From positions 45,014-109,013 of the IMG/VR virus record IMGVR_UViG_3300005758_000132: a stretch of DNA of 64,000 nt. One strand, written 5' to 3'. Source of the stretch: a virus. A model generated the notes under the pieces. It searched no databases. It was given only the letters and a program-made list of their open reading frames with translations, and was not told the DNA's origin. Shown here one piece after another: positions 1-64,000 of this stretch. The position numbers and the translations under genes were made by a program. Numbering within the stretch: the stretch's first letter is position 1; each line of letters starts with the position of its first letter.

Positions 1-625
1 AAGCCAAAGTGTCGCTCTGCACACGCAATACAACGCGCGCTTCCTCGCCAGGAAAACCTACGAAATCGCCTGACTTCAGTTGGCTCTTGAAGGCCGTCCC
101 AGTACCAATGAGCTTGGTCTGGTCCTTGTTCGCGGTCAGTGTACCGGTCAGGTCAATCTCTTGATACCCTACGCGATACGTGTAGCGGATAGTCGCTTTG
201 CGCTCGTGCATGGAGCGCGTAGTGTAGTCATAGGTGGTGGCGTTAGTTGCGAGCGCTTCTGAGTCCAAGAACAGCTGCGAGAACTTTGGCTCGACAATAT
301 CAATCGCCTGCGTGACGTCTCGAATAAGCTGCTTGCCGTAATACAGTTCTGCCTTTGTTACGCTAATCAGCGGCTTTTTATTGAGCGTAGTTAGATAATG
401 CGAGACAGGCGACCACTGAGATAGGTCTTGCACCTCGTCTTCAACTGTCTCAGGACAAAACTCGACGTCAAACTCACCCTCAGTCTGAATACGACCTTGA
501 AGGATGGCTTGATTGAATAGACCTTCTGGAAAGGCCGCTCTAGTGCGTGGGTCGATAAGAGATATTCCGAAAAGGTACCGCTCAACGAGCCAGTCTTTCG
601 TTAGTCCCACATCTAGCAAACACAT
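1..625 (-). CDS. Head-tail adaptor/neck protein (Herelleviridae-like), truncated by left edge
   Basis: Not in the ORF track because it has no stop in the window. Translated by hand from ATG at 625 (GGAGG SD upstream): MCLLDVGLTKDWLVERYLFGISLIDPRTRAAFPEGLFNQAI..., open to base 1. The FGI-x-L-x-DPRT pattern and position after the capsid genes recall Twort/SPO1-like neck proteins. Confidence 0.65.
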   Translation of the reverse strand, partial: MCLLDVGLTKDWLVERYLFGISLIDPRTRAAFPEGLFNQAILQGRIQTEGEFDVEFCPETVEDEVQDLSQWSPVSHYLTTLNKKPLISVTKAELYYGKQLIRDVTQAIDIVEPKFSQLFLDSEALATNATTYDYTTRSMHERKATIRYTYRVGYQEIDLTGTLTANKDQTKLIGTGTAFKSQLKSGDFVGFPGEEARVVLRVQSDTLA

Positions 626-647
626 AGAGCGCCTCCACCAGCTAAGC

Positions 648-1505
648 TCAAGCGCCGAAGAGAATTACGGACAGCGTATCCCCGTTGGCTAACCCGGCAC
701 CGTCCATCGCGACAACGTAACCGTCGCCAACTGCATCCCACGAAACAGTGGTAGTTGTCGACTTGACCGCACTAGCAGAAGACCTCGCCTGAACAACCGC
801 TCCCTTGGGCTCGAAATTGACGAAAACCCGGATGGGAGTAGCAGCCAGAAGCGCGGTCGTCACAGGAACTGCAAACGACGCGATGTTGGACGCGAACTCT
901 TCAACGACTGGGTTTTCGGTCCACGTGGAAAGCTGCCACGAGCTATTTGCGCCTACCTCCGCAAACGTGACGTCTAGATTAGCGCCAAGCTCAGGGTTGC
1001 CGTCGACGTCAACGCGGTAGACGTAAAGCCTATCGTTGGCGAGATCGGTAACAGCCTTCAGACGGATTTTGCCGTTCGCAATCGCGGGTGTCTCGCCGTC
1101 AGTCTTGAGCAGGTTGGGGTGCTCGTTGGTGGTCGAGTCCTTGTTGATCGCGGCAGCGAGTCGAGTAAGCGTCTGGTCGATCGTTCCTAGCTCAACACCG
1201 ATTGAAGCGTCGCTGAGAACTTCAGTACCGTTCGATCGAATTTCGTAGACGTCTACAAGCGCCGGGCTGAGCGTATTGTCAGTGATGGTAACGGTGTACG
1301 TATTAGCCGCGGCTCCAGCCAGCGCGTAAACGTTAACCACGCCCGCCTTGTTGCTGAGCTTATCAAGCTCAATCTTGCCAAGCTCAAGCTGCCTAACACG
1401 CTGAGCAAGAACAGATTGACGCAGCGCAGGATTAACGCGCTCAACCGCCTTAGCCTGCGATTCAGTAAGAGTGGTAGAAAGATCGCGATTTGTATAAGCG
1501 CTCAT
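648..1505 (-). CDS. Virion structural protein (head decoration/fibre-like), paralog of 1529..2119
   Basis: 285 aa, GGAGG SD, downstream of capsid gene; N-terminal 41 aa very similar to the adjacent gene. Confidence 0.6.
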   Translation of the reverse strand: MSAYTNRDLSTTLTESQAKAVERVNPALRQSVLAQRVRQLELGKIELDKLSNKAGVVNVYALAGAAANTYTVTITDNTLSPALVDVYEIRSNGTEVLSDASIGVELGTIDQTLTRLAAAINKDSTTNEHPNLLKTDGETPAIANGKIRLKAVTDLANDRLYVYRVDVDGNPELGANLDVTFAEVGANSSWQLSTWTENPVVEEFASNIASFAVPVTTALLAATPIRVFVNFEPKGAVVQARSSASAVKSTTTTVSWDAVGDGYVVAMDGAGLANGDTLSVILFGA

Positions 1506-1528
1506 GTGTTTGTCCTCCTTATCGTATT

Positions 1529-2119
1529 TCAGTCAAGCGTGTAGGTGTAGTTGATGATGAGGCACGCAGATGCGTAGTCTGGCCCAGTAGCGTCAGCGTT
1601 ATCAGACGTCACGGCGATGTAGACCAGACCGGATCCGCTGAGGACCAGATCAGCAGCGGTCGACGTGAGCGAGACGCCGTTCAACGTGTTCGCTGAGGCA
1701 GACTCCAGGTTGTATGTCGCACCGGACAGCATTGTGTTGCCGGACGACGACGTCTTCTTGACGGTGAGGGTCACCGCGCCGAGCGCAGAAGCGAAGACGG
1801 TCGGGGTGACGAGCTTGATGGAAGTCACCGTCGCGCCATAGATCGGAGCAACCGCGTAGGTGGCCCACACGTTGTTCGAAATCATGATGAGCGGGACGCG
1901 GATCTGACCTACAGGGAGGAGAGAAGCCGTCTCAGCCTGAAGGGTGCTAACGTCAGACTCAATAGCAGTGATATCCGCACTGTTAGTAGCGTTGTTTTCC
2001 TCAAGCTGCGCAACACGCTGCGCCAAGACTGCGTTTCGAAGGGCGGGGGACGTGCTCTCGACGCGCTTGGCCTGCTGAGAAGTCAAGGGAACACTGAGAT
2101 CGCGATTTACTAGAGACAT
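1529..2119 (-). CDS. Virion structural protein (head decoration/fibre-like)
   Basis: 196 aa directly after capsid terminator; N-terminal coiled coil then beta-rich domain. Confidence 0.6.
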   Translation of the reverse strand: MSLVNRDLSVPLTSQQAKRVESTSPALRNAVLAQRVAQLEENNATNSADITAIESDVSTLQAETASLLPVGQIRVPLIMISNNVWATYAVAPIYGATVTSIKLVTPTVFASALGAVTLTVKKTSSSGNTMLSGATYNLESASANTLNGVSLTSTAADLVLSGSGLVYIAVTSDNADATGPDYASACLIINYTYTLD

Positions 2120-2155
2120 GATTTTGTCCTTTTCTAATTAGAGTCGTCGGACAGC

Positions 2156-2187
2156 AAAAAGCCAGCGGGCATTTCTGCGCGCTGGCT
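2156..2187 (-). terminator. Intrinsic terminator after major capsid gene
   Basis: Minus strand AGCCAGC...GCTGGCT stem followed by T-tract. Confidence 0.75.
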
Positions 2188-2223
2188 CTTCGCTCACGAA
2201 GCGCTGAACCGCAGCGCTACGGA

Positions 2224-3723
2224 TTAGGCGGCCTTGGTGGCGCAGTTATCGATGATGGCCCACTTCTGCGGCTGCTTAAAGAAGAGCGCGCCCATCATGT
2301 AAATCATGAACGGGATGCTCGCAGAGGTCTGGCCGAGCGGACGGCGGATGGCCTCCATGAGCTGCGAGAAGTAGAGCACCTCAGACGAGAACTCGCCGAT
2401 GTAAATCGGCTTGCGGAACGGACGGCGATGGTTGAGGTCGGTCCACGAGGTGTTCGAGACACCGGCGGTGCCGCGAGCAAACTGACCGATGTAGTCGAAC
2501 TCGGTGCCGTCCTTCTCAGTACGGTAGACGCGCCAGTAACGGAGCATACCGCTCGTGTTCTTGGTGCCGGAGATGGCTGAGTCATTGAACACGAAGGTCG
2601 GCGCGTCGCCAGCCGCGGTGATGACAACGCCGTTGACGCTGATAGCGCCAGCGGTACCGCGATCACCGACCGCCACGAAGCGGTAGTCATACTCGCCGAC
2701 ATCGCCAGCGCGGAAGCGGCTGCCAGTAACAGTCGAGTTGACGGTGGGGGTGCCGGACACTGCGCCCACGTTGGGAGCGCCGCCGCCAACGGAGGTCGTC
2801 GGGAAGTTCGACGGCATCGAGATGAGCGGCATGGTGTACACCGGCGCGTCGCCGTACTCGGTGGTGAGCGCAAGCTCCTGCGGGCCGCCGATGTAGGACT
2901 TGACAGCTGCGCCGCCACGATCCTTGGGATAACGGCCAGCAGCGGCGTCGAGCGTCGTGAGGACGCGCTTGACGCGCGAGTCAGTGAACGCCTCAAGGTC
3001 GAGGGCGAAGCGTCCGTCAGACTGAAGCTCGCCGACAACGTCCTCGATATCCTCAGAGGTAGGAGCCTCGCCTTCAAGGTCGACAACGAGACCGCCGCCA
3101 CCCATGATGGACGAGCGGAAGCCGTTGAACTGGAGCGCCGAAACGCTCGCGTCACCCTCGATAAGCCAGCGCTCGATACGACCGAGGAGCTGCTTGACGC
3201 CGAGCTTGGTGCGGGTTTCAAGGAGCGAAGCGCCGCCGTCGAGACCGCCGGAGAGCACGGCCGCGGTGTCGGGGACTTCGATATTCTCCGACATGAACTT
3301 GAGCTGCACAACGATGCGCTCGAACTCAGCCTCGGAGAAACCATTGATGCCACCTTCCGCGAAGAAGGGGTCAATCGCGTCGCTGCCCTTGGCCTTCACA
3401 AGGGTAGCCTCGTGAATAAGCGACTTGGCAACCGAGACCTTCTCAAGACGGCGCCAGAGCCAGAGGTGACGCTCGCGGAAGCCAACGTCATTCAGCGTGC
3501 CCTGAATGGACTGAGTCTGAAGGGGTCCCATCGAGGCAGTGCCACCGGCGCCGCCAACGTACGAGGGGTCAGGCGGGTAAGCCGCAGTCTCCGCCTTGTG
3601 GAGCGCGTCACGCTCGTACTCGGAGATCATATTGGCAACGCGGCTAAGCATTCCGTCGTTAACACCGGCTCCGGGATTAAATCCGCCAGCCGTCATCGAG
3701 ATATTGATACCCATGTTAATCAC
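2224..3723 (-). CDS. Major capsid protein (SPO1/Herelleviridae-like)
   Basis: 499 aa, strong codon bias, follows protease and scaffold, own terminator; IEGD..QFNG motif, K43-A44 putative maturation site. Confidence 0.85.
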   Translation of the reverse strand: MINMGINISMTAGGFNPGAGVNDGMLSRVANMISEYERDALHKAETAAYPPDPSYVGGAGGTASMGPLQTQSIQGTLNDVGFRERHLWLWRRLEKVSVAKSLIHEATLVKAKGSDAIDPFFAEGGINGFSEAEFERIVVQLKFMSENIEVPDTAAVLSGGLDGGASLLETRTKLGVKQLLGRIERWLIEGDASVSALQFNGFRSSIMGGGGLVVDLEGEAPTSEDIEDVVGELQSDGRFALDLEAFTDSRVKRVLTTLDAAAGRYPKDRGGAAVKSYIGGPQELALTTEYGDAPVYTMPLISMPSNFPTTSVGGGAPNVGAVSGTPTVNSTVTGSRFRAGDVGEYDYRFVAVGDRGTAGAISVNGVVITAAGDAPTFVFNDSAISGTKNTSGMLRYWRVYRTEKDGTEFDYIGQFARGTAGVSNTSWTDLNHRRPFRKPIYIGEFSSEVLYFSQLMEAIRRPLGQTSASIPFMIYMMGALFFKQPQKWAIIDNCATKAA

Positions 3724-3755
3724 TCCTTGGAAATAACCTCACCAGCTGGCAGAGG

Positions 3756-4466
3756 TCAGACAGTCACGTTGATGTCAAAGCGCTTGAGAATTTCTTCGAC
3801 CGGAAGCGCAGAGTTTTCCAGCGTCGAAACAGCTTCGCCGATACGGACGATGACGTCCTCGCTGCCGCCGCCCTTCATCAGGCGGCTCTGCTCAGCGACG
3901 AGCGCCTTCTGAAGCGCGCTACGATTAACGGTCGGGGCCTGCGCAGCCGCGGCGGACTTGACGAGACTCTGCTCAGCCAGATCGTTCGGATGCGGCTTAG
4001 CAGCCGAAACAGAGCCGCGCGGAGCGCCGGTCGTAACGAGCTTGGCGTCAAGCGACTTCTTGATCTCATCGATCGAGTTGCTCAGCGAAGCAACATAATC
4101 AACGAGCTGCTCGACGAGCTTACCTTGCGCGAGCGAGCCCTTAACGAGCGCCGGCATGGTCTCATTGGTAAAGGAAACAAGCGACTCGACATTGAGCGCG
4201 GTGCCGCGAAGCATATCGCTCGTGTCTTCCGCCAGCGCGGGGCCACCCTTATGGATAGCCAGGCTGGTGTTGACGTCAATAACCTCGACGTCAGCAGCCA
4301 GGCGCAGGTCGCTTACGGCGTTGACAAGGTCATCGATGGAGAGGCTGACAAGCCCTTCCTCAGCCACATTACCAGCGGCGACTTCAGACTTGACGAGGCG
4401 ATCGACGGTCGCGGCGTCGAGCCCACTTGCCTTAAGCTGCGCACGCAGCGTCTTCTCGGTCATCAT
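3756..4466 (-). CDS. Putative head scaffold/core protein
   Basis: Helical protein between protease and capsid genes; seven [IL]-x-K-[AGS] motifs. Confidence 0.55.
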   Translation of the reverse strand: MMTEKTLRAQLKASGLDAATVDRLVKSEVAAGNVAEEGLVSLSIDDLVNAVSDLRLAADVEVIDVNTSLAIHKGGPALAEDTSDMLRGTALNVESLVSFTNETMPALVKGSLAQGKLVEQLVDYVASLSNSIDEIKKSLDAKLVTTGAPRGSVSAAKPHPNDLAEQSLVKSAAAAQAPTVNRSALQKALVAEQSRLMKGGGSEDVIVRIGEAVSTLENSALPVEEILKRFDINVTV

Positions 4467-4490
4467 AGTTAGTTCTCCTAGCTAGTTGGC

Positions 4491-5294
4491 TCAGCCCGCC
4501 ACAACGCGGGTCATAATCTGAGAGAGGCACTGCTTCCAGGCAGCGCTACCCTTCAGAGCAGCAGCGACCGCCAGGTCAAGCTCGTTAAGGTTAAGCCTAA
4601 CAGCGAGTGCCGTGAGGCGCTGGAGCGGATCAACTTCCACTCCGTTGGCGGTTGCATAATGGGCGGCGTCCGGAAGGAGGGCCGATAGCCCGTCATCCAG
4701 CACCTCAGATTCATTCATGGCTTTACGAAGCATGGCTCGTCCTTCTGGGGTTGCGCGTAAAGACGCGAGGATCGGATCGAACCAAGCGTCGCGGTTTCTA
4801 GGTGCGCCTGTGATAACGACATTGGCGCAGTACCAGCGCTTTACGTCGCGGCGGTCATTCTTGTCACGCTCTTGTGCAGCGCCCTCGACAGAATATCCAA
4901 GCCTGACGCGGTTAGACGCGCGGTTAATCCTCAGGATCTTTTCCCAGAGCTGCTTGGCAACCGGCTCGTCGTTAATCCAAAGACGGGTGGTGAGGTAATA
5001 GCAGGGAACACCGTCACGGGTCTCGCCCCGCTCAAGGTCCACCGGCTCGCCCACCGGATTAAAGACGCCCGCCGGATGCTCCATAGTGACGGCGCCAGAG
5101 TCGGCAGCAGTCATTTCACCTTTGGCCAGCGAACCCAAAAACGGCGAAAAATCCGCGCCGTCAACGCGTAAAATCTCGCCCTGCATGTCACGTCGCTCTG
5201 ACGTACAAATGCCGCGGATGAGCCCCTGCTCGCCGCCCTTGGTGATAGGCTCGATTCCTGGTGTCCAAGTCGAGATTCTTTCGCGCGCGTTCAT
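4491..5294 (-). CDS. Prohead (maturation) protease, HK97/U35-like
   Basis: IRGICTSERRDMQGE, TMEH, GYSVEG (catalytic Ser), ITGAPRN motifs; start reassigned to ATG at 5294. Confidence 0.85.
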   Translation of the reverse strand: MNARERISTWTPGIEPITKGGEQGLIRGICTSERRDMQGEILRVDGADFSPFLGSLAKGEMTAADSGAVTMEHPAGVFNPVGEPVDLERGETRDGVPCYYLTTRLWINDEPVAKQLWEKILRINRASNRVRLGYSVEGAAQERDKNDRRDVKRWYCANVVITGAPRNRDAWFDPILASLRATPEGRAMLRKAMNESEVLDDGLSALLPDAAHYATANGVEVDPLQRLTALAVRLNLNELDLAVAAALKGSAAWKQCLSQIMTRVVAG

Positions 5295-5340
5295 GCTGTC
5301 ACCGTTGTACTTATTTAGCGACAAAGTCAAGTTGCTCTAA

Positions 5341-6123
5341 CTAGACTAGGTTCCAGTTACTGTCGAACGACTTGCCGGGTGGAATTGGTACGACCACGCA
5401 TCTGCAATTAGGGTGCAGCGGAGGTCTAGGCACTGCACCGGACATCAAGTCCTTGACGTCAAATACCTTGGGCGAGCCGCTTTTGTCCAAAAACGCGCCC
5501 TTACATTTTGGGCACGCGTCTTTCTGCGGAACCACCGCGGCCTTCTTGGTTTTGCCTGCTTGTATGGTGGACACGATAACGCCGTCATTGAACGCGGCTT
5601 GAAGCTCAGTCGTGACGATGCGCTTTACGTCTTTTTCCGTACCGTCAAACACAGGCGTCAGGCGCTCGATAGCCTTTTCAATCAGCTTATCGCGCGGCAG
5701 ACCTAGCGATATCGTGTCCGCCAGCACGGAACGGAGCTTGGCGCGCACTGCGTCTTCGATTCCAGTAATCCGCAGCCCCGCACGCTCGCGCACATATTTC
5801 CATGCCTCTAGTTCTGGGGGCTTGAGCCAGTTCGGAAAGGCTTTGGTGGCTGTTGCACCTTTCGACTCCCCGCCAGGTCTGTACGCTTTTTCAATGGGGG
5901 CGCGGTCCTGAATCCAGCGCTTTATGAACTGCACCCACTTTGAGAGCTTCCACGTCCGCGACTTGTTTATGTCAGTATCCGCGAACGCTAGACCCATTAT
6001 GAGGCTCAGCTCGATCGGCGATACGTCCCAGTCTTCCAGACCGATAATTACGCCGTCGAGATATGCGCGCCGGAACTCGTCGCTGACACGCGCGGCCTCT
6101 TTATCTGGGTCGAATAGCAACAC
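5341..6123 (-). CDS. Head morphogenesis protein (MuF/SPP1 gp7 family)
   Basis: RIVTTE, CPKC and PPLHPNCRC signature motifs. Confidence 0.88.
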   Translation of the reverse strand: MLLFDPDKEAARVSDEFRRAYLDGVIIGLEDWDVSPIELSLIMGLAFADTDINKSRTWKLSKWVQFIKRWIQDRAPIEKAYRPGGESKGATATKAFPNWLKPPELEAWKYVRERAGLRITGIEDAVRAKLRSVLADTISLGLPRDKLIEKAIERLTPVFDGTEKDVKRIVTTELQAAFNDGVIVSTIQAGKTKKAAVVPQKDACPKCKGAFLDKSGSPKVFDVKDLMSGAVPRPPLHPNCRCVVVPIPPGKSFDSNWNLV

Positions 6124-6125
6124 GC

Positions 6126-6647
6126 TCAGTACGCTCGCATCTTCTTGCCCTTCATGACGTGATCGTGCATCGAGTCCATCGCGGCGCCGATCGTCCCATG
6201 AGCCTCAGGCATGAGCTCCTTACCACCTACAGAAGGCGTGTGCACCCATCCGCCACCCTTAGCGGCCTTCGAGAGCATCTCTGTCCGCAGGTTGCTAAAA
6301 TTACGCATCGCCACGCTGCCGTTGGCAGGCTCAACCACACCGGAGAAACGGCTCCAGCGCTCGTTCGGCACCTGGTTGTTATCAGACGTGAGCGTGTAGA
6401 AATCCTTGTATCGGCTGAGCTCGTTGATGCCGAAATCGGGGTACCACGTAAGGTAGGACTCGCTATTGAGGTCACCCTTGTAGCAACCGCCCTTCATGCT
6501 GCCCTCAAGCGGCTCGAAGCCTTCAGGAGGCATCTTGCTCTTATCAGCGGGCTCAAGGTCCTGAGTCTGCAACGCTTGCAGCGTATTGGGCTCGAATCCG
6601 TTAACCCCGCCCCAACCCATACTAATCGCGTTCATGTTTGTGTTCAT
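6126..6647 (-). CDS. Hypothetical head-module protein carrying the shared PPxG...WYP module
   Basis: Likely start ATG 6647 (MNTNMNAISM) after AAGGGG; longer track ORF overlaps the upstream gene. Confidence 0.6.
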   Translation of the reverse strand: MNTNMNAISMGWGGVNGFEPNTLQALQTQDLEPADKSKMPPEGFEPLEGSMKGGCYKGDLNSESYLTWYPDFGINELSRYKDFYTLTSDNNQVPNERWSRFSGVVEPANGSVAMRNFSNLRTEMLSKAAKGGGWVHTPSVGGKELMPEAHGTIGAAMDSMHDHVMKGKKMRAY

Positions 6648-6879
6648 CGGACATCCCCTTTTCAAGGTCTCGCCGCAGTGCGTCGAGCCGTTTCTTAAAC
6701 CCTTCCTCCAGCGAAGCGCGGATCTCTTCAATCGCGTGCACTTCGCCGTCGCGCGCGGACTTACCCTTGAACAGAGCGTCAGCGGCGTCAACGAAGCCTT
6801 TGTAAATTCGCGCGGCCAGCTCTGTATGAGTCATCGCGTCGAGCTCGCCCGGCGCGTCTTCTTGGATGGTTATCTTCAT
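6622..6879 (-). CDS. Hypothetical protein (helical, LFKG/LEKG motifs)
   Basis: ATGA-coupled to upstream gene. Confidence 0.55.
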   Translation of the reverse strand: MKITIQEDAPGELDAMTHTELAARIYKGFVDAADALFKGKSARDGEVHAIEEIRASLEEGFKKRLDALRRDLEKGMSDEHKHERD

Positions 6880-7097
6880 CCGCCGATCACTGCTGCGTAG
6901 CAGTACTCAGGCGCGCCACGAAGGCGCCACGCGTTGTACTGCTTGCCCTCGAACTCGATGACAGTAGGCTCACCCATACTACGCGCGTCACGCACGTAGA
7001 GGCGGTCTTCGCCTACCACAAACGGAAGGACGTGCCACTCTCCCGCCTCGTCCTTCACTAACGCGAACACGCGCTCGTCATCTTCAGCAATAGCCAT
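6876..7097 (-). CDS. Hypothetical protein
   Basis: GGAGG SD, 73 aa, fills gap in operon. Confidence 0.6.
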   Translation of the reverse strand: MAIAEDDERVFALVKDEAGEWHVLPFVVGEDRLYVRDARSMGEPTVIEFEGKQYNAWRLRGAPEYCYAAVIGG

Positions 7098-7115
7098 AAC
7101 ACGCCTCCCCAGTCG

Positions 7116-11693
<4,578 letters not shown>

Positions 11694-11708
11694 AGTACAC
11701 CTCGCGTG

Positions 11709-13643
11709 TTAGACGCGCACCTGAACAACGATTGGCTCACGCTGTGAGCCGCGTGAAACGATAGACCAAGGCTTGCCCGGACGCCACGTTGGTGGAGGCT
11801 TTACTAGGCCTCGCCTGACGGCTTCTGCCACGGGACCTGCAAGGCTCTTGGTGATCTGGTTTATCGAGCCGCCGTGCTTTGGGTCTCGATACAGCGACGC
11901 CATAAGCGAGGCGTCATCGAAATCCTCGAACGGAGCCTCAGGCTCTTCTTCCTCACCGGGCGGCATCTCTCCACCCATGCCCATATCCATACCGCCACCC
12001 TCGCCACCTTGCTGCTGGTTCATGGCGTCCATGGACTGCGCTTGCGAGATGTACGGGTTGGCGATGACGTCGCCGGCGGACCCTGGAATAGGCTTGAGGT
12101 CGTAGCGAGCGCGGATCTCGTTCACTGACATGAACGACTCTAGCATCTTCTTGTCGATATCGAGCTTCTCGCCCTCAGTCAGCGAGTCAAAGCCGGTGAA
12201 CTCGAACACGAAGGTCTCACCGTCCTTGAAGCGCGGCAGGAACTTGGAGTTGATCCAGCTCTCAATCGACCGCAGGCGCGGGCGCAAGCCACGCGCGCGG
12301 CTCATCTCATATCGCTCCGCCGGTCCGCTGCTGTTGAGCGCGGATTGGCCTTCGTTGCCGAACTGCATGTTGAGCGCAGCAACCGGGTCGACGCCATACG
12401 CAGCGCACACCAGCTTGACGTTGTAGAAAAGCCAGTTGGTGAACTCCATCTCCTTGTTGGAGTTGGAGAGGTTGACAGACTTGATGTCTTCCTTCTGCGA
12501 CGGGTCGAGCTGGATGATCGGCATCCGGCGCTTAGCCGCTGCCTGCGAAAAGTTAGCGTCGAAGGTGCGGCGCATCGCAGAGAAAGCGGTGCGGTCCATC
12601 GTCGACATGATCGCGAGCAAGGACGAGGAGTGAATGCCGGAGGTGAAGTTGACCGCGTTGTAGTTTTCCGCGCGACCGAAATTGACTAGCACGTTCCAGA
12701 GCATGTGAAGCTCAGGGAATCCGTAGTCGACAAAGCGCATCCCGACACGCGGGTTGCGGATGCCGTAAATCATCTCCGGCTCGTCCCACTCTGCCACCAC
12801 GCGATTCAGAACCCACTGGACGTAGCCAGACTCGCCCCACTGCCCGCGGTCATAGTACTGCTGCGAAGGCTCGCGACGACGCACAGACTGCGCATCGTAC
12901 ACGAACATTCCCATGGGCTCAGTGTTGCGGAAGCCAGAGGCCTCTAGGATCTCGATAGGCGCAGCGTCGTAAACAAGCGACTCGCGCATGAAACGCCGAA
13001 CCGTGCCTTCAAAACCTCCTGACTGATACTTACCGCCGCCACGCTCAATTACGCGCTCGATTTCGGTCATCCGCAGCTTCTCAGCCTTAGTCGGATGCCG
13101 GCTTGTGTCAGCGAGCCTCAGTCGAAAGCCAAACGTATGCGCGACCGTCTGGCGCTTGGCAAACTCGCACACCTCTGCGACAGCGTGATTGATGACCAGT
13201 GCAGGCACTGACATCGACGCCAGCTTCTCTAACATCCACCACGGCATCCCGTCAGTGCCTGGATGCGTAGGATTGAGATTCGCGTCTGAAGTGATGCGAC
13301 CTATCGCGTCAACGGGATCGAACGCGTAACCAGCGGGTCCCGGCTCCTCTTTCTTAGCCGCCTTGAAGAGCGCATCAACCGGGTCCGGTACGTCAAACGC
13401 CGGCGATGACGCCGTTGGCATAACAACCGCGCCCATATCGGGCGCACCACCGCCGAGGAACGCTCCTGGTCCTGACTTGACGATAACCTCGTCAGGCGCG
13501 GTCTGCTCCGCGGCCGGTGTCTGCGCCGTGTCCTGAGGAGGTCTAGCAGCGTCAACAAACGCCTCAGAGGCGCGGCGGGCTAACGACCCTGCCGCTCCCC
13601 CTAGAGACGCTGCTAAGCTGTTCAAACGGTCCATAATCGACAT
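11709..13643 (-). CDS. Portal protein
   Basis: 644 aa; IRNPR..YGFPEL, EMEFTNW..VCAAYGVDP, GLRPRL, SVNEIRARYDLKP portal motifs. Confidence 0.88.
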   Translation of the reverse strand: MSIMDRLNSLAASLGGAAGSLARRASEAFVDAARPPQDTAQTPAAEQTAPDEVIVKSGPGAFLGGGAPDMGAVVMPTASSPAFDVPDPVDALFKAAKKEEPGPAGYAFDPVDAIGRITSDANLNPTHPGTDGMPWWMLEKLASMSVPALVINHAVAEVCEFAKRQTVAHTFGFRLRLADTSRHPTKAEKLRMTEIERVIERGGGKYQSGGFEGTVRRFMRESLVYDAAPIEILEASGFRNTEPMGMFVYDAQSVRRREPSQQYYDRGQWGESGYVQWVLNRVVAEWDEPEMIYGIRNPRVGMRFVDYGFPELHMLWNVLVNFGRAENYNAVNFTSGIHSSSLLAIMSTMDRTAFSAMRRTFDANFSQAAAKRRMPIIQLDPSQKEDIKSVNLSNSNKEMEFTNWLFYNVKLVCAAYGVDPVAALNMQFGNEGQSALNSSGPAERYEMSRARGLRPRLRSIESWINSKFLPRFKDGETFVFEFTGFDSLTEGEKLDIDKKMLESFMSVNEIRARYDLKPIPGSAGDVIANPYISQAQSMDAMNQQQGGEGGGMDMGMGGEMPPGEEEEPEAPFEDFDDASLMASLYRDPKHGGSINQITKSLAGPVAEAVRRGLVKPPPTWRPGKPWSIVSRGSQREPIVVQVRV

Positions 13644-13670
13644 TTGGTATCCCCCAGTCAGCCCGCAGCG

Positions 13671-16600
13671 TTATCGTCGACGCGTTACCTTGGAACGCAC
13701 GATGCTACCGGACTTCCAGAACATGGAAACGCCCCGCTCGTCTACCTTTACCCAGGTATTTTCTTCGCCTAGAACCGGCGCGAAACCTACAGGCGGCTTA
13801 GCCATACGAGTGTCCGCCATCAACTTGAGCAAGTCGGGGTACTTGCCGCCGATGAGCATATGGCGCGCGAGCTTGGCCTCAGAGGTGCCGTTGTACTCTT
13901 CGATGAAGCGCTTGAAGGACGCGCGCAAAGCCTCAGTGTCAATCGCGCGCTTAGGCTCGCCGTGCGTCACGTAAGGCAGCACAACGCCACCGCCAGGGGC
14001 CTCTAGCGCGAGCATCATAGCGTTGCTAGCATCCGCCTGTGACCGCCAAGTGCTGCCCTTGCTGACGGGCTCAGATGCCAAATCAGAGTAGTCTCCGTCC
14101 ACAGCGCGTTCCCCAAGCGCTGCGCGAATCTCTCTTTCGTACATAAAGTCGTAGTACCAAAGCTCCGCCTGATTCTCGTAAGAAATCTGCTCGTACTGCA
14201 TACCGACAGCCTTCTTCAGTTTTAGAAGCGCTGTCTCCGTCTCGTCTAGCTCGCGTAGAAACACAAAATGTTTATTTATTCCGCCTAGTTTCGACGTTAC
14301 CTTGGAGTCGTTCTTTAGCTCAGGATGGTTCTTAGGGTCACCTCGATATACCTCTTCAACCGCATACGATCCGCTCAGGATCGTCTCATACTCGCCTGTG
14401 TGAACGCTCAACTTGTCTACCCGTAAGCCTCTAGTAGCGTTCCTGACAATATACAGCGTTGAGGCGTCACCAGTGCCGCCAAACTGTGTTAAAACTTCAG
14501 TTGATGAACTAGAGCCATCGTTCATCGTAACAACTAGCCCAGCGTGCAACGCTTTGACTGAAAACTCGTTTGTCCTCATGTTGCGGTAAAGTTTTTTAGG
14601 TACAGGCACCGCTGCGGGTCGTCTGTTACCTAAAATCTGAAGAACGGCGTTATTGCGATGAACTGAGTCATCCGGAAAGTTAGGTTTGATGTCGATGATG
14701 TATGGCTTGAAATTATTAGCTGCGGCAGTAGTCCCATCCTTCGTTATCTGTCTTTGCGCGTTATAGACATCGCGCACAGCTTGCTCTGATATGTTAGGCG
14801 CAAGTCCTTGCGATTTATGATCTTTGAGCAAGCCGACGTAGTTATAAGCGTCAAAATAGTTATTTCCATTGGCGTGCAGCCAAATGTGCGCACGAGCCAA
14901 CTCTTCCTTGTATTCCATGGTGAACGTCTTCGGATCGCCAAAGTCAGTCGCCAAGTACTTAGCGCCGTCCTTGCCGGTAGCGAATGTAGCGCCTCCGAGT
15001 CCGTTGTCTCCGAGTGCGCTAGACAGCGCTGCGGCGTCCGCCTTTAGCTCGTCCAATAGCGCATTGTTTTTGGCGATGGACACGTTCCACTTTCCAGCAG
15101 TGGGCGACTTCGCCTGTACAGGCGAACTAGGTGCTACCGCTACCGGCTTTCCATAGGACGTACCGTATTGCTGTGTATATGTTTTCTTCAGCTCATCGAT
15201 AGTCTTCTGCATCGCTTCACTGTTGATAATTTGTGACGAGGCAGCGTGAAACTCAGCTATTTTAATCGCGTCCTTTTTCAACTCTTCCGCACACTTGGTG
15301 TAAGCGCTAATCAGACGCTTGTTTGTTAGGCTACCCTTATGCTGAGACCAATCTGAGCTGTCAGGCACATAGAACTCGTCGGAAGGTGGGAGCGCGTCCC
15401 AAGCCTTTCCTGCTTCACCTTTAGGCCGCTGAGATTTCAACTTTTTCACTGCGTCCTCTAGCTTCGCAGAGGCATTGTTTCGATCAGCGGCCGTGGCCAA
15501 GAAGTCTATCTTGCTTGAGTATGGCAACTTTCTAGGACGAAATGCTTTCACATAGCTATCATTGGCAACATATTTGGAAGCGCCGGGGTAGCTTGCCAAG
15601 AGCTGCTGAACCGCGTGCATAGCTGCTGATTTAGACTCTGTCTTTTGCTTCTTGGTAGCACCCCATGAAGTCGTTACTTCTACTGTCTCGTAATTGAGCA
15701 CGTCTAAGTTCGTTGGCGTTACTTCAGAGTCTTGAATTAGACTAAAGTCCTTATTGTCAAGCGCGTCAATGACGGCATTCCAGTCGCTCTTATTGGAATC
15801 CGTCATGTTGATATTCCATGGATACTTGAGACTACCTGACAAATTTTTGTCCTTGGCTATGTTTACTATAACGTCTCCTAAAGAGTACAGTTTTGGAGAG
15901 CCGGGCGCAGTAACCGATAAGTTGGTAACGTCTTTGAACGCGCTACCAACTGCGTGATTAGTTTGAGTGATACCAGTAGGCCCGGAATACGCCGCGCCTG
16001 AACTTGAGCTTGAAGCTATAGAACCTGGTACTTCAAAAAGCTCATGCACGTTAATGGTGGTCTCAGCTTTCGCAGTGAAGCAGTCAGTGATTAACGCCTT
16101 TCCTATAGGCGACTCGTAAAAATTGCTCTCGTATTGGTAGCCGGTAGCCCAGGTGTCGTCAGTAGCCGGCGATTGCTTGAAAGCTGCTTTAACATACGCA
16201 GCACGCTTTTTCAGGAACTCGTCGTAGGAGCTAGCGTGCTTCTCGTATTTTTTGACGAGCATATCAACCATTGTGCTTAGAGCTTCCGCGGCTTTAATCG
16301 TTGCGGCGGCTGCAATAACGGCTTGCTGCTCCGCGGTCAGCTCTATCGGTTTAGCTGCGATCTCTTCTTCGATCTTAGCCGCTTCGACGATGACCTTGGC
16401 GGGCGTTGCGTCTGGAATGATGTCCTTGACAGACTCAGCAGCCTTCGAAGAAACGTCCTTCGCCTTATCGCCCAGAGCCTTCAAGTTCTTGATCTTGGCG
16501 ACTGCGGACTGGAGGTCTGTCTTAGCAAACACCGCTGTGGGCTCGCTTACAGCCTCGTGTCCCTGGTCGAAGATAACATTCTCAGCGTGCCATGCGCCTG

Positions 16601-17240
16601 ACGCGTCCTCGTCAAGCTCGTGTGCTTCGCCGGAGTAGAGCGCTTCTTGATTCGGTTCAATCTTCCAACGCGACATGAGCGCTTGCAGGATCTCCTGCGG
16701 CACGTTGCTCGCGCTGTCGATGCTACCGTCAGCCTTGACGCGCATAAGCGAGTAGGTACCCGACACGTCACCGGGCATGACCTTGAACTTGGCCTGATGG
16801 TCAAGAGACGCGAACACCTTGTTGAACACGGAGTCTTCAAGCGCTGGGTCCGTTGGGTCCCAGTTATCTGCCTTGACCTTGACGATTTCGTACTGGTTGC
16901 CGTCAGCGTCGCCAAGCACAGCGATATTCGAGGTTTTACCGTGTATCGATTGCTCTAGGTTAACAATAATCTCGTGCCAAAGCGCCGCTTTATTACCGAA
17001 AAACTCTTTTAGCGCGTCATAGCTGGCACCTTTCACGTTATAACCAAGCTCGGTCAACAGCTTTCGCGCGTGTAACTCTAAGTACGACGTGCCGTGCTTC
17101 TCTAAAGACTCAGTTACCTTTTTCTGAAAGTCAGGATCAGGATACCAGTACAGGGTTTTCTTGCCCGTCTTCTTAAACCAGCCGTGCGAACGACTGCCTG
17201 GGATGGGCATGTATCCTGGAGGGGGCTTCTGAGGTTGCAT
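13671..17240 (-). CDS. Large virion-associated protein with R-S-E type ADP-ribosyltransferase domain
   Basis: 1189 aa between terminase region and portal; LYRNM...GSSSS...GEYETIL at about 14250-14600. Confidence 0.65.
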   Translation of the reverse strand: MQPQKPPPGYMPIPGSRSHGWFKKTGKKTLYWYPDPDFQKKVTESLEKHGTSYLELHARKLLTELGYNVKGASYDALKEFFGNKAALWHEIIVNLEQSIHGKTSNIAVLGDADGNQYEIVKVKADNWDPTDPALEDSVFNKVFASLDHQAKFKVMPGDVSGTYSLMRVKADGSIDSASNVPQEILQALMSRWKIEPNQEALYSGEAHELDEDASGAWHAENVIFDQGHEAVSEPTAVFAKTDLQSAVAKIKNLKALGDKAKDVSSKAAESVKDIIPDATPAKVIVEAAKIEEEIAAKPIELTAEQQAVIAAAATIKAAEALSTMVDMLVKKYEKHASSYDEFLKKRAAYVKAAFKQSPATDDTWATGYQYESNFYESPIGKALITDCFTAKAETTINVHELFEVPGSIASSSSSGAAYSGPTGITQTNHAVGSAFKDVTNLSVTAPGSPKLYSLGDVIVNIAKDKNLSGSLKYPWNINMTDSNKSDWNAVIDALDNKDFSLIQDSEVTPTNLDVLNYETVEVTTSWGATKKQKTESKSAAMHAVQQLLASYPGASKYVANDSYVKAFRPRKLPYSSKIDFLATAADRNNASAKLEDAVKKLKSQRPKGEAGKAWDALPPSDEFYVPDSSDWSQHKGSLTNKRLISAYTKCAEELKKDAIKIAEFHAASSQIINSEAMQKTIDELKKTYTQQYGTSYGKPVAVAPSSPVQAKSPTAGKWNVSIAKNNALLDELKADAAALSSALGDNGLGGATFATGKDGAKYLATDFGDPKTFTMEYKEELARAHIWLHANGNNYFDAYNYVGLLKDHKSQGLAPNISEQAVRDVYNAQRQITKDGTTAAANNFKPYIIDIKPNFPDDSVHRNNAVLQILGNRRPAAVPVPKKLYRNMRTNEFSVKALHAGLVVTMNDGSSSSTEVLTQFGGTGDASTLYIVRNATRGLRVDKLSVHTGEYETILSGSYAVEEVYRGDPKNHPELKNDSKVTSKLGGINKHFVFLRELDETETALLKLKKAVGMQYEQISYENQAELWYYDFMYEREIRAALGERAVDGDYSDLASEPVSKGSTWRSQADASNAMMLALEAPGGGVVLPYVTHGEPKRAIDTEALRASFKRFIEEYNGTSEAKLARHMLIGGKYPDLLKLMADTRMAKPPVGFAPVLGEENTWVKVDERGVSMFWKSGSIVRSKVTRRR

Positions 17241-17262
17241 AGTGGTCGCGCTCCTTGGCCGA

Positions 17263-17291
17263 AAGGTACTCGTGCGGTTTTACAATGGCAA
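17263..17291 (-). promoter_or_regulatory. Putative sigma70-type promoter (TTGCCA-N17-TACCTT) overlapped by an inverted repeat
   Basis: 17-nt spacer, upstream of AAGGAG SD of the ART gene. Confidence 0.4.
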
Positions 17292-17319
17292 GTTGTAGAG
17301 ACCGCACGGCTTATCGGTA

Positions 17320-18021
17320 TCAAATACCCAGCTCATCAACGAACAGCGAGAAACGCTCTCCGATAGTGATAGCCGCCGGGTACTTTGACTTGAGATGCTT
17401 CACGAGCCGATGGAACTTTTCCTGCTGCGTCTCAGTGTCGAAAACAACGTTGTACTGAATGACTGGCGGCGGAGTGTCCAAGCTAGCGCTGAGCTCGTCT
17501 TTTCCGGCGTCCTCTGGCTTTAGCTTTTCCTTGGACGGCTTGATATCCTCCGCGAGGACGTCAGCTGTCGAAAACGCGGCGATCAGCTCGTCAAGCCTCA
17601 CGTCGACTAAAACGTCTGTGTCAAAGGTTGACGATCCTTGAAGCTCGCCTAGAAGCTCCTCTAGCTTGCTATCATCCCAGGTTCCCTGGATAGCAGGATT
17701 GTTGAGCGTTAGATTAGCGGCTCGCTCCTGCTCCTCGTCGAAGTCAACCACCTTGACCTCGACCTCTTTCTCCCCGAGCGCTTTGAGCGCTTCGAGCCGC
17801 TGGTGGCCGCCGACCACTCTGCCCGTTCGGATATTCCATACGATGGGCTGCATCTCTCCAAACACAGCCAATGAATTCTGGAGACCCTCTAGCGCGTGCT
17901 TAGTGATCTTTCGCGGGTTGTAGTCCGCTGGGATGAGATCGTCGATATCGATGACCCTAGAAGGCCAGCGCTTTACGAGGTTTGAAATAGGTTGTTGCGG
18001 CTGCTTTTTACCCTTAGGCAT
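17320..18021 (-). CDS. ParB/Srx N-terminal domain protein
   Basis: YNPRKI, FGEMQPIVWN, VVGGHQRL; start reassigned to ATG 18021 (AGGAG SD). Confidence 0.85.
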   Translation of the reverse strand: MPKGKKQPQQPISNLVKRWPSRVIDIDDLIPADYNPRKITKHALEGLQNSLAVFGEMQPIVWNIRTGRVVGGHQRLEALKALGEKEVEVKVVDFDEEQERAANLTLNNPAIQGTWDDSKLEELLGELQGSSTFDTDVLVDVRLDELIAAFSTADVLAEDIKPSKEKLKPEDAGKDELSASLDTPPPVIQYNVVFDTETQQEKFHRLVKHLKSKYPAAITIGERFSLFVDELGI

Positions 18022-18038
18022 ACTAATTCTCCTGATAA

Positions 18039-20018
18039 TTACTGAGCGAGCCAATCGTTCAGCTCGTCCCACACCTGAACCTCGCGCACCTGCTCACGCT
18101 CTACCGCACGCTGCGCGATTCCGTCGTTGCGTACCTTAGCCGCGCGCTGCTCGTATTGCTCCGCGTCTTCATCGACTTTTCGCACGGGCTTCTGATCTAT
18201 CGTCTCCGTAATCAGCGCGGTCATAGCGGTATTCATCGGCACGATATCTGCGAGACCGAAATGACGCTCGCCTAGTCGACGTCTACAACCGTCCCACGCC
18301 ATGTAGACGCTCATTGCTCGGTCGCCAGTGTGTACGCTTGGATCAGGCGAGTAATGCAGCAGGTCCTGAATCCAGGCCTCTACCTCGTGGTGCACCTCGC
18401 GATAGTCGCCGCAAGGTATCGACCAGAGCTTAGCCTTCATCTCTACGCCGATGCCCTCAATACCCCACTTCGGGTTGTGCTTGTCGCCCGTAGTCGTGAA
18501 CGGAACAACCTTACGCCGCAGGTCTGGCGGGAAGGTCAGACCAAAGCCGGAGAGATCGCCCTTTAGCGCGCGCGAAATAACTACCTGCGCGCCGTTGCTC
18601 TCGACGAAAATAAATCGCGGATTCCACTGCTCGTTCGCTAGCACGATATTGCTGAGCAAATCGTCGAGCATCCAGCGCCCCGACTTTATCTGTATCAGCT
18701 CTACCCTACCGACACTGTCCACCGCGATCACGCTGATAGCAGAGCGGTCACCACGCTTCTCGATATCTGCGAACGCCAAGTCTACCCCCACGTAGAACGC
18801 GCGCTCGTCGTTTTCTAGGCGCTCTGAACGCATCAGGGCTACCCGGTGCTCATCCACCATGCCAGCGAGCCTGGGGACCTTACAGCCATCAAACCACTCG
18901 CGCTTGAAGCGCGATGTAGCGTCAGACGTGGTGAGGCACTCGAACGCGCGCGCAGCTTCCGCGGGTGGAAGACTTGCGTAAGCCCTATCGAGCTTCTCCT
19001 GCGTCCATACCTCTGGCCATGTAGTCTTTCCGTTGTGGTCACGCAGCGGAAAGCGCGCGCTCACCCATCCGTCAGCAGACTTCTCAGCGCTGAGCGCTTT
19101 CTTGTATACCTCACTAGCCTCCGGCTTCTCGCTACGTAGCTCTCCCGTGTTTTTAGCCGCCTCTTCGAGCGACGCTGCGTCAGCCAGCGCTTCGTTCATT
19201 GAACCGGACGCGATGACGTGCATAGCGTCCTCCGGGTGCCACGCGTTCCCCATGAGGATCGCGATGTTGACCTTTGAGCCGAACAAACGGGTGAGCAGCG
19301 TCGTCAAAATCCACTGGAGCGTTTTCTCGCGCTGGTCTTGCGTACGCGTGTTAGCAAACGTCAGCACGTCATCAACCAGCACTACGTCGAGACGAGCGCC
19401 GAGGATATTACCGAACAGGCCGCATGACTGGAAGCTCGGATCGCGCGCGGTAGATTGTCTGTCGACTGTGATCGCGTGCGTATTCCAGACCGTGCCTTGA
19501 CGACGGCTCTTTATCAGGTGCGGAAACACCTGATGCAGCTCGTCATACCCAGGGGTATGGGGATCGTCGACGTAGGCGCCTACAGTGCGGACGGACTTCT
19601 TCGCTAGTCCGTCCGTGGCTTGGACGATGGCGATATGCAGGTCAGGGTTTCGGCCTAACAACCAGAGCGGATACCCGACTGAGAACTGCAACGACTTGCC
19701 AGTACCCGGCGAGCCCCACATGACGACGCGGTTATTACCGCGCACGAGGCTGTGCATAGCCTCGTGGAAAGGCGCCTGAGCGATAGCCTTACCGCCGTCA
19801 CCTTCTGCCTTCAGCACGTACTCGCAGAAAGTGGACGACTCGTACCTAGCCATGACCATACGCGCAGCCTTTGCAGCGCGAGCTTGCCGAACCAGCGCGT
19901 CAGCGAATAGCGGGTTGTTCTTAGCCTTCGACGCCATGTTTACCAGGCCGCCGAGGCTTAGATCATCGCTGGACTTTAGTACGCGTATGAGGTCTTCATC
20001 GAACATTAGCCACCCCAT
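18039..20018 (-). CDS. Terminase large subunit
   Basis: Walker A GSPGTGKS, Walker B VLVDD, GNAWHPED coupling motif, nuclease VGVDLA...GD. Confidence 0.9.
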   Translation of the reverse strand: MGWLMFDEDLIRVLKSSDDLSLGGLVNMASKAKNNPLFADALVRQARAAKAARMVMARYESSTFCEYVLKAEGDGGKAIAQAPFHEAMHSLVRGNNRVVMWGSPGTGKSLQFSVGYPLWLLGRNPDLHIAIVQATDGLAKKSVRTVGAYVDDPHTPGYDELHQVFPHLIKSRRQGTVWNTHAITVDRQSTARDPSFQSCGLFGNILGARLDVVLVDDVLTFANTRTQDQREKTLQWILTTLLTRLFGSKVNIAILMGNAWHPEDAMHVIASGSMNEALADAASLEEAAKNTGELRSEKPEASEVYKKALSAEKSADGWVSARFPLRDHNGKTTWPEVWTQEKLDRAYASLPPAEAARAFECLTTSDATSRFKREWFDGCKVPRLAGMVDEHRVALMRSERLENDERAFYVGVDLAFADIEKRGDRSAISVIAVDSVGRVELIQIKSGRWMLDDLLSNIVLANEQWNPRFIFVESNGAQVVISRALKGDLSGFGLTFPPDLRRKVVPFTTTGDKHNPKWGIEGIGVEMKAKLWSIPCGDYREVHHEVEAWIQDLLHYSPDPSVHTGDRAMSVYMAWDGCRRRLGERHFGLADIVPMNTAMTALITETIDQKPVRKVDEDAEQYEQRAAKVRNDGIAQRAVEREQVREVQVWDELNDWLAQ

Positions 20019-20068
20019 GGAGTGGGATCAGCTATATCCGAGGAGTGGTGGCCCGCGCCACCTATATC

Positions 20069-21415
20069 TCACGCCTTAACGAGCCTGAGACGAGACGCTA
20101 GATAACGAGTCATCGTGAGGCTTGGAGTCTTCCACTGCGCGTCAACGCTGGCTAGCATATCGACCACGCTTGGGTCGTCGTTCACTAGCGCCTCGAAAAA
20201 TAATGCCCGCACGTTTTCCGCTGCCATGATTATCTGCTCGACGTGACCTTCAAAGCGCTTGAGGAACTTGCGCAGCTCGTCAGGCGCATCCACGTCACTG
20301 GGGCGCGCGTGTGACTGTATTGGTATCACCGTGTCATGTACCTCGTGACGCTCTGTAGCCTTGTAGGACGTCCGGCATACCGCATAGGAGTAGTGCAGCC
20401 TGAAGTCTATCGCGTCAATCAGCAAAAGGATATTGACGCCCAGGAACGACGCGTTGCCTGAGTAATACGCGTTTTCGGAGTAATACGCGTTTTCGCCGAT
20501 ATGAAGCGGCGTCGAAAAGCAGAGCGGGTTATTTGAAAAGTTTGACTTGTGAGACTTGCTGACGAGTGTTTTCGGTAGATACGTTTTCACGTTATGTATG
20601 ATCGCAGCGTTCAAGTCGTGCATCGTAGCAGCTCCGCGCTTGAACTCTGATACCGCGTCATCTGCGGCGGTTTCCGCACATCTGATGGAGCCCGTTACGC
20701 TGTAGAGCAGTGACGTTGCCGTGAACTCTAGCTCGCCGTCTAGCCAAAGCTGGCGCCGCGTGTCGCGTTTAACTTGGGCCAGCATGGGCGTTGCCGCGTC
20801 GAAGAATTTTCGGTCAGCGTCAATATCGTGTCGGTCTATGCCTTGCCGGATCTTAATCAGCCCAAACACGTCGACCAACATGCTGATGGTGCCGTGCGTC
20901 AATTCATCGTTGACCGGTTGCCAGTGTCTAGTGCCGTCAGGCGCGCAGCGTGAAGCAAGGCTCGCCATAGTATCCGCAACCTCGTTGTACACCTCTCCAC
21001 GGTGTCCTCGAACGTGGAGAAAGCACACTGACGAAAACGCGGCTACAACCTGTCGGATGCTGATAACTAGCGCGTGATTGCTCGCTACGCTGTAATTGCC
21101 GGAGATGACTCCTAGCGCGTAAGTCGAGTCGCTGATGATATCCAGGTCGATATTAGTACCAATCGCGTTGCGCAGCATTTTTAGGCCGTAGAGAATGGCC
21201 TTCAGCTCTGCGACGTTGTTTGTGACCGCGCCCTCACTATCGTTTGGGTCCATGTGCGTGTGCGGTATAATGCCGCCAACGGCTATCGCTGGTGTGCCTG
21301 CCGGCGTGACAACGCACACGCCCCAGCCTGATTGCGCTCGCTTTTTGCTATGCGCGCCATCGCAATAAAGCGCCCACGTACCTTCTCGACGCCACGCGGT
21401 CTGCGCCGGTATCAA
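20069..21415 (-). CDS. RNase HI domain fused to unknown C-terminal region
   Basis: YCDGA, TNNVAEL, SDSTY, HVRGH..NEVAD: full RNase HI catalytic set. Confidence 0.85.
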   Translation of the reverse strand: MIPAQTAWRREGTWALYCDGAHSKKRAQSGWGVCVVTPAGTPAIAVGGIIPHTHMDPNDSEGAVTNNVAELKAILYGLKMLRNAIGTNIDLDIISDSTYALGVISGNYSVASNHALVISIRQVVAAFSSVCFLHVRGHRGEVYNEVADTMASLASRCAPDGTRHWQPVNDELTHGTISMLVDVFGLIKIRQGIDRHDIDADRKFFDAATPMLAQVKRDTRRQLWLDGELEFTATSLLYSVTGSIRCAETAADDAVSEFKRGAATMHDLNAAIIHNVKTYLPKTLVSKSHKSNFSNNPLCFSTPLHIGENAYYSENAYYSGNASFLGVNILLLIDAIDFRLHYSYAVCRTSYKATERHEVHDTVIPIQSHARPSDVDAPDELRKFLKRFEGHVEQIIMAAENVRALFFEALVNDDPSVVDMLASVDAQWKTPSLTMTRYLASRLRLVKA

Positions 21416-21687
21416 AGAGCGTCTCCGGTGTCGGCAAATAGCTCTAGTTGCCGGTGCGCGCTGCTGCTCTCTGCAAGCGCTCGCGCCACTCGCATGAACG
21501 CGAAGCCAAGGTTTGCGCAGTCAGTAGCGTCTAGCGTGAACTTCCTCACGTCTCCGTCTTCATCGTATTTTCGACCGCGCAGGCAGTCTCCATCCACGCC
21601 TGTCGTAAGCGCGAGTCCAAGCACCTTGTTTATCGTATCTAGCGCGTCATTAGCCATGATCCACCCCTCCTGTTGCTCGCCAGTCAC
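21412..21687 (-). CDS. Hypothetical protein
   Basis: Coupled overlaps on both sides. Confidence 0.55.
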   Translation of the reverse strand: MTGEQQEGWIMANDALDTINKVLGLALTTGVDGDCLRGRKYDEDGDVRKFTLDATDCANLGFAFMRVARALAESSSAHRQLELFADTGDAL

Positions 21688-21950
21688 TGCCCGCGACTAG
21701 TGATAGCGCTGGTCTCAAGACCGATATTTTTGACGCTCCACGCATCAGCGGCTGAGTCAAAACACAAATCAGCTATCACAAGCGCTTCCACGTAGAACGC
21801 CATTCGCGCAATAGCCAGGTGATCGCTGTCTGATATTTGCACGCACACGTCTGCCGCGTACGGCGTCTCGCGAATAATGGCCGTCAGGCGATCCAAGTCC
21901 AGCTTACGGATCAAGCCCGTTACACGTCTATGCTCGTCAGTCACAATCAT
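21684..21950 (-). CDS. Hypothetical protein
   Basis: GGAGGGGAG SD, coupled. Confidence 0.55.
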   Translation of the reverse strand: MIVTDEHRRVTGLIRKLDLDRLTAIIRETPYAADVCVQISDSDHLAIARMAFYVEALVIADLCFDSAADAWSVKNIGLETSAITSRGQ

Positions 21951-22317
21951 ACTCCCCTCCGATTACGGCTGCGGCCGCCGATACTGCTGAAGAGTATCGC
22001 GTTTGGCGCGACAGCGACGGAGACGCGATCACCCACAGCTTCTCACCACCGTCGTATAGACATCTCGGAGACCAGTCAGGATCCTTCAGTATCGACCGAG
22101 CCAACGCGATGACGCAGCCTACCGTTGCCGGGTGCGATAGGTCTGGAAGCTCTGAGGGCTGCTTTAGTCGCAGCAGGCCGCGCTCGTAGACGGTCACCAT
22201 CTCGTGATTGCACGCGACAACGACGCCGGGTGAAAGCACGCCGTGGGTAACCATGCCGACGGTCCAACGCCAATTCTTAGATGCTACGAGTTGTTTAGCA
22301 AGCAAAACTTCCTCCAT
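21937..22317 (-). CDS. Hypothetical phage protein, paralog of 27954..28403
   Basis: WRW..GM...PD...PAT.GC motif shared. Confidence 0.65.
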   Translation of the reverse strand: MEEVLLAKQLVASKNWRWTVGMVTHGVLSPGVVVACNHEMVTVYERGLLRLKQPSELPDLSHPATVGCVIALARSILKDPDWSPRCLYDGGEKLWVIASPSLSRQTRYSSAVSAAAAVIGGEYDCD

Positions 22318-22333
22318 TCCAAACAGGTAGCGA

Positions 22334-22960
22334 TTAAGAAAGCTCTATCGCAGCGTCAAGAAAACTAAAAACGACGTGCTCTTTAGGTAGGCACAGGCTT
22401 TTATACGTATCGCGGAGCATTTTAAGCATCCCAGATAGTCCGGCGAACGACTCGCGGTTGCTGCGCATACTGTCCAGGTTGCGCGCGTAAAGCGCTTCTA
22501 GCTCGCGCTTGGCTTGGTCGCCCAGTATTGCTAGCCCACCGATCTCAACCAGCCTGTGGAGGCGCAGGCTGTTCTCTATGATACCGCCGTCCGCAGGCTT
22601 AACATCTAGCACGTCGCTGAGCGACATATCGTGCTCGGCGGCAGCTGCGACAAGCTGTCCTTCGCGGCTGTAGAAGTCTTTGAGCAGGCTAGTGCGAGCC
22701 CTTGCGTCTTGGTCTCGCAGATATGCGTGCTCTAGTAAGCCAAGAACGCAGCAAGCGTCTAGCAGCGTCAACGTGTCTACCGCGGTAGCGCCTTTGAGCA
22801 TGGCAGACGCAGTGCCGGCGGTTGCGGTTAGTTCAGACGCTATCTCGTCAATGTACGGTTTCATTGCCTCTCGCAGCCTAACGGTTTCAGCGGCGGACGT
22901 AGCGTCCTCAAATTCCACAAGCGTCCATGTTGGACACTTGTCCTTCAGGCAATACGTCAT
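22334..22960 (-). CDS. Hypothetical protein
   Basis: 208 aa helical ORF in operon orientation. Confidence 0.6.
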   Translation of the reverse strand: MTYCLKDKCPTWTLVEFEDATSAAETVRLREAMKPYIDEIASELTATAGTASAMLKGATAVDTLTLLDACCVLGLLEHAYLRDQDARARTSLLKDFYSREGQLVAAAAEHDMSLSDVLDVKPADGGIIENSLRLHRLVEIGGLAILGDQAKRELEALYARNLDSMRSNRESFAGLSGMLKMLRDTYKSLCLPKEHVVFSFLDAAIELS

Positions 22961-23086
22961 GCTTGTCGTTCATGAAAAAATAAGAATCTTCAGTATAGCA
23001 ACTGAGAAAGCAAACACAGGGGGAAAGGTGAGGATAGATAGAAATGTCCACATGTCATCATCCTACTCGAACCCGTCCTGAATGTA

Positions 23087-23320
23087 TCAGAACAAGTCGA
23101 TGAGTTTGTGCTTCTTGAGCTCGCCCTCGACCTCCTGAAACAGGAATTTGTCGAACGGGTAGCCGAGGCCGTGACCGCTAAACCAGCCGGTCACGGACTG
23201 ACCTGGCGTGCGGCCGACGTAGTTGAACTGGGCGCCGTGCGACTTGGCAACGGCGTCCAGCTTCTCAATCTCTCCCACGGTCAGGAGCGTCCGGGTGTGC
23301 AAGAACATGAACTCGCTCAT
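23087..23320 (-). CDS. Hypothetical protein
   Basis: ATGA-coupled small ORF. Confidence 0.6.
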   Translation of the reverse strand: MSEFMFLHTRTLLTVGEIEKLDAVAKSHGAQFNYVGRTPGQSVTGWFSGHGLGYPFDKFLFQEVEGELKKHKLIDLF

Positions 23321-23547
23321 GCGTTCCCCCCGTCCTTCTCTTGGCTCGCCTCAGCGACCTTGCGTGCCCAGAAGCTGAGCTTCACAGACAAGCTCTGAAC
23401 GTTGGTCAGTGTGGCTTCAAGCTGCCCAGCCGTCCACCAGTCCTGCGAGGTCCAGTGAGACGCGTTCTGCACGCGTGTGTCCTGAATATACTTGTCGATT
23501 GCGTCGATGGACGCACGCAACGATTCCAAATGAGCTTCGATATTCAT
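23317..23547 (-). CDS. Hypothetical protein
   Basis: GGAGG SD, coupled. Confidence 0.6.
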   Translation of the reverse strand: MNIEAHLESLRASIDAIDKYIQDTRVQNASHWTSQDWWTAGQLEATLTNVQSLSVKLSFWARKVAEASQEKDGGNA

Positions 23548-23756
23548 CAGTAATCTCCTCCACGGTTTCCGCGCGGGCCACCAATTGGGTTACCATGCTC
23601 GTCCGTCAGCCAGTGGCGTGAGGAGGAGTCGTAATCTCGAAAGAACTCCACGTCACGCTGAGGGACGCGCGGCACGATGCTGCGGGGCTGGTAGCCCTCG
23701 CTGCCGTCCTCTCTGAGATGGTTGGGAAGGGGGTTGCGGTAAGTCTTGTCAGCCAT
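23547..23756 (-). CDS. Hypothetical protein
   Basis: Small ORF tiling the operon. Confidence 0.5.
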   Translation of the reverse strand: MADKTYRNPLPNHLREDGSEGYQPRSIVPRVPQRDVEFFRDYDSSSRHWLTDEHGNPIGGPRGNRGGDY

Positions 23757-23759
23757 GAG

Positions 23760-24209
23760 TCATTTCTCCTTATGCTTGAGCCAAGCGTCGAGGTAGTTGT
23801 CTAGGTCTTCGCGGACGAACGACACAGCGTCGTCCATCTGGTTGATAAAGTCCTTCTCGGACTCAACGGTCACAGCTTCCATCTTCACAGGGACTGCGTC
23901 AGCCATCGTCTTGCTGTAGTCGAAGTAATCGACCCACGGTACGACGACGTACTGATGCTGGAACTCGTCCCACGCCTCGCCCCACTCGACGAGGGAGGCC
24001 TCTTCGGCTGCGGCTGCCGTAGTGACAAGTCCAGCGAACCACCCCTCAGCTAGCTTCTGAGCTGAGCAGATGTAGGTCGCGCAGTCCTTTGCGAACACCC
24101 AGGCTTCGTACAAGTCATTGTACGGAGGCGGATTCGAGGCTTGCGTCAAGTCCACCTTGATGAACTTGACGCAAGCCTCGAATCCGAAGGGCTTGAACTC
24201 TTTCTTCAT
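23760..24209 (-). CDS. Hypothetical acidic protein
   Basis: 149 aa, GGAGG SD, ATGA-coupled. Confidence 0.6.
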   Translation of the reverse strand: MKKEFKPFGFEACVKFIKVDLTQASNPPPYNDLYEAWVFAKDCATYICSAQKLAEGWFAGLVTTAAAAEEASLVEWGEAWDEFQHQYVVVPWVDYFDYSKTMADAVPVKMEAVTVESEKDFINQMDDAVSFVREDLDNYLDAWLKHKEK

Positions 24210-24475
24210 CGAACGCCCTCCATCGCGGCGATTTCTTTGAGTCTGGTGGTGACGTCATCGGGCGTGAGCCACCCATATGACGTGCCCGTGAACGCGCCGC
24301 TGCTAAGCACGGCGAGCTCGTAGAAGCCCTCCGTGCCGCCAGCGGAATTGCTGTGGCGCACGATGGACGCGCCGTAGCCGTTTGGGTATTCGACACGGGC
24401 AACAACGCCGTCAAACAGCGGCTTGAACTGAACGCCGTCGAACATAGGCTTGAACTGAAGGTCATTGAAGGTCAT
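24206..24475 (-). CDS. Conserved hypothetical phage protein (NGYGAS...YELAV type)
   Basis: AGGAG SD; motif common in small phage proteins; internal QFKP.FDGV duplication. Confidence 0.7.
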   Translation of the reverse strand: MTFNDLQFKPMFDGVQFKPLFDGVVARVEYPNGYGASIVRHSNSAGGTEGFYELAVLSSGAFTGTSYGWLTPDDVTTRLKEIAAMEGVR

Positions 24476-24489
24476 GTTGTTCTCCTAGA

Positions 24490-24693
24490 TTAGAAGGGCA
24501 CGAGATGGTCGAACATCTCGCAGTCACTCTGAGCTGCGGGAGTTGAGCTTTCGAGCTTACGCGGAGGCTTGCGCCTTGCTGTCCACGTGCCGAGTGAGGC
24601 TCGCTCTACCTTGAGCTTTCGCTTAGGCGGACGCCACCACGTGCGGTTGCTGTAAGCAATTCGGCTGCATACTCGAAATTCGTAGCGGTGCAT
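24490..24693 (-). CDS. Hypothetical basic protein, first gene after promoter
   Basis: ATG 24693 after GAGGGGAG; track start MTRKTF is the promoter itself. Confidence 0.45.
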   Translation of the reverse strand: MHRYEFRVCSRIAYSNRTWWRPPKRKLKVERASLGTWTARRKPPRKLESSTPAAQSDCEMFDHLVPF

Positions 24694-24721
24694 CTTCTCC
24701 CCTCGCGTCGTTACCTCGTAA

Positions 24722-24750
24722 GGTATAGAAGCAAACGTTTTTCGCGTCAA
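24722..24750 (-). promoter_or_regulatory. Conserved phage early-type promoter TTGACG-N17-TATACC
   Basis: Spacer CGAAAAACGTTTGCTTC, A/T-rich upstream tract. Confidence 0.85.
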
Positions 24751-25104
24751 CAGAAAAAACGCGTTCGGGGCTGTTTTTTCTTCGAGACGTCCTGCGCCAC
24801 TTCGAAGATGCGGAGCAGCTTCGCGTTGGTGGTGCCGAGGAGGGCCTTCTTTTCGGCGTCTCCGGCAGAGACGAGCCTCCAGAGGAGGTCCTCGCGGACC
24901 GCGGATTCCGGGTAGGTCAAAACCTATGCGACGCGGTGACGTTCAGTCACGTGCGCTAGCGCGTAGTCGCCTCGATTGAACGGGCTGAGTCTAGAGACCT
25001 TAGCCGCTGACGATCTTGGCTTCTGACGCGGTGTATATGCGAAAACGCTAGGTCGTAAACAGGGCCGCAGCTAATAAACGACGGCCAAAAATACGCTAAA
25101 ATGA

Positions 25105-25311
25105 TTACCACTCGATCAAGGGTGGCTGAGCGCGGTCCTGTATCGCCGGGATGGACGTCGTGTTCGCTCCGCCTGTGTCCCTAATGGGCGGGTGATCGAA
25201 TAAGAGCAGGTAGACCAAGTAAGCGATGAGAGCGATGAGAGCGAAGAAGACCAGGTTCACCACGATAGCGCCTATGGACCTAGCCTTTGTGAAGTCATCT
25301 TCTAGTCTCAT
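25105..25311 (-). CDS. Small membrane protein
   Basis: One strong hydrophobic helix. Confidence 0.55.
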   Translation of the reverse strand: MRLEDDFTKARSIGAIVVNLVFFALIALIAYLVYLLLFDHPPIRDTGGANTTSIPAIQDRAQPPLIEW

Positions 25312-25502
25312 CGGTACTTCTCCAGCTTCAGCGGTCGATGCTGCTCGCCCATATAGCAGGCGGCAAGTCTTCCTCGCTGCGTAGCGAGCAGGATAGAGAT
25401 CGTGATGAGCGTAAGTCGAAGCGTACTCATTACATCTCCCGTCGTGTAAGGGCGGTCTGAGCCTGTGCCTGTCGCCGGATGCTCCTGTCAGGATCAGACC
25501 GT

Positions 25503-25555
25503 AAAAAATAAAAAAGAGGCGCCTCGAAAGGTGATGCTGTCTTTGCGAGGCGCCT
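25503..25555 (-). terminator. Intrinsic terminator
   Basis: AGGCGCCTCG/CGAGGCGCCT stem followed by long T-tract on minus strand. Confidence 0.7.
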
Positions 25556-25597
25556 ACTTGACCGGCGGTCTATCGCCGGCGAGGGGCCGTCACTCTG

Positions 25598-25897
25598 TTA
25601 GCACTGCTCAGCTGACTTGTCACTATCCACCAGCATCCAGTCTAGCTCTGGCGTCCTTCGCGTGCGCTCGTAAGTATAGGTCCTGACGATCGCGATGTGG
25701 CCCGCCTCTACGAGACGCGTCAGCGCAGCGTGAACGCTTACCCTCGTCAGCCCTCTAGGCGTGATGAGCAGCGAAGGAAAATATCCACGTCCGTTTTTAT
25801 CCGCAGCTGCGTAGCAAAGCGCGAGGACCGCGATATCCAGCGGGAGCAGAAGCCGCAGGGCGCGTGCGTCGCGCATAATATGTTTTTCAGACGTCAC
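25598..25897 (-). CDS. Winged-HTH-like protein
   Basis: GYFPS...GLTRVSVHAALTRLVEAGHI pattern. Confidence 0.5.
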   Translation of the reverse strand: MTSEKHIMRDARALRLLLPLDIAVLALCYAAADKNGRGYFPSLLITPRGLTRVSVHAALTRLVEAGHIAIVRTYTYERTRRTPELDWMLVDSDKSAEQC

Positions 25898-26064
25898 GTG
25901 TCTTCACCGTCTTCATCATCATCCTCATCCTCTTCAGCGTCTTCAGCATCCGCGCCGCTCTGATATTTACATCAGACTGCAACGGCAAAGCCTCGAAGAC
26001 GAAAGTCCTCGTGGCTTTTCTATTTCAGGCAATTCTCCAAAAAATTTGGAGAGTTCAGATAAAG

Positions 26065-26295
26065 TTACTGCCTATCTCGTTGCGTCAGATCGAAGCAAAG
26101 ACGAAAATGCTCAAGCATGTAGTGAAGCTCCTCAGTCATCTTATGCACTTTTGAAGCTGCTTCTTTTGTATTAACGAAACTTTCATCTGTCGAACGTGCG
26201 AGCACGGAAGCAGCAGTTTCAAGAGAATAAGCCAAGTCACAAGCTTTTTCCAGATTTGCGTCTTTTAGTTCTTCGTGAAGCTCAAAAATTTTCAT
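26065..26295 (-). CDS. Hypothetical protein (AT-rich)
   Basis: 76 aa helical ORF. Confidence 0.55.
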   Translation of the reverse strand: MKIFELHEELKDANLEKACDLAYSLETAASVLARSTDESFVNTKEAASKVHKMTEELHYMLEHFRLCFDLTQRDRQ

Positions 26296-26305
26296 TGGTT
26301 CTTTC

Positions 26306-26614
26306 CTATGAAATCGATAGCGCGTTATCGAAGATCCATTTTGAGCAATCTTCTTCTGAGTAAAGAAAACGCATCCGTCCCCCGTTAGTAAGCTGACACG
26401 CTAGAAGAGCATCGTTGTCTGACTTAAAGCCGAGTGACTCTGCCCACAATTTTCGCATTCGGCTACTCCAAAATACATACTCTATCAATAGTAAACACTC
26501 TTTACCATTGACGGTTACTTTTGCCGGATCGCCGTCTGCCTTAGCCGAAATGTAGTCATCCACAGTTAGATTAAGCGTTTTTAGAAATAGCACAAACTTT
26601 TCATTCATCTTCAT
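26306..26614 (-). CDS. Hypothetical protein (AT-rich)
   Basis: 102 aa, ATGA-coupled. Confidence 0.6.
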   Translation of the reverse strand: MKMNEKFVLFLKTLNLTVDDYISAKADGDPAKVTVNGKECLLLIEYVFWSSRMRKLWAESLGFKSDNDALLACQLTNGGRMRFLYSEEDCSKWIFDNALSIS

Positions 26615-26937
26615 TTCTGAATCTCCTCAATCGAGCTTGTGTAATCTTTTATTTCTGCCACCATTGGCAGCAGCTTTTCTTTCCAAGCTCGGAAGTACAG
26701 CTGAACATCATCCTGTCCTGTGACGGCATACCTGTTCAGCGCTGTTACTGACTCCTTGGTCAGACTAACCAAATGAGCCGTCAACGCCACGTACAGGCGA
26801 GCAAGGTTCTGCTTGTCAGCGTCATCCTCGTAGCCGCAAGTCTCGTACAAACTTTCTAGGTTGGTGATGTTGTCGGCCAGATCCTCGGAAAGAACAAGCA
26901 TACGCTCCAGCCTGTGAATCAGTTCGATGACTCTCAT
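26611..26937 (-). CDS. Hypothetical protein
   Basis: Start reassigned to ATGA overlap at 26937. Confidence 0.55.
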   Translation of the reverse strand: MRVIELIHRLERMLVLSEDLADNITNLESLYETCGYEDDADKQNLARLYVALTAHLVSLTKESVTALNRYAVTGQDDVQLYFRAWKEKLLPMVAEIKDYTSSIEEIQK

Positions 26938-27194
26938 GATGGGTAATCCAGCTCGCCTACCATAGCCTCTAGCCACGCCCTCTCTGGTATGACGACCCTG
27001 TCCTTGTTGATCAAGTTCCACATGCGGCGGACCATGTCAGGACCCAGTCTCTTTTCCCCTCTGGAGAACTGGTAAAGGCCTGAGTAGGAGCAGTCGAGGA
27101 TCTTAGACACTTCGTTGAAGTTGCCATACTTCCGAAGCTCCGACAGGATCCAATCCCGTCCGGTCCATTCCTTGGGCTGCTTAGCTTTCATCAC
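26934..27194 (-). CDS. XRE/Cro-like HTH protein
   Basis: NEVSKILDCSYSGLYQFSRGEKR HTH pattern. Confidence 0.55.
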   Translation of the reverse strand: MMKAKQPKEWTGRDWILSELRKYGNFNEVSKILDCSYSGLYQFSRGEKRLGPDMVRRMWNLINKDRVVIPERAWLEAMVGELDYPS

Positions 27195-27784
27195 GTATCC
27201 AAGAAGGTCAGGAGACGAAGCTCAGCGCCTGCGTACAAAGCTTTCAGGCTATTGTATAGCTCCTTGCCTCTGTCAGTGAGGTCGTCGTAGGTGCAAACCC
27301 ACTGGTTGTATGACCAGCCAGTGGCGCCCAGCGTCACGATAGCCAGGAAGGGTCGGGACCGGTCGCGCGTGTGATAGTCCGGGTGGCCGTCGTCCCGCTC
27401 CCATTCGAGCAGCATCCTCGGGAAATACTTTAGCCGAGTCTTCTTGATCTGCTCGTCGCGGGCACGCCATTCATTCTCTTGAGACACCCACGGCTCGCCG
27501 CTGGCGACGTTGGACGGATACCGTAGGTCAGACAAATCGTCCCCAAGAAAAACCTCGTCATACGTAAACGATTGCTCGCCGCCGCAGCACGGCATCCACT
27601 TGTTGCTGATGTTCTTGTCAGCCTCCCGGTCGATGACGACCAGTCGGACAAAGATACCGCCCTCTCGTGTCGAGGGAAGGTGCAAAGGGAAGTTGACAAA
27701 CCCAGCCACGGCATTGGTTCGCCGACGGGACGGCGGCACCTTCTCCTCGTCAGACAAGTCGCCGTCATGTTCAGGATCAGTCAT
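27191..27784 (-). CDS. Hypothetical protein
   Basis: 197 aa, coupled overlaps. Confidence 0.6.
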   Translation of the reverse strand: MTDPEHDGDLSDEEKVPPSRRRTNAVAGFVNFPLHLPSTREGGIFVRLVVIDREADKNISNKWMPCCGGEQSFTYDEVFLGDDLSDLRYPSNVASGEPWVSQENEWRARDEQIKKTRLKYFPRMLLEWERDDGHPDYHTRDRSRPFLAIVTLGATGWSYNQWVCTYDDLTDRGKELYNSLKALYAGAELRLLTFLDT

Positions 27785-27957
27785 TGCTTTTCTACCTTTA
27801 CCTTAGTCTGTTCGTTGTACACTTTTGTATACAACTCATGAATGTTTGCTCTAGCGTAGCTATGTGCTTCAGTCGAAGTATTACCTTCAGCTACTGATTT
27901 CAAATAAAGATTATTGTAAAGCCGATGATGTAATAAGTGTCTGTCAAGGTCGTTCAC
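27781..27957 (-). CDS. Small hypothetical protein (58 aa, below track cut-off)
   Basis: MNDLDRHLLHHRLYNN...VEKQ; GTGA and ATGA overlaps with both neighbours. Confidence 0.55.
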   Translation of the reverse strand: MNDLDRHLLHHRLYNNLYLKSVAEGNTSTEAHSYARANIHELYTKVYNEQTKVKVEKQ

Positions 27958-28403
27958 GGCGCCGCCTCTAACGCGGCGACCAAAGCCTCTGCTTCGCTGG
28001 AGTAATACGCCCTTGCTCCCGCAAGACGATTGCGCCCTAGCGTGTCAACGACTTCGCACCTTGCTCGGCTTTGGCCGCTCATGTCGGGCTGAGGATTATC
28101 CCACCAGCGGACGTACATCATGCAGCCATAGGCTTGCCTGACCAACGCGAGCAAGCAACCAAGAGTCGCTGGGTCGTCAAAGTCTGGCATGCAATCGCGA
28201 GTAACGCTATAGTGCTTCTTGCGAATCCAAGTCATCGGACGAGCCTCTTCAAACGGTCCGTCTTCTATGGACATGTACATGCAGGTTTCGTAGTCCCACA
28301 AAAGCCTAAATCGGCATATGCCATCTGCCTTGTATATGACCCGCATGCCAGGCATCCACCGCCAATGCTTGCAGGCCGCAGCCCTCGTCGCCAGTTCGGT
28401 CAT
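27954..28403 (-). CDS. Hypothetical phage protein, paralog of 21937..22317
   Basis: HWRWMPGM...PDFDDPATLGCLLALVR...EAEALVAALEAAP. Confidence 0.7.
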   Translation of the reverse strand: MTELATRAAACKHWRWMPGMRVIYKADGICRFRLLWDYETCMYMSIEDGPFEEARPMTWIRKKHYSVTRDCMPDFDDPATLGCLLALVRQAYGCMMYVRWWDNPQPDMSGQSRARCEVVDTLGRNRLAGARAYYSSEAEALVAALEAAP

Positions 28404-28651
28404 GGCGCAACTCTTTCTTTGAGTTCATAGTAATAATCCTTCAACATAAAACGCAGTTGTTGCATCGCTTGCTCCTTGGCTAGACGTACAACGCAATCAT
28501 GGTAACCAATAGCTTGTTTGCCTGTCGGTATATGCGTGATGCGTACAGCATGCGGTGGGCGCGGTGTTGGCCCCACGAATCCATTACCGCGCCATACGTC
28601 GACCTGTAGATCATTGGCATCAAGCTCTGGCATCTCAAGTTCAATCATCAC
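28400..28651 (-). CDS. Small protein resembling release-factor domain 3 fragment (no GGQ)
   Basis: AVRITHIPTG motif. Confidence 0.5.
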   Translation of the reverse strand: MMIELEMPELDANDLQVDVWRGNGFVGPTPRPPHAVRITHIPTGKQAIGYHDCVVRLAKEQAMQQLRFMLKDYYYELKERVAP

Positions 28652-28902
28652 TTATCCCTTTTCCTTGGATTAGGCTTTGGATGCGGTACATGAAGCGAGA
28701 GCGTGCGAATGAGGGCTGGAACTAACGCAATGTCAATACCCAGCACAAACTCGGACTCGCTATCGTCAGGAGTCCCTAGCCAAACCTCAAGTACGTGGCC
28801 ACTTACCATGCGAGTTTGGAATTCAATCTTTGACTTCATCTTTCTCACTCTGCGTCCATCCATCGAACAGGCCAAGGATGCGTGGAACGGCGAGTCAACC
28901 AT
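28648..28902 (-). CDS. Hypothetical protein
   Basis: Tiles operon; start uncertain. Confidence 0.5.
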   Translation of the reverse strand: MVDSPFHASLACSMDGRRVRKMKSKIEFQTRMVSGHVLEVWLGTPDDSESEFVLGIDIALVPALIRTLSLHVPHPKPNPRKRDK

Positions 28903-29161
28903 CTTCTAGCAGCGTCTTCAGGTGTGACAACCTACTGAGCGCGTTGTCGCGCGCGACACGAACTGCTTCTGTCCAGCTGACACACGACGACGCGTGGCCG
29001 AAGTCTTTGACGAGTTGATTTTCTAGCATAACATCGACAGACGCACCCCAGCCATCCCTGTCCACCCATTTCCACACGGTATAGGTCAACGCGTCCGTGC
29101 GTTTTACGGCCATCAAGCCGCCGTTAAACCATCGCCAGTCTCCAGGGTCTTGAACAGTCAT
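28895..29161 (-). CDS. Hypothetical protein
   Basis: Start at ATGA overlap 29161, AGGAG SD. Confidence 0.55.
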   Translation of the reverse strand: MTVQDPGDWRWFNGGLMAVKRTDALTYTVWKWVDRDGWGASVDVMLENQLVKDFGHASSCVSWTEAVRVARDNALSRLSHLKTLLEDG

Positions 29162-29607
29162 TTGACGTCTCCTGCGCGCAAAATATAGGTGCCGTCGTCG
29201 AGCAAGACTGGCCACTGGTACGGCATATCCGCAGGCTCGCTAAACTGCGAGTAAAACACCGCATCCTTACGCCGAAGGTTAGACCTGTGGCTTGCGTGCA
29301 GCTTTTCGTCCCCCATCCACGGCGGCATAACCGGTCTGTCCTGAGTCAAACGCGACGCGAAGAACTCTAGTAGGCTGTCCTTATAGCCACGTGCGCGCCA
29401 TATCTGGCACGAGATCAACCCGTATTGCGCCAGCGCGGTTTCGTAGCCGCGCCACATCTTAGCCGCGGGGTGATTCACCCACCCCTTGGTTGCGCCGTCA
29501 AGCGCTAGGAGAAGCTGCTTTGTCTCGACGCGCTGCTTTCCGAGCCTGCGATAATCCAGCGCGTCAAGTGATTTTTGAAAACACGAAAATGGTAGAAAAG
29601 TCTGCAT
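29158..29607 (-). CDS. Pyrimidine-dimer DNA glycosylase/endonuclease V-like protein (MSMEG_6728 type)
   Basis: MQTFLP..LDYRRLGKQRVE..HPAAKMWRG..HASHRSNL..KD. Confidence 0.8.
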   Translation of the reverse strand: MQTFLPFSCFQKSLDALDYRRLGKQRVETKQLLLALDGATKGWVNHPAAKMWRGYETALAQYGLISCQIWRARGYKDSLLEFFASRLTQDRPVMPPWMGDEKLHASHRSNLRRKDAVFYSQFSEPADMPYQWPVLLDDGTYILRAGDVK

Positions 29608-29625
29608 GGTCTAAATGTCCGAAAA

Positions 29626-29856
29626 TTATTTGTTGAGTAGTATTTTTGAAAGGTTCCACGTGCTGGCAGGTACTTCTGCTGAGCAGTTAACAAGCTCGAC
29701 GTAATGCTCTGAAAACTCGTGGGGAGACCATTGAGCGACGATCGTGAGCTTTCCGCCCTCGATGGACGCGGTCACGACTACGCCGTGAAGCAGAAAGTCC
29801 ACCTGCCCACCGATATTCTCACCTATGATGGCAAGCGTACGCGTCGAGTCGATCAC
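29626..29856 (-). CDS. Hypothetical protein, tandem paralog of next gene
   Basis: G..DFL.H...V.A.I..G.LT shared pattern. Confidence 0.55.
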   Translation of the reverse strand: MIDSTRTLAIIGENIGGQVDFLLHGVVVTASIEGGKLTIVAQWSPHEFSEHYVELVNCSAEVPASTWNLSKILLNK

Positions 29857-30053
29857 GGCTTTTTCGCTACCGCGCAGCGCTCGTCAAAAAGCACGTCCCA
29901 CGTGTAGCTATCGCGGTCGCTTTGGATAGCCTTTAGCGTCAACACGCCGTCGTCGATGACAGCTATGACAGCGATGTTGTGGTCCAGAAAATCAATCACG
30001 CCTTCTTTGTAAGGCGCTTCGACAGCCACGACTCTGTTCGCGTTTTTGCTCAT
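29853..30053 (-). CDS. Hypothetical protein, first gene after promoter
   Basis: ATG 30053 after GAGGAG. Confidence 0.6.
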   Translation of the reverse strand: MSKNANRVVAVEAPYKEGVIDFLDHNIAVIAVIDDGVLTLKAIQSDRDSYTWDVLFDERCAVAKKP

Positions 30054-30090
30054 ATCTAGCTCCTCGGGACGATTTGCCCCTGACGGCTTA

Positions 30091-30119
30091 GGTATAGAGA
30101 AAAACGTTTTTCGTGTCAA
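30091..30119 (-). promoter_or_regulatory. Conserved phage early-type promoter TTGACA-N17-TATACC
   Basis: Spacer CGAAAAACGTTTTTCTC. Confidence 0.85.
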
Positions 30120-30133
30120 CGCAAAACGCGCAG

Positions 30134-30802
30134 CTAGTCTAACTCGTAAATTTCATTGAGCTTACTACACCCCTCGCAGCGACACGCCGGGTGCGGAGTA
30201 CGGCAAGCCACGACTGCGATATCCATGAGACGCTTTATCTCGTCTCCAAGGTCGTCGTTTTCAGTGCGCAAGAACTCTATGACCTCCTCAGCGTCTGCGA
30301 GCTTCTTTTTCAGCGTCAAGATAGCTTCGTCGTCCTCCTTTGGTGCAGCGCCTCGAAGCAGGTTTCTAGCGATCATCGTTTTCATGCGCTTTACCGCTAG
30401 CGTGACGTCATCGATTTCTGACGCGCTAGGCGTAGACGCTCGTGCCGCTTCCGAGGTCACGATCCCCAACTCGCGAGCCACGTCTAGTCGATGATTTCGC
30501 AGGCTATCGTTGGCATTTTTTAGCGCGACAACTATACGGCGCACATTCGCTGGCGTAGGCTCTACTGACGAGCCGCTGGCGAACACGATATCTAGCGCAG
30601 CCATACGCCAGGCAGCGATTTCCTCCGTTACATGCTCTGAGCCCTTGCAGTTAGCTGTATCCCACGCGTCTAACGCGTCCTGTAGCACTTCGTGAGACCC
30701 AGACGTTACACGGCACTCCGGACACTCAAGCACCCATCCGTGAGATTGGCGAAAAACAAACGGTGTAGCACCGCAAATTCGACATCCGTTTTTAGCGCTC
30801 AC
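30134..30802 (-). CDS. Lar-like (restriction alleviation) Zn-finger plus coiled coil
   Basis: CRICG..LECPEC..ALDAWD N-terminus. Confidence 0.55.
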   Translation of the reverse strand: MSAKNGCRICGATPFVFRQSHGWVLECPECRVTSGSHEVLQDALDAWDTANCKGSEHVTEEIAAWRMAALDIVFASGSSVEPTPANVRRIVVALKNANDSLRNHRLDVARELGIVTSEAARASTPSASEIDDVTLAVKRMKTMIARNLLRGAAPKEDDEAILTLKKKLADAEEVIEFLRTENDDLGDEIKRLMDIAVVACRTPHPACRCEGCSKLNEIYELD

Positions 30803-30861
30803 GTATACCTCCAGGCCTCAAACCCTAAGGTGTTAGTCAGCCTGAAGGCAAGAACGCACCC

Positions 30862-32154
30862 CTACGACCGATGTTTACGCCATCCCTTGCCCTTATGAAC
30901 AGGGTCCTTTGCGATGATTTCGTCGAAGACGCTGCGGGGTAAACGCCACTGGCGGACTCCGGTGCGCTCGATACCGGCTTTGACGAGCCGCCTGATTACT
31001 GAGACGCGGCAGTAGCCCATGATGTCGGCGTACTCGCTCGGCGTCATGGAATCTTTGGCGAGAGCAGCAGCCTCTTCGAGGCTGTCAGTAGCGACACGCC
31101 AGTGCACCCGCTGCATGTTTATTGGGCGGGTAACTCCTAGCCTAGCTAGCATCTTCTTCATGACATGGGGGTCGACCTCAAGACGAAGGCAGGCCTGGTG
31201 AAACGTCTCTGTCTTGTGCCACTCAGCGACCGCTCGATCGATCTCCGTCATAGAGTATGTACTGCGAGCAGACCGATCGTACACGCGTTCGTCATGAGTA
31301 TTTGGCTTCTTGGCCTTGATGCCATTACCCCTGCCCCTGCCTTTGATGATGCGACGCAAAGTCGCTGGGTCATAGCCAGTGCGGATGGATGCCTGCTCCA
31401 ACGTCTCGTAGCCACGCAAGCACCCGCGCTCGATCAGCCCCAGCTTGACGGCCCGACGGATGATGGCGTTGTAGGTGCGGTCGAGCTCCTTGGCGATGGC
31501 CTTCGCCCCACGCGACTCAAGATGCCATGAGAGAAAGCGATCGTCGCGGTCGTTCCACGGCTTGCTGCCGCCTGCTGTGTACTTGCTCTTCAGGCCAAGC
31601 AGCTTAGCTCGGCTCCTGATAACGTCCACACTCACGCCGAGTTGCTTCGCCAACTTCTTGATGGGCGTCTTGTCCCAATGCGCTTTGACGTGCTCAGCGA
31701 ACTTGTCATCAGTTCGGCTGATGCAGACTGGCAGATGCTCACGGCTCCACGCCTCCGTGTCTGACATGCGGAAGCGTCGCCAGAATTTGTGCTTAGAGCG
31801 GGACGCGATGCACTTAGCCGACCTGATGACCTCGACCTGCATCGAGCATCGAGCGCAAACGACCTTGTGGCAGGGAGCGCCGGTAGGTGACGGGGGCGCG
31901 TCGCCTACTGACTTCCACAGATGCTTGGTAGGCATCTTGACGCGCCACCCGTCGACACACAGAGGTAGGGGGTCACGGACAGGAAGTAGCTTCCCTTGAA
32001 CGACCCGCTCTCCGGCTGTGTAGCTGGGCCGTTTGCCGGCCTTATGGCTGACCTCCAGCCCGCACTTTCCACAAGTCGAAAGGCTCCTGCCCTCTTCAGC
32101 AGGAACCGTCATCCATTGATGGTGAGCCTGCTGAGACGGCATCAGCCCCTCCAC
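30862..32154 (-). CDS. Basic multi-HTH/Zn-ribbon DNA-binding protein
   Basis: Several HTH-like repeats (KKLAKQLGVSVDVIRSRA; KAIAKELDRTYNAIIRRA), CxxC pairs. Confidence 0.55.
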   Translation of the reverse strand: MEGLMPSQQAHHQWMTVPAEEGRSLSTCGKCGLEVSHKAGKRPSYTAGERVVQGKLLPVRDPLPLCVDGWRVKMPTKHLWKSVGDAPPSPTGAPCHKVVCARCSMQVEVIRSAKCIASRSKHKFWRRFRMSDTEAWSREHLPVCISRTDDKFAEHVKAHWDKTPIKKLAKQLGVSVDVIRSRAKLLGLKSKYTAGGSKPWNDRDDRFLSWHLESRGAKAIAKELDRTYNAIIRRAVKLGLIERGCLRGYETLEQASIRTGYDPATLRRIIKGRGRGNGIKAKKPNTHDERVYDRSARSTYSMTEIDRAVAEWHKTETFHQACLRLEVDPHVMKKMLARLGVTRPINMQRVHWRVATDSLEEAAALAKDSMTPSEYADIMGYCRVSVIRRLVKAGIERTGVRQWRLPRSVFDEIIAKDPVHKGKGWRKHRS

Positions 32155-33074
32155 CCCTGCTTGCGCAGTTCGCCGGCGACGTCAGGAGGCTGCCAGCCCT
32201 CCGGCTTTCTCTTCTTTCCCTTCTCATCCACAGGCCCCGACTGCTTCGCCATGTTGGCCTTGTAGACCTCAAAGGCGACTGGCTCGCCGTCAACGCCTAG
32301 CTCTTGGCGGGTGCCTTCAACCACGAAGTCGAGGTCAGCGAGGCCATCGACGATCTCTGGGAGGTCAGGCGACACGAACGATACCTCGTCGACGCTGAGC
32401 ATCGTTTGGTTTTTCAAGGTACGCACCCACTCAGCATTACCTGCGAAGGCAGCTTCCAGCACCTCGAAGTACTCCTCGGTGACGAGCCGCAAGCGATGCC
32501 TGAGCACGTCGCTATGTACGACAGGGGCCGGTGGCGTCGGCCTGCCGATCATCCACTGGAAGTCCTTCACCTGGTTCTTGAGCGACTTCATGTCGAGCTT
32601 TGGCTTGCCTGGCACGTTGCCCAGCGTAGCGAGCTGAGCCTTGCTGGTGTCGACTTCCGAAGACACTGACTGCGCGATGAACACCCTGGCGTCAGCGATA
32701 ACGTTAATGAGCGCGGATATCGCGAAGTCATTTTCAGGCACGAAATGCACAAGAGCGTCAATAAGGTCAACTACAACAGTGCGCTGCTTATAGTCAGTCT
32801 TGGAGACGCCGTCCGTCAGCGCATTGACGATAACGTTTCGCTGCGCTGTGCTGACGTCTTCAGACCAACCGATACCCGGATGCTTTTCTAGCACGCGCTC
32901 AGCGCACCAGATGGCCTTCTCGATATCCTCGACGAACTTGCCCTTGTGAGGGGCACGGCAGGCGTACTTCAACGCATGGCCAAGCCATTGGCTCGCACCG
33001 TTGAGGATGTCCATGGCGACAGCCACTTCGATGGCGCCATGGTTGTAATGCTTGGGATGGTTAACGTTGGACAT
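32142..33074 (-). CDS. DUF3310 domain fused to MazG-like NTP pyrophosphohydrolase
   Basis: VNHPKHY..KYACRA..KG..EDIEKAIW; EEYFE..EIVDGLAD..NMAK..GK..KPEGWQPP. Confidence 0.8.
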   Translation of the reverse strand: MSNVNHPKHYNHGAIEVAVAMDILNGASQWLGHALKYACRAPHKGKFVEDIEKAIWCAERVLEKHPGIGWSEDVSTAQRNVIVNALTDGVSKTDYKQRTVVVDLIDALVHFVPENDFAISALINVIADARVFIAQSVSSEVDTSKAQLATLGNVPGKPKLDMKSLKNQVKDFQWMIGRPTPPAPVVHSDVLRHRLRLVTEEYFEVLEAAFAGNAEWVRTLKNQTMLSVDEVSFVSPDLPEIVDGLADLDFVVEGTRQELGVDGEPVAFEVYKANMAKQSGPVDEKGKKRKPEGWQPPDVAGELRKQGWRG

Positions 33075-33085
33075 TGTTTTTCCTC

Positions 33086-33331
33086 TTACCCTTGCTTGTG
33101 TTTTTCCGCGTGTCTGCCGGTCACCGCTCGTTTAGACAACGGCACCCACGACATACCGTTTGCGATCAGACTGATATATTGACGTGTCACGCCGTATCGT
33201 CGAGCAATCTCGGCTTGCTTTATTCCCTCAGCAAGCTGCTCGCGGATAGCGACAACGTCTTCTTCGCTCAGCTTGGTATTGGAACGGCGGCGTGTCTGTC
33301 GCCTGTCCTCCGGCATAGGGGCTCTAGGCAT
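33086..33331 (-). CDS. HTH DNA-binding protein (HNH-associated type)
   Basis: KLSEEDVVAIR..QAEIARRYGVTRQYISLI. Confidence 0.75.
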   Translation of the reverse strand: MPRAPMPEDRRQTRRRSNTKLSEEDVVAIREQLAEGIKQAEIARRYGVTRQYISLIANGMSWVPLSKRAVTGRHAEKHKQG

Positions 33332-34155
33332 TACGCACCCTTCACACGCTGCTCGTCATCAGGCTTACCGCCCTTTATGAGCTTCAGTTTTATGCCGCTT
33401 GCAGCCAGCTCATTTTGAATGGACTCCGCGATAGGCTCTTCTGACAAGCGGCGCAGGATTTTAGCCGCGGCGTCCACCTCTCGTATTGCCTCAGCCACCG
33501 ATATGTCTGACGTCACGGTTTCGAGCGCCTTAGGATCTCCCATCAACAAACGCTCTAGCTCCATCTTCTGACGCACGAGACTTCCCACGTCCTTCGTCAT
33601 CTCTTTAAGCTCTCGCAGCGTCTTCCAAAGCTCTTTCTTGTCCGCCGCCCCCGGCGCAGTACCAAGGCTAGCAAGCTCAGTCGCAAGGCGCAGCGTAATA
33701 GGCTGCACGTTCTTGAGCAGGGTCAACAATGATGAAAGCAGGATCTCGGTAGCTAGCCCGACACCATGCACCAACTTACCCTCTAGTGCCCTGACCGCAG
33801 TCGCGTCGCGATTCGCGCTTAGACGCTCAGTAGGAGACCCAGCGATCTTCTCGTACTTGCGCTCAGCCTCAGTTCTAGCAGCCCGCGCTTCAAGCAAAAG
33901 AATATCTCGAATCGCCGGTCTGTTTAGCTTTTTATTGCCGGAAATAAACGCGACGCGCGCTGTATTTACCTGCACGCCTACAGTTTTTGCCGCCTCCGAA
34001 TAATTCACTGGCGTCTGACCGCGGAACGCTTCGACTAGCTTCCACCATTTTTCCAGCTCCAAGTCCCTCGAACCAGGTGTTTTCTCCAGTGGGGCGATAT
34101 CCTCTGGCTTGGCAGGATTCATCGGGTCTTTCGGCGGAGTCTTGGCGCTCATCAC
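33331..34155 (-). CDS. Hypothetical HTH-containing helical protein (possible small terminase)
   Basis: NYSEAAKTVGVQVNTAR HTH then long helices. Confidence 0.45.
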   Translation of the reverse strand: MMSAKTPPKDPMNPAKPEDIAPLEKTPGSRDLELEKWWKLVEAFRGQTPVNYSEAAKTVGVQVNTARVAFISGNKKLNRPAIRDILLLEARAARTEAERKYEKIAGSPTERLSANRDATAVRALEGKLVHGVGLATEILLSSLLTLLKNVQPITLRLATELASLGTAPGAADKKELWKTLRELKEMTKDVGSLVRQKMELERLLMGDPKALETVTSDISVAEAIREVDAAAKILRRLSEEPIAESIQNELAASGIKLKLIKGGKPDDEQRVKGA

Positions 34156-34829
34156 AGAATCCTTCTAGGCTCTCTACCAAGCAGACTCTTCATCGCGATA
34201 AGCGCCTGGCCCACGCGGGCTACTCGACTTGGACCGTACAACTCCAACGCACCACGTGTGCCTATAGGACGGCCGTCCTTACCCACCACGTCTTTGAGCC
34301 AGTCAATACCGCGCACGAAGTCATCAGACCGCTGGTCTACGAGCTTTCTACGCTCAACAGGCTCCGTCGATACTTCAACGTCTCGCAATAAATTGTGCAC
34401 CAGGAAGCCGCTTACATGCAGCGTGTCAGCGATGGTGCGCGTTGAGAATCCGTTTTGCTTTAACCATTTCGCTGCGTCCTTATCGATAACGACTGACGGC
34501 GGTCCCGGTCTCTTTGGAAAATAGACATGTCGCACGCCGAGGTCTTTTGCGACCACGCGGCACTCCTTCAACAAGTTCGCCGGGATGCGCTTCTCGCTCA
34601 CTGTAGGCGCACCTGTCAGCGCGAAGGTAATGAAGCGTATGCGAGCGCCGCCAGCGGCTACACGCAACAAAGCGCTGCTCACAGCGCGCACCAGCGCGAG
34701 CGGAAAGCCAGCGTCTAGCGCATTTTTGAAGCGCGACGCGCCCAGCTGCTCTGTAGTAGCACCTGGCGGTCTGCCGCGCGGGCGTGGAGGAGTATTCTTT
34801 ACAGTCTTTACTTTGCTCGCGATGCCCAT
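34152..34829 (-). CDS. Basic DNA-binding protein (AT-hook-like plus HTH)
   Basis: PRGRPPG; GFSTRTIADTLHVS. Confidence 0.5.
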   Translation of the reverse strand: MGIASKVKTVKNTPPRPRGRPPGATTEQLGASRFKNALDAGFPLALVRAVSSALLRVAAGGARIRFITFALTGAPTVSEKRIPANLLKECRVVAKDLGVRHVYFPKRPGPPSVVIDKDAAKWLKQNGFSTRTIADTLHVSGFLVHNLLRDVEVSTEPVERRKLVDQRSDDFVRGIDWLKDVVGKDGRPIGTRGALELYGPSRVARVGQALIAMKSLLGREPRRIL

Positions 34830-35302
34830 AACGTCTCCAGCGTATCAATCCATCCTACCACGTAAGGCGTAGACGCGTCAGTTACCACGAGCGCGTCGCC
34901 AGTCTTCACCGGGGCTAAGTCTAGCCTCCAGCGGCGCTCAGACGATACACGAACACTTGGTGCAGGTATAAGGAAAAACGTTCGCCACGTAGCAAGACCT
35001 TGCGGCGATACCGCGAAGAATATGTCTCCTCCGGTGTCGCGACCAATCACCATGCTGGCTAGCGCGTCAGAACCCGTCTCTGCTCTATCGCGCTCAGCTT
35101 GCTTGAGCGCAGCAGTGACGTTGACGCGTCGTCTATGCTTGCACTCTAGCCATAGCCGCAAGTCGGGTATGACTACGTCAGCTTCTATAGCGCCACGCGA
35201 CTGCGTCAGCCCTCGTCGGGAGTCCGTAACGCCGTCCCACTTACGTAGCAGATTTGCTACGGTGCGCTCGAACACTTTACCCTTGCGTCGCGAGTCTGTC
35301 AT
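34808..35302 (-). CDS. Holliday junction resolvase-like PD-(D/E)xK nuclease
   Basis: SRRKGKVFER..ADV..WLECK. Confidence 0.75.
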   Translation of the reverse strand: MTDSRRKGKVFERTVANLLRKWDGVTDSRRGLTQSRGAIEADVVIPDLRLWLECKHRRRVNVTAALKQAERDRAETGSDALASMVIGRDTGGDIFFAVSPQGLATWRTFFLIPAPSVRVSSERRWRLDLAPVKTGDALVVTDASTPYVVGWIDTLETLWASRAK

Positions 35303-36432
35303 AACCAGCTATCCTTACGCGTTCTTGCTGCTCGCAATTTAGGAACCCGCTTACCGCAAGTCGCTAGCTCTTTCTGCGCGAGAGATATCACGTCATCGAT
35401 GTCTTCCAATGTCATGGGCGACGATTTCGTCAATTCAACATATTCGCGGAATGACTCGCTCTCTGAAAAAGCGTTGGCGATAGTCTCGATGTAGCTCTTG
35501 GCACGGCGTAACATTCTTGCTCTATCGCCGACCACGTCTCCCGGTCGCTCGTCTGCGTACTCCTCATTGCGCGCCTTCTCATACGCTGTGACCACGAATC
35601 TATGCACCATCACTACTGAGGCGTTACGAGCGCGCGTTGACTCGCCTATCCTCGCTAGAAGCGGCCAGTCGTTCGCCTTATCGCCACGCTTCGTGTCTAT
35701 AGCCTTGCACAGTGACGCCAGACCGTCGAGCGATATGCGCAGAGCTAGCGTAGCATCCCTGTACCCCATCTCACGAGCACACGTCTCTGTCTGCTCGCGC
35801 TTGAAATGCGCCTTCATGCTAGTGATAATTTGCTTACACGTCGGGCAGGTCTTCACGAGCTTGAGAAAGTCCTCTGCGACCGCTGTGATATCGCTTATTG
35901 AATCGCTCGCCATGAATAGCGCTGCGTAGTGTTCACTGTCAGCCTTTTCAATCAGCGCTTCTTCGCCGTGATTTCGCATGAACGATATTCGAGGCGAAAA
36001 CGGTGGGCTTGACTTGATTCCACAGTAGCTAAGCGCGATGGAGCCATCTTTGCGGCTGGATACTGTTATGTCCGCGATCGCCCCCAACGGCCTGTCTTCT
36101 ATCGTTAGCAACGAGTAAAGCGGCACGCTTATGCTTAGCGTGAACGCGCCTAGATCGCGCTCGATAGCGATCTTTTCTGCTTGATGCGCTGTAAGCCTCT
36201 CTCCGCGTGTCGAAAATGTACGCGTCTCGAATAGCGCGCGTTCTAGGTTAACGTTGTGCAAGTTATAGCGCTCAAGACGCTGCTGCACACTACTCATGAC
36301 CTTGACCAGGTCCTCGAACGAGGATGCGACAAACGCGTGTCGAATGCCTTGCAGCACGGGAACCGGGTCCGCCCAGTCAGACACGTGCATTTTGTCAGTA
36401 CCATCTTCCAGCGTATAAAGTATGCGTCTCAT
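35299..36432 (-). CDS. Hypothetical protein
   Basis: 377 aa ORF, one CxxC. Confidence 0.6.
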   Translation of the reverse strand: MRRILYTLEDGTDKMHVSDWADPVPVLQGIRHAFVASSFEDLVKVMSSVQQRLERYNLHNVNLERALFETRTFSTRGERLTAHQAEKIAIERDLGAFTLSISVPLYSLLTIEDRPLGAIADITVSSRKDGSIALSYCGIKSSPPFSPRISFMRNHGEEALIEKADSEHYAALFMASDSISDITAVAEDFLKLVKTCPTCKQIITSMKAHFKREQTETCAREMGYRDATLALRISLDGLASLCKAIDTKRGDKANDWPLLARIGESTRARNASVVMVHRFVVTAYEKARNEEYADERPGDVVGDRARMLRRAKSYIETIANAFSESESFREYVELTKSSPMTLEDIDDVISLAQKELATCGKRVPKLRAARTRKDSWL

Positions 36433-36442
36433 CTATAGATCC

Positions 36443-37783
36443 TCAAGGTTGAATTATGACTGAAGAGCCCCACGCGACTGGTGGGTTAGTTCCGCCTAGC
36501 ATCGCCCAAATCACTCTGGTATCCGCAGGCGGCGTTGCTGGCGCCGTTCCGTACCCGTCTGTAATGTAGACCAGAACATTAGCGCGCTTGTTTCTAGGCA
36601 GCTTAGCGTGCGCATCAAACGCAGGTCGAAAATCAGTACCACCGCCGCCCCGCAATTTGATTTTATCCACGTCCTGCACGCTTACCTCGCGCAGCTCGTG
36701 CATTTCTGCGTCACACTGTCCCCACATCACTTCACTGCGCGTGGTTTCCAGCACGCCGCGGACTTCAGCTAGCGCGTTTTCTAGCAGGCTAACCATAGAG
36801 CCGGAGGTATCCATGACCACCATTACGCGGACCTTCGGCTCTACCTGTCTAGGCTGCAAAAACTGCCCGTACGTGCGCCGTGCGAATCTCGACCAGTCGT
36901 TGCGCGTATTGCCTTTGACGCTCTCAGTAGCGCGCCGTACCGCGGTGCGTAGCTGCGCTCTCCAGTCTACCTTCGACTTTTTACGCCGTTGAGCGTCTAG
37001 GCGGATGCCGCTGGGGATCGTTCCTTGCTGCGCGGCGCGTGCTACTGAGTCAGTCATGCTATCTACGAGCGCCTGACTATCCGCGGAGGACAACCCAGCG
37101 TACTTGCCCATATCGTCGCCGCTGGTATCGGCAGCGTCACCGCTCTGCGCGCTACCGCCCGTGCGCGTCTTAGCCGCGGCCTGCTCAGACTTGTCACTTG
37201 CGTCGTCAGCCACTCCAGCTGAGGCGTCGATTTCGTCCTGAAGCTCTTGCTCGATCTGCGTAGGAGCGCCAGCACCTGATCCGCAACCCTGCGCGCTCAT
37301 AGGCTGAGCTTGTTTCGCCTGCTTGCCCTGCTTCGCGAGCAAGGCCGCATAATAGTCCTCTGCTGTTAGATGCACAGGACAACCGATCGTCTCTGGGAAG
37401 ACCGGCTCGCCTGGAAACTTACATCCCGCGTCACGGAGGTCATCGTTGATCTCAGCATCACACGCGATATTCCAATTTCGCGCAGACTCTTGCCCTACGA
37501 TACCTAGCGCCTTGGCTCGCGCGCCGTGCTGCTGCCAGAGATGAAGCAGCTCGTGCAGAAGCACGGTTGCCAGCTCTTCGTGCTTCCACTTCCCGACAAC
37601 GTCTTCATTGAGAATCACTACCCACTTGTCACTGACGCACGCCGCGAAAGACGGATCGGGAACTGTGACGAGCAACGGGGTAAGCGCTGCCAGCTCCACG
37701 CTCCAGTAGGGCATCCGCCTGGACGCCGCCACGAACGCGCGCTCAACCAGCGCCTCGAAATCTTTATTTGTGCTTATCTTCAT
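36443..37783 (-). CDS. Zincin metallopeptidase-VWA protein (DUF2201 type)
   Basis: HELLH, WNIACDAEIN, MIDAS DTSGS, GGGGTDFRP, ITDG. Confidence 0.88.
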   Translation of the reverse strand: MKISTNKDFEALVERAFVAASRRMPYWSVELAALTPLLVTVPDPSFAACVSDKWVVILNEDVVGKWKHEELATVLLHELLHLWQQHGARAKALGIVGQESARNWNIACDAEINDDLRDAGCKFPGEPVFPETIGCPVHLTAEDYYAALLAKQGKQAKQAQPMSAQGCGSGAGAPTQIEQELQDEIDASAGVADDASDKSEQAAAKTRTGGSAQSGDAADTSGDDMGKYAGLSSADSQALVDSMTDSVARAAQQGTIPSGIRLDAQRRKKSKVDWRAQLRTAVRRATESVKGNTRNDWSRFARRTYGQFLQPRQVEPKVRVMVVMDTSGSMVSLLENALAEVRGVLETTRSEVMWGQCDAEMHELREVSVQDVDKIKLRGGGGTDFRPAFDAHAKLPRNKRANVLVYITDGYGTAPATPPADTRVIWAMLGGTNPPVAWGSSVIIQP

Positions 37784-37792
37784 GTCGATCCT

Positions 37793-37821
37793 TGTATACG
37801 CGCAAACGTTTTTCGCGTCAA
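37793..37821 (-). promoter_or_regulatory. Conserved promoter TTGACG-N17-TATACA (near-leaderless)
   Basis: Spacer CGAAAAACGTTTGCGCG; -10 ends 9 nt before the ATG. Confidence 0.8.
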
Positions 37822-37829
37822 CTCATATC

Positions 37830-39029
37830 TCACGAGCGAGCAGACTTTGCGAGCACGCCAATCGTGGTCAGTACCTTGCGCAGGTCCTTATCGAGCCTCG
37901 CAATCTCGTCGACGCGGATGACTCCTCCCAGCATCGATACAGCGTTCACCAAGATGTCCCGGCGACGCTCGAAGGTGCCCATGAAAGCCACGAACCTAGC
38001 CAGCTCTTCGTCGCGCTTACCAGGCTCCATGGACTGAAGCTGAATCACTGCCGCCAGAAGGAAGGCCGCTGTGCGGTCGAGACGCTCTGCGCGATGCTCA
38101 AAGTCTACCTGACCTCGCAGCCACATCTTAGCGTCCGGAAGATCCGCGTCCCTCAGCCACGCGCGGAACTCTGCGTAGACTGATTTTCCTACGCAGCCGA
38201 CCTGAAACGCGTCCGCGTCGTCGTGGTCCAGCTTGTGAACCTTGCTGCTAGCCCTAGCGCGCGTGAACATATCCCAGGATCGCGGACTCGCCCACGCGCC
38301 AGCAGCGTCCTTAGACGCCGGCTCAGGAAGCACCAGACGTCTCGTGGGACGCGCGCTGAGGAACCCGATGACGTCTGCGCTAGCCGCGGCGAAGGCTTCA
38401 GGCCACGCGGCCATCACAGCGTCTTCGCGCTCCTCTGGCGTTGTGGTAGGCGCGGCAGCGTCGTTGACGCCTTCACGAAGGACTAGCCACTCCGCCCACT
38501 GCTCGAAGGCGGGAATGTCCGCCGTGAGATGACACCAGCGATTCGCGAACGCCATCGGCAGGTCTACGCCTCCAGCGGCGCTAGCGATATCCGTAGGGTT
38601 AATCGCGGAGACAAACCGCGTGCCTTCACCCAATGAGAAACTACCGCAGGCGCGCTCGTTGACGACGCGCATGAAGGCGGAGAACACCGGCGGTGGGCAG
38701 GTGTTTAGCTCGTCGAGCAGTACAATAGACCTACCCGCCGTGGCTGCACGCCGCGCCCAAGCAGGTGGAGCGTAGTCCATCTCGCGGACGGTCTGGATCC
38801 GTCCGCCAACCTCGACCTTGTTTTCAGTCAGGAACGGATGCCCTTGCGCCTCTACGCTCTCCATGAGCGAGAGGACTAGCGTTTCGACATGCACGCCGAG
38901 CTGCTCACCGAGCTGCTCGATCATCGCCGTCTTACCAATGCCTGGAGCGCCTTCCAGCTTAACTGGCACGCCCCATCCGCGCCGGGTGGGGGTGTAAAAA
39001 GCTGCCTTCAGAATGTCAAAAGTACCCAT
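37830..39029 (-). CDS. MoxR-like AAA+ ATPase
   Basis: GAPGIGKT, LLDELN, ANRW, SPRSW. Confidence 0.88.
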   Translation of the reverse strand: MGTFDILKAAFYTPTRRGWGVPVKLEGAPGIGKTAMIEQLGEQLGVHVETLVLSLMESVEAQGHPFLTENKVEVGGRIQTVREMDYAPPAWARRAATAGRSIVLLDELNTCPPPVFSAFMRVVNERACGSFSLGEGTRFVSAINPTDIASAAGGVDLPMAFANRWCHLTADIPAFEQWAEWLVLREGVNDAAAPTTTPEEREDAVMAAWPEAFAAASADVIGFLSARPTRRLVLPEPASKDAAGAWASPRSWDMFTRARASSKVHKLDHDDADAFQVGCVGKSVYAEFRAWLRDADLPDAKMWLRGQVDFEHRAERLDRTAAFLLAAVIQLQSMEPGKRDEELARFVAFMGTFERRRDILVNAVSMLGGVIRVDEIARLDKDLRKVLTTIGVLAKSARS

Positions 39030-39058
39030 GTCTCAATCTCCTTGTTCTAGGTGACGCG

Positions 39059-39105
39059 AGCCTAGACTAAAGCTGCGCGTCTGTAAATAGAAAAAACGTT
39101 TTTCT
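39059..39105 (-). promoter_or_regulatory. Promoter TTTACA-N17-TAGGCT with upstream near-palindrome AGAAAAACGTTTTTTCT
   Basis: Spacing and shared core motif. Confidence 0.55.
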
Positions 39106-39113
39106 CGAAGGTG

Positions 39114-39416
39114 TTACTTGGCGAACTTCACCGTTGCCACGGCCGACTCGTTGCGAAACTCTAGCACTTCAGGTCTCGCCTTGGCGTAACCTGCGAGACC
39201 TTTGGAGTCCCACGAAGTACGCGTGGAGACCTTCACGGTCCCGTAGTCAGTCTCCAAGTCTCCATTCTCGACTGCGTAAGCTCGAAGCTCTTTCTTCAGG
39301 TCCTCGATCTGCGCCTCAAGCGCAGCGATTTCCGGATTTGCTTCATAGATAGCAGTCAGCAGCTCTTGCAGCTTTGCTGCTTTCTTAAAGACCTTCTCGA
39401 TTTCCTTACCCGTCAT
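39114..39416 (-). CDS. Hypothetical coiled-coil protein (Gam/gp157-like architecture)
   Basis: AAGGAG SD, own promoter. Confidence 0.6.
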   Translation of the reverse strand: MTGKEIEKVFKKAAKLQELLTAIYEANPEIAALEAQIEDLKKELRAYAVENGDLETDYGTVKVSTRTSWDSKGLAGYAKARPEVLEFRNESAVATVKFAK

Positions 39417-39451
39417 CTTAGCGCTCCTTGGTTTCCGTTCCTTACAAGCCG

Positions 39452-39500
39452 ATTATATATGCGCGAGCGCAGTCGTCAACAGAAAAAACGTTTTTTCTGT
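39452..39500 (-). promoter_or_regulatory. Promoter TTGACG-N16-TATAAT with 22-bp perfect palindrome upstream
   Basis: ACAGAAAAAACGTTTTTTCTGT at 39479-39500. Confidence 0.7.
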
Positions 39501-39516
39501 AAACAATGTAAAACGC

Positions 39517-39542
39517 AAAAAAGCCGGGTGGTTACCCGGCTT
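39517..39542 (-). terminator. Intrinsic terminator after sbcC-like gene
   Basis: AAGCCGGGT/ACCCGGCTT stem plus T6. Confidence 0.85.
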
Positions 39543-39565
39543 GTTCATAGGTGAAGACTACAGGC

Positions 39566-41173
39566 TCAGGTCACGTGTACGCGCACAGCCGCCTTGCAGC
39601 GCGCGGCTAGCTCGACGTTTTGCGTAATCAGTACGATGAGACATGAGGCTGCGCGCTCCTCCAGTACCGTTGCCACAGCGTCTACGCCTGCGACGTCGAG
39701 CGTGTCAAACGTGTCGTCGAAGAGCAGCGGTAAGGAAACGCTCGCGGGCGCCGCGTACAGATCCGCGATAGCTAGCATCAGCGCGACGTCAATGCGTCGT
39801 CTCTCGCCACCGCTGGCGCCTGCGTAGTTATCAGCGCCCAGACCTTCAACTGCTACGCTCAGCTTGTCACTGACGCCTCCGGTCTTTTTCTCCTGATAGG
39901 TTTTGATGGTCAGCGCCATCGGCGCGTTCATGCGACTGAGAGTATTATTCGCCGAGGCTTCAATGGCGCGCACGCCTTCCTCGAAAAGTCTAACGCGCGC
40001 GCCTTGTAGGCCAAGCACAGAGTCCGCGAATCCTAGCTTGCGCAGGTCATCGTTGATGATCGCGAGCTTGGAGCGGCGCTCTTCGATGCGTCGCTCTAAC
40101 TCCTCCACTTTCACCTCTAACTTGTCGATCGTCTTGATATGGCTATCGCGCACAGACGCGAGCCCTTGCACGCGCAGTATCTCACTGTTGATCTCATTAG
40201 CAGCGCGCGTCAGCCGTTGTACCAAGGCCGCGGCTGCGTCACGCGCGATCTTGGCTTGTGTCGCCGTTGTCTTGGCGCTATTCGCAGCGTCCCTAGCCTT
40301 TTTCACGTCCGCGTCTAGTCGTGCTACGCGGTCCTCGTGAGCCTTGTGCGCGTCCTCGTTTAGGTCATAGGGCCTACCGCAGGTCTCGCACTCCGTTGGA
40401 GCCTGTTGTCCGTGCGTGTAGTCTAGCTCCGTGCTCAGCTCCCTTAGCTTAGCCATTGCAGCGCCGAATTCACGTTGCGCAACGCGGTCTCCGTTTAGCT
40501 TTCTCGCCTCATCCTCCTGAGCTGCGAGCAACTGCTTATAGGTATCGTCGAGGCGCTTTCGCAACGCGGAGTCGTCTACGTCAGCGGCTATATCTGCGAG
40601 CTGTTGATACGCGTCCGTCAGCGACTCGTTTGCCATCTCTAGTTGACCGTTGTCACCTGTCAGAGCGCTCTCAAGAAGGTCCTTTTCACGCTGTTTTTGA
40701 CGCTTGTCATCGCGCAACGAGGTAAGCGCTGCGTCAAAGCGTCCAAGGCCTAGAAGACCCTCTAGGAGGGCCTTGCGCTCGCTGTCTTTCGCGTCAGAGA
40801 ACCTATTGGCGTCGTAGGAGGAAAAGACGCACGACTTGCGCCAGCCGTCAAAAGTGAGCCCAAGCCTTTCTTCTAGCCTTTCTTGACCCTTTTTTGAGCC
40901 TTCTGAAGCGCCTTCAGGAGCGCCGTTGATTGACCACGCCAGCTTGCCGCTTGACCTACTGATCTTGAGTCCGCCTAGCTCAACCTCGACTGACGCCTTG
41001 GCGCCGGGGTGCGTGTCACGCACTGTTTTGCCATAGAGCGCCCACGCCAACGTCTCAACGTATCGCGTGCTCTTACCAGCACCGTTATGGCCTGTGATCA
41101 CGACTAGTCCGGTTTTCGGAAAGTCTATATTGATGGCGTCATGGCCGTAGAATTTCGACGCGCGTACTTTCAT
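39566..41173 (-). CDS. SbcC/Rad50-like ATPase (T4 gp46-like)
   Basis: GHNGAGKS, CETC Zn-hook, SGGE signature, LLFDD..LD. Confidence 0.9.
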   Translation of the reverse strand: MKVRASKFYGHDAINIDFPKTGLVVITGHNGAGKSTRYVETLAWALYGKTVRDTHPGAKASVEVELGGLKISRSSGKLAWSINGAPEGASEGSKKGQERLEERLGLTFDGWRKSCVFSSYDANRFSDAKDSERKALLEGLLGLGRFDAALTSLRDDKRQKQREKDLLESALTGDNGQLEMANESLTDAYQQLADIAADVDDSALRKRLDDTYKQLLAAQEDEARKLNGDRVAQREFGAAMAKLRELSTELDYTHGQQAPTECETCGRPYDLNEDAHKAHEDRVARLDADVKKARDAANSAKTTATQAKIARDAAAALVQRLTRAANEINSEILRVQGLASVRDSHIKTIDKLEVKVEELERRIEERRSKLAIINDDLRKLGFADSVLGLQGARVRLFEEGVRAIEASANNTLSRMNAPMALTIKTYQEKKTGGVSDKLSVAVEGLGADNYAGASGGERRRIDVALMLAIADLYAAPASVSLPLLFDDTFDTLDVAGVDAVATVLEERAASCLIVLITQNVELAARCKAAVRVHVT

Positions 41174-42258
41174 TCCGCCCCCCGATAATAGGACAGCGCG
41201 AGCTGCGCCACACCGTTCACCTCGTCTTCCGGCGCGACGGTCTCAGCGTGCGCCCATATAGCCTCTTCAATCGAGACGACTGACGATGCGCGTGTTTTTA
41301 CGTCATCCGCCTTAGCTATTTCGTCAGCGCGCTCTTTGTGCGCTACTACGAGCACATTTCCCGGCAGCGAGCCTTTATCAATCTTGCCGATTTCTCGCGG
41401 ATGAACCTTGAGTTTAACGCGCGCCCGAGCAGTCTCTTGCAAGAGTTCGAGAGCCTGCTCTACGGAGTCTGCCACCAGGAATGTAGGAATATCCTCCACT
41501 CGTTGCGGCGTGAGACGCGTGACCTTGTCACTCTTAGGGTCTACCTCCGCGCAGCTGATCCATCCGTAGTAGGTATGGCCTTCGTACTCCGTAGCGTTAT
41601 CCCAACCCGTCGGACATAGCGCACCTATCTGCTCTACAGCTCCGCTCGTCATGCGCGTGTGCCAGTCACCGACATACATTCTCGCGCCGGGCAAGCACTT
41701 CGCGAGCAACGCGTTAGCCTGAGCGATAGTGAGCGCGCCCTCAGATCCAGTAAGAAACGGGGGTGTTTTCTCCGTGATTATTCCGCAGTGCGCTACTACA
41801 ATATGCGTTTTGTACAGAATATCGCTGTTTGCGTCAGTCCAGTCCTTCATTCTCGTGCCTCTTGGCGGAGGTGGGAAAAACGCGATATTCACATCTCCTA
41901 CGCTGCGCTTCGTGGGCGCGTCTACGACCGACACGTTGCTCAAAAACGTTAACGGCACGCACGCGTGATCGTTTGGCGCATCCGTAACACGATCGTGATT
42001 GCCTACTAGCACGATGATATCGCCACCGCGCGCTAGCTCACGCATCACGGCTGCCACCACCTGTGGCGTAGGCTTGGCTACATCGAACAGATCACCACAT
42101 ACAATGAGCGTGGCCTTTTCAGCCTTAGCTATCGCGATCGCTTGTGCCAGTGCGCGTAGGTGATCTTGGCAGCGGTCATTGACCCCGCACACTGACGCTC
42201 CGCCCTGCAATGTGTGATTCCCGACGTGGACGTCTGCGACAAAGAAGAAACGCTTCAT
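41170..42258 (-). CDS. SbcD/Mre11-like metallophosphoesterase nuclease (T4 gp47-like)
   Basis: ADVHVG, GDLFD, GNHD, GDWH. Confidence 0.9.
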   Translation of the reverse strand: MKRFFFVADVHVGNHTLQGGASVCGVNDRCQDHLRALAQAIAIAKAEKATLIVCGDLFDVAKPTPQVVAAVMRELARGGDIIVLVGNHDRVTDAPNDHACVPLTFLSNVSVVDAPTKRSVGDVNIAFFPPPPRGTRMKDWTDANSDILYKTHIVVAHCGIITEKTPPFLTGSEGALTIAQANALLAKCLPGARMYVGDWHTRMTSGAVEQIGALCPTGWDNATEYEGHTYYGWISCAEVDPKSDKVTRLTPQRVEDIPTFLVADSVEQALELLQETARARVKLKVHPREIGKIDKGSLPGNVLVVAHKERADEIAKADDVKTRASSVVSIEEAIWAHAETVAPEDEVNGVAQLALSYYRGAE

Positions 42259-43313
42259 CCGTTATCCTCCTCGTCAAGCACGACTTCAACGTCTTCCGCC
42301 ACATCCGCAGGCTCGTCTTCCGCGTCTTCGCCTAGCAAGTCTTCGGGCCGATTAGACGGCGCAGACCTAGCGGTTAGGAGCATGTCGAGAACGCGCTCAA
42401 ACAACTCTGGGTCAGCTAGCGCTTCTTTCGGCGCGTCGCCCTCGCCCAGCGCGGTGCCGTCTACGAGCGCATAGGCTCGCTTCCGTTTCTTTATGACTCC
42501 TGCGTCGAGTGCCGCAGTGAACAGGTCAGTTTCCTTGTCGATACCGCGACCAAATACAATCTCCCAGGAGCCTTCGCAGAATGGTGGGGCGAGCTTGTTT
42601 TTGACCACTTTACCGATGATTTTCTCGCCTACCACTGAGCTGCGCTTCGTGATCCTACCTCCACGCTTTAGCTCTACGCGAACAGACGCGTAGAACTTGA
42701 GCGCCATGCCGCCTGGAGTAGTTGTGGGGCTGCCATAGACGACGCCAATTTTCGATCTAGTCTGATTGATAAAAATCACCGTCGAGTTCGCTGCGTGCAC
42801 CTCTGCCGCCAGAACTCTGCACGTCTGTCCCATCAACCGCGCCTGTAGACCTACGTGCGAGTCTCCGATCTCGCCATCAAGCTCTTTTTTAGGAGTGAGC
42901 GCCGCAACTGAATCGATGATGATTAGCCTAGCCCCTGCGCGCACACCTACTCGCGCAGTCTCTAGCGCGTCTTCACCATTGTCTGGCTGCGCAACCGCGA
43001 GCGTCGGCAAATCCACGCCTAGCGTTTCCGCATATGAGAGGTCGAGCGCGTGCTCCGCATCGACAAACAACACGTCGAGTCCAAGCGCTTGCGCCTGTAC
43101 AATAGCCAGCAGGCATAGCGTCGTTTTTCCGACGCTTTCAGGTCCGTATATCTCGACGATTCTTCCTTGCGGCCAGCCATATATTCCAAGCGCTTGATCG
43201 AGCGATAAGATGCCAGTCGGGATCACCTCGATACCTGTTTCCGCTTTACCAATCGCGGAGACGGCGCAGCCTTTCTTTTGCTCGTTCATGCGAGCGACGA
43301 GATCCTTAGCCAT
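42255..43313 (-). CDS. recA: RecA recombinase
   Basis: GRIVEIYGPESVGKTT, DAEHALD, IDSVAAL, GLQARLM, GGMALKFYASVR; start reassigned to ATG 43313. Confidence 0.95.
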   Translation of the reverse strand: MAKDLVARMNEQKKGCAVSAIGKAETGIEVIPTGILSLDQALGIYGWPQGRIVEIYGPESVGKTTLCLLAIVQAQALGLDVLFVDAEHALDLSYAETLGVDLPTLAVAQPDNGEDALETARVGVRAGARLIIIDSVAALTPKKELDGEIGDSHVGLQARLMGQTCRVLAAEVHAANSTVIFINQTRSKIGVVYGSPTTTPGGMALKFYASVRVELKRGGRITKRSSVVGEKIIGKVVKNKLAPPFCEGSWEIVFGRGIDKETDLFTAALDAGVIKKRKRAYALVDGTALGEGDAPKEALADPELFERVLDMLLTARSAPSNRPEDLLGEDAEDEPADVAEDVEVVLDEEDNG

Positions 43314-43392
43314 GAAGATACTCCAATACAAACACGCCCTCATTTCTGAGGGCGCGATGTTTTGACGGTAGTTTACTCAGCGATTACGGCGT

Positions 43393-44235
43393 TCAGTCGA
43401 GGTCTAACTCTAAGTCACTGAGGTCATCTGAAGCGGTGCGCGGCGTGCGTGTGGGCTGCTTTGTAGGAGCCTTCTGTGCCACTTGACGCGGAGCACCCGC
43501 GCCTGAGCTGCTGCTTCGAATGCCAAGGGCTTCCATCATCTCTTCCATGGCCTCGCGTGTAGGCAGCTCGTGCGTCCACGCGATGGACTCAGGACGCGCT
43601 CGCAGCCAATCGATATTGACAGGCCCACGCTCGTCGAGAACCGCTCTAATGTCCTTGTACTCCGTCTTCAGGCCAGTGCCTTGACGAGTGACGGTCACCG
43701 GGCAGCCGGTCCGCTTATCGGTGAAGTTGACCGCGGCACGACCGCGCAAGATGCCGAGAAGCGCGTCATCGATGGTCTTGCCATACGAAAATAGCTGCAC
43801 TCCCAGCGCCTCTGACTCGTTGCTCGTGACGTCTACGACCTCCGCCACCACCTTGAGCTTCGGGCGAAGCTGTTTTGCGGTCTCCTTCGCCACCGGATCA
43901 GGTGAAGCGGAAAGCTGCTCCCAGCGCTTGCAGATCGGACAACTGCGGCGCGACCCATCCTCCATCGGCACTGATGCAGGACAAACGATCGGACGCTTGA
44001 GCGACGGCGCGCGATGCTCCTTGAAGCGAACCCACGGCACACTCTCGCCGGGGCGCGGGGGGAGGAATCGCAGCACGGTCTCGCCCTGTTCGAGCTTGAT
44101 CCAGCTCGCGCGAGCAGCACCAAACTCTTCGTAGGTGCTGTCGTGGTCCGCGGTCATCGCGGTTAGATCGCTGTCTCCAGCGAGCATATCGAGTTCATCA
44201 TCATTGACAGGTGGCTTTTTATTTACAGGCTTCAA
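43393..44235 (-). CDS. Single-stranded DNA-binding protein (T4 gp32-like)
   Basis: LRFLPP, C..CPIC Zn site, GTGLKTEY, acidic tail. Confidence 0.8.
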   Translation of the reverse strand: MKPVNKKPPVNDDELDMLAGDSDLTAMTADHDSTYEEFGAARASWIKLEQGETVLRFLPPRPGESVPWVRFKEHRAPSLKRPIVCPASVPMEDGSRRSCPICKRWEQLSASPDPVAKETAKQLRPKLKVVAEVVDVTSNESEALGVQLFSYGKTIDDALLGILRGRAAVNFTDKRTGCPVTVTRQGTGLKTEYKDIRAVLDERGPVNIDWLRARPESIAWTHELPTREAMEEMMEALGIRSSSSGAGAPRQVAQKAPTKQPTRTPRTASDDLSDLELDLD

Positions 44236-44283
44236 TTTTCATTCTCCCTTAGCTTAACGCGGACGTCGCCGCCGTTTGCTCTC

Positions 44284-44718
44284 TCACGCGTCAGTCGCCA
44301 GCGCGCGCTTGTGCGCACCGAGACTGACTAGCATGTCCTTTTTTGATCGCAACGCCTCAACTACGGCGTTGATTTTCGCCTCGTTATCCTCAGCGGTATG
44401 CAGGGTCTGCGTAGCCTCTACCACTGATGGATGCTCGCTGACAAGCGCCTTGATATCTTCGACCGTCAGCTTAGCGCTAGGTCCTGACTGCGCCTTCACT
44501 AGCTCGCGCGCCTCAGCCTTGGCGAGATCGAGCCCTAGCTTAGCGCTATTGATGCGCGTCTGCGCCTTGGCGCGATTGTAGAGCCAGAAAGCGTAATCAC
44601 CTGCGAAGTGCGAGAATTCCGTCTCTAGGTCGTCCTCGTTTATCGTAACGATATCAGTCACCTTTTTCGGTAATGCTGACACCTGAATATCGTCAAAATC
44701 CTCTATGTTATTTGACAC
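44284..44718 (-). CDS. Recombination mediator UvsY-like protein
   Basis: Helical, KLTVEDIKALV..KKDMLVSLGA, adjacent to SSB/RecA; GTG start after GAGG. Confidence 0.6.
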   Translation of the reverse strand: MSNNIEDFDDIQVSALPKKVTDIVTINEDDLETEFSHFAGDYAFWLYNRAKAQTRINSAKLGLDLAKAEARELVKAQSGPSAKLTVEDIKALVSEHPSVVEATQTLHTAEDNEAKINAVVEALRSKKDMLVSLGAHKRALATDA

Positions 44719-44875
44719 GTAGCTTTTCCTCTGAATCCGCTTTTTTAACCCATGTTCCAAGAGTGGTGAGAAGCGCGAACGCGGCTACAGCGGACACGCA
44801 TACCGACGTCGCGGACAGCGTCGTGGTAGACGCCAGGTTGGCTGCGAACATGCTTGATAACGCGATCCGAATCAT
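44708..44875 (-). CDS. Small hydrophobic protein
   Basis: ATG 44875 after GGAGG, first gene after promoter. Confidence 0.4.
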   Translation of the reverse strand: MIRIALSSMFAANLASTTTLSATSVCVSAVAAFALLTTLGTWVKKADSEEKLRVK

Positions 44876-44918
44876 CCGGCCCTCCGCTACTCGTAGAAGC
44901 TCAACCGCTTCTGAATCG

Positions 44919-44947
44919 TGTATAATGGCGAACGTTTTTCGTGTCAA
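44919..44947 (-). promoter_or_regulatory. Conserved promoter TTGACA-N17-TATACA
   Basis: Spacer CGAAAAACGTTCGCCAT. Confidence 0.85.
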
Positions 44948-44972
44948 CATAAAACAACGCGGACCGCGCTTT

Positions 44973-47591
44973 CTAAATCTTAACGCTCTCCATAGACCCA
45001 AACCTGTCCCCTACGCTAGCGTCTACCTCTAGCGGCACTGCTAGGCCAAAGCTGGTCATAGTCTTGGACACGATAGCCAGCACCTCCTGGACGGCTGCTA
45101 GATCCACGTCAAAAACAATCTGATCGTGTACCTGTAGCACGGGCCAAGCTGCCTCATCTAGGCCGTGCCTTGTCAAGACGCGCTGACACTCGTACAGAGC
45201 TGCGTTGGTGATCTCAGCGCCACCGCCTTGCACAGGCGTGTTGACGGAGACGCGCAACGCGCCGTTGACGTCTGATCGATTGCGCGAAAACGCTTCTGGC
45301 ACTGGTCTCCATCGTGACAATAGGCCGTCTGAGTCTGACCCCTCTGATCCAGGTCGCCAACGACGGATCCAAACTCCGCCGGTCTTCCGTACCTCGTCGT
45401 GACGTCCCTTGATCCATCGCGCCAGGCCGGCAAACGAGCCCAAGATCGCAGTCCGGGTATTCGCAGCCATATCTACGGTGATATTGAGCGACTCAGCTGC
45501 GCTTTCATCGCCCTTACCATACAAGAGAGCGAAGTTGAGGGTCTTGGCGGTGTCTCGAAGCCAATGCTCTTTGGTAACAGCAGTCGGATCGACATTGAAA
45601 ATGGGTGCGATTAGCCGTGCGGTTGCAAGATGGAAGTCTATCCCAGAGCGCAGGAGCCGAAGCATCTCCCTGTCACCGCTCAGCGCCGCTGCAATGCGAA
45701 TCTCAAGCGTCGAGTAGTCAAAGCCTACAAGCGTGCGCCCAGGTGACGCTAGAATTAGGTCTTTTACTCGCTTACCGTCGTCACTTTTCGCCTTCGGGAT
45801 ATTCTGCAAATTAGGCTCTGCCGACGAAAAGCGACCGGTCTCTGTGCCGTGTATCTTATAGCTCGTGTGTATCCTGCCGTCGTCTTGAATGAACCGCTCG
45901 AATCCCCAAGCGTATGTGCCACTGAGCGTCTTCACCTTGCGGTAGTCGAGCAACGCCTTAGCAGCCGGGTGTTCGTTCGCCAGCTTTGCGAGCGCGTGCT
46001 TGTCACAGCTAGGCGCACCACTGTCCGTTGTCCAAGGCGGTGTAAGTCCGCACGTGTCGTAAAAGAACTCGCCAATCTGCTTTTGGCTGTTCCAGTTTAT
46101 CTGCGCGTAGCTGTTCAGCGTGCCTAAATGCTCGTCAAGGCGCGCTTGAAAGTACGACTGCAAGTCTCGCGCGTGTTTACGGACTACCGCTACACCGCGT
46201 CGTTCCATCATCGTGACAACGCGTTCGAGCGGCTGCATATGGTCGTACCACGTGCGCTGCAAGATTTCGCTCTTCTCGTCTTCACCAAAACGTCTTGCGA
46301 TATCGTCCGCCAATAGAGCGGTGGATAACGCGTCTTTCGCGTTGTATTTCAGGAGCAATCTAGGTCTGACGCGCCCGTAGGCATACGCGTCTGGTGACTC
46401 AAACGCGTGTGATCGCTTCAGGTCTGACGCGGCGTCTCCTGACGCAGCTGCTGCGCGCTTAGCCTCAGCTACTACACCAGCTCTCGCTTGCGTTAGCTCC
46501 GCCGCCATCTCAGCCTTGCCACCACCCATGCCTACAAGGTCTTGCTGTACCTCTAGGCCTACTAGCGCGTCACCCTTTAGCAGTCTGGTAGCTAGCATCG
46601 TGCATAGACCCAACTCTGGCGCCTCGTCGATACCAAACCAGCGCATGATCACTTGCGACTCAAACTTGGCGTTGTGCGCTATGACTTTACGCGTGTTTCC
46701 GCTCTTGGTCTTGTACAGCACACGAAGAAGCGCGTTCGCGGTGTCTGATCCAGGCGCTAAATCGTCGCCGTAAAAGCACCAGCCAACGTCAGGAAACGCG
46801 CTATGATAGATCGACAAGCTCAAGAGCTTGAAGTCAGTATCGTAGATGCGACCGCTCGTCTCGACGTCATAGCTGAGACTGTGGTCACCAGCCCAATCGG
46901 TGAACTCGTCTACGGCATCTGAGTCAATACGTATAGTCACTGCCGTAAACGGCGGACGTGGCGGAGTAAACCGCAATGAAGCGTCCATACGCGCTAGCGT
47001 ATCGCGCATCAGCTTAGTGTTCAGCGCGAGGTCACGGACGCTCGGAAATAGGAACACTGGCACGTCAATCTCACGTAACCATGCGTAGGCTGATGGCGCG
47101 CTGAACGCGTCATGAGACCTTCCAAGCACGCCTTTCGCCGCTGTCCTGCCGAACACGAACACGCGTGACCACTGTCGAAACTGAAGCGTGCGCGCTAGGT
47201 ACGGCCTACACGTGCTCACCCAGTTGTTGTCTGGCTTAGACTTGCCTACTGGGCATTTGACGGCGAAGTCGTAAACAACATCTCCGTGCCAACGCGCGTT
47301 CAGCTTTTGCCGAATATCGGCTGCTACAGGACCGCCGAATAGACCTCCCGTAGCAGCCTCCGCCTTAGTCGGCCAGTCGCCAATAACCAATATCGCGGAC
47401 GCGTCTTCGTCGCGCACCTTAGGAGGAACCAAGAGCGGCTTTACGCAGCGCTTGGCGCTATCCTGCTCTTGCTCGCTTGCGTCGCAAGCTGAGCATCCTA
47501 CTACGCGCGTGGCGGGCGTAGTGCCCTCGATTGCCAACCGGTCGAAGTCAGATCGGTTGGTGTAGAGGTTAATGGACTGACCCGGTCTCAT
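44973..47591 (-). CDS. Family A DNA polymerase with N-terminal UDG-like (family 4) domain and 3'-5' exonuclease
   Basis: DVETSG, HNAKFE, YNAKD; TETGRFSS.EPNLQNIP, DYSTLEIR, AKTLNFALLYG, VHD; four Cys in N-terminal UDG fold. Confidence 0.93.
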   Translation of the reverse strand: MRPGQSINLYTNRSDFDRLAIEGTTPATRVVGCSACDASEQEQDSAKRCVKPLLVPPKVRDEDASAILVIGDWPTKAEAATGGLFGGPVAADIRQKLNARWHGDVVYDFAVKCPVGKSKPDNNWVSTCRPYLARTLQFRQWSRVFVFGRTAAKGVLGRSHDAFSAPSAYAWLREIDVPVFLFPSVRDLALNTKLMRDTLARMDASLRFTPPRPPFTAVTIRIDSDAVDEFTDWAGDHSLSYDVETSGRIYDTDFKLLSLSIYHSAFPDVGWCFYGDDLAPGSDTANALLRVLYKTKSGNTRKVIAHNAKFESQVIMRWFGIDEAPELGLCTMLATRLLKGDALVGLEVQQDLVGMGGGKAEMAAELTQARAGVVAEAKRAAAASGDAASDLKRSHAFESPDAYAYGRVRPRLLLKYNAKDALSTALLADDIARRFGEDEKSEILQRTWYDHMQPLERVVTMMERRGVAVVRKHARDLQSYFQARLDEHLGTLNSYAQINWNSQKQIGEFFYDTCGLTPPWTTDSGAPSCDKHALAKLANEHPAAKALLDYRKVKTLSGTYAWGFERFIQDDGRIHTSYKIHGTETGRFSSAEPNLQNIPKAKSDDGKRVKDLILASPGRTLVGFDYSTLEIRIAAALSGDREMLRLLRSGIDFHLATARLIAPIFNVDPTAVTKEHWLRDTAKTLNFALLYGKGDESAAESLNITVDMAANTRTAILGSFAGLARWIKGRHDEVRKTGGVWIRRWRPGSEGSDSDGLLSRWRPVPEAFSRNRSDVNGALRVSVNTPVQGGGAEITNAALYECQRVLTRHGLDEAAWPVLQVHDQIVFDVDLAAVQEVLAIVSKTMTSFGLAVPLEVDASVGDRFGSMESVKI

Positions 47592-48655
47592 CAGCGCGTC
47601 GCGAGGATGGACTTGATGCGGGGCACGCTGAGGCCACCGACGTTGGCCTGAATCTTCGGACTATAGGGCGCGAGATCCAGGATAATGCTGAGCAGCTTCT
47701 CAGCGTCTTCAATTCCGTAATGTGCCGCAGCGATATGCACAGCTGACCGGAAGTTAGAGGCTGTCCGCAACCCGTCCGGGATGTTCTTTGGGTCTACAGC
47801 GATGTCGTCTTCTGACGCGTCCTCTTGCGCCGGATCGACTACCGCCGCCGCCGCCTTGCGCAGAACCACCGGCGCAGGCTTCACCACGGGCTCGTCGTCG
47901 TCGAGGCCTGCGTAGGGATCCTCGTCAACCGTCTTAACGTTTTTCACAGGCGCAGGCGCAGGCGCTACGTCGCGAGCCGCGGGTCGCGGGAATACGACTG
48001 GAGGCTCTTCCTCCGTGGCTTCCTCCTCGACGGGAGCAGGCGTCGTGACCTCAGGAAGCGGGTTTTTACGAGGCCTTCCGGGCTTACGCTTTTCAGGTGC
48101 CGCCTCAACAACGGGAGGCGCAGGCGCTTCGTCAGTCTCAGGCTCTGAACCGTCATCGGCTGGGGTCTCGACCACGCTCGCGTCACGATTCTTTGGCGGA
48201 CGCCCACGTCGCGGCACCACGGTGTCCGGTGAAATCTCAGCGCGCAGGTCCCGCGCGATGCTACCGTCACCGTTGACGAGGCTGTCGAGCGCTGTAGTGA
48301 TCTGCGCCTTGTTCATGCCGGCGACGTCGAAGTTAAGGCTCTTCGCAAGCGCGATGGCGTCAGAGAGCTTGAGCGACGCCACATCAGTAGATGCCTTTTC
48401 AGGCACGTCGACCGGCGCCTTAGCCTTCACGGTGCTAACAGGCGCGGCAGGCGCAGGCGCAGGGGCGGCGGCAGGAGCAGGGGTATAAGTAACAACTTCA
48501 GGCTGTCGCGGAGCAGTATAGGCTGCCGCGACAGGCGCCAGAACTACCGTCGGTGCCTTGTTGATAGCCTGCTCAGCCGTCAGCGCTTCAACGAATTCAC
48601 GCAACTGCTGTGCGAGCTGCGCGGGGCCTCCTTCAAACTCAAAACTCATCTTCAT
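47591..48655 (-). CDS. Low-complexity protein with Rho-N/HEH-like domain and two AT-hooks
   Basis: LKLSDAIALAKSLNFDVAGMNKAQI; RRGRPPK; KPGRPRK. Confidence 0.6.
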   Translation of the reverse strand: MKMSFEFEGGPAQLAQQLREFVEALTAEQAINKAPTVVLAPVAAAYTAPRQPEVVTYTPAPAAAPAPAPAAPVSTVKAKAPVDVPEKASTDVASLKLSDAIALAKSLNFDVAGMNKAQITTALDSLVNGDGSIARDLRAEISPDTVVPRRGRPPKNRDASVVETPADDGSEPETDEAPAPPVVEAAPEKRKPGRPRKNPLPEVTTPAPVEEEATEEEPPVVFPRPAARDVAPAPAPVKNVKTVDEDPYAGLDDDEPVVKPAPVVLRKAAAAVVDPAQEDASEDDIAVDPKNIPDGLRTASNFRSAVHIAAAHYGIEDAEKLLSIILDLAPYSPKIQANVGGLSVPRIKSILATR

Positions 48656-48685
48656 GCTATGTCTCCAGGTCCGAAACCTGATGCG

Positions 48686-48713
48686 AGTATAAATGCAAAC
48701 GTTATAAAGTCGA
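48686..48713 (-). promoter_or_regulatory. Variant promoter TCGACT-N16-TATACT
   Basis: Retains AACGTTTGC spacer core and upstream T-tract. Confidence 0.55.
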
Positions 48714-48730
48714 CAGAAAAATGCGTCACC

Positions 48731-49687
48731 TCAGAAAAAAACCTCGTCCGCGGTAATCTGCGCCAGACTATTCGCGGGCAGGTAGCGCAAGCGCGCAGCG
48801 ACAGCTGCTGCCTTGTATCTAGCTCCGCCGCCTAACATGGCAGCGATATCTTGACCTGCTGGAAAGCGTATCGCGCCAGCTCGAAGTTCAATGCCAGCGT
48901 TGTAAGCAGCGTTGATCAGCTTCACACGCGCGATCATGTTTTCACGCCAAGCGTCACCATCGAGCGCCAGTATCACGGTCCTAGTGCTGCGCGTCTCGAC
49001 TATGGTGCGCGCGATGACGCCTATCTGGCTCTCCGTAGGCTTGCCTAGCGTAGCGATGCCGTCAGGCCATACGGCTAGCGCGTCGAGTACGCCTTCACAA
49101 ATGAACAGTGGAGCGCTAGTCCGCTCCTCAAAGGCGTCGAGGTTATAGACGTTGTCGCGACTCATGCCAGGCGGGTACTTGTACTTCGGGCTCCAAGCGT
49201 CATCAGGAGCAAACAGTCGCGCGCTGTACCCCGCTAGCTTACCGTTGCGTGACCATATTGGTATGATGACACGGTCCTTGATTTGAGGCGACCACCCTAC
49301 ACCTGCCTCGCGCAAAGTACGCGAAGAGTATCCTCTTGATCGCAGATATCCGATCGCCTTTGCTGCCGCGGGATGTTGCTCAGCATCATCCGCGCTTATC
49401 CAAGGCTCTGGCAACGTAAACGTTTTCGGTCGCTCGGTCATCCCGGCGTCGACCGCGGCGTTTAGCGCACTCCCTATGTCGCGCAGCTCGTCGCTCACGC
49501 CAGCTACTGAACAGCGCCAGCACTTGTAGTAGCCAGACGTGATATTGACGGCGAGGTTTTTTCGTCCGCTGTGTCCTGCCTCTGCACATGCGGGACACTC
49601 GACTCGACGCCATCCGCCGTCGTCTATCGAAGCGCCGCGTCCACCAAAAAGGTCATAAACGTACGCGTCAATTTCACTTTTCCGCAA
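48731..49687 (-). CDS. DNA primase (Zn-finger plus TOPRIM, DnaG-like)
   Basis: CPAC..CWRC, YLRSRG, ICEGVLDA, ALDGDA; start estimated. Confidence 0.88.
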   Translation of the reverse strand: MRKSEIDAYVYDLFGGRGASIDDGGWRRVECPACAEAGHSGRKNLAVNITSGYYKCWRCSVAGVSDELRDIGSALNAAVDAGMTERPKTFTLPEPWISADDAEQHPAAAKAIGYLRSRGYSSRTLREAGVGWSPQIKDRVIIPIWSRNGKLAGYSARLFAPDDAWSPKYKYPPGMSRDNVYNLDAFEERTSAPLFICEGVLDALAVWPDGIATLGKPTESQIGVIARTIVETRSTRTVILALDGDAWRENMIARVKLINAAYNAGIELRAGAIRFPAGQDIAAMLGGGARYKAAAVAARLRYLPANSLAQITADEVFF

Positions 49688-51068
49688 GACGTGCCCCCTG
49701 GTCGTCGTTGCCGTAAAGACCGTTGTAGCGCGTGTCTTCCGCGTCAAGGATTGACGTCTCGTAAAGACGGCTGACGGCAAACCCAACAGGCTTTGGTCCG
49801 ATCACTAGATGCGCGTCGCCCTCGCGCCACTTGAAGAGATTGATCGTCATCGTGCGGTCTGGCGTCTTGCCAAGCGCGTTGACGCTGAAAAACGCGTCGA
49901 AACGACGCTCTTTGTGTTGCGAGTCCGCAGCGTCACCAGTACCCCAATACATGCCACTCTTGCGTCGTGTGGTAGCTGAACCTGTCCAGATAGGGATGTT
50001 TCTGTCCGCTGCCATCTGAGCTAGCTCGTCTGATACAATCTCGCCCATCGAATAAGAGCTGCCGTGCGCTTTAGTCACTGAGGGGTGAAAGCGGTCTCCA
50101 TAATCCACCATCAGGATATCGACCTTGCGCCCCGCGCGTGCCTCCTCCTCTCTGAGCCAGTGCTCGATATCGGTTGGCGTCGGCTTCTTTCCAGGCGGCA
50201 TGTCGAAGTGCTTGACGGCAAACGGACCGATGTTGTCGCCGTGCTGGTCATAGTACGAATCTAGGATCGATGGGTTTTTGCGTATCGCTAGCACCGGAAC
50301 GCCAAATAGCGCTGCTTCGTATTTGGCCGCTACCTGATACACGCGCAACTCAGCACTGGCGTACGCGACAAACTTTTGCTGTATGCCAGTGAGATATGCG
50401 CTAATGTGTATGCACGCGGTGCTCTTGCCGTCTCCCGGTCCGCCAAGGATGCCGCCTACACAGCCCATAGTCAGTCCGCCACCCATGCCAGCGTCCAGCT
50501 CCGCGAATCCTGTACGCATCGCCTTGAAGTTAGTGGCCTCCAGCAGCGCCGCCTTTCTAGCGGATCTCGATGACGCAGACTTTCCTCGGTCTTGCTGCTC
50601 GCCGATCTTGGCGGCTGAAATGTAAGTCTCGACCGCCTTGTCCGGCATCGATCCACTCGCCCACGTCTCTAGCAGCTTGGTCGCAGCCTTGTCTTTCGCG
50701 TGCTGCCTAACTGCCTGCACTACAGTGCGAAGTAACGTTTCTGGATCGAGCGTGTCCAAGTGCTCGATCCCGTACTCTAACCACTGCAACGCTCGCGCGA
50801 GCGCGCGTTGCGAAAGCGCGCCGTCCTGCTCCAGTATCTCCGCCCACTGATACAGCATATTTATGCCGCCTGGGACGCCGCTGTCGGACGCTGCCGCCTT
50901 AGCCAGGATCAGCGTATGCTTCGACTCCTCTGACGCCAGATGGTCACCTTCCAGCAGCTTTCCGACCATGTGCCACGCTTCTGGGCGCGTCACGACGAGG
51001 GCTAACATTGCCCGCTCTATCTCTGACGACAACCGGTACCCCGTTTTCGGCTGTGCTCGACCTTTCAT
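49674..51068 (-). CDS. DnaB-like replicative helicase
   Basis: TGFAELD..GG, GGPGDGKS, SAE, VDYGD; start ATG 51068 after AGGAG. Confidence 0.85.
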   Translation of the reverse strand: MKGRAQPKTGYRLSSEIERAMLALVVTRPEAWHMVGKLLEGDHLASEESKHTLILAKAAASDSGVPGGINMLYQWAEILEQDGALSQRALARALQWLEYGIEHLDTLDPETLLRTVVQAVRQHAKDKAATKLLETWASGSMPDKAVETYISAAKIGEQQDRGKSASSRSARKAALLEATNFKAMRTGFAELDAGMGGGLTMGCVGGILGGPGDGKSTACIHISAYLTGIQQKFVAYASAELRVYQVAAKYEAALFGVPVLAIRKNPSILDSYYDQHGDNIGPFAVKHFDMPPGKKPTPTDIEHWLREEEARAGRKVDILMVDYGDRFHPSVTKAHGSSYSMGEIVSDELAQMAADRNIPIWTGSATTRRKSGMYWGTGDAADSQHKERRFDAFFSVNALGKTPDRTMTINLFKWREGDAHLVIGPKPVGFAVSRLYETSILDAEDTRYNGLYGNDDQGARLAEK

Positions 51069-51654
51069 TCTGCTTCTCCTGTAGACGCGCGCTAACCATG
51101 TCCACCCAAGCGCGCAAATTAGTCGGGAACGCGGCTCCACGCAGTGTCGCGTCGCGCCAGCGCTTCTCCAAAGATTGCTTTTCAAATTTCGCAGCGCGTG
51201 CATCAATGACGTCATCAAGCAAGATAGCTCGTCCGCCAAACGCGTGCGTGGTCTCGTTTCTAAATTGATTTCTCGATATCCTATTTCTAAGCGATGAAAT
51301 AGAAACTAATTGGTGCATCGTTGGTAGAGACTTTGGCGCGTGAAAGTACTGATGCGCAATAGCGCGCCACGACATCCACTCAACAGGCGCGATACGCTTT
51401 TCAGCGAACAGAGCTAGCGCCTCGTCTAGCGTGTCACGAGTGATCGCGAACTGTTGCTTTGCTGACGCAGGAACGTTCATCTGAAGAACTTTCCTGCACG
51501 CCCAAGCCCAAGCCCCACGCAGCAGCCTTACTCTGTCAGCCTGCGCTACGTCAGTCACGAGAGCAGAGTGCGGCTCAAAGGCCAAGACGATCTCAGGCTC
51601 AACTCTACCCGCGCCAAACGCGTTGCAGCGCGAGTGCCACACGTTATTATCCAC
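50944..51654 (-). CDS. Hypothetical protein (possible helicase loader/initiator)
   Basis: Between Prim-Pol and helicase genes. Confidence 0.5.
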   Translation of the reverse strand: MDNNVWHSRCNAFGAGRVEPEIVLAFEPHSALVTDVAQADRVRLLRGAWAWACRKVLQMNVPASAKQQFAITRDTLDEALALFAEKRIAPVEWMSWRAIAHQYFHAPKSLPTMHQLVSISSLRNRISRNQFRNETTHAFGGRAILLDDVIDARAAKFEKQSLEKRWRDATLRGAAFPTNLRAWVDMVSARLQEKQNERSSTAENGVPVVVRDRAGNVSPRRDAPRSVAHGRKAAGR

Positions 51655-52543
51655 GTACAGTTCTCCTGCCAGCTTCTACCGCGCGTGCGAAAATAGACAC
51701 GGCGCGACCATAGCTCACGCCCATCGACACCGCGGTCTCCACTAACATACCAAGAGCATCTGACTCGTCAATAGCAGGTCTAGCGCCTACGAGAAACGAA
51801 AGCCTGTTAAGCTCAGTCTCTGGGTATCTAGATTCGCGTAACTGCTTAGCAAACGCCTTCAATGTTGCCTGAGACCATGCTGACGGGTTGCGAATCTTTT
51901 CAGCCTGTGTCCGTTTAGACACGAGCGTGGGTCTATTGACACGCGTAAGAGCAGCCATGAGAGATGACGGCGGCTTAGCGAAAGTGAAGACTTCTGCGAC
52001 AGGTCGGTACACACCGTTTCGAGTGCGCGATAAAGGCACTACGGCGGCGCCTGACGCACCTACGACGTCCACACCAGGGTGAATAGCGTCGCTTGAGCTA
52101 CGCGCCGAAAAATCGCTGCGAGAAAACCAAATGTGTATCCCGTTTCTCGGCGTTTCAACAGACGCGCAAACTGGTATCTCGCCGATATTTCGCTGATACC
52201 AATCAACTCCGTCCACGCCGTTTTTGCGATCCAGGTCGAGCACAAAGACGCCTGCCTTCAGCATCCCGATAGCGCCCGGAGAACCGCGCGTCGAGACATC
52301 CGCCTGCTCCGGATCTAGCGTCGCCTTGTCGCGCGTCCACTGCATTTTTAGACGTGCCTCTTGGACATCTTCGTACGCTGGAACGACGCCTATTCCTGCG
52401 TAACATAGGAACGATAGAATGCTTTTCCTATTGACCGCACAATGTGAGGTCGGCATAATACTACACGGCATGAGGAACCACGCGAAGGTCTGAAGCCAAT
52501 TAAAAGGGCGGTGTCGTTGGGGCGGCACTGCCCTTCTTGCCAT
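51647..52543 (-). CDS. Bifunctional primase-polymerase (Prim-Pol, AEP) domain protein
   Basis: VLDLD, ETPRNGIHIWF, GVDV..VVPLS; start uncertain. Confidence 0.8.
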   Translation of the reverse strand: MARRAVPPQRHRPFNWLQTFAWFLMPCSIMPTSHCAVNRKSILSFLCYAGIGVVPAYEDVQEARLKMQWTRDKATLDPEQADVSTRGSPGAIGMLKAGVFVLDLDRKNGVDGVDWYQRNIGEIPVCASVETPRNGIHIWFSRSDFSARSSSDAIHPGVDVVGASGAAVVPLSRTRNGVYRPVAEVFTFAKPPSSLMAALTRVNRPTLVSKRTQAEKIRNPSAWSQATLKAFAKQLRESRYPETELNRLSFLVGARPAIDESDALGMLVETAVSMGVSYGRAVSIFARAVEAGRRTVRG

Positions 52544-52756
52544 CTATTAAACTGGGTCGCCTTGTCGAAGTCTAGTGCAATCTTCTGTCACAGCGTGAAC
52601 CAGCGTAAGTCTTAGAATATAAAGAGAAAAATAGCATCGTTTTTTCTCTTTACTTTTGAAGCAAAATAAGGTAAAATTGTACTCTCCAAAAGAGGGTGGT
52701 TAGAAACCAACGCATTTTCGAACCCGAAAATAGGCCACCGCGCGTTTTGCGGCGCA

Positions 52757-52993
52757 CTATCGCGAAGCGCTCTGTCTAAAATCCGGTAATTCACTTGGTG
52801 AAAATTGATTTTCCAAGACTAAATTACGGATTTCTTTAATCAGGACTGCTGAAGCGTTCACGTGCTCAAGTATCTTCTGAACACGCGGTCCGCGCCTAGC
52901 AGGCTCGACGTGGGCGAGGTGTGCTTGATGATACGCTTCTCGAACACTGTCTAACGTAATGTCTAGATACTCGATGAGCTGCTCTGTCGTCAT
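52757..52993 (-). CDS. Hypothetical protein
   Basis: ATGA-coupled start, AGGAG SD. Confidence 0.5.
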   Translation of the reverse strand: MTTEQLIEYLDITLDSVREAYHQAHLAHVEPARRGPRVQKILEHVNASAVLIKEIRNLVLENQFSPSELPDFRQSASR

Positions 52994-53286
52994 GCCGTTG
53001 CTCCTGGTGCTACCCAGAAGATAGTATCCGGCGTGGCCGCGAAGTCCAGATTGTGTATGACTGCTGCGCGCTCCAGCAGCTCCACCGCCCAAGCTACGCG
53101 ATCAGGGTGCTTTAGACGGATGAACAGCATGGCGGCGTTCTTATCCTCAGACGATACGGCCATCACGCCCACGCTCATGTCAGTGCGCGCGAATACATCG
53201 TGCACAGTCCTGATCGCGTCTTTCACGGTGGTCTCGTCAGAGTCTTCCAGCTTAGCATCGTCCATAATTTTATCGCTCATAGTCAT
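52990..53286 (-). CDS. Hypothetical protein
   Basis: Tiles operon. Confidence 0.55.
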   Translation of the reverse strand: MTMSDKIMDDAKLEDSDETTVKDAIRTVHDVFARTDMSVGVMAVSSEDKNAAMLFIRLKHPDRVAWAVELLERAAVIHNLDFAATPDTIFWVAPGATA

Positions 53287-53632
53287 CCTGCCTTGGTCCT
53301 GCGGTTATTTTTTCAGCGCGTAAAAGTATTGAGGTCAAATCATCATCGTCTATAACGTGCACGGATGAAAATCCGGCAATTACGTCATCGATAATTCTTG
53401 CTAGGCGTATTTCCGTCGACGCGACGCTTAAAAGCCGCCTGTAGCACTCAAACTCTGCGTCATACTGAGGTCTATGCGGAAGCCTGATTGATCGCCTCGC
53501 CGCTCTAAGCAGCTTGACGAGATCCTCTGACTCTAGTCGCGTGGTCCTCGATAAAGCCGAGGCGCATAAACGGTTGAGTCGGCTATCGTCGCTGGCCTCG
53601 TAAGCTCGCACTGCGTCTCGGTACGTTGTCAT
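53270..53632 (-). CDS. Hypothetical protein
   Basis: ATGA-coupled. Confidence 0.55.
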   Translation of the reverse strand: MTTYRDAVRAYEASDDSRLNRLCASALSRTTRLESEDLVKLLRAARRSIRLPHRPQYDAEFECYRRLLSVASTEIRLARIIDDVIAGFSSVHVIDDDDLTSILLRAEKITAGPRQDDYER

Positions 53633-55098
53633 TCACTGCCTGCTTCGCCAGCATCACGGTACACGCGACCTTCCGCTTTCTTTTTGCTCGTGTGCGCCGA
53701 CGCCTTGAATAGGTGCCACTTATCGGGTCGAACGCTATCGCCTACCCGCACGTCATGGCCGCGCGAAAGGTACGTTTTAAGACGCTCTCGCGCGTGCTTG
53801 CACACCCACACGCCTTTGCCCTTGGACACGTTCTCACACCAGTCGTAGACGTCCCAGACCTGTCCTGTGCTCTTGCTCGCGGTCTTACGCAGCACTCGGC
53901 CGGTGCCTTGAACACTCATGATAGTAGACGCGCCTGCGCGCGCCATGATTACAGCCGCAAGCTCAGGTACGTTCACACCGACGTTGAAAACGCGCGAAGC
54001 GAGCACGACTGAGAGCTGACCGTTGTTAAGCCGCTCGATAATCGACAGCCTGACGTCCCGATGAGTGGTACCGCTTACGAGCGCTACCTGAACACCTGCT
54101 TGCTTGAACTTTTGGTAAAGTATTTTACCGTGATCCAAGTGCTCGTAAAGAACGAGCGCCGGCTTATCAGCGACGTCAGCGATCTGAACGATAAGGTTGT
54201 TGCGCTCTTCTGACTTCACGATCTCTAGCTCATAAGCCTTGTCGTACTTACCGAGGAACACGTCAGGTTGCCGGAAACGCACCATGCGAATATCAGCGCG
54301 GCTGATGTACCCCTCTTCAGCAAGCTCGCCTTCCGTCTTCTTGTAGCATCTCGGTCCTAGCAGCGCGGCAAGCGCCATAGACTTTCCGTCAGAGCGGTCG
54401 AACGGCGTAGCGCTCAACGCGAACCGCCAATACGCGGGGCAAGCCTTGACGACGTTCGAAAACGTGTCCGCCGGCACCATGTGCGCCTCGTCTATAACAA
54501 GCATCTCAAACGCAGAGAGCGCGCGCGTCGCTGCTACTGGAGCCTTCTTCAAGGCGGCGTACACGGACTGAAAAGTGGCGCAGACAACGCGGTTAGCGGC
54601 TCCTAGTTTAGTCCCAACCTCCTCGCCTGTCTCTTCCATAACGCAGTCAGCGGTTGTCTGCGCGAGAACCGCGTCACCTACTAGGTACAGCGCTCGACCA
54701 GGAAGCGCCGTAAGCAGACCAGCTGAGATAAGCGTTTTGCCAGAACCTGTAGGAAGCTCCGCGACGGCAGCTTCACTTCGGAAGAGCGCCGCCCACGCTT
54801 CTCGCTGATAGTAGTGCAGCTTGGCATCGAGCGCTGGGTGTAAGGTAGGCGTCCCCTCTGGCCTTACTCGTAGGTCGTTGACCGTGATCGTCAGTCCTTC
54901 TTTCCGAGCGGTGTGCAGCACGATCTTGAAAAGACCACTAGGAAACGAGCCCTCCATACCTCTGCTGCGAAGGTAGTTTATTCGCTTGGAGAAACGGCCT
55001 TTGCCCTGCTCGAAGCAAAGATATTGAGACAGCCACTCCAGCTCGTTTCGACTGGAGAACTTCACTCGGCATGTCTGCGTGTCTCTATCGATAATCAT
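53629..55098 (-). CDS. SF2 DEAH helicase (UvsW-like)
   Basis: YQ, PTGSGKT, IDEAH, SAT, QGTGRVLR. Confidence 0.92.
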   Translation of the reverse strand: MIIDRDTQTCRVKFSSRNELEWLSQYLCFEQGKGRFSKRINYLRSRGMEGSFPSGLFKIVLHTARKEGLTITVNDLRVRPEGTPTLHPALDAKLHYYQREAWAALFRSEAAVAELPTGSGKTLISAGLLTALPGRALYLVGDAVLAQTTADCVMEETGEEVGTKLGAANRVVCATFQSVYAALKKAPVAATRALSAFEMLVIDEAHMVPADTFSNVVKACPAYWRFALSATPFDRSDGKSMALAALLGPRCYKKTEGELAEEGYISRADIRMVRFRQPDVFLGKYDKAYELEIVKSEERNNLIVQIADVADKPALVLYEHLDHGKILYQKFKQAGVQVALVSGTTHRDVRLSIIERLNNGQLSVVLASRVFNVGVNVPELAAVIMARAGASTIMSVQGTGRVLRKTASKSTGQVWDVYDWCENVSKGKGVWVCKHARERLKTYLSRGHDVRVGDSVRPDKWHLFKASAHTSKKKAEGRVYRDAGEAGSE

Positions 55099-55493
55099 GG
55101 AGCCTCGTTTCGCGCACGTGCGGTCCTGTACTTCTTACGTCGTGCGCGTAGCGCAGCCTCTGGCGAGGTCTGCGGAGGCACGATGGGCTGCTCAGCGTAT
55201 GACCGCTTACGTCTGCCGATATAGGCTAGACGCGTCGCGTTCCATGCTAGCAGCTCCTCGTACGGCACAAACACTGACGGAGTACGCCCAACACCTTTTC
55301 CGATGCGCCTACAGGTCAGCGAGCCTGCGTCGATCGCGCGGTATATCTGTCGCGGCTGGACGTCCGCTATACGCGACGCGTCGCCTACGCTCACCCAGCG
55401 CAGGCCGCGCGGCGTGTCGGTGATGACGCTGACGGACACCCCTGCGTCCGTCAGCTCGTAGCTTCTACCTGCGCGCTCGATCTTCATCGGCAA
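55095..55493 (-). CDS. Excisionase/MerR-like HTH protein
   Basis: SVGDASRIADVQPRQIYRAIDAGSL. Confidence 0.6.
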   Translation of the reverse strand: MPMKIERAGRSYELTDAGVSVSVITDTPRGLRWVSVGDASRIADVQPRQIYRAIDAGSLTCRRIGKGVGRTPSVFVPYEELLAWNATRLAYIGRRKRSYAEQPIVPPQTSPEAALRARRKKYRTARARNEAP

Positions 55494-55774
55494 ATCTCAC
55501 TGTTAGGACCGGCGTCGACTCTGCAATCAGAGCTGTCTCTGCATATACCTTGTGACTCTCCATAGGCGTCGAAGCATATGCCGTCTATATTCGAGCGACA
55601 CGAAACTGGTACCTCGTAACTCCGAATGGTACAAATCTGAAATCCTCCGTCACAGCTCCAGCACTGCGTCTTCTCGCGCCGATCGCAGTAGAAGCAACTG
55701 TCTTCTCCGCCTGCGCCAGTATCGCATCCCCCGAAACCGGTCGCCGCGCTGAGAATCAAAATTAGTCTCTTCAT
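55484..55774 (-). CDS. Cys-rich lipoprotein
   Basis: MKRLILILSAATGFGG-C lipobox-like signal; GAGGAGG SD; many Cys. Confidence 0.65.
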   Translation of the reverse strand: MKRLILILSAATGFGGCDTGAGGEDSCFYCDRREKTQCWSCDGGFQICTIRSYEVPVSCRSNIDGICFDAYGESQGICRDSSDCRVDAGPNSEICR

Positions 55775-55793
55775 ATCCACCCTCCTCATCACT

Positions 55794-56642
55794 TCAAATA
55801 GCAACCGCGAGCGCTGACTGAATCGTCAGCAGGTGATCCGCGAGAACGTCTACGCGAGATCCAATCAGTGACCTGTACGAGTCTAGCTTAGCCGCCAGCT
55901 TTTCTGCGCGCACCTTGCTGACGTTGACGCTGCGCGTGGCGGGGTCCGCGTCCTTTAGCACGTCCTCGATAGCTGCGACAGCCGTACGATAATCGCGCTC
56001 CAACGAAGCGAAAACCGCGTCGATCGTGTCCTCTGTGGGTAGCGCGTCAATCGTGTAGACGCGATGCTTAGAGGCTTTCATGATAGCGTCCCACAGCTGT
56101 TTATGCGTGTCCCGCTTGGCAGGTGGCACGTAGTAGAATCCGCCCGCGTCACGCAGTGACGTAGCGTTGAAAATCCGGTGGTGCAGTCCAGACAGCCACG
56201 TCGAAAACTGAGTAGCCGCCAAGGTGTCTGACGCGCTAGCTGCCTCAGCTACGATAGCCTCAGCGAGGTCATAGTCGCCGTCCCTGAGATAGACTTCGCA
56301 TGGCACGTCGTTTACCACCTCCACGCGAGCGTACGCAGCCAGCTCGACGTCCTCACCGTCATCGACCGCGCGCTTGTTTACGAGCCACCATGACGACTCG
56401 CTGCGACGGATCGCGATCACTCCATGCTTGCGCGTCTGTCGCGCCGCGCAGCGCTTAGCCACTGCCCGCGCAAGCGCCGCACTAGCGCCGCCGGGGCGCG
56501 GCATGAGGGCTGGGTCGATTATACCAGCCAGAGCGGTCTGAAGATCACTGGCCTTGATGTCTCCGCTAAGAGACCACCAGGTGATAATGCCGGCGCCGTC
56601 TGCGCCCGCAGGCATCGCGATAATTTTTTGATTTGCTTGCAT
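55794..56642 (-). CDS. Hypothetical protein resembling DUF6744 family
   Basis: GIITWWSLSG..GGFYYVP pattern; start ATG 56642 after GGAG. Confidence 0.55.
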   Translation of the reverse strand: MQANQKIIAMPAGADGAGIITWWSLSGDIKASDLQTALAGIIDPALMPRPGGASAALARAVAKRCAARQTRKHGVIAIRRSESSWWLVNKRAVDDGEDVELAAYARVEVVNDVPCEVYLRDGDYDLAEAIVAEAASASDTLAATQFSTWLSGLHHRIFNATSLRDAGGFYYVPPAKRDTHKQLWDAIMKASKHRVYTIDALPTEDTIDAVFASLERDYRTAVAAIEDVLKDADPATRSVNVSKVRAEKLAAKLDSYRSLIGSRVDVLADHLLTIQSALAVAI

Positions 56643-56697
56643 CCTATAGCTCCAAAAGGGTCCTAGAGTTTGAACGTCAGTTTTCGCTGACGAAACG

Positions 56698-56726
56698 TAT
56701 ATAAGCGCAAACGTTTTTAGCGTCAA
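56698..56726 (-). promoter_or_regulatory. Conserved promoter TTGACG-N17-TATATA
   Basis: Spacer CTAAAAACGTTTGCGCT. Confidence 0.85.
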
Positions 56727-56737
56727 CGCATAAAACG

Positions 56738-57649
56738 TCAACGTGCGCTAAAAGTCCATAGCCCGTCGCACAAGTCTGTCAACCGGTGCTTCCAGGCTAG
56801 GGCGTGCGTCCACCGTTCAGGCATACCGGATACGCCATAATAAGCTCCCGCGAGCTGCCCGTAGATAGCTCCATTCGAGTCCGCGTCGCCACCCATGTTC
56901 ACGACGCCGATAAGCCCGTCCTCAAAGGTGTCCGTGTTCGCGAACCACCAGAGCGCCGCCTCAACTCCGTGCATTACGTATCCAGTGTTTCGAAGATCGC
57001 GTGCGAGCCTGAAGGGCAAGTTTTGTAAAACTGCTGCGACGCTTGGGTCTAGGTCGTAAACCTCACGCACTGTCGAGTGCTCAGGGTTTAGCAGCTCCTC
57101 TTTCGACTCGCCTGCGATGGCTCGCGCAATCAACCCGCTGAAGAGTGCGCAGGAAGCGACCGCCTGCGATCCACCGTGCGTGGTTCGGCTCATCTGCATG
57201 GCATACGCCATACTCAGTGACGGTGTGCGCCAGTAGGCCATCGGTATCGGTGCTAGGCGCATCAGACTGCCGTTGCCGTTATCCGAGTCAGATGTACCGC
57301 CGGCGAAGGCCTCGCCCGTGCGGTCAAACTTGCCTAGCGCGCGTGACGTCGTGGCGCCAATGTCAAAGCAGTATCCTTTGACGCTCCATAGGCCGTGCCG
57401 CCACCACTGGACGTAACGCGTCATCTGGTCGATCGGATCAAACTGGTTACGCGTCACCAGCGACTCAGCTAGGCAGCAAGCCATGGAGGTGTCATCCGTC
57501 CACTCGCCAGCCTTCATGCTGAATGGACCACCGCCGATCATCTCAGTGTGCGGCGTGCGCGTAGGTGGTCCAAACTCAAGCGTAGTGCCTAGCGCGTCAC
57601 CAACTGCGAGCCCGATGAGGGCTCCGTCAAATCTATCTCTCGTCATCAT
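56738..57649 (-). CDS. ADP-ribosylglycohydrolase (ARH/DraG family)
   Basis: GDALG, WTDDT, GNGSLMRLAP, THG, GGDADS..GQLAGAYYG. Confidence 0.93.
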   Translation of the reverse strand: MMTRDRFDGALIGLAVGDALGTTLEFGPPTRTPHTEMIGGGPFSMKAGEWTDDTSMACCLAESLVTRNQFDPIDQMTRYVQWWRHGLWSVKGYCFDIGATTSRALGKFDRTGEAFAGGTSDSDNGNGSLMRLAPIPMAYWRTPSLSMAYAMQMSRTTHGGSQAVASCALFSGLIARAIAGESKEELLNPEHSTVREVYDLDPSVAAVLQNLPFRLARDLRNTGYVMHGVEAALWWFANTDTFEDGLIGVVNMGGDADSNGAIYGQLAGAYYGVSGMPERWTHALAWKHRLTDLCDGLWTFSAR

Positions 57650-57659
57650 GTTCCTCTAA

Positions 57660-57974
57660 TTACGCGAAGCGCGCGCGGTGATTTTTGAGCGCCTCGATCA
57701 AATCTTTCTCATCGCTGATGAAGGCGCTAGTGCCGTGCATAAGCTCGACAACCAACACGTCTTTATAGACGCTAGGCGTCTCGTCGTCCTCACTGACAGG
57801 GTCTTCCCTGACGTACTCGTTACGGACGCGTAGAGCGCCCGTGGGCCAGCCCTGCCAGCCCTCGCTTTTGAGACCGGGAAAGGTGAAGTACACCGCCCCA
57901 TCCGCCTTCCCTTCGATACGAAACTCGCCAACGGTGGCGGCAACCGCTTCAGTAATCTTGTTCCACGTAAGCAT
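57660..57974 (-). CDS. Hypothetical protein
   Basis: AAGGAG SD, first gene after promoter. Confidence 0.65.
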   Translation of the reverse strand: MLTWNKITEAVAATVGEFRIEGKADGAVYFTFPGLKSEGWQGWPTGALRVRNEYVREDPVSEDDETPSVYKDVLVVELMHGTSAFISDEKDLIEALKNHRARFA

Positions 57975-58022
57975 TCCTAGTTCTCCTTGGGGCTTGGTTA
58001 GTTGCTCGCCCCTGATGAGTCT

Positions 58023-58051
58023 TGTATAAGAACAATCGTTTTTCGCGTCAA
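58023..58051 (-). promoter_or_regulatory. Conserved promoter TTGACG-N17-TATACA
   Basis: Spacer CGAAAAACGATTGTTCT. Confidence 0.85.
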
Positions 58052-58061
58052 CATAAAACGC

Positions 58062-58259
58062 TCAGGATTTACGCTTTTTCGCTCGTTTGCGACCCGTGTT
58101 ACCGTTGAAGTAATCTAGGATGAGATCCCTCTCTTTGTTGAGAGCGTCGAACTCCTTCCACAATGGAATGCTAGTCATGGGATCGGAGCGAAGCGCTGCC
58201 AACCTGATGTTCTCAATATCCTTCTCGATACCGACGAGCCGTGTGTGAAAGTAGTCCAT
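58062..58259 (-). CDS. Hypothetical protein with basic tail
   Basis: ATG 58259 after AAGGAG. Confidence 0.6.
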   Translation of the reverse strand: MDYFHTRLVGIEKDIENIRLAALRSDPMTSIPLWKEFDALNKERDLILDYFNGNTGRKRAKKRKS

Positions 58260-58302
58260 CGTCCTTCTCCTTGGGGCTCTGTTCTCGCCCCCTGATGAGT
58301 CT

Positions 58303-58331
58303 TGTATAAGCGCAAACGTTTTTCGCGTCAA
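58303..58331 (-). promoter_or_regulatory. Conserved promoter TTGACG-N17-TATACA
   Basis: Spacer CGAAAAACGTTTGCGCT. Confidence 0.88.
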
Positions 58332-58539
58332 CAGAAAAAATACACGTTTGCGTTATTTTTATTTCGTAGATAAAACAACGGCTTACGTAAGGTAAAAGTT
58401 TTTACCTTACGCGCTAATCCAGCGTCGAACGCCGTTGCTAACGTTTTTCACGTAGGAGCGCTGGCCAAAAATCCGTTCCGCGATGCCTAGATGACTCAAA
58501 AAGTTTACGAAGCAAACGAAGTCCTATATAAGGCCTCGC

Positions 58540-59175
58540 ATGTTTACCGCGCTCAATAACGTTTTCTTTTCTATTTCAGTGGCTTATTTCACGCCGTCTG
58601 TTGAAGACATGACTCGCGTAGAGCAGATGATTCAGCTATGCGACGGAGCTAGTGAGGCGTCGACCAATCCTTATGACGTGCTCAGAATGCTGCAACTTGA
58701 GCGTGATCTAGGTGTGCCTGACGAAGCGTCGGGGATACTCGTAGCCGCCTGGTGCCATGAAGCGGGCCTACGGCTAAGCGACAAAGACGGCGGACCTCTG
58801 AGAGGAGATTGGCGTAATGGTGTCGCGATGGCGCATGGACCGTTTCAGCTATGGCCGTGGCACCGCGCATGGTGCGGTCTCGCGAAAGGTGGCGCTGACG
58901 ATCTAATCGCGTCCGCGACCTGCTACTGGCGCAGGATCGTAGATCGCTACGAAGTCAGGACCGCAGGGTGTAGCGATAGGTGGCGCGTTGCTGAAGCGCT
59001 AGCAGCCAACGGACCGCGTTATAGGCACTGGGGGTGCAAGGCTAGGTCAAAGCACTGGCTGCTGCTGGAGCGCTGGAGGACGCCTATTCTTCAGGCGGTA
59101 GCTCAGATATCTCGTGCGACGCCGCGGTCGCAGTCGCTAGGGCTCGAACGCTGGCAAGATACCCCGCAGCTTTGA
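58540..59175 (+). CDS. Lysozyme-fold/lytic transglycosylase-like protein
   Basis: AAWCHEAG (catalytic Glu) and AHGPFQL motifs; hydrophobic N-terminus; only credible plus-strand gene. Confidence 0.6.
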   Translation: MFTALNNVFFSISVAYFTPSVEDMTRVEQMIQLCDGASEASTNPYDVLRMLQLERDLGVPDEASGILVAAWCHEAGLRLSDKDGGPLRGDWRNGVAMAHGPFQLWPWHRAWCGLAKGGADDLIASATCYWRRIVDRYEVRTAGCSDRWRVAEALAANGPRYRHWGCKARSKHWLLLERWRTPILQAVAQISRATPRSQSLGLERWQDTPQL

Positions 59176-59629
59176 CGTCGTCTAGCTCAGCCTCCGTACC
59201 GATCTCGCGACGCGCAAATACCCATGACAGGTACCCAACGCATCTCACAGCCGCGACGACATGCTCTACGGACGGCGGTTGCGCACTGTTTATCGCGACG
59301 CCTCCGAGCCAATCGCTAGACGTAGTAGCACCGATCATGCGGACTAGCATGACAGACATCCGACGCCACAGCAGCGATCGGTCTGGTAGACCTAGCGCCA
59401 ACACGCGCTCGTATGTCCACGGATAGGGATAGTGCGCGAGTTCTCCGCAGCTTTTGACGTCCACGTAACAGTGTATGCAGAGACCGAGCTGACTGCGAAT
59501 CGGGCTGTTTTCGCGCTCGCAACGCCGACAGAGACCAGGCGTGGGTGTCTGTCTGAAAGACCCTCGATGACTGGGCAAAAACCCAGCAGGTAGGCGAAGT
59601 TTGCGTTTGCCCTTCGCCTTACCTGTCAT
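59084..59629 (-). CDS. Hypothetical protein with Zn-ribbon
   Basis: CRRC..GLCIHCY; ATGA-coupled. Confidence 0.5.
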   Translation of the reverse strand: MTGKAKGKRKLRLPAGFLPSHRGSFRQTPTPGLCRRCERENSPIRSQLGLCIHCYVDVKSCGELAHYPYPWTYERVLALGLPDRSLLWRRMSVMLVRMIGATTSSDWLGGVAINSAQPPSVEHVVAAVRCVGYLSWVFARREIGTEAELDDVKAAGYLASVRALATATAASHEISELPPEE

Positions 59630-60063
59630 CGCGCTAGCTCAATCGCCGCGTATGTCACCGCTCCGCCGAGTAGGACGCCAATAGTAAGCACCACAGCCGG
59701 TCGCTCGAAAAACGTGATAGGACGCGCTTCACGCACGATCACAGGCGGCTTTTTCTCGCAAGCGATATAGGCAGTTTGAAGCGTTTCTAGTTTCTTCGAG
59801 CAAGCAGCGGCATCTGAGGCAGCGTCTTGCTTGCATTGGTCAAGATCGATACGGTAATCGCTGCATTCAGCGGCTGCAAGCAACGCAACCAGCCGCAGTG
59901 ACGGAACCAAGTCGCCGTCGCATGGAGCTGAAACACCCTTGATCAGCGGATAGGCCTTGTCACACGGCACCGGTACTCTAGGCGTTGACGTGGGAGTAGG
60001 TGTAGGCTGCGCGTGCACTGATGTTGCTAGCGCTAACGTTGTCGAAACGATCACAGAACGCAT
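59626..60063 (-). CDS. Exported protein with C-terminal TM (spanin-like)
   Basis: Signal peptide, Cys-rich coiled coil, C-terminal hydrophobic helix, in lysis region. Confidence 0.5.
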   Translation of the reverse strand: MRSVIVSTTLALATSVHAQPTPTPTSTPRVPVPCDKAYPLIKGVSAPCDGDLVPSLRLVALLAAAECSDYRIDLDQCKQDAASDAAACSKKLETLQTAYIACEKKPPVIVREARPITFFERPAVVLTIGVLLGGAVTYAAIELAR

Positions 60064-60069
60064 AACACC

Positions 60070-60267
60070 TCACAGCAGTGCGCGAACAGCAGCATCTTTT
60101 GCTTCGAGCAGTCGTTGTAGCGCGACGCTACGCTGACCGTTCTCCGGAAGGTTGCTCAATACCCAGTTAGCCGCCTCGTGAAAAACCTTACTGACTTCCT
60201 GCAAGTGCGATGGCAAATGTGAATAACTGAAGAATTTTAGCTCTGGCGGTGGAACTACGATACTCAC
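60070..60267 (-). CDS. Conserved small phage helical-hairpin protein
   Basis: FFSYSHLP.HLQ.VS..F...LP...R.VAL..LLEAKDAAVRA. Confidence 0.7.
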   Translation of the reverse strand: MSIVVPPPELKFFSYSHLPSHLQEVSKVFHEAANWVLSNLPENGQRSVALQRLLEAKDAAVRALL

Positions 60268-60710
60268 GGCAGTTCCTTTTTCTTGCGCGGTTTGCGCGCC
60301 GCGATAACGGCCTTTGGTTTTTTCACGGCAGCGGTGACGGAAGGCTCAAACTCCTCACGCTTATCCCAAGCGTTGAACGCGTCAGCAGCAGAGCCGGTTT
60401 CTTGCACGTGCTGAATCAGCGCGTCTGAGTTTTCCTTAGCCTTTTCCTTCGCCTCAGCTGCTCGCTCAGCCGAAGCCGTCTTTTCGGCCGTAGCTGTAGC
60501 GTCTGCGGCTGTAGTAGCGGCGTAAGCAGTAGTTGTTCGAATAACGGTATCGACTGCGCTAGACTGCACGGCTCTAGCGTCTTCCAGCTTCTTAGACGTC
60601 TCGTCCAAGAGCTTCATCGCAGCGCGCAAGCGCCAGAACAGACACAGGACGAGCACGCCAAGCGCCACTAGCGTCCAAACGACCCACTTGGGCATAGAGT
60701 AGAACTTCAT
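60264..60710 (-). CDS. Membrane-anchored coiled-coil protein (i-spanin-like)
   Basis: N-terminal TM, Ala-rich helix, ATGA-coupled to endolysin. Confidence 0.5.
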   Translation of the reverse strand: MKFYSMPKWVVWTLVALGVLVLCLFWRLRAAMKLLDETSKKLEDARAVQSSAVDTVIRTTTAYAATTAADATATAEKTASAERAAEAKEKAKENSDALIQHVQETGSAADAFNAWDKREEFEPSVTAAVKKPKAVIAARKPRKKKELP

Positions 60711-61411
60711 TTGTACCGCCCGGCGCCAAAGTCTAACGGGCTCAGTCGTCCCCACCCATGAATAAGCGCCCGATCAGATACCTTTACGAGATCGTACGAG
60801 CAAAGCACCACGGCTTCACGGCGAGTCTTTCCGTCAGGCCCTTGCCCAGTTCGATTGCCCTCGAAGGTTGTCAGCTTACTACCGTCCCAGCTTCTGACCA
60901 TCGTGATGTGATCAGCGCCGTCACCGCGTCTCGACCAGTCGATGAGCAGAATATCGCCTGGCCGCAGGTCCAAGTCCTGCACGGCTACTGACTTATGCTT
61001 GTCCGCGCCATACCAAACGCGAGACGCGCGCTGTTGCGCGTGCCAGTCTTTGATCTTGATCCACCTACCATCGTCCGCAGCCACCAACGTGTCTAAGCGA
61101 GCTGGGTTGACGTTTTTGCGCGCGCCGTATGTGAAAAACGCCTCGACGTTAAGGCAGTGCAAAAATGACGTGTTGAAGTCCTTGTTCATGCCAGCACGAA
61201 GCAACCACGAGCACGCGGCCATGCCGCACCAGTCAGGGATCTTATCTGACTCGCCTTTAGGGACGCCCACAGCAGACCACCCGCTAGCCTTGAACATCTC
61301 GTCGATGATAGAGCCAGTGGTCCGGTCGTTTTCTCCCGCAAACGCAAGCCAGTCACGCTCAGCCGCCGCTACAGCCAACATAGGAGGAGACGCTGGGGGA
61401 ATGTCCGTCAT
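60707..61411 (-). CDS. CHAP-domain endolysin/amidase
   Basis: DWCG, PGDI, DHITMV, EGN. Confidence 0.75.
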   Translation of the reverse strand: MTDIPPASPPMLAVAAAERDWLAFAGENDRTTGSIIDEMFKASGWSAVGVPKGESDKIPDWCGMAACSWLLRAGMNKDFNTSFLHCLNVEAFFTYGARKNVNPARLDTLVAADDGRWIKIKDWHAQQRASRVWYGADKHKSVAVQDLDLRPGDILLIDWSRRGDGADHITMVRSWDGSKLTTFEGNRTGQGPDGKTRREAVVLCSYDLVKVSDRALIHGWGRLSPLDFGAGRYK

Positions 61412-61417
61412 GTCAGT

Positions 61418-61720
61418 TTAGTCCTTCTTGTCTTTGCAGCTGGAGGCTAGTCCCTTAGCGCGTGACGTAATGATATGCTTACACGCTTTCAAAACGACTG
61501 GCCCGACCTCGACTACACCTAGACCAAGTGCGAGCCCGAAAGACCAATACTCGCTGCCGGCGAGTTGGTAAACAACTAGCGCACCCAGCGCGCCCGCGAT
61601 CGCGAGTACTGCGATACGCTTCAAGCGCTCAGAGCGCGCTAGTGCCATGGTCGCGCGCACGGATTGCGCAGCTAGCGCGAGGACAAGCACCACAGCGATT
61701 ACGACCGTCCACGTGCTCAC
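61418..61720 (-). CDS. Putative holin
   Basis: 100 aa, 2-3 TM helices, basic tail, upstream of endolysin. Confidence 0.6.
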   Translation of the reverse strand: MSTWTVVIAVVLVLALAAQSVRATMALARSERLKRIAVLAIAGALGALVVYQLAGSEYWSFGLALGLGVVEVGPVVLKACKHIITSRAKGLASSCKDKKD

Positions 61721-62082
61721 TTGTCGCCTCCCGAAAACTTGAAGTTGCGCAGCTGGTCTTTGATCATGTCTAGCGAGCCTTCTACATTGCTCAGCTTCTG
61801 AAGGATCGTCTGTTGAGTCTTTGAAAACTCAACGTTGCTGATCTCTAGCGCTTGAATACGCTTATCGTGCTCGGTCCACTTGGCCTCAAACGTAGCACGA
61901 GCCGCGCCTTCACCAATCAGGAAGCCAACACCAGTGCCGATACCTCCGGAACCAAACGCTATAGCAAGCCACGCGAGCTTTCCCCACGTGATGAACTTGC
62001 TGACTCGCTCTACGGCGCGTGTAGCTGGTCCATGCTCATGAGATGACACTTGATCAACGATAGGCTTTCGTCTGTCTCGCAT
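61717..62082 (-). CDS. TM plus coiled-coil protein (lysis accessory)
   Basis: Single TM followed by heptad repeats. Confidence 0.5.
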   Translation of the reverse strand: MRDRRKPIVDQVSSHEHGPATRAVERVSKFITWGKLAWLAIAFGSGGIGTGVGFLIGEGAARATFEAKWTEHDKRIQALEISNVEFSKTQQTILQKLSNVEGSLDMIKDQLRNFKFSGGDK

Positions 62083-62100
62083 TTAAGTACTCCCTAATAA

Positions 62101-62478
62101 TTAAGGGCCAACGCTCTCAACAATATTGACTCTAGTTGGCATCGTAAACGGCTCAGGGTCAAAGCCAGCTTGTTGTACCCAGACAGCGTACCAATACGAA
62201 TCAGACGTCAAAGTCAGCAATGTGCCAAAATTAACGTCAAGGTAAGAATTATCTAACCCAGGCACAACAGATATTTCAGACGCGTCATTCGTTGATAAAC
62301 GCAGTACAATATCAGCGTTCAATCCGACATCTTCTGCCACTGTGATAAATAGCTCGGCGGCGATCGTAGTAAAGTCAACAGGAGACCCATCACGCAGAGT
62401 ACGCATACGGATAACGTTGCGCGCACCTCGCACTAGCTCTAGCTCCGGTCCTGCGACTACTGATGTCGTGCACGTCAT
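62101..62478 (-). CDS. Virion-associated beta-rich protein (BppU-N-like)
   Basis: LVRG..DGSPVDFT..YWY pattern. Confidence 0.45.
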   Translation of the reverse strand: MTCTTSVVAGPELELVRGARNVIRMRTLRDGSPVDFTTIAAELFITVAEDVGLNADIVLRLSTNDASEISVVPGLDNSYLDVNFGTLLTLTSDSYWYAVWVQQAGFDPEPFTMPTRVNIVESVGP

Positions 62479-62491
62479 GACTTTCTCCGTA

Positions 62492-64000
62492 TCATGGTCT
62501 AGAGCGTTTTCCTAAAATGACTCCGAACGAACGGACTGGCGCTAGCTTGACGCGGTCTATCACGCGCCGCAGGGTGATCGTTTTGAGCTTGGCTTCAGTA
62601 AACTCGACGCTCAACCCGTACATGTACGACATCAGGTTGATTACCGCAGACAGCGGTAACACGTAAGCGTTGCCTACTGTCTCGTATCTCAAGCGCGTCC
62701 AAGACGAATACGAGTACTTGACGTCTGACGTAACACTAGAGCTATGCTGTATCAAACCGCTTGTGGCGCTATCAACAGGTAGCCGATCAGCCTCAACTGC
62801 CGTGTAGTGATCTACGCCGGCCTCAGCCGTAAACTGATTCGACTTGGGTATGTGGAACATGCCGGAGCGCTGAATGTTTCCGTTCACGAACATCGTGTTG
62901 TTGCCAACTAGGTCTGGCAGCGACTTCACAGGATCGATGTTCTGGTCGCCTTGAAGTGTGGAAGCTACCCAATAGCTGCGCATGTCGTTGCCAAAGACGC
63001 CGCGAGCGTCTCTGGCGTATGTGTAATCCTGGATTTGCTGATCGGTGACGCTGCCTGCAATCAGGCCAGCCGCCACGAACTGCATGTTGGCGCCTCCTGC
63101 TATGCCTGCATGGAAGGCGCCGAAGTTCAAGCCATAGGCGTTCACTGACACATGCAGCGGAGGCCTGATCTCGCTGAGGTACTCCATATAGGTCATGGGA
63201 GAAGAGTAGAGCTTGTGAAATGCCCTGTAGGTGACCGTACTGGCCAGAGTGTCGACCGTGATGGCCGCTACGAATGGCGTCGTCTGCCAAGAGTACTGCG
63301 TCTGGAAGTAGTAGTTAAAGCTACTAAAGGTGGTGTAGCCGCTGAACTGGATGACGTCTTCGTAGTAATATGAGCCGGCGATCGAATCGATCGTTTGGTA
63401 CGGATACGTGGGGTAGTCGTCGTAGGTCGTGATGAGGCACCCGCCAGCAGCAAAGGGCCATGAGCCGCCAGGGTAGAGCTGCAATATCTTCACGAACAGG
63501 GTGTAGGTGCCGTTGACGGTTTCGATGCCGGCGGCCGCATTCGGCGACCACATGAAGCCGCTGGTTATGGTCTGTAGGTAGTCCTGCTCGACCCCGCCTT
63601 CGTATTCGTAGGCGGAGGCCTCATACGCAGTGAGGGCCAGCCCCGTCAGCGCGGCGGCTTGAGTAGGCGTCTGAGTAGCGGCCGACGAAGAGGTGTCGAT
63701 GCTCGTAGGCACGTCAGCATCGACTGGCGTGCGCGGCGCTGCTGATGCGTCATAAGCCAAGCCAGCTGAGGCAGCGTTGTACACAGGCGCAGTCGCTTGA
63801 GACGACGCGGTGTTGTTCTCCTGTACCAAGAAGACGTCGTCCGTCACAGTCGGGATGTGAGCTTCGATGTCGAGGTCGGTGGTGGTCACGTTGACGATGA
63901 CAACCACGTCGGCGTCAACCGGCGTGGTGACGTCTGCCCACTGAGCGTTGTTCTCCTCGACCAGGAAGACATCATCAGTCACAGTCGGGATGTGAGCTTC
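62492..64000 (-). CDS. Repeat-containing virion protein with LamG/lectin-like region, 5' end outside window
   Basis: Frame open to the right edge; 45-aa repeat; aromatic beta-rich domain. Confidence 0.55.
   Translation of the reverse strand, partial: EAHIPTVTDDVFLVEENNAQWADVTTPVDADVVVIVNVTTTDLDIEAHIPTVTDDVFLVQENNTASSQATAPVYNAASAGLAYDASAAPRTPVDADVPTSIDTSSSAATQTPTQAAALTGLALTAYEASAYEYEGGVEQDYLQTITSGFMWSPNAAAGIETVNGTYTLFVKILQLYPGGSWPFAAGGCLITTYDDYPTYPYQTIDSIAGSYYYEDVIQFSGYTTFSSFNYYFQTQYSWQTTPFVAAITVDTLASTVTYRAFHKLYSSPMTYMEYLSEIRPPLHVSVNAYGLNFGAFHAGIAGGANMQFVAAGLIAGSVTDQQIQDYTYARDARGVFGNDMRSYWVASTLQGDQNIDPVKSLPDLVGNNTMFVNGNIQRSGMFHIPKSNQFTAEAGVDHYTAVEADRLPVDSATSGLIQHSSSVTSDVKYSYSSWTRLRYETVGNAYVLPLSAVINLMSYMYGLSVEFTEAKLKTITLRRVIDRVKLAPVRSFGVILGKRSRP
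63808..64000. repeat. 135-nt period intragenic tandem repeat
   Basis: GTCACAGTCGGGATGTGAGCTTC at 63843-63865 and 63978-64000. Confidence 0.85.

What the first reader, a model, noticed from the sequence alone, without database searches (positions are those of the whole stretch)
6438..17228. A shared 30-aa module on unrelated head-module proteins: candidate capsid-loading/ejection tag
Seen: the same peptide occurs in three otherwise unrelated genes around the portal and MuF genes. KPPAGFTPIPGSKFGGYHKRVGNSWQTWYP (11520-11609) and MPPKGYTPVPNSKIGGYRHWTGLDWVYWYP (11166-11255) are in the 1525-aa protein. KPPPGYMPIPGSRSHGWFKKTGKKTLYWYP (17139-17228) starts the 1189-aa ART protein. MPPEGFEPLEGSMKGGCYKGDLNSESYLTWYP (6438-6533) is in the small protein. 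A degenerate copy, KPPVGFAPVLGEENTW...FW (13716-13799), ends the ART protein. Three copies are exactly 30 aa. I saw none in the replication or early genes. Known: T4 internal proteins use a capsid-targeting sequence, and MuF-linked polyvalent proteins are virion-delivered. Inference: a portable addressing domain that loads enzymatic effectors into the head for injection.
Basis: partly seen in the sequence, partly recalled or inferred. Interest (0 to 1): 0.88.

Follow-up and report, generated by a model that had tools for sequence, protein, structure and literature searches.

The report
Shared header tag on phage cargo
A conserved 30-residue mini-domain, absent from Pfam, PHROGs, solved structures and the papers I searched, heads ten modules on seven proteins among this uncultured phage's head genes and over 200 protein families elsewhere; it probably marks proteins carried inside the capsid, which is untested.

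Summary
The module K-P-P-x-G-[FY]-x-P-[IV]-P-G-S-K-x-G-G-[YF]-[RH]-K-x-x-G-x-x-[WY]-x-[YT]-W-Y-P lies on the minus strand at the stated coordinates. The whole 109-kb virus record holds 10 copies in 7 proteins, all between the terminase and tail-sheath genes.

A profile finds it in 234 protein clusters, up to 6 copies per protein. These carry classic phage "polyvalent protein" domains (TopoIB, InPase, DdrB-ParB, SNF2-methylase, Zeta, ART). It has no Pfam, PHROG or PDB match and no hit in cultured phages or plasmids. It is almost absent from 185,579 cellular genomes. In 19 of 22 viral contigs it lies beside portal, TerL, MuF or neck genes.

New here: 59% of copies follow a Φ-x-K-[AGS] motif within 15 residues. 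That motif also marks the capsid-protein propeptide boundary and is dense in the scaffold-position proteins, so it is probably the prohead-protease site. The module would therefore be retained 2-5 residues from a free N-terminus, unlike the T4 targeting sequence, which is removed.

The head-cargo reading is supported by context. The loading function is inference. This scan found similar cut-site-plus-tag grammars before on other DNA, with different tags.

The parts
17139..17228 (-). Module copy at residues 5-34 of the 1189-aa protein. It has no leader and starts 4 residues after Met.
   Evidence: Translation. HMM E 2e-16. External HMM E 2e-12.
13671..17240 (-). 1189-aa cargo protein between the ParB-like gene and the portal gene. 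It has an ART-like domain at about aa 875-1010 (window about 14211-14618).
   Evidence: No Pfam or PDB sequence hit. Invariant R...SSS...ExE in 7 homologs. Foldseek top hits are all ARTs, E 5e-3 to 0.1. VIA-align Z 6-7.9 over 90-113 residues.
13716..13799 (-). Degenerate module-like stretch at the C-terminus of the 1189-aa protein. It keeps K-P-P-x-G-F-x-P-V and F-W only.
   Evidence: Translation. Not detected by the HMM built from other genomes. Weak copies lie at the same place in homologs P0009 and P0038.
11709..13643 (-). Portal protein. Homologous portals sit next to module genes in other phages.
   Evidence: PF04860 E 1e-13 and phrog_12 E 5e-29. Homologs adjacent to module ORFs in at least 14 loci.
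11520..11609 (-). Module copy 1 of the 1525-aa protein (aa 29-58). It is preceded by a leader ending A-I-A-K-G.
11166..11255 (-). Module copy 2 of the 1525-aa protein (aa 147-176). It is preceded by V-I-K-S and I-L-K-S.
7116..11693 (-). 1525-aa polyvalent cargo protein with a PolyA_pol/CCA-type nucleotidyltransferase head domain at aa 1311-1414 (window 7452-7763).
   Evidence: PF01743 E 1.4e-10 and phrog_2244 E 1.7e-9.
6438..6533 (-). 32-aa variant of the module in the small protein.
   Evidence: HMM E 4e-16. External HMM E 1.5e-7.
6126..6647 (-). Small cargo protein, 173 aa from the ATG at 6647. The 221-aa reading from the upstream TTG is probably too long.
   Evidence: The 173-aa form is the one on record, P0050.
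5341..6123 (-). MuF-like minor head protein.
   Evidence: phrog_115 E 2e-13. PF04233 E 1.5e-4, below Pfam's cut-off.
4491..5330 (-). Prohead maturation protease, the candidate enzyme for the Φ-x-K-[AGS] sites.
   Evidence: phrog_1028 E 5e-13. Homologs next to module genes in L030, L032 and L075.
3756..4466 (-). Scaffold-position protein (236 aa) with seven Φ-x-K-[AGS] motifs.
   Evidence: The proteins at the same position in three other phages have 7-9 motifs each.
2224..3723 (-). Major capsid protein. L-H-K-A at aa 41-44 (window 3592-3603) aligns with Φ-x-K-[AG] in three homologs, just before the conserved core.
   Evidence: phrog_752 E 9e-32. Alignment.
18039..20018 (-). Large terminase, the upstream edge of the block that holds all the modules.
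   Evidence: phrog_38 E 8e-53.

Best explanation
The module is the retained N-terminal 'header' of proteins carried inside the phage head. The carriers are split or fused forms of phage-type polyvalent effector proteins.

Each cassette reads: optional amphipathic leader, Φ-x-K|[AGS] site, 1-4 residues, 30-aa module, payload enzyme.

Proposed sequence of events:
1. The cargo enters the prohead.
2. The prohead protease cuts at Φ-x-K|[AGS], as it probably does in the capsid protein, scaffold and portal.
3. Every payload is left with the module 2-5 residues from a free N-terminus. Copies that start right after Met have the same geometry.

The module is a small, strongly basic, three-stranded beta mini-domain. 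I infer that it docks each payload to an internal head component, for incorporation or retention and for exit with the DNA. The partner could be the portal/MuF vertex, the shell interior or the packaged DNA.

Shown: the sequence family, its distribution, its gene context and the motif statistics.
Inferred: cleavage, packaging, docking and ejection.

My odds: carriers are head cargo, about 0.75. Cleavage occurs just upstream of the module, about 0.65. The module itself is the docking or address element, about 0.4-0.45.
For: Copies in this genome:
- 10 copies in 7 proteins, all between TerL and the tail sheath, and none elsewhere among 771 ORFs.

Spread and partners:
- The profile finds 234 clusters at E<=1e-3 among 1.84 billion representatives, with 2-6 copies in many giant proteins.
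- Partner domains are those of phage-type polyvalent proteins. InPase, DdrB-ParB and RelA/SpoT are said by PMC5512222 to be phage-only.

Gene context:
- 19 of 22 IMG/VR contigs with confirmed modules have portal, TerL, MuF, protease or neck genes in the fetched stretch. Usually these are directly adjacent.
- In two complete genomes the only modules lie within about 5 kb of the portal gene: both upstream in G004, one on each side in G001.
- Neighbours in G003 match PHROGs named 'released from the phage upon host infection' and 'DarB-like antirestriction'.
- The strict DNA pattern gives 20 true hits among 24 stretches in viral contigs. It gives 1-2 true hits among 83 stretches in 596 Gb of cellular genomes, and the clear one lies beside a prohead protease homolog.

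Cut site:
- Φ-x-K-[AGS] lies within 15 aa upstream in 95 of 161 copies, against 8% background (p 8e-61), ending 1-4 aa before the module.
- The same motif aligns at the capsid-protein propeptide boundary in 4 phages. It occurs 7-9 times in each scaffold-position protein and near both portal ends.
- N-terminal copies start 2-7 residues from Met. Post-site copies mostly start 2-6 residues from the predicted new N-terminus.

Structure and mobility:
- AF2 gives a pLDDT of about 80 for the module, with three strands.
- The leader plus module moves as a DNA cassette, with 92-94% identity between two genes.
Against: - No experiment exists. No cultured phage carries the module, so no virion proteome applies.
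- The module also follows MuF domains in one ORF (L028, L017). It recurs up to 6 times in one polyprotein. One address per protein would be enough for loading, so this points to a role after cleavage.
- Giant module-free proteins sit in the same head blocks, so the module is not required for all cargo.
- The net charge of +4.6 fits DNA binding equally well.
- The fold searches gave nothing.
- 66 of 176 copies lack the strict motif within 15 aa.
Context is therefore known for 22 contigs only.
Confidence: 0.5

Rival explanations
1. The module is a nucleic-acid-binding mini-domain. It holds each enzyme on DNA, either the packaged genome or the entering and host DNA after injection. Its head-gene context would then only reflect that polyvalent proteins are encoded there. 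The removable leader would be the true capsid address.
For: - Mean net charge is +4.6 over 30 residues, with conserved K13, K19, [RH]18 and [RK]20 and an aromatic face.
- Many payloads act on DNA: TopoIB, C5 and N6 methylases, SNF2 helicases, DdrB-ParB.
- One module per payload fits a role after cleavage.
- In P1, DarA-Hdf touch the DNA inside the head (PMC12810830).
Against: - Zeta toxin, ART, InPase, RelA/SpoT and SAM lyase payloads also carry it.
- It matches no known DNA-binding family or fold.
- 15 copies have no leader at all, yet lie in the same context.
Confidence: 0.2
2. The module is a recognition element (exosite) for the prohead protease. It makes the adjacent Φ-x-K|[AGS] site a good substrate, so that polyproteins are cut into units.
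For: The spacing between the site and the module is tight, 1-4 residues. The module recurs between the domains of giant proteins.
Against: - The predicted sites in the capsid protein, scaffold and portal have no module.
- 15 copies sit at the extreme N-terminus, with nothing upstream to cut.
- A 30-residue domain this conserved is more than a cleavage signal needs.
Confidence: 0.1
3. The module works only in the infected cell. It would be a WW-like peptide-binding domain that takes every injected enzyme to one host target, such as a proline-rich or DNA-bound host protein.
For: The pattern is WW-like: P-x-G-aromatic, then 22 residues, then W-Y-P, with three predicted strands. In other phages a clamp-binding-like Q-L-S-L-F-G often lies just upstream.
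Against: - Pfam WW was not reported even at E<=10.
- There is no fold match.
- The carrier contigs span G+C 0.54-0.68 in those measured. A shared host target would therefore have to be very conserved.
Confidence: 0.1
4. The repeat is only a recombination scar or a recent intragenomic duplication, with no function of its own.
For: Two cassettes are 92-94% identical in DNA.
Against: The other copies are 62-84% identical in DNA yet keep the protein motif. The family spans 234 clusters at 50% identity, with invariant G5, G16 and W28.
Confidence: 0.02

Closest known systems
Phage-type polyvalent proteins and MuF-linked effectors (Iyer, Burroughs, Anand, de Souza, Aravind 2017, PMC5512222)
   Same: The payload domains are the same: InPase, DdrB-ParB, SNF2-methylase, ART-PolyVal, LPD1, Zeta, RelA/SpoT. 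The gene context next to portal, terminase and MuF is the same. So is the predicted delivery with the DNA and the predicted processing into units.
   Different: - That paper proposes zincin-like metallopeptidase domains for processing.
- It lists 40 LPD domains. I found no short shared header or prohead-protease site grammar in the sections and term searches I read.
- The module matches none of Pfam's models, which include LPD families.
- Here the kit is partly split into single-payload genes.
T4 capsid targeting sequence of internal proteins IPI-III and Alt (reviewed in PMC3012670 and PMC9026906; described via PMC9024508)
   Same: It is a short portable element on unrelated head-packaged proteins, coupled to cleavage by the prohead protease.
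   Different: The T4 sequence is an N-terminal leader that the protease removes. Here the predicted cut lies upstream and the module is kept. The amphipathic leader of some cassettes is the T4-like part. There is no sequence similarity.
P1 DarB N-terminal 30-residue capsid targeting signal (PMC9024508) and the DarA-Hdf inner-shell complex (PMC12810830)
   Same: It is about 30 N-terminal residues on a giant antirestriction polyvalent protein, and it suffices to package a reporter. The cargo is held at the inner shell and touches DNA.
   Different: The P1 authors found no consensus among the Dar N-termini. Here one consensus is shared by 7 proteins and 234 clusters. tblastn with two queries against 50,697 phage records found nothing.
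Encapsulin cargo-loading peptides (from my own knowledge, not tested here)
   Same: They are short portable tags on diverse enzymes that bind the interior of an HK97-fold shell.
   Different: Those are mostly C-terminal, unstructured, and not coupled to proteolysis. This is an analogy only.
WW domain (a resemblance recalled from memory; a lead, not a test)
   Same: It is about 30-35 residues with three strands, P-x-G-aromatic near the start, and W followed by P near the end, about 22 residues later.
   Different: The first aromatic is F or Y, not W. The ending is W-Y-P rather than W-x-x-P. The first loop is long, conserved and basic. There is no Pfam or fold match.

Membership tests
Phage-type polyvalent proteins (Iyer et al. 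2017) | Several domains of disparate biochemical activity in one polypeptide | tested here: met
   Many database carriers combine such domains, for example SNF2 + N6_Mtase + PT-HINT in P0053. Of this genome's carriers, each has only one confirmed enzymatic domain: NTase in the 1525-aa protein, TopoIB in the 778-aa protein. Several own carriers are single-payload genes.
Phage-type polyvalent proteins (Iyer et al. 2017) | Encoded beside the portal-terminase packaging genes or MuF | tested here: met
   True here and in 19 of 22 other contigs.
Phage-type polyvalent proteins (Iyer et al. 2017) | The module is one of the described LPD or other domains | tested here: not met
   No Pfam family at E<=10 for four of the five window copies. 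The only rows are chance-level, Kelch_1 at 0.052 and DUF7495 at 0.092. LPDs that are not in Pfam could not be checked.
T4-type capsid targeting sequence | N-terminal leader removed by prohead-protease cleavage on its C-terminal side | tested here: not met
   The predicted site lies 1-4 residues upstream of the module, not downstream. Cleavage itself is a prediction.
T4-type capsid targeting sequence | Sufficient to direct a foreign protein into the head | not testable with these tools
   This needs a packaging assay.
P1 DarB-type N-terminal signal | Sequence relatedness to the DarB N-terminus | tested here: not met
   tblastn of one module copy and of the two-module protein P0012 against 50,697 phage records gave no match. 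I did not check that P1 is among those records.
WW domain | Match to the family profile or fold | tested here: inconclusive
   No WW row in Pfam at E<=10. Foldseek and VIA-align found nothing for the 73-residue model. Very small domains are hard for both tools.
R-S-E ADP-ribosyltransferases (payload of the 1189-aa protein) | R, S-x-S and E-x-E catalytic motifs on the ART fold | tested here: inconclusive
   The motifs are invariant in 7 homologs. Foldseek's top rows are all ARTs, but at E 5e-3 to 0.1. VIA Z is 6-7.9. There is no Pfam hit.
Prohead-protease substrates sharing one site code | The same short motif at the capsid-protein propeptide boundary, dense in the scaffold, and in front of cargo | tested here: met
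   This is comparative evidence only, with no cleavage data.

The most novel reading that the evidence does not exclude
The cassette (leader, protease site, header, payload) is a general grammar of a phage protein-injection system. The header, exposed at a free N-terminus, would be an export signal read at the portal/MuF vertex. It would order and thread each enzyme out through the tail with the DNA, much as a secretion signal does. Different phage lineages would use different headers for the same logic, as earlier unchecked notes of this scan on other genomes suggest.
Probability: 0.2. Interest if true: 0.85.

Novelty: new variant of a known kind. Interest (0 to 1): 0.6.

Why it matters
Phage proteins injected with the DNA act first against host defences, yet they are hard to recognise in uncultured phages. 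A header conserved in sequence and tied to a protease-site code would let injected effectors be read directly from metagenomes. Here they include a topoisomerase IB, a nucleotidyltransferase and an ART-like enzyme. The cassette also gives a defined unit to test for loading foreign proteins into capsids. It sharpens an open question as well: how giant polyvalent proteins are processed and kept in the head. The evidence here points to the prohead protease rather than to built-in metallopeptidases.

Tried and rejected
Searches that found nothing:
- Pfam and PHROGs on the isolated modules.
- PDB sequence search with the module profile.
- Foldseek and VIA-align on the AF2 model.
- ESM Atlas, which gave only generic beta fragments.
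- tblastn of a module and of the two-module protein P0012 against cultured phages and plasmids.

Tool problems:
It found only 6 loci with a closer one.
I rewrote it with gap notation.
- The search for homologous proteins needed at least 40 aa and was rerun.

Ideas rejected:
- A conserved extension downstream of the module. There is no conservation beyond about 5 residues.
- A Pfam or sequence-level ART or HipA assignment.
- The degenerate C-terminal copy as a full member.
- 81 or 82 of the 83 pattern matches in cellular genomes, which are chance.

Full report
**1. Observation**

All genes here are on the minus strand. The five peptides translate exactly as reported at the stated coordinates. 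A six-frame scan for the motif core finds these five places and no others in the window. A strict DNA pattern for the 30-residue form finds the three exact copies, against none in 100 shuffles.

The window is bases 45014-109013 of a 109,013-bp IMG/VR virus record, which CheckV calls complete. I laid out the whole record. It holds 10 copies in 7 proteins. An HMM of the copies hits no other ORF among 771.

The five copies outside the window lie in:
- a 778-aa protein (two copies)
- a 285-aa protein
- a 301-aa protein
- a 380-aa protein

These genes are at L004 11013-17854, which is record bases 36026-42867.

An HMM built only from 153 copies in other genomes recovers nine of the ten copies. It misses the degenerate C-terminal stretch of the 1189-aa protein, which is therefore only a weak relic.

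**2. Surroundings**

Gene order in the direction of transcription:
1. TerL
2. ParB-like protein
3. 1189-aa protein, with a module at the N-terminus and the relic at the C-terminus
4. portal
5. 1525-aa protein, with two modules and a C-terminal PolyA_pol-type NTase
6. two small ORFs
7. 173/221-aa protein, with one module
8. MuF-like protein
9. prohead protease
10. scaffold-position protein
11. major capsid protein
12. two unannotated ORFs (196 and 285 aa)
13. tail-fibre-like protein
14. 580-aa protein
15. 778-aa protein, with two modules flanking a TopoIB core
16. a virion protein
17. 285-aa, 301-aa and 380-aa module proteins, interspersed with neck-type genes
18. sheath and tube

The phage is a contractile-tailed virus. 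Its portal is about 30% identical to SPO1-type portals, and there is no DNA match in GenBank phages.

The label 'ART protein' has moderate support:
- There is no Pfam or PDB sequence hit.
- R...SSS...ExE is invariant in seven homologs.
- An AF2 model (mean pLDDT 64) draws only ADP-ribosyltransferases at the top of Foldseek, at E 5e-3 to 0.1. VIA-align gives Z 6-7.9.

**3. The family**

The ten-copy profile, searched against 1.84 billion representative proteins, finds 234 proteins at E<=1e-3 and 52 at E<=1e-10. They are 100-3298 aa long, and many hold 2-6 copies.

The consensus from 142 fixed-length copies is K-P-P-x-G-[FY]-x-P-[IV]-P-[GN]-S-K-[KH]-G-G-[YF]-[RH]-K-[RK]-x-G-x-x-[WY]-x-[YT]-W-Y-P. 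G5, G16 and W28 are invariant, and the mean net charge is +4.6.

Pfam scans of 117 of the carriers give these families:
- ddrB-ParB, InPase, Topoisom_I
- SNF2 and Strawberry-notch helicase parts
- N6 and C5 methylases
- Zeta toxin, ART-PolyVal, LPD1
- RelA_SpoT, SAM lyase, PT-HINT and several DUFs

This is the repertoire of phage-type polyvalent proteins. PMC5512222 lists InPase, DdrB-ParB and RelA/SpoT as restricted to the phage type.

The module itself matches nothing:
- no Pfam or PHROG family
- no PDB sequence
- no hit in 50,697 GenBank phage records or 72,556 plasmids

The sources of the hits are metagenomes. One hit is named as from an uncultured Caudovirales phage.

**4. Where it is encoded**

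- In IMG/VR, 24 stretches matched and 20 hold HMM-confirmed modules.
- Six more loci came from a protein-pattern scan.
- In 596 Gb of genomes from 185,579 prokaryote species, 83 stretches matched. Only one is clearly real and one is marginal. The clear one is a 4.7-kb MAG contig with a prohead-protease homolog next door.

The module is thus a feature of free viral contigs. It does not appear in prophages, conjugative elements or plasmids.

Of 22 distinct viral contigs with modules, 19 have a portal, TerL, MuF, protease or neck/sheath gene in the fetched stretch, usually adjacent. The common layouts are TerL, then module gene(s), then portal, as here, or portal, then module gene, then MuF.

Individual records:
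- G004 is a complete 70.8-kb relative that is syntenic with this phage. It has just two module genes, both directly upstream of the portal.
- G001 is a complete 100-kb genome. It has one module gene on each side of the portal.
- G003 has ten modules. Five are in two ORFs shortly downstream of TerL and portal. Five are in a divergent cluster whose members match PHROGs named 'released from the phage upon host infection' and 'DarB-like antirestriction'.
- In L028 and L017 the module follows a MuF domain in the same open frame.

**5. A protease site in front of the module**

The upstream sequences often end in Φ-x-K-[AGS]. The strict motif lies within 15 residues upstream in 95 of 161 copies, against 8% of background windows (p 8e-61). 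It ends 1-4 residues before the first K of the module. Many of the remaining copies have the motif 16-30 residues upstream, followed by a linker.

The same motif appears in the head proteins of four phages:
- It aligns in one column just before the conserved capsid-protein core. Here that is L-H-K-A at residues 41-44.
- It occurs 7-9 times in each scaffold-position protein.
- It occurs once near the N-terminus and once near the C-terminus of each portal.

This is the usual signature of a prohead-protease code. It is comparative evidence, with no cleavage data.

Fourteen to fifteen copies sit at the extreme N-terminus with no leader (one search counts 15; tabulates 14). Their first K is 2-7 residues from Met. 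In the post-site copies it is mostly 2-6 residues from the predicted new N-terminus. Both classes thus give the same mature geometry: the module close to a free N-terminus.

In this genome several cassettes also have an amphipathic leader of the form Y-x-x-x-L-x-x-W-A-x-x-Φ-Φ-K. AF2 models it as a helix. Leader and module move together as DNA. The start of the 301-aa gene and an internal cassette of the 778-aa ORF are 92-94% identical. The relative L033 has the TopoIB protein without that second cassette.

**6. Structure**

I ran AF2 on the first 73 residues of the 301-aa protein with a 42-row alignment. The module has a pLDDT of about 80. The model shows a short first strand and a tight hairpin (46-50, 53-57), after a helix at 4-18.

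The pattern resembles a WW domain, but that resemblance is from memory. Neither Pfam nor the fold searches support membership.

**7. How it most likely works**

The carriers are head cargo, for three reasons: gene context, payload repertoire and the shared protease code. The module is kept on each payload after processing, which is the reverse of the T4 targeting sequence.

I commit to a docking role. The small basic domain would hold each payload on an internal head component for incorporation or retention and for exit with the DNA. My overall confidence is about 0.5.

The weak points:
- A module behind MuF, and several modules per polyprotein, fit a role after cleavage better than simple loading.
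- Module-free giant proteins share the same head blocks.
- The charge fits DNA binding equally well.

Rivals, with my odds:
- DNA binding, 0.2
- protease exosite, 0.1
- host-target binding, 0.1
- no function, 0.02

**8. Comparison and novelty**

The concept is known from three systems: T4 targeting sequences, the P1 DarB N-terminal 30-residue signal (PMC9024508) and polyvalent proteins (PMC5512222).

What is new is one conserved, widespread, folded header shared by more than 200 protein clusters, together with its fixed position just after a probable prohead-protease site. I found no description of it in the papers I searched.

Earlier notes of this scan describe similar cut-site-plus-tag cassettes with other tags in other genomes. 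They describe this tag only in this genome. Those notes are unchecked and I do not count them as evidence.

Verdict: a new variant of a known kind, with interest about 0.6.

Noticed in passing
Database proteins P0011, P0016, P0053, P0064, P0067, P0069 and others; not in the window: A clamp-binding-like motif Q-[LM]-[SG]-L-F-G lies between the predicted cut site and the module in at least 12 copies from other phages. It usually appears as Φ-Φ-K-[AS], then 0-8 residues, then Q-L-S-L-F-G. A looser form of the motif occurs 39 times in 125,000 residues, against my rough estimate of about 7 expected. This genome's structural-block proteins, carriers included, have none.
   Followed up: partly
L004:15518-17854 (-), outside the window (record bases 40531-42867): The 778-aa TopoIB ORF carries a second, in-frame leader-plus-module cassette from about residue 534. 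Its DNA is 92-94% identical to the start of the 301-aa gene. The relative L033 has the TopoIB protein without it. This is either a recent fusion or a nested gene.
   Followed up: partly
window 14211-14618 (-): An ART-like domain in the 1189-aa protein. R...SSS...ExE is invariant in 7 homologs and the fold matches are ARTs only (VIA Z 6-7.9), but there is no Pfam hit. It may be a divergent ART family.
   Followed up: yes
window 2224-5330 and 11709-13643 (-): Φ-x-K-[AGS] looks like the prohead-protease code of this phage group. It marks the capsid-protein propeptide boundary, occurs 7-9 times per scaffold-position protein, and lies near both portal ends in four phages.
   Followed up: yes
window 6622-6879 (-): An 85-aa ORF between the portal-side cargo genes and MuF has a homolog at the same position in the complete relative G004. 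Its function is unknown.
   Followed up: no
L004:17948-19690 (-), and L124:6276-13181 (-) in G005: Giant proteins without the module sit in the same head blocks. The 580-aa protein here shares a roughly 100-residue domain (phrog_7595) with module-bearing giants elsewhere and has seven Φ-x-K-[AGS] motifs.
   Followed up: partly
window 8280-9110 (-): The HipA/kinase-like region of the 1525-aa protein, noted by other first readers, has no Pfam match even at E<=5.
   Followed up: partly
L036:4489-5553 (-): A sliding-clamp-like gene (phrog_947) lies directly next to TerL and a module gene in one related contig.
   Followed up: no
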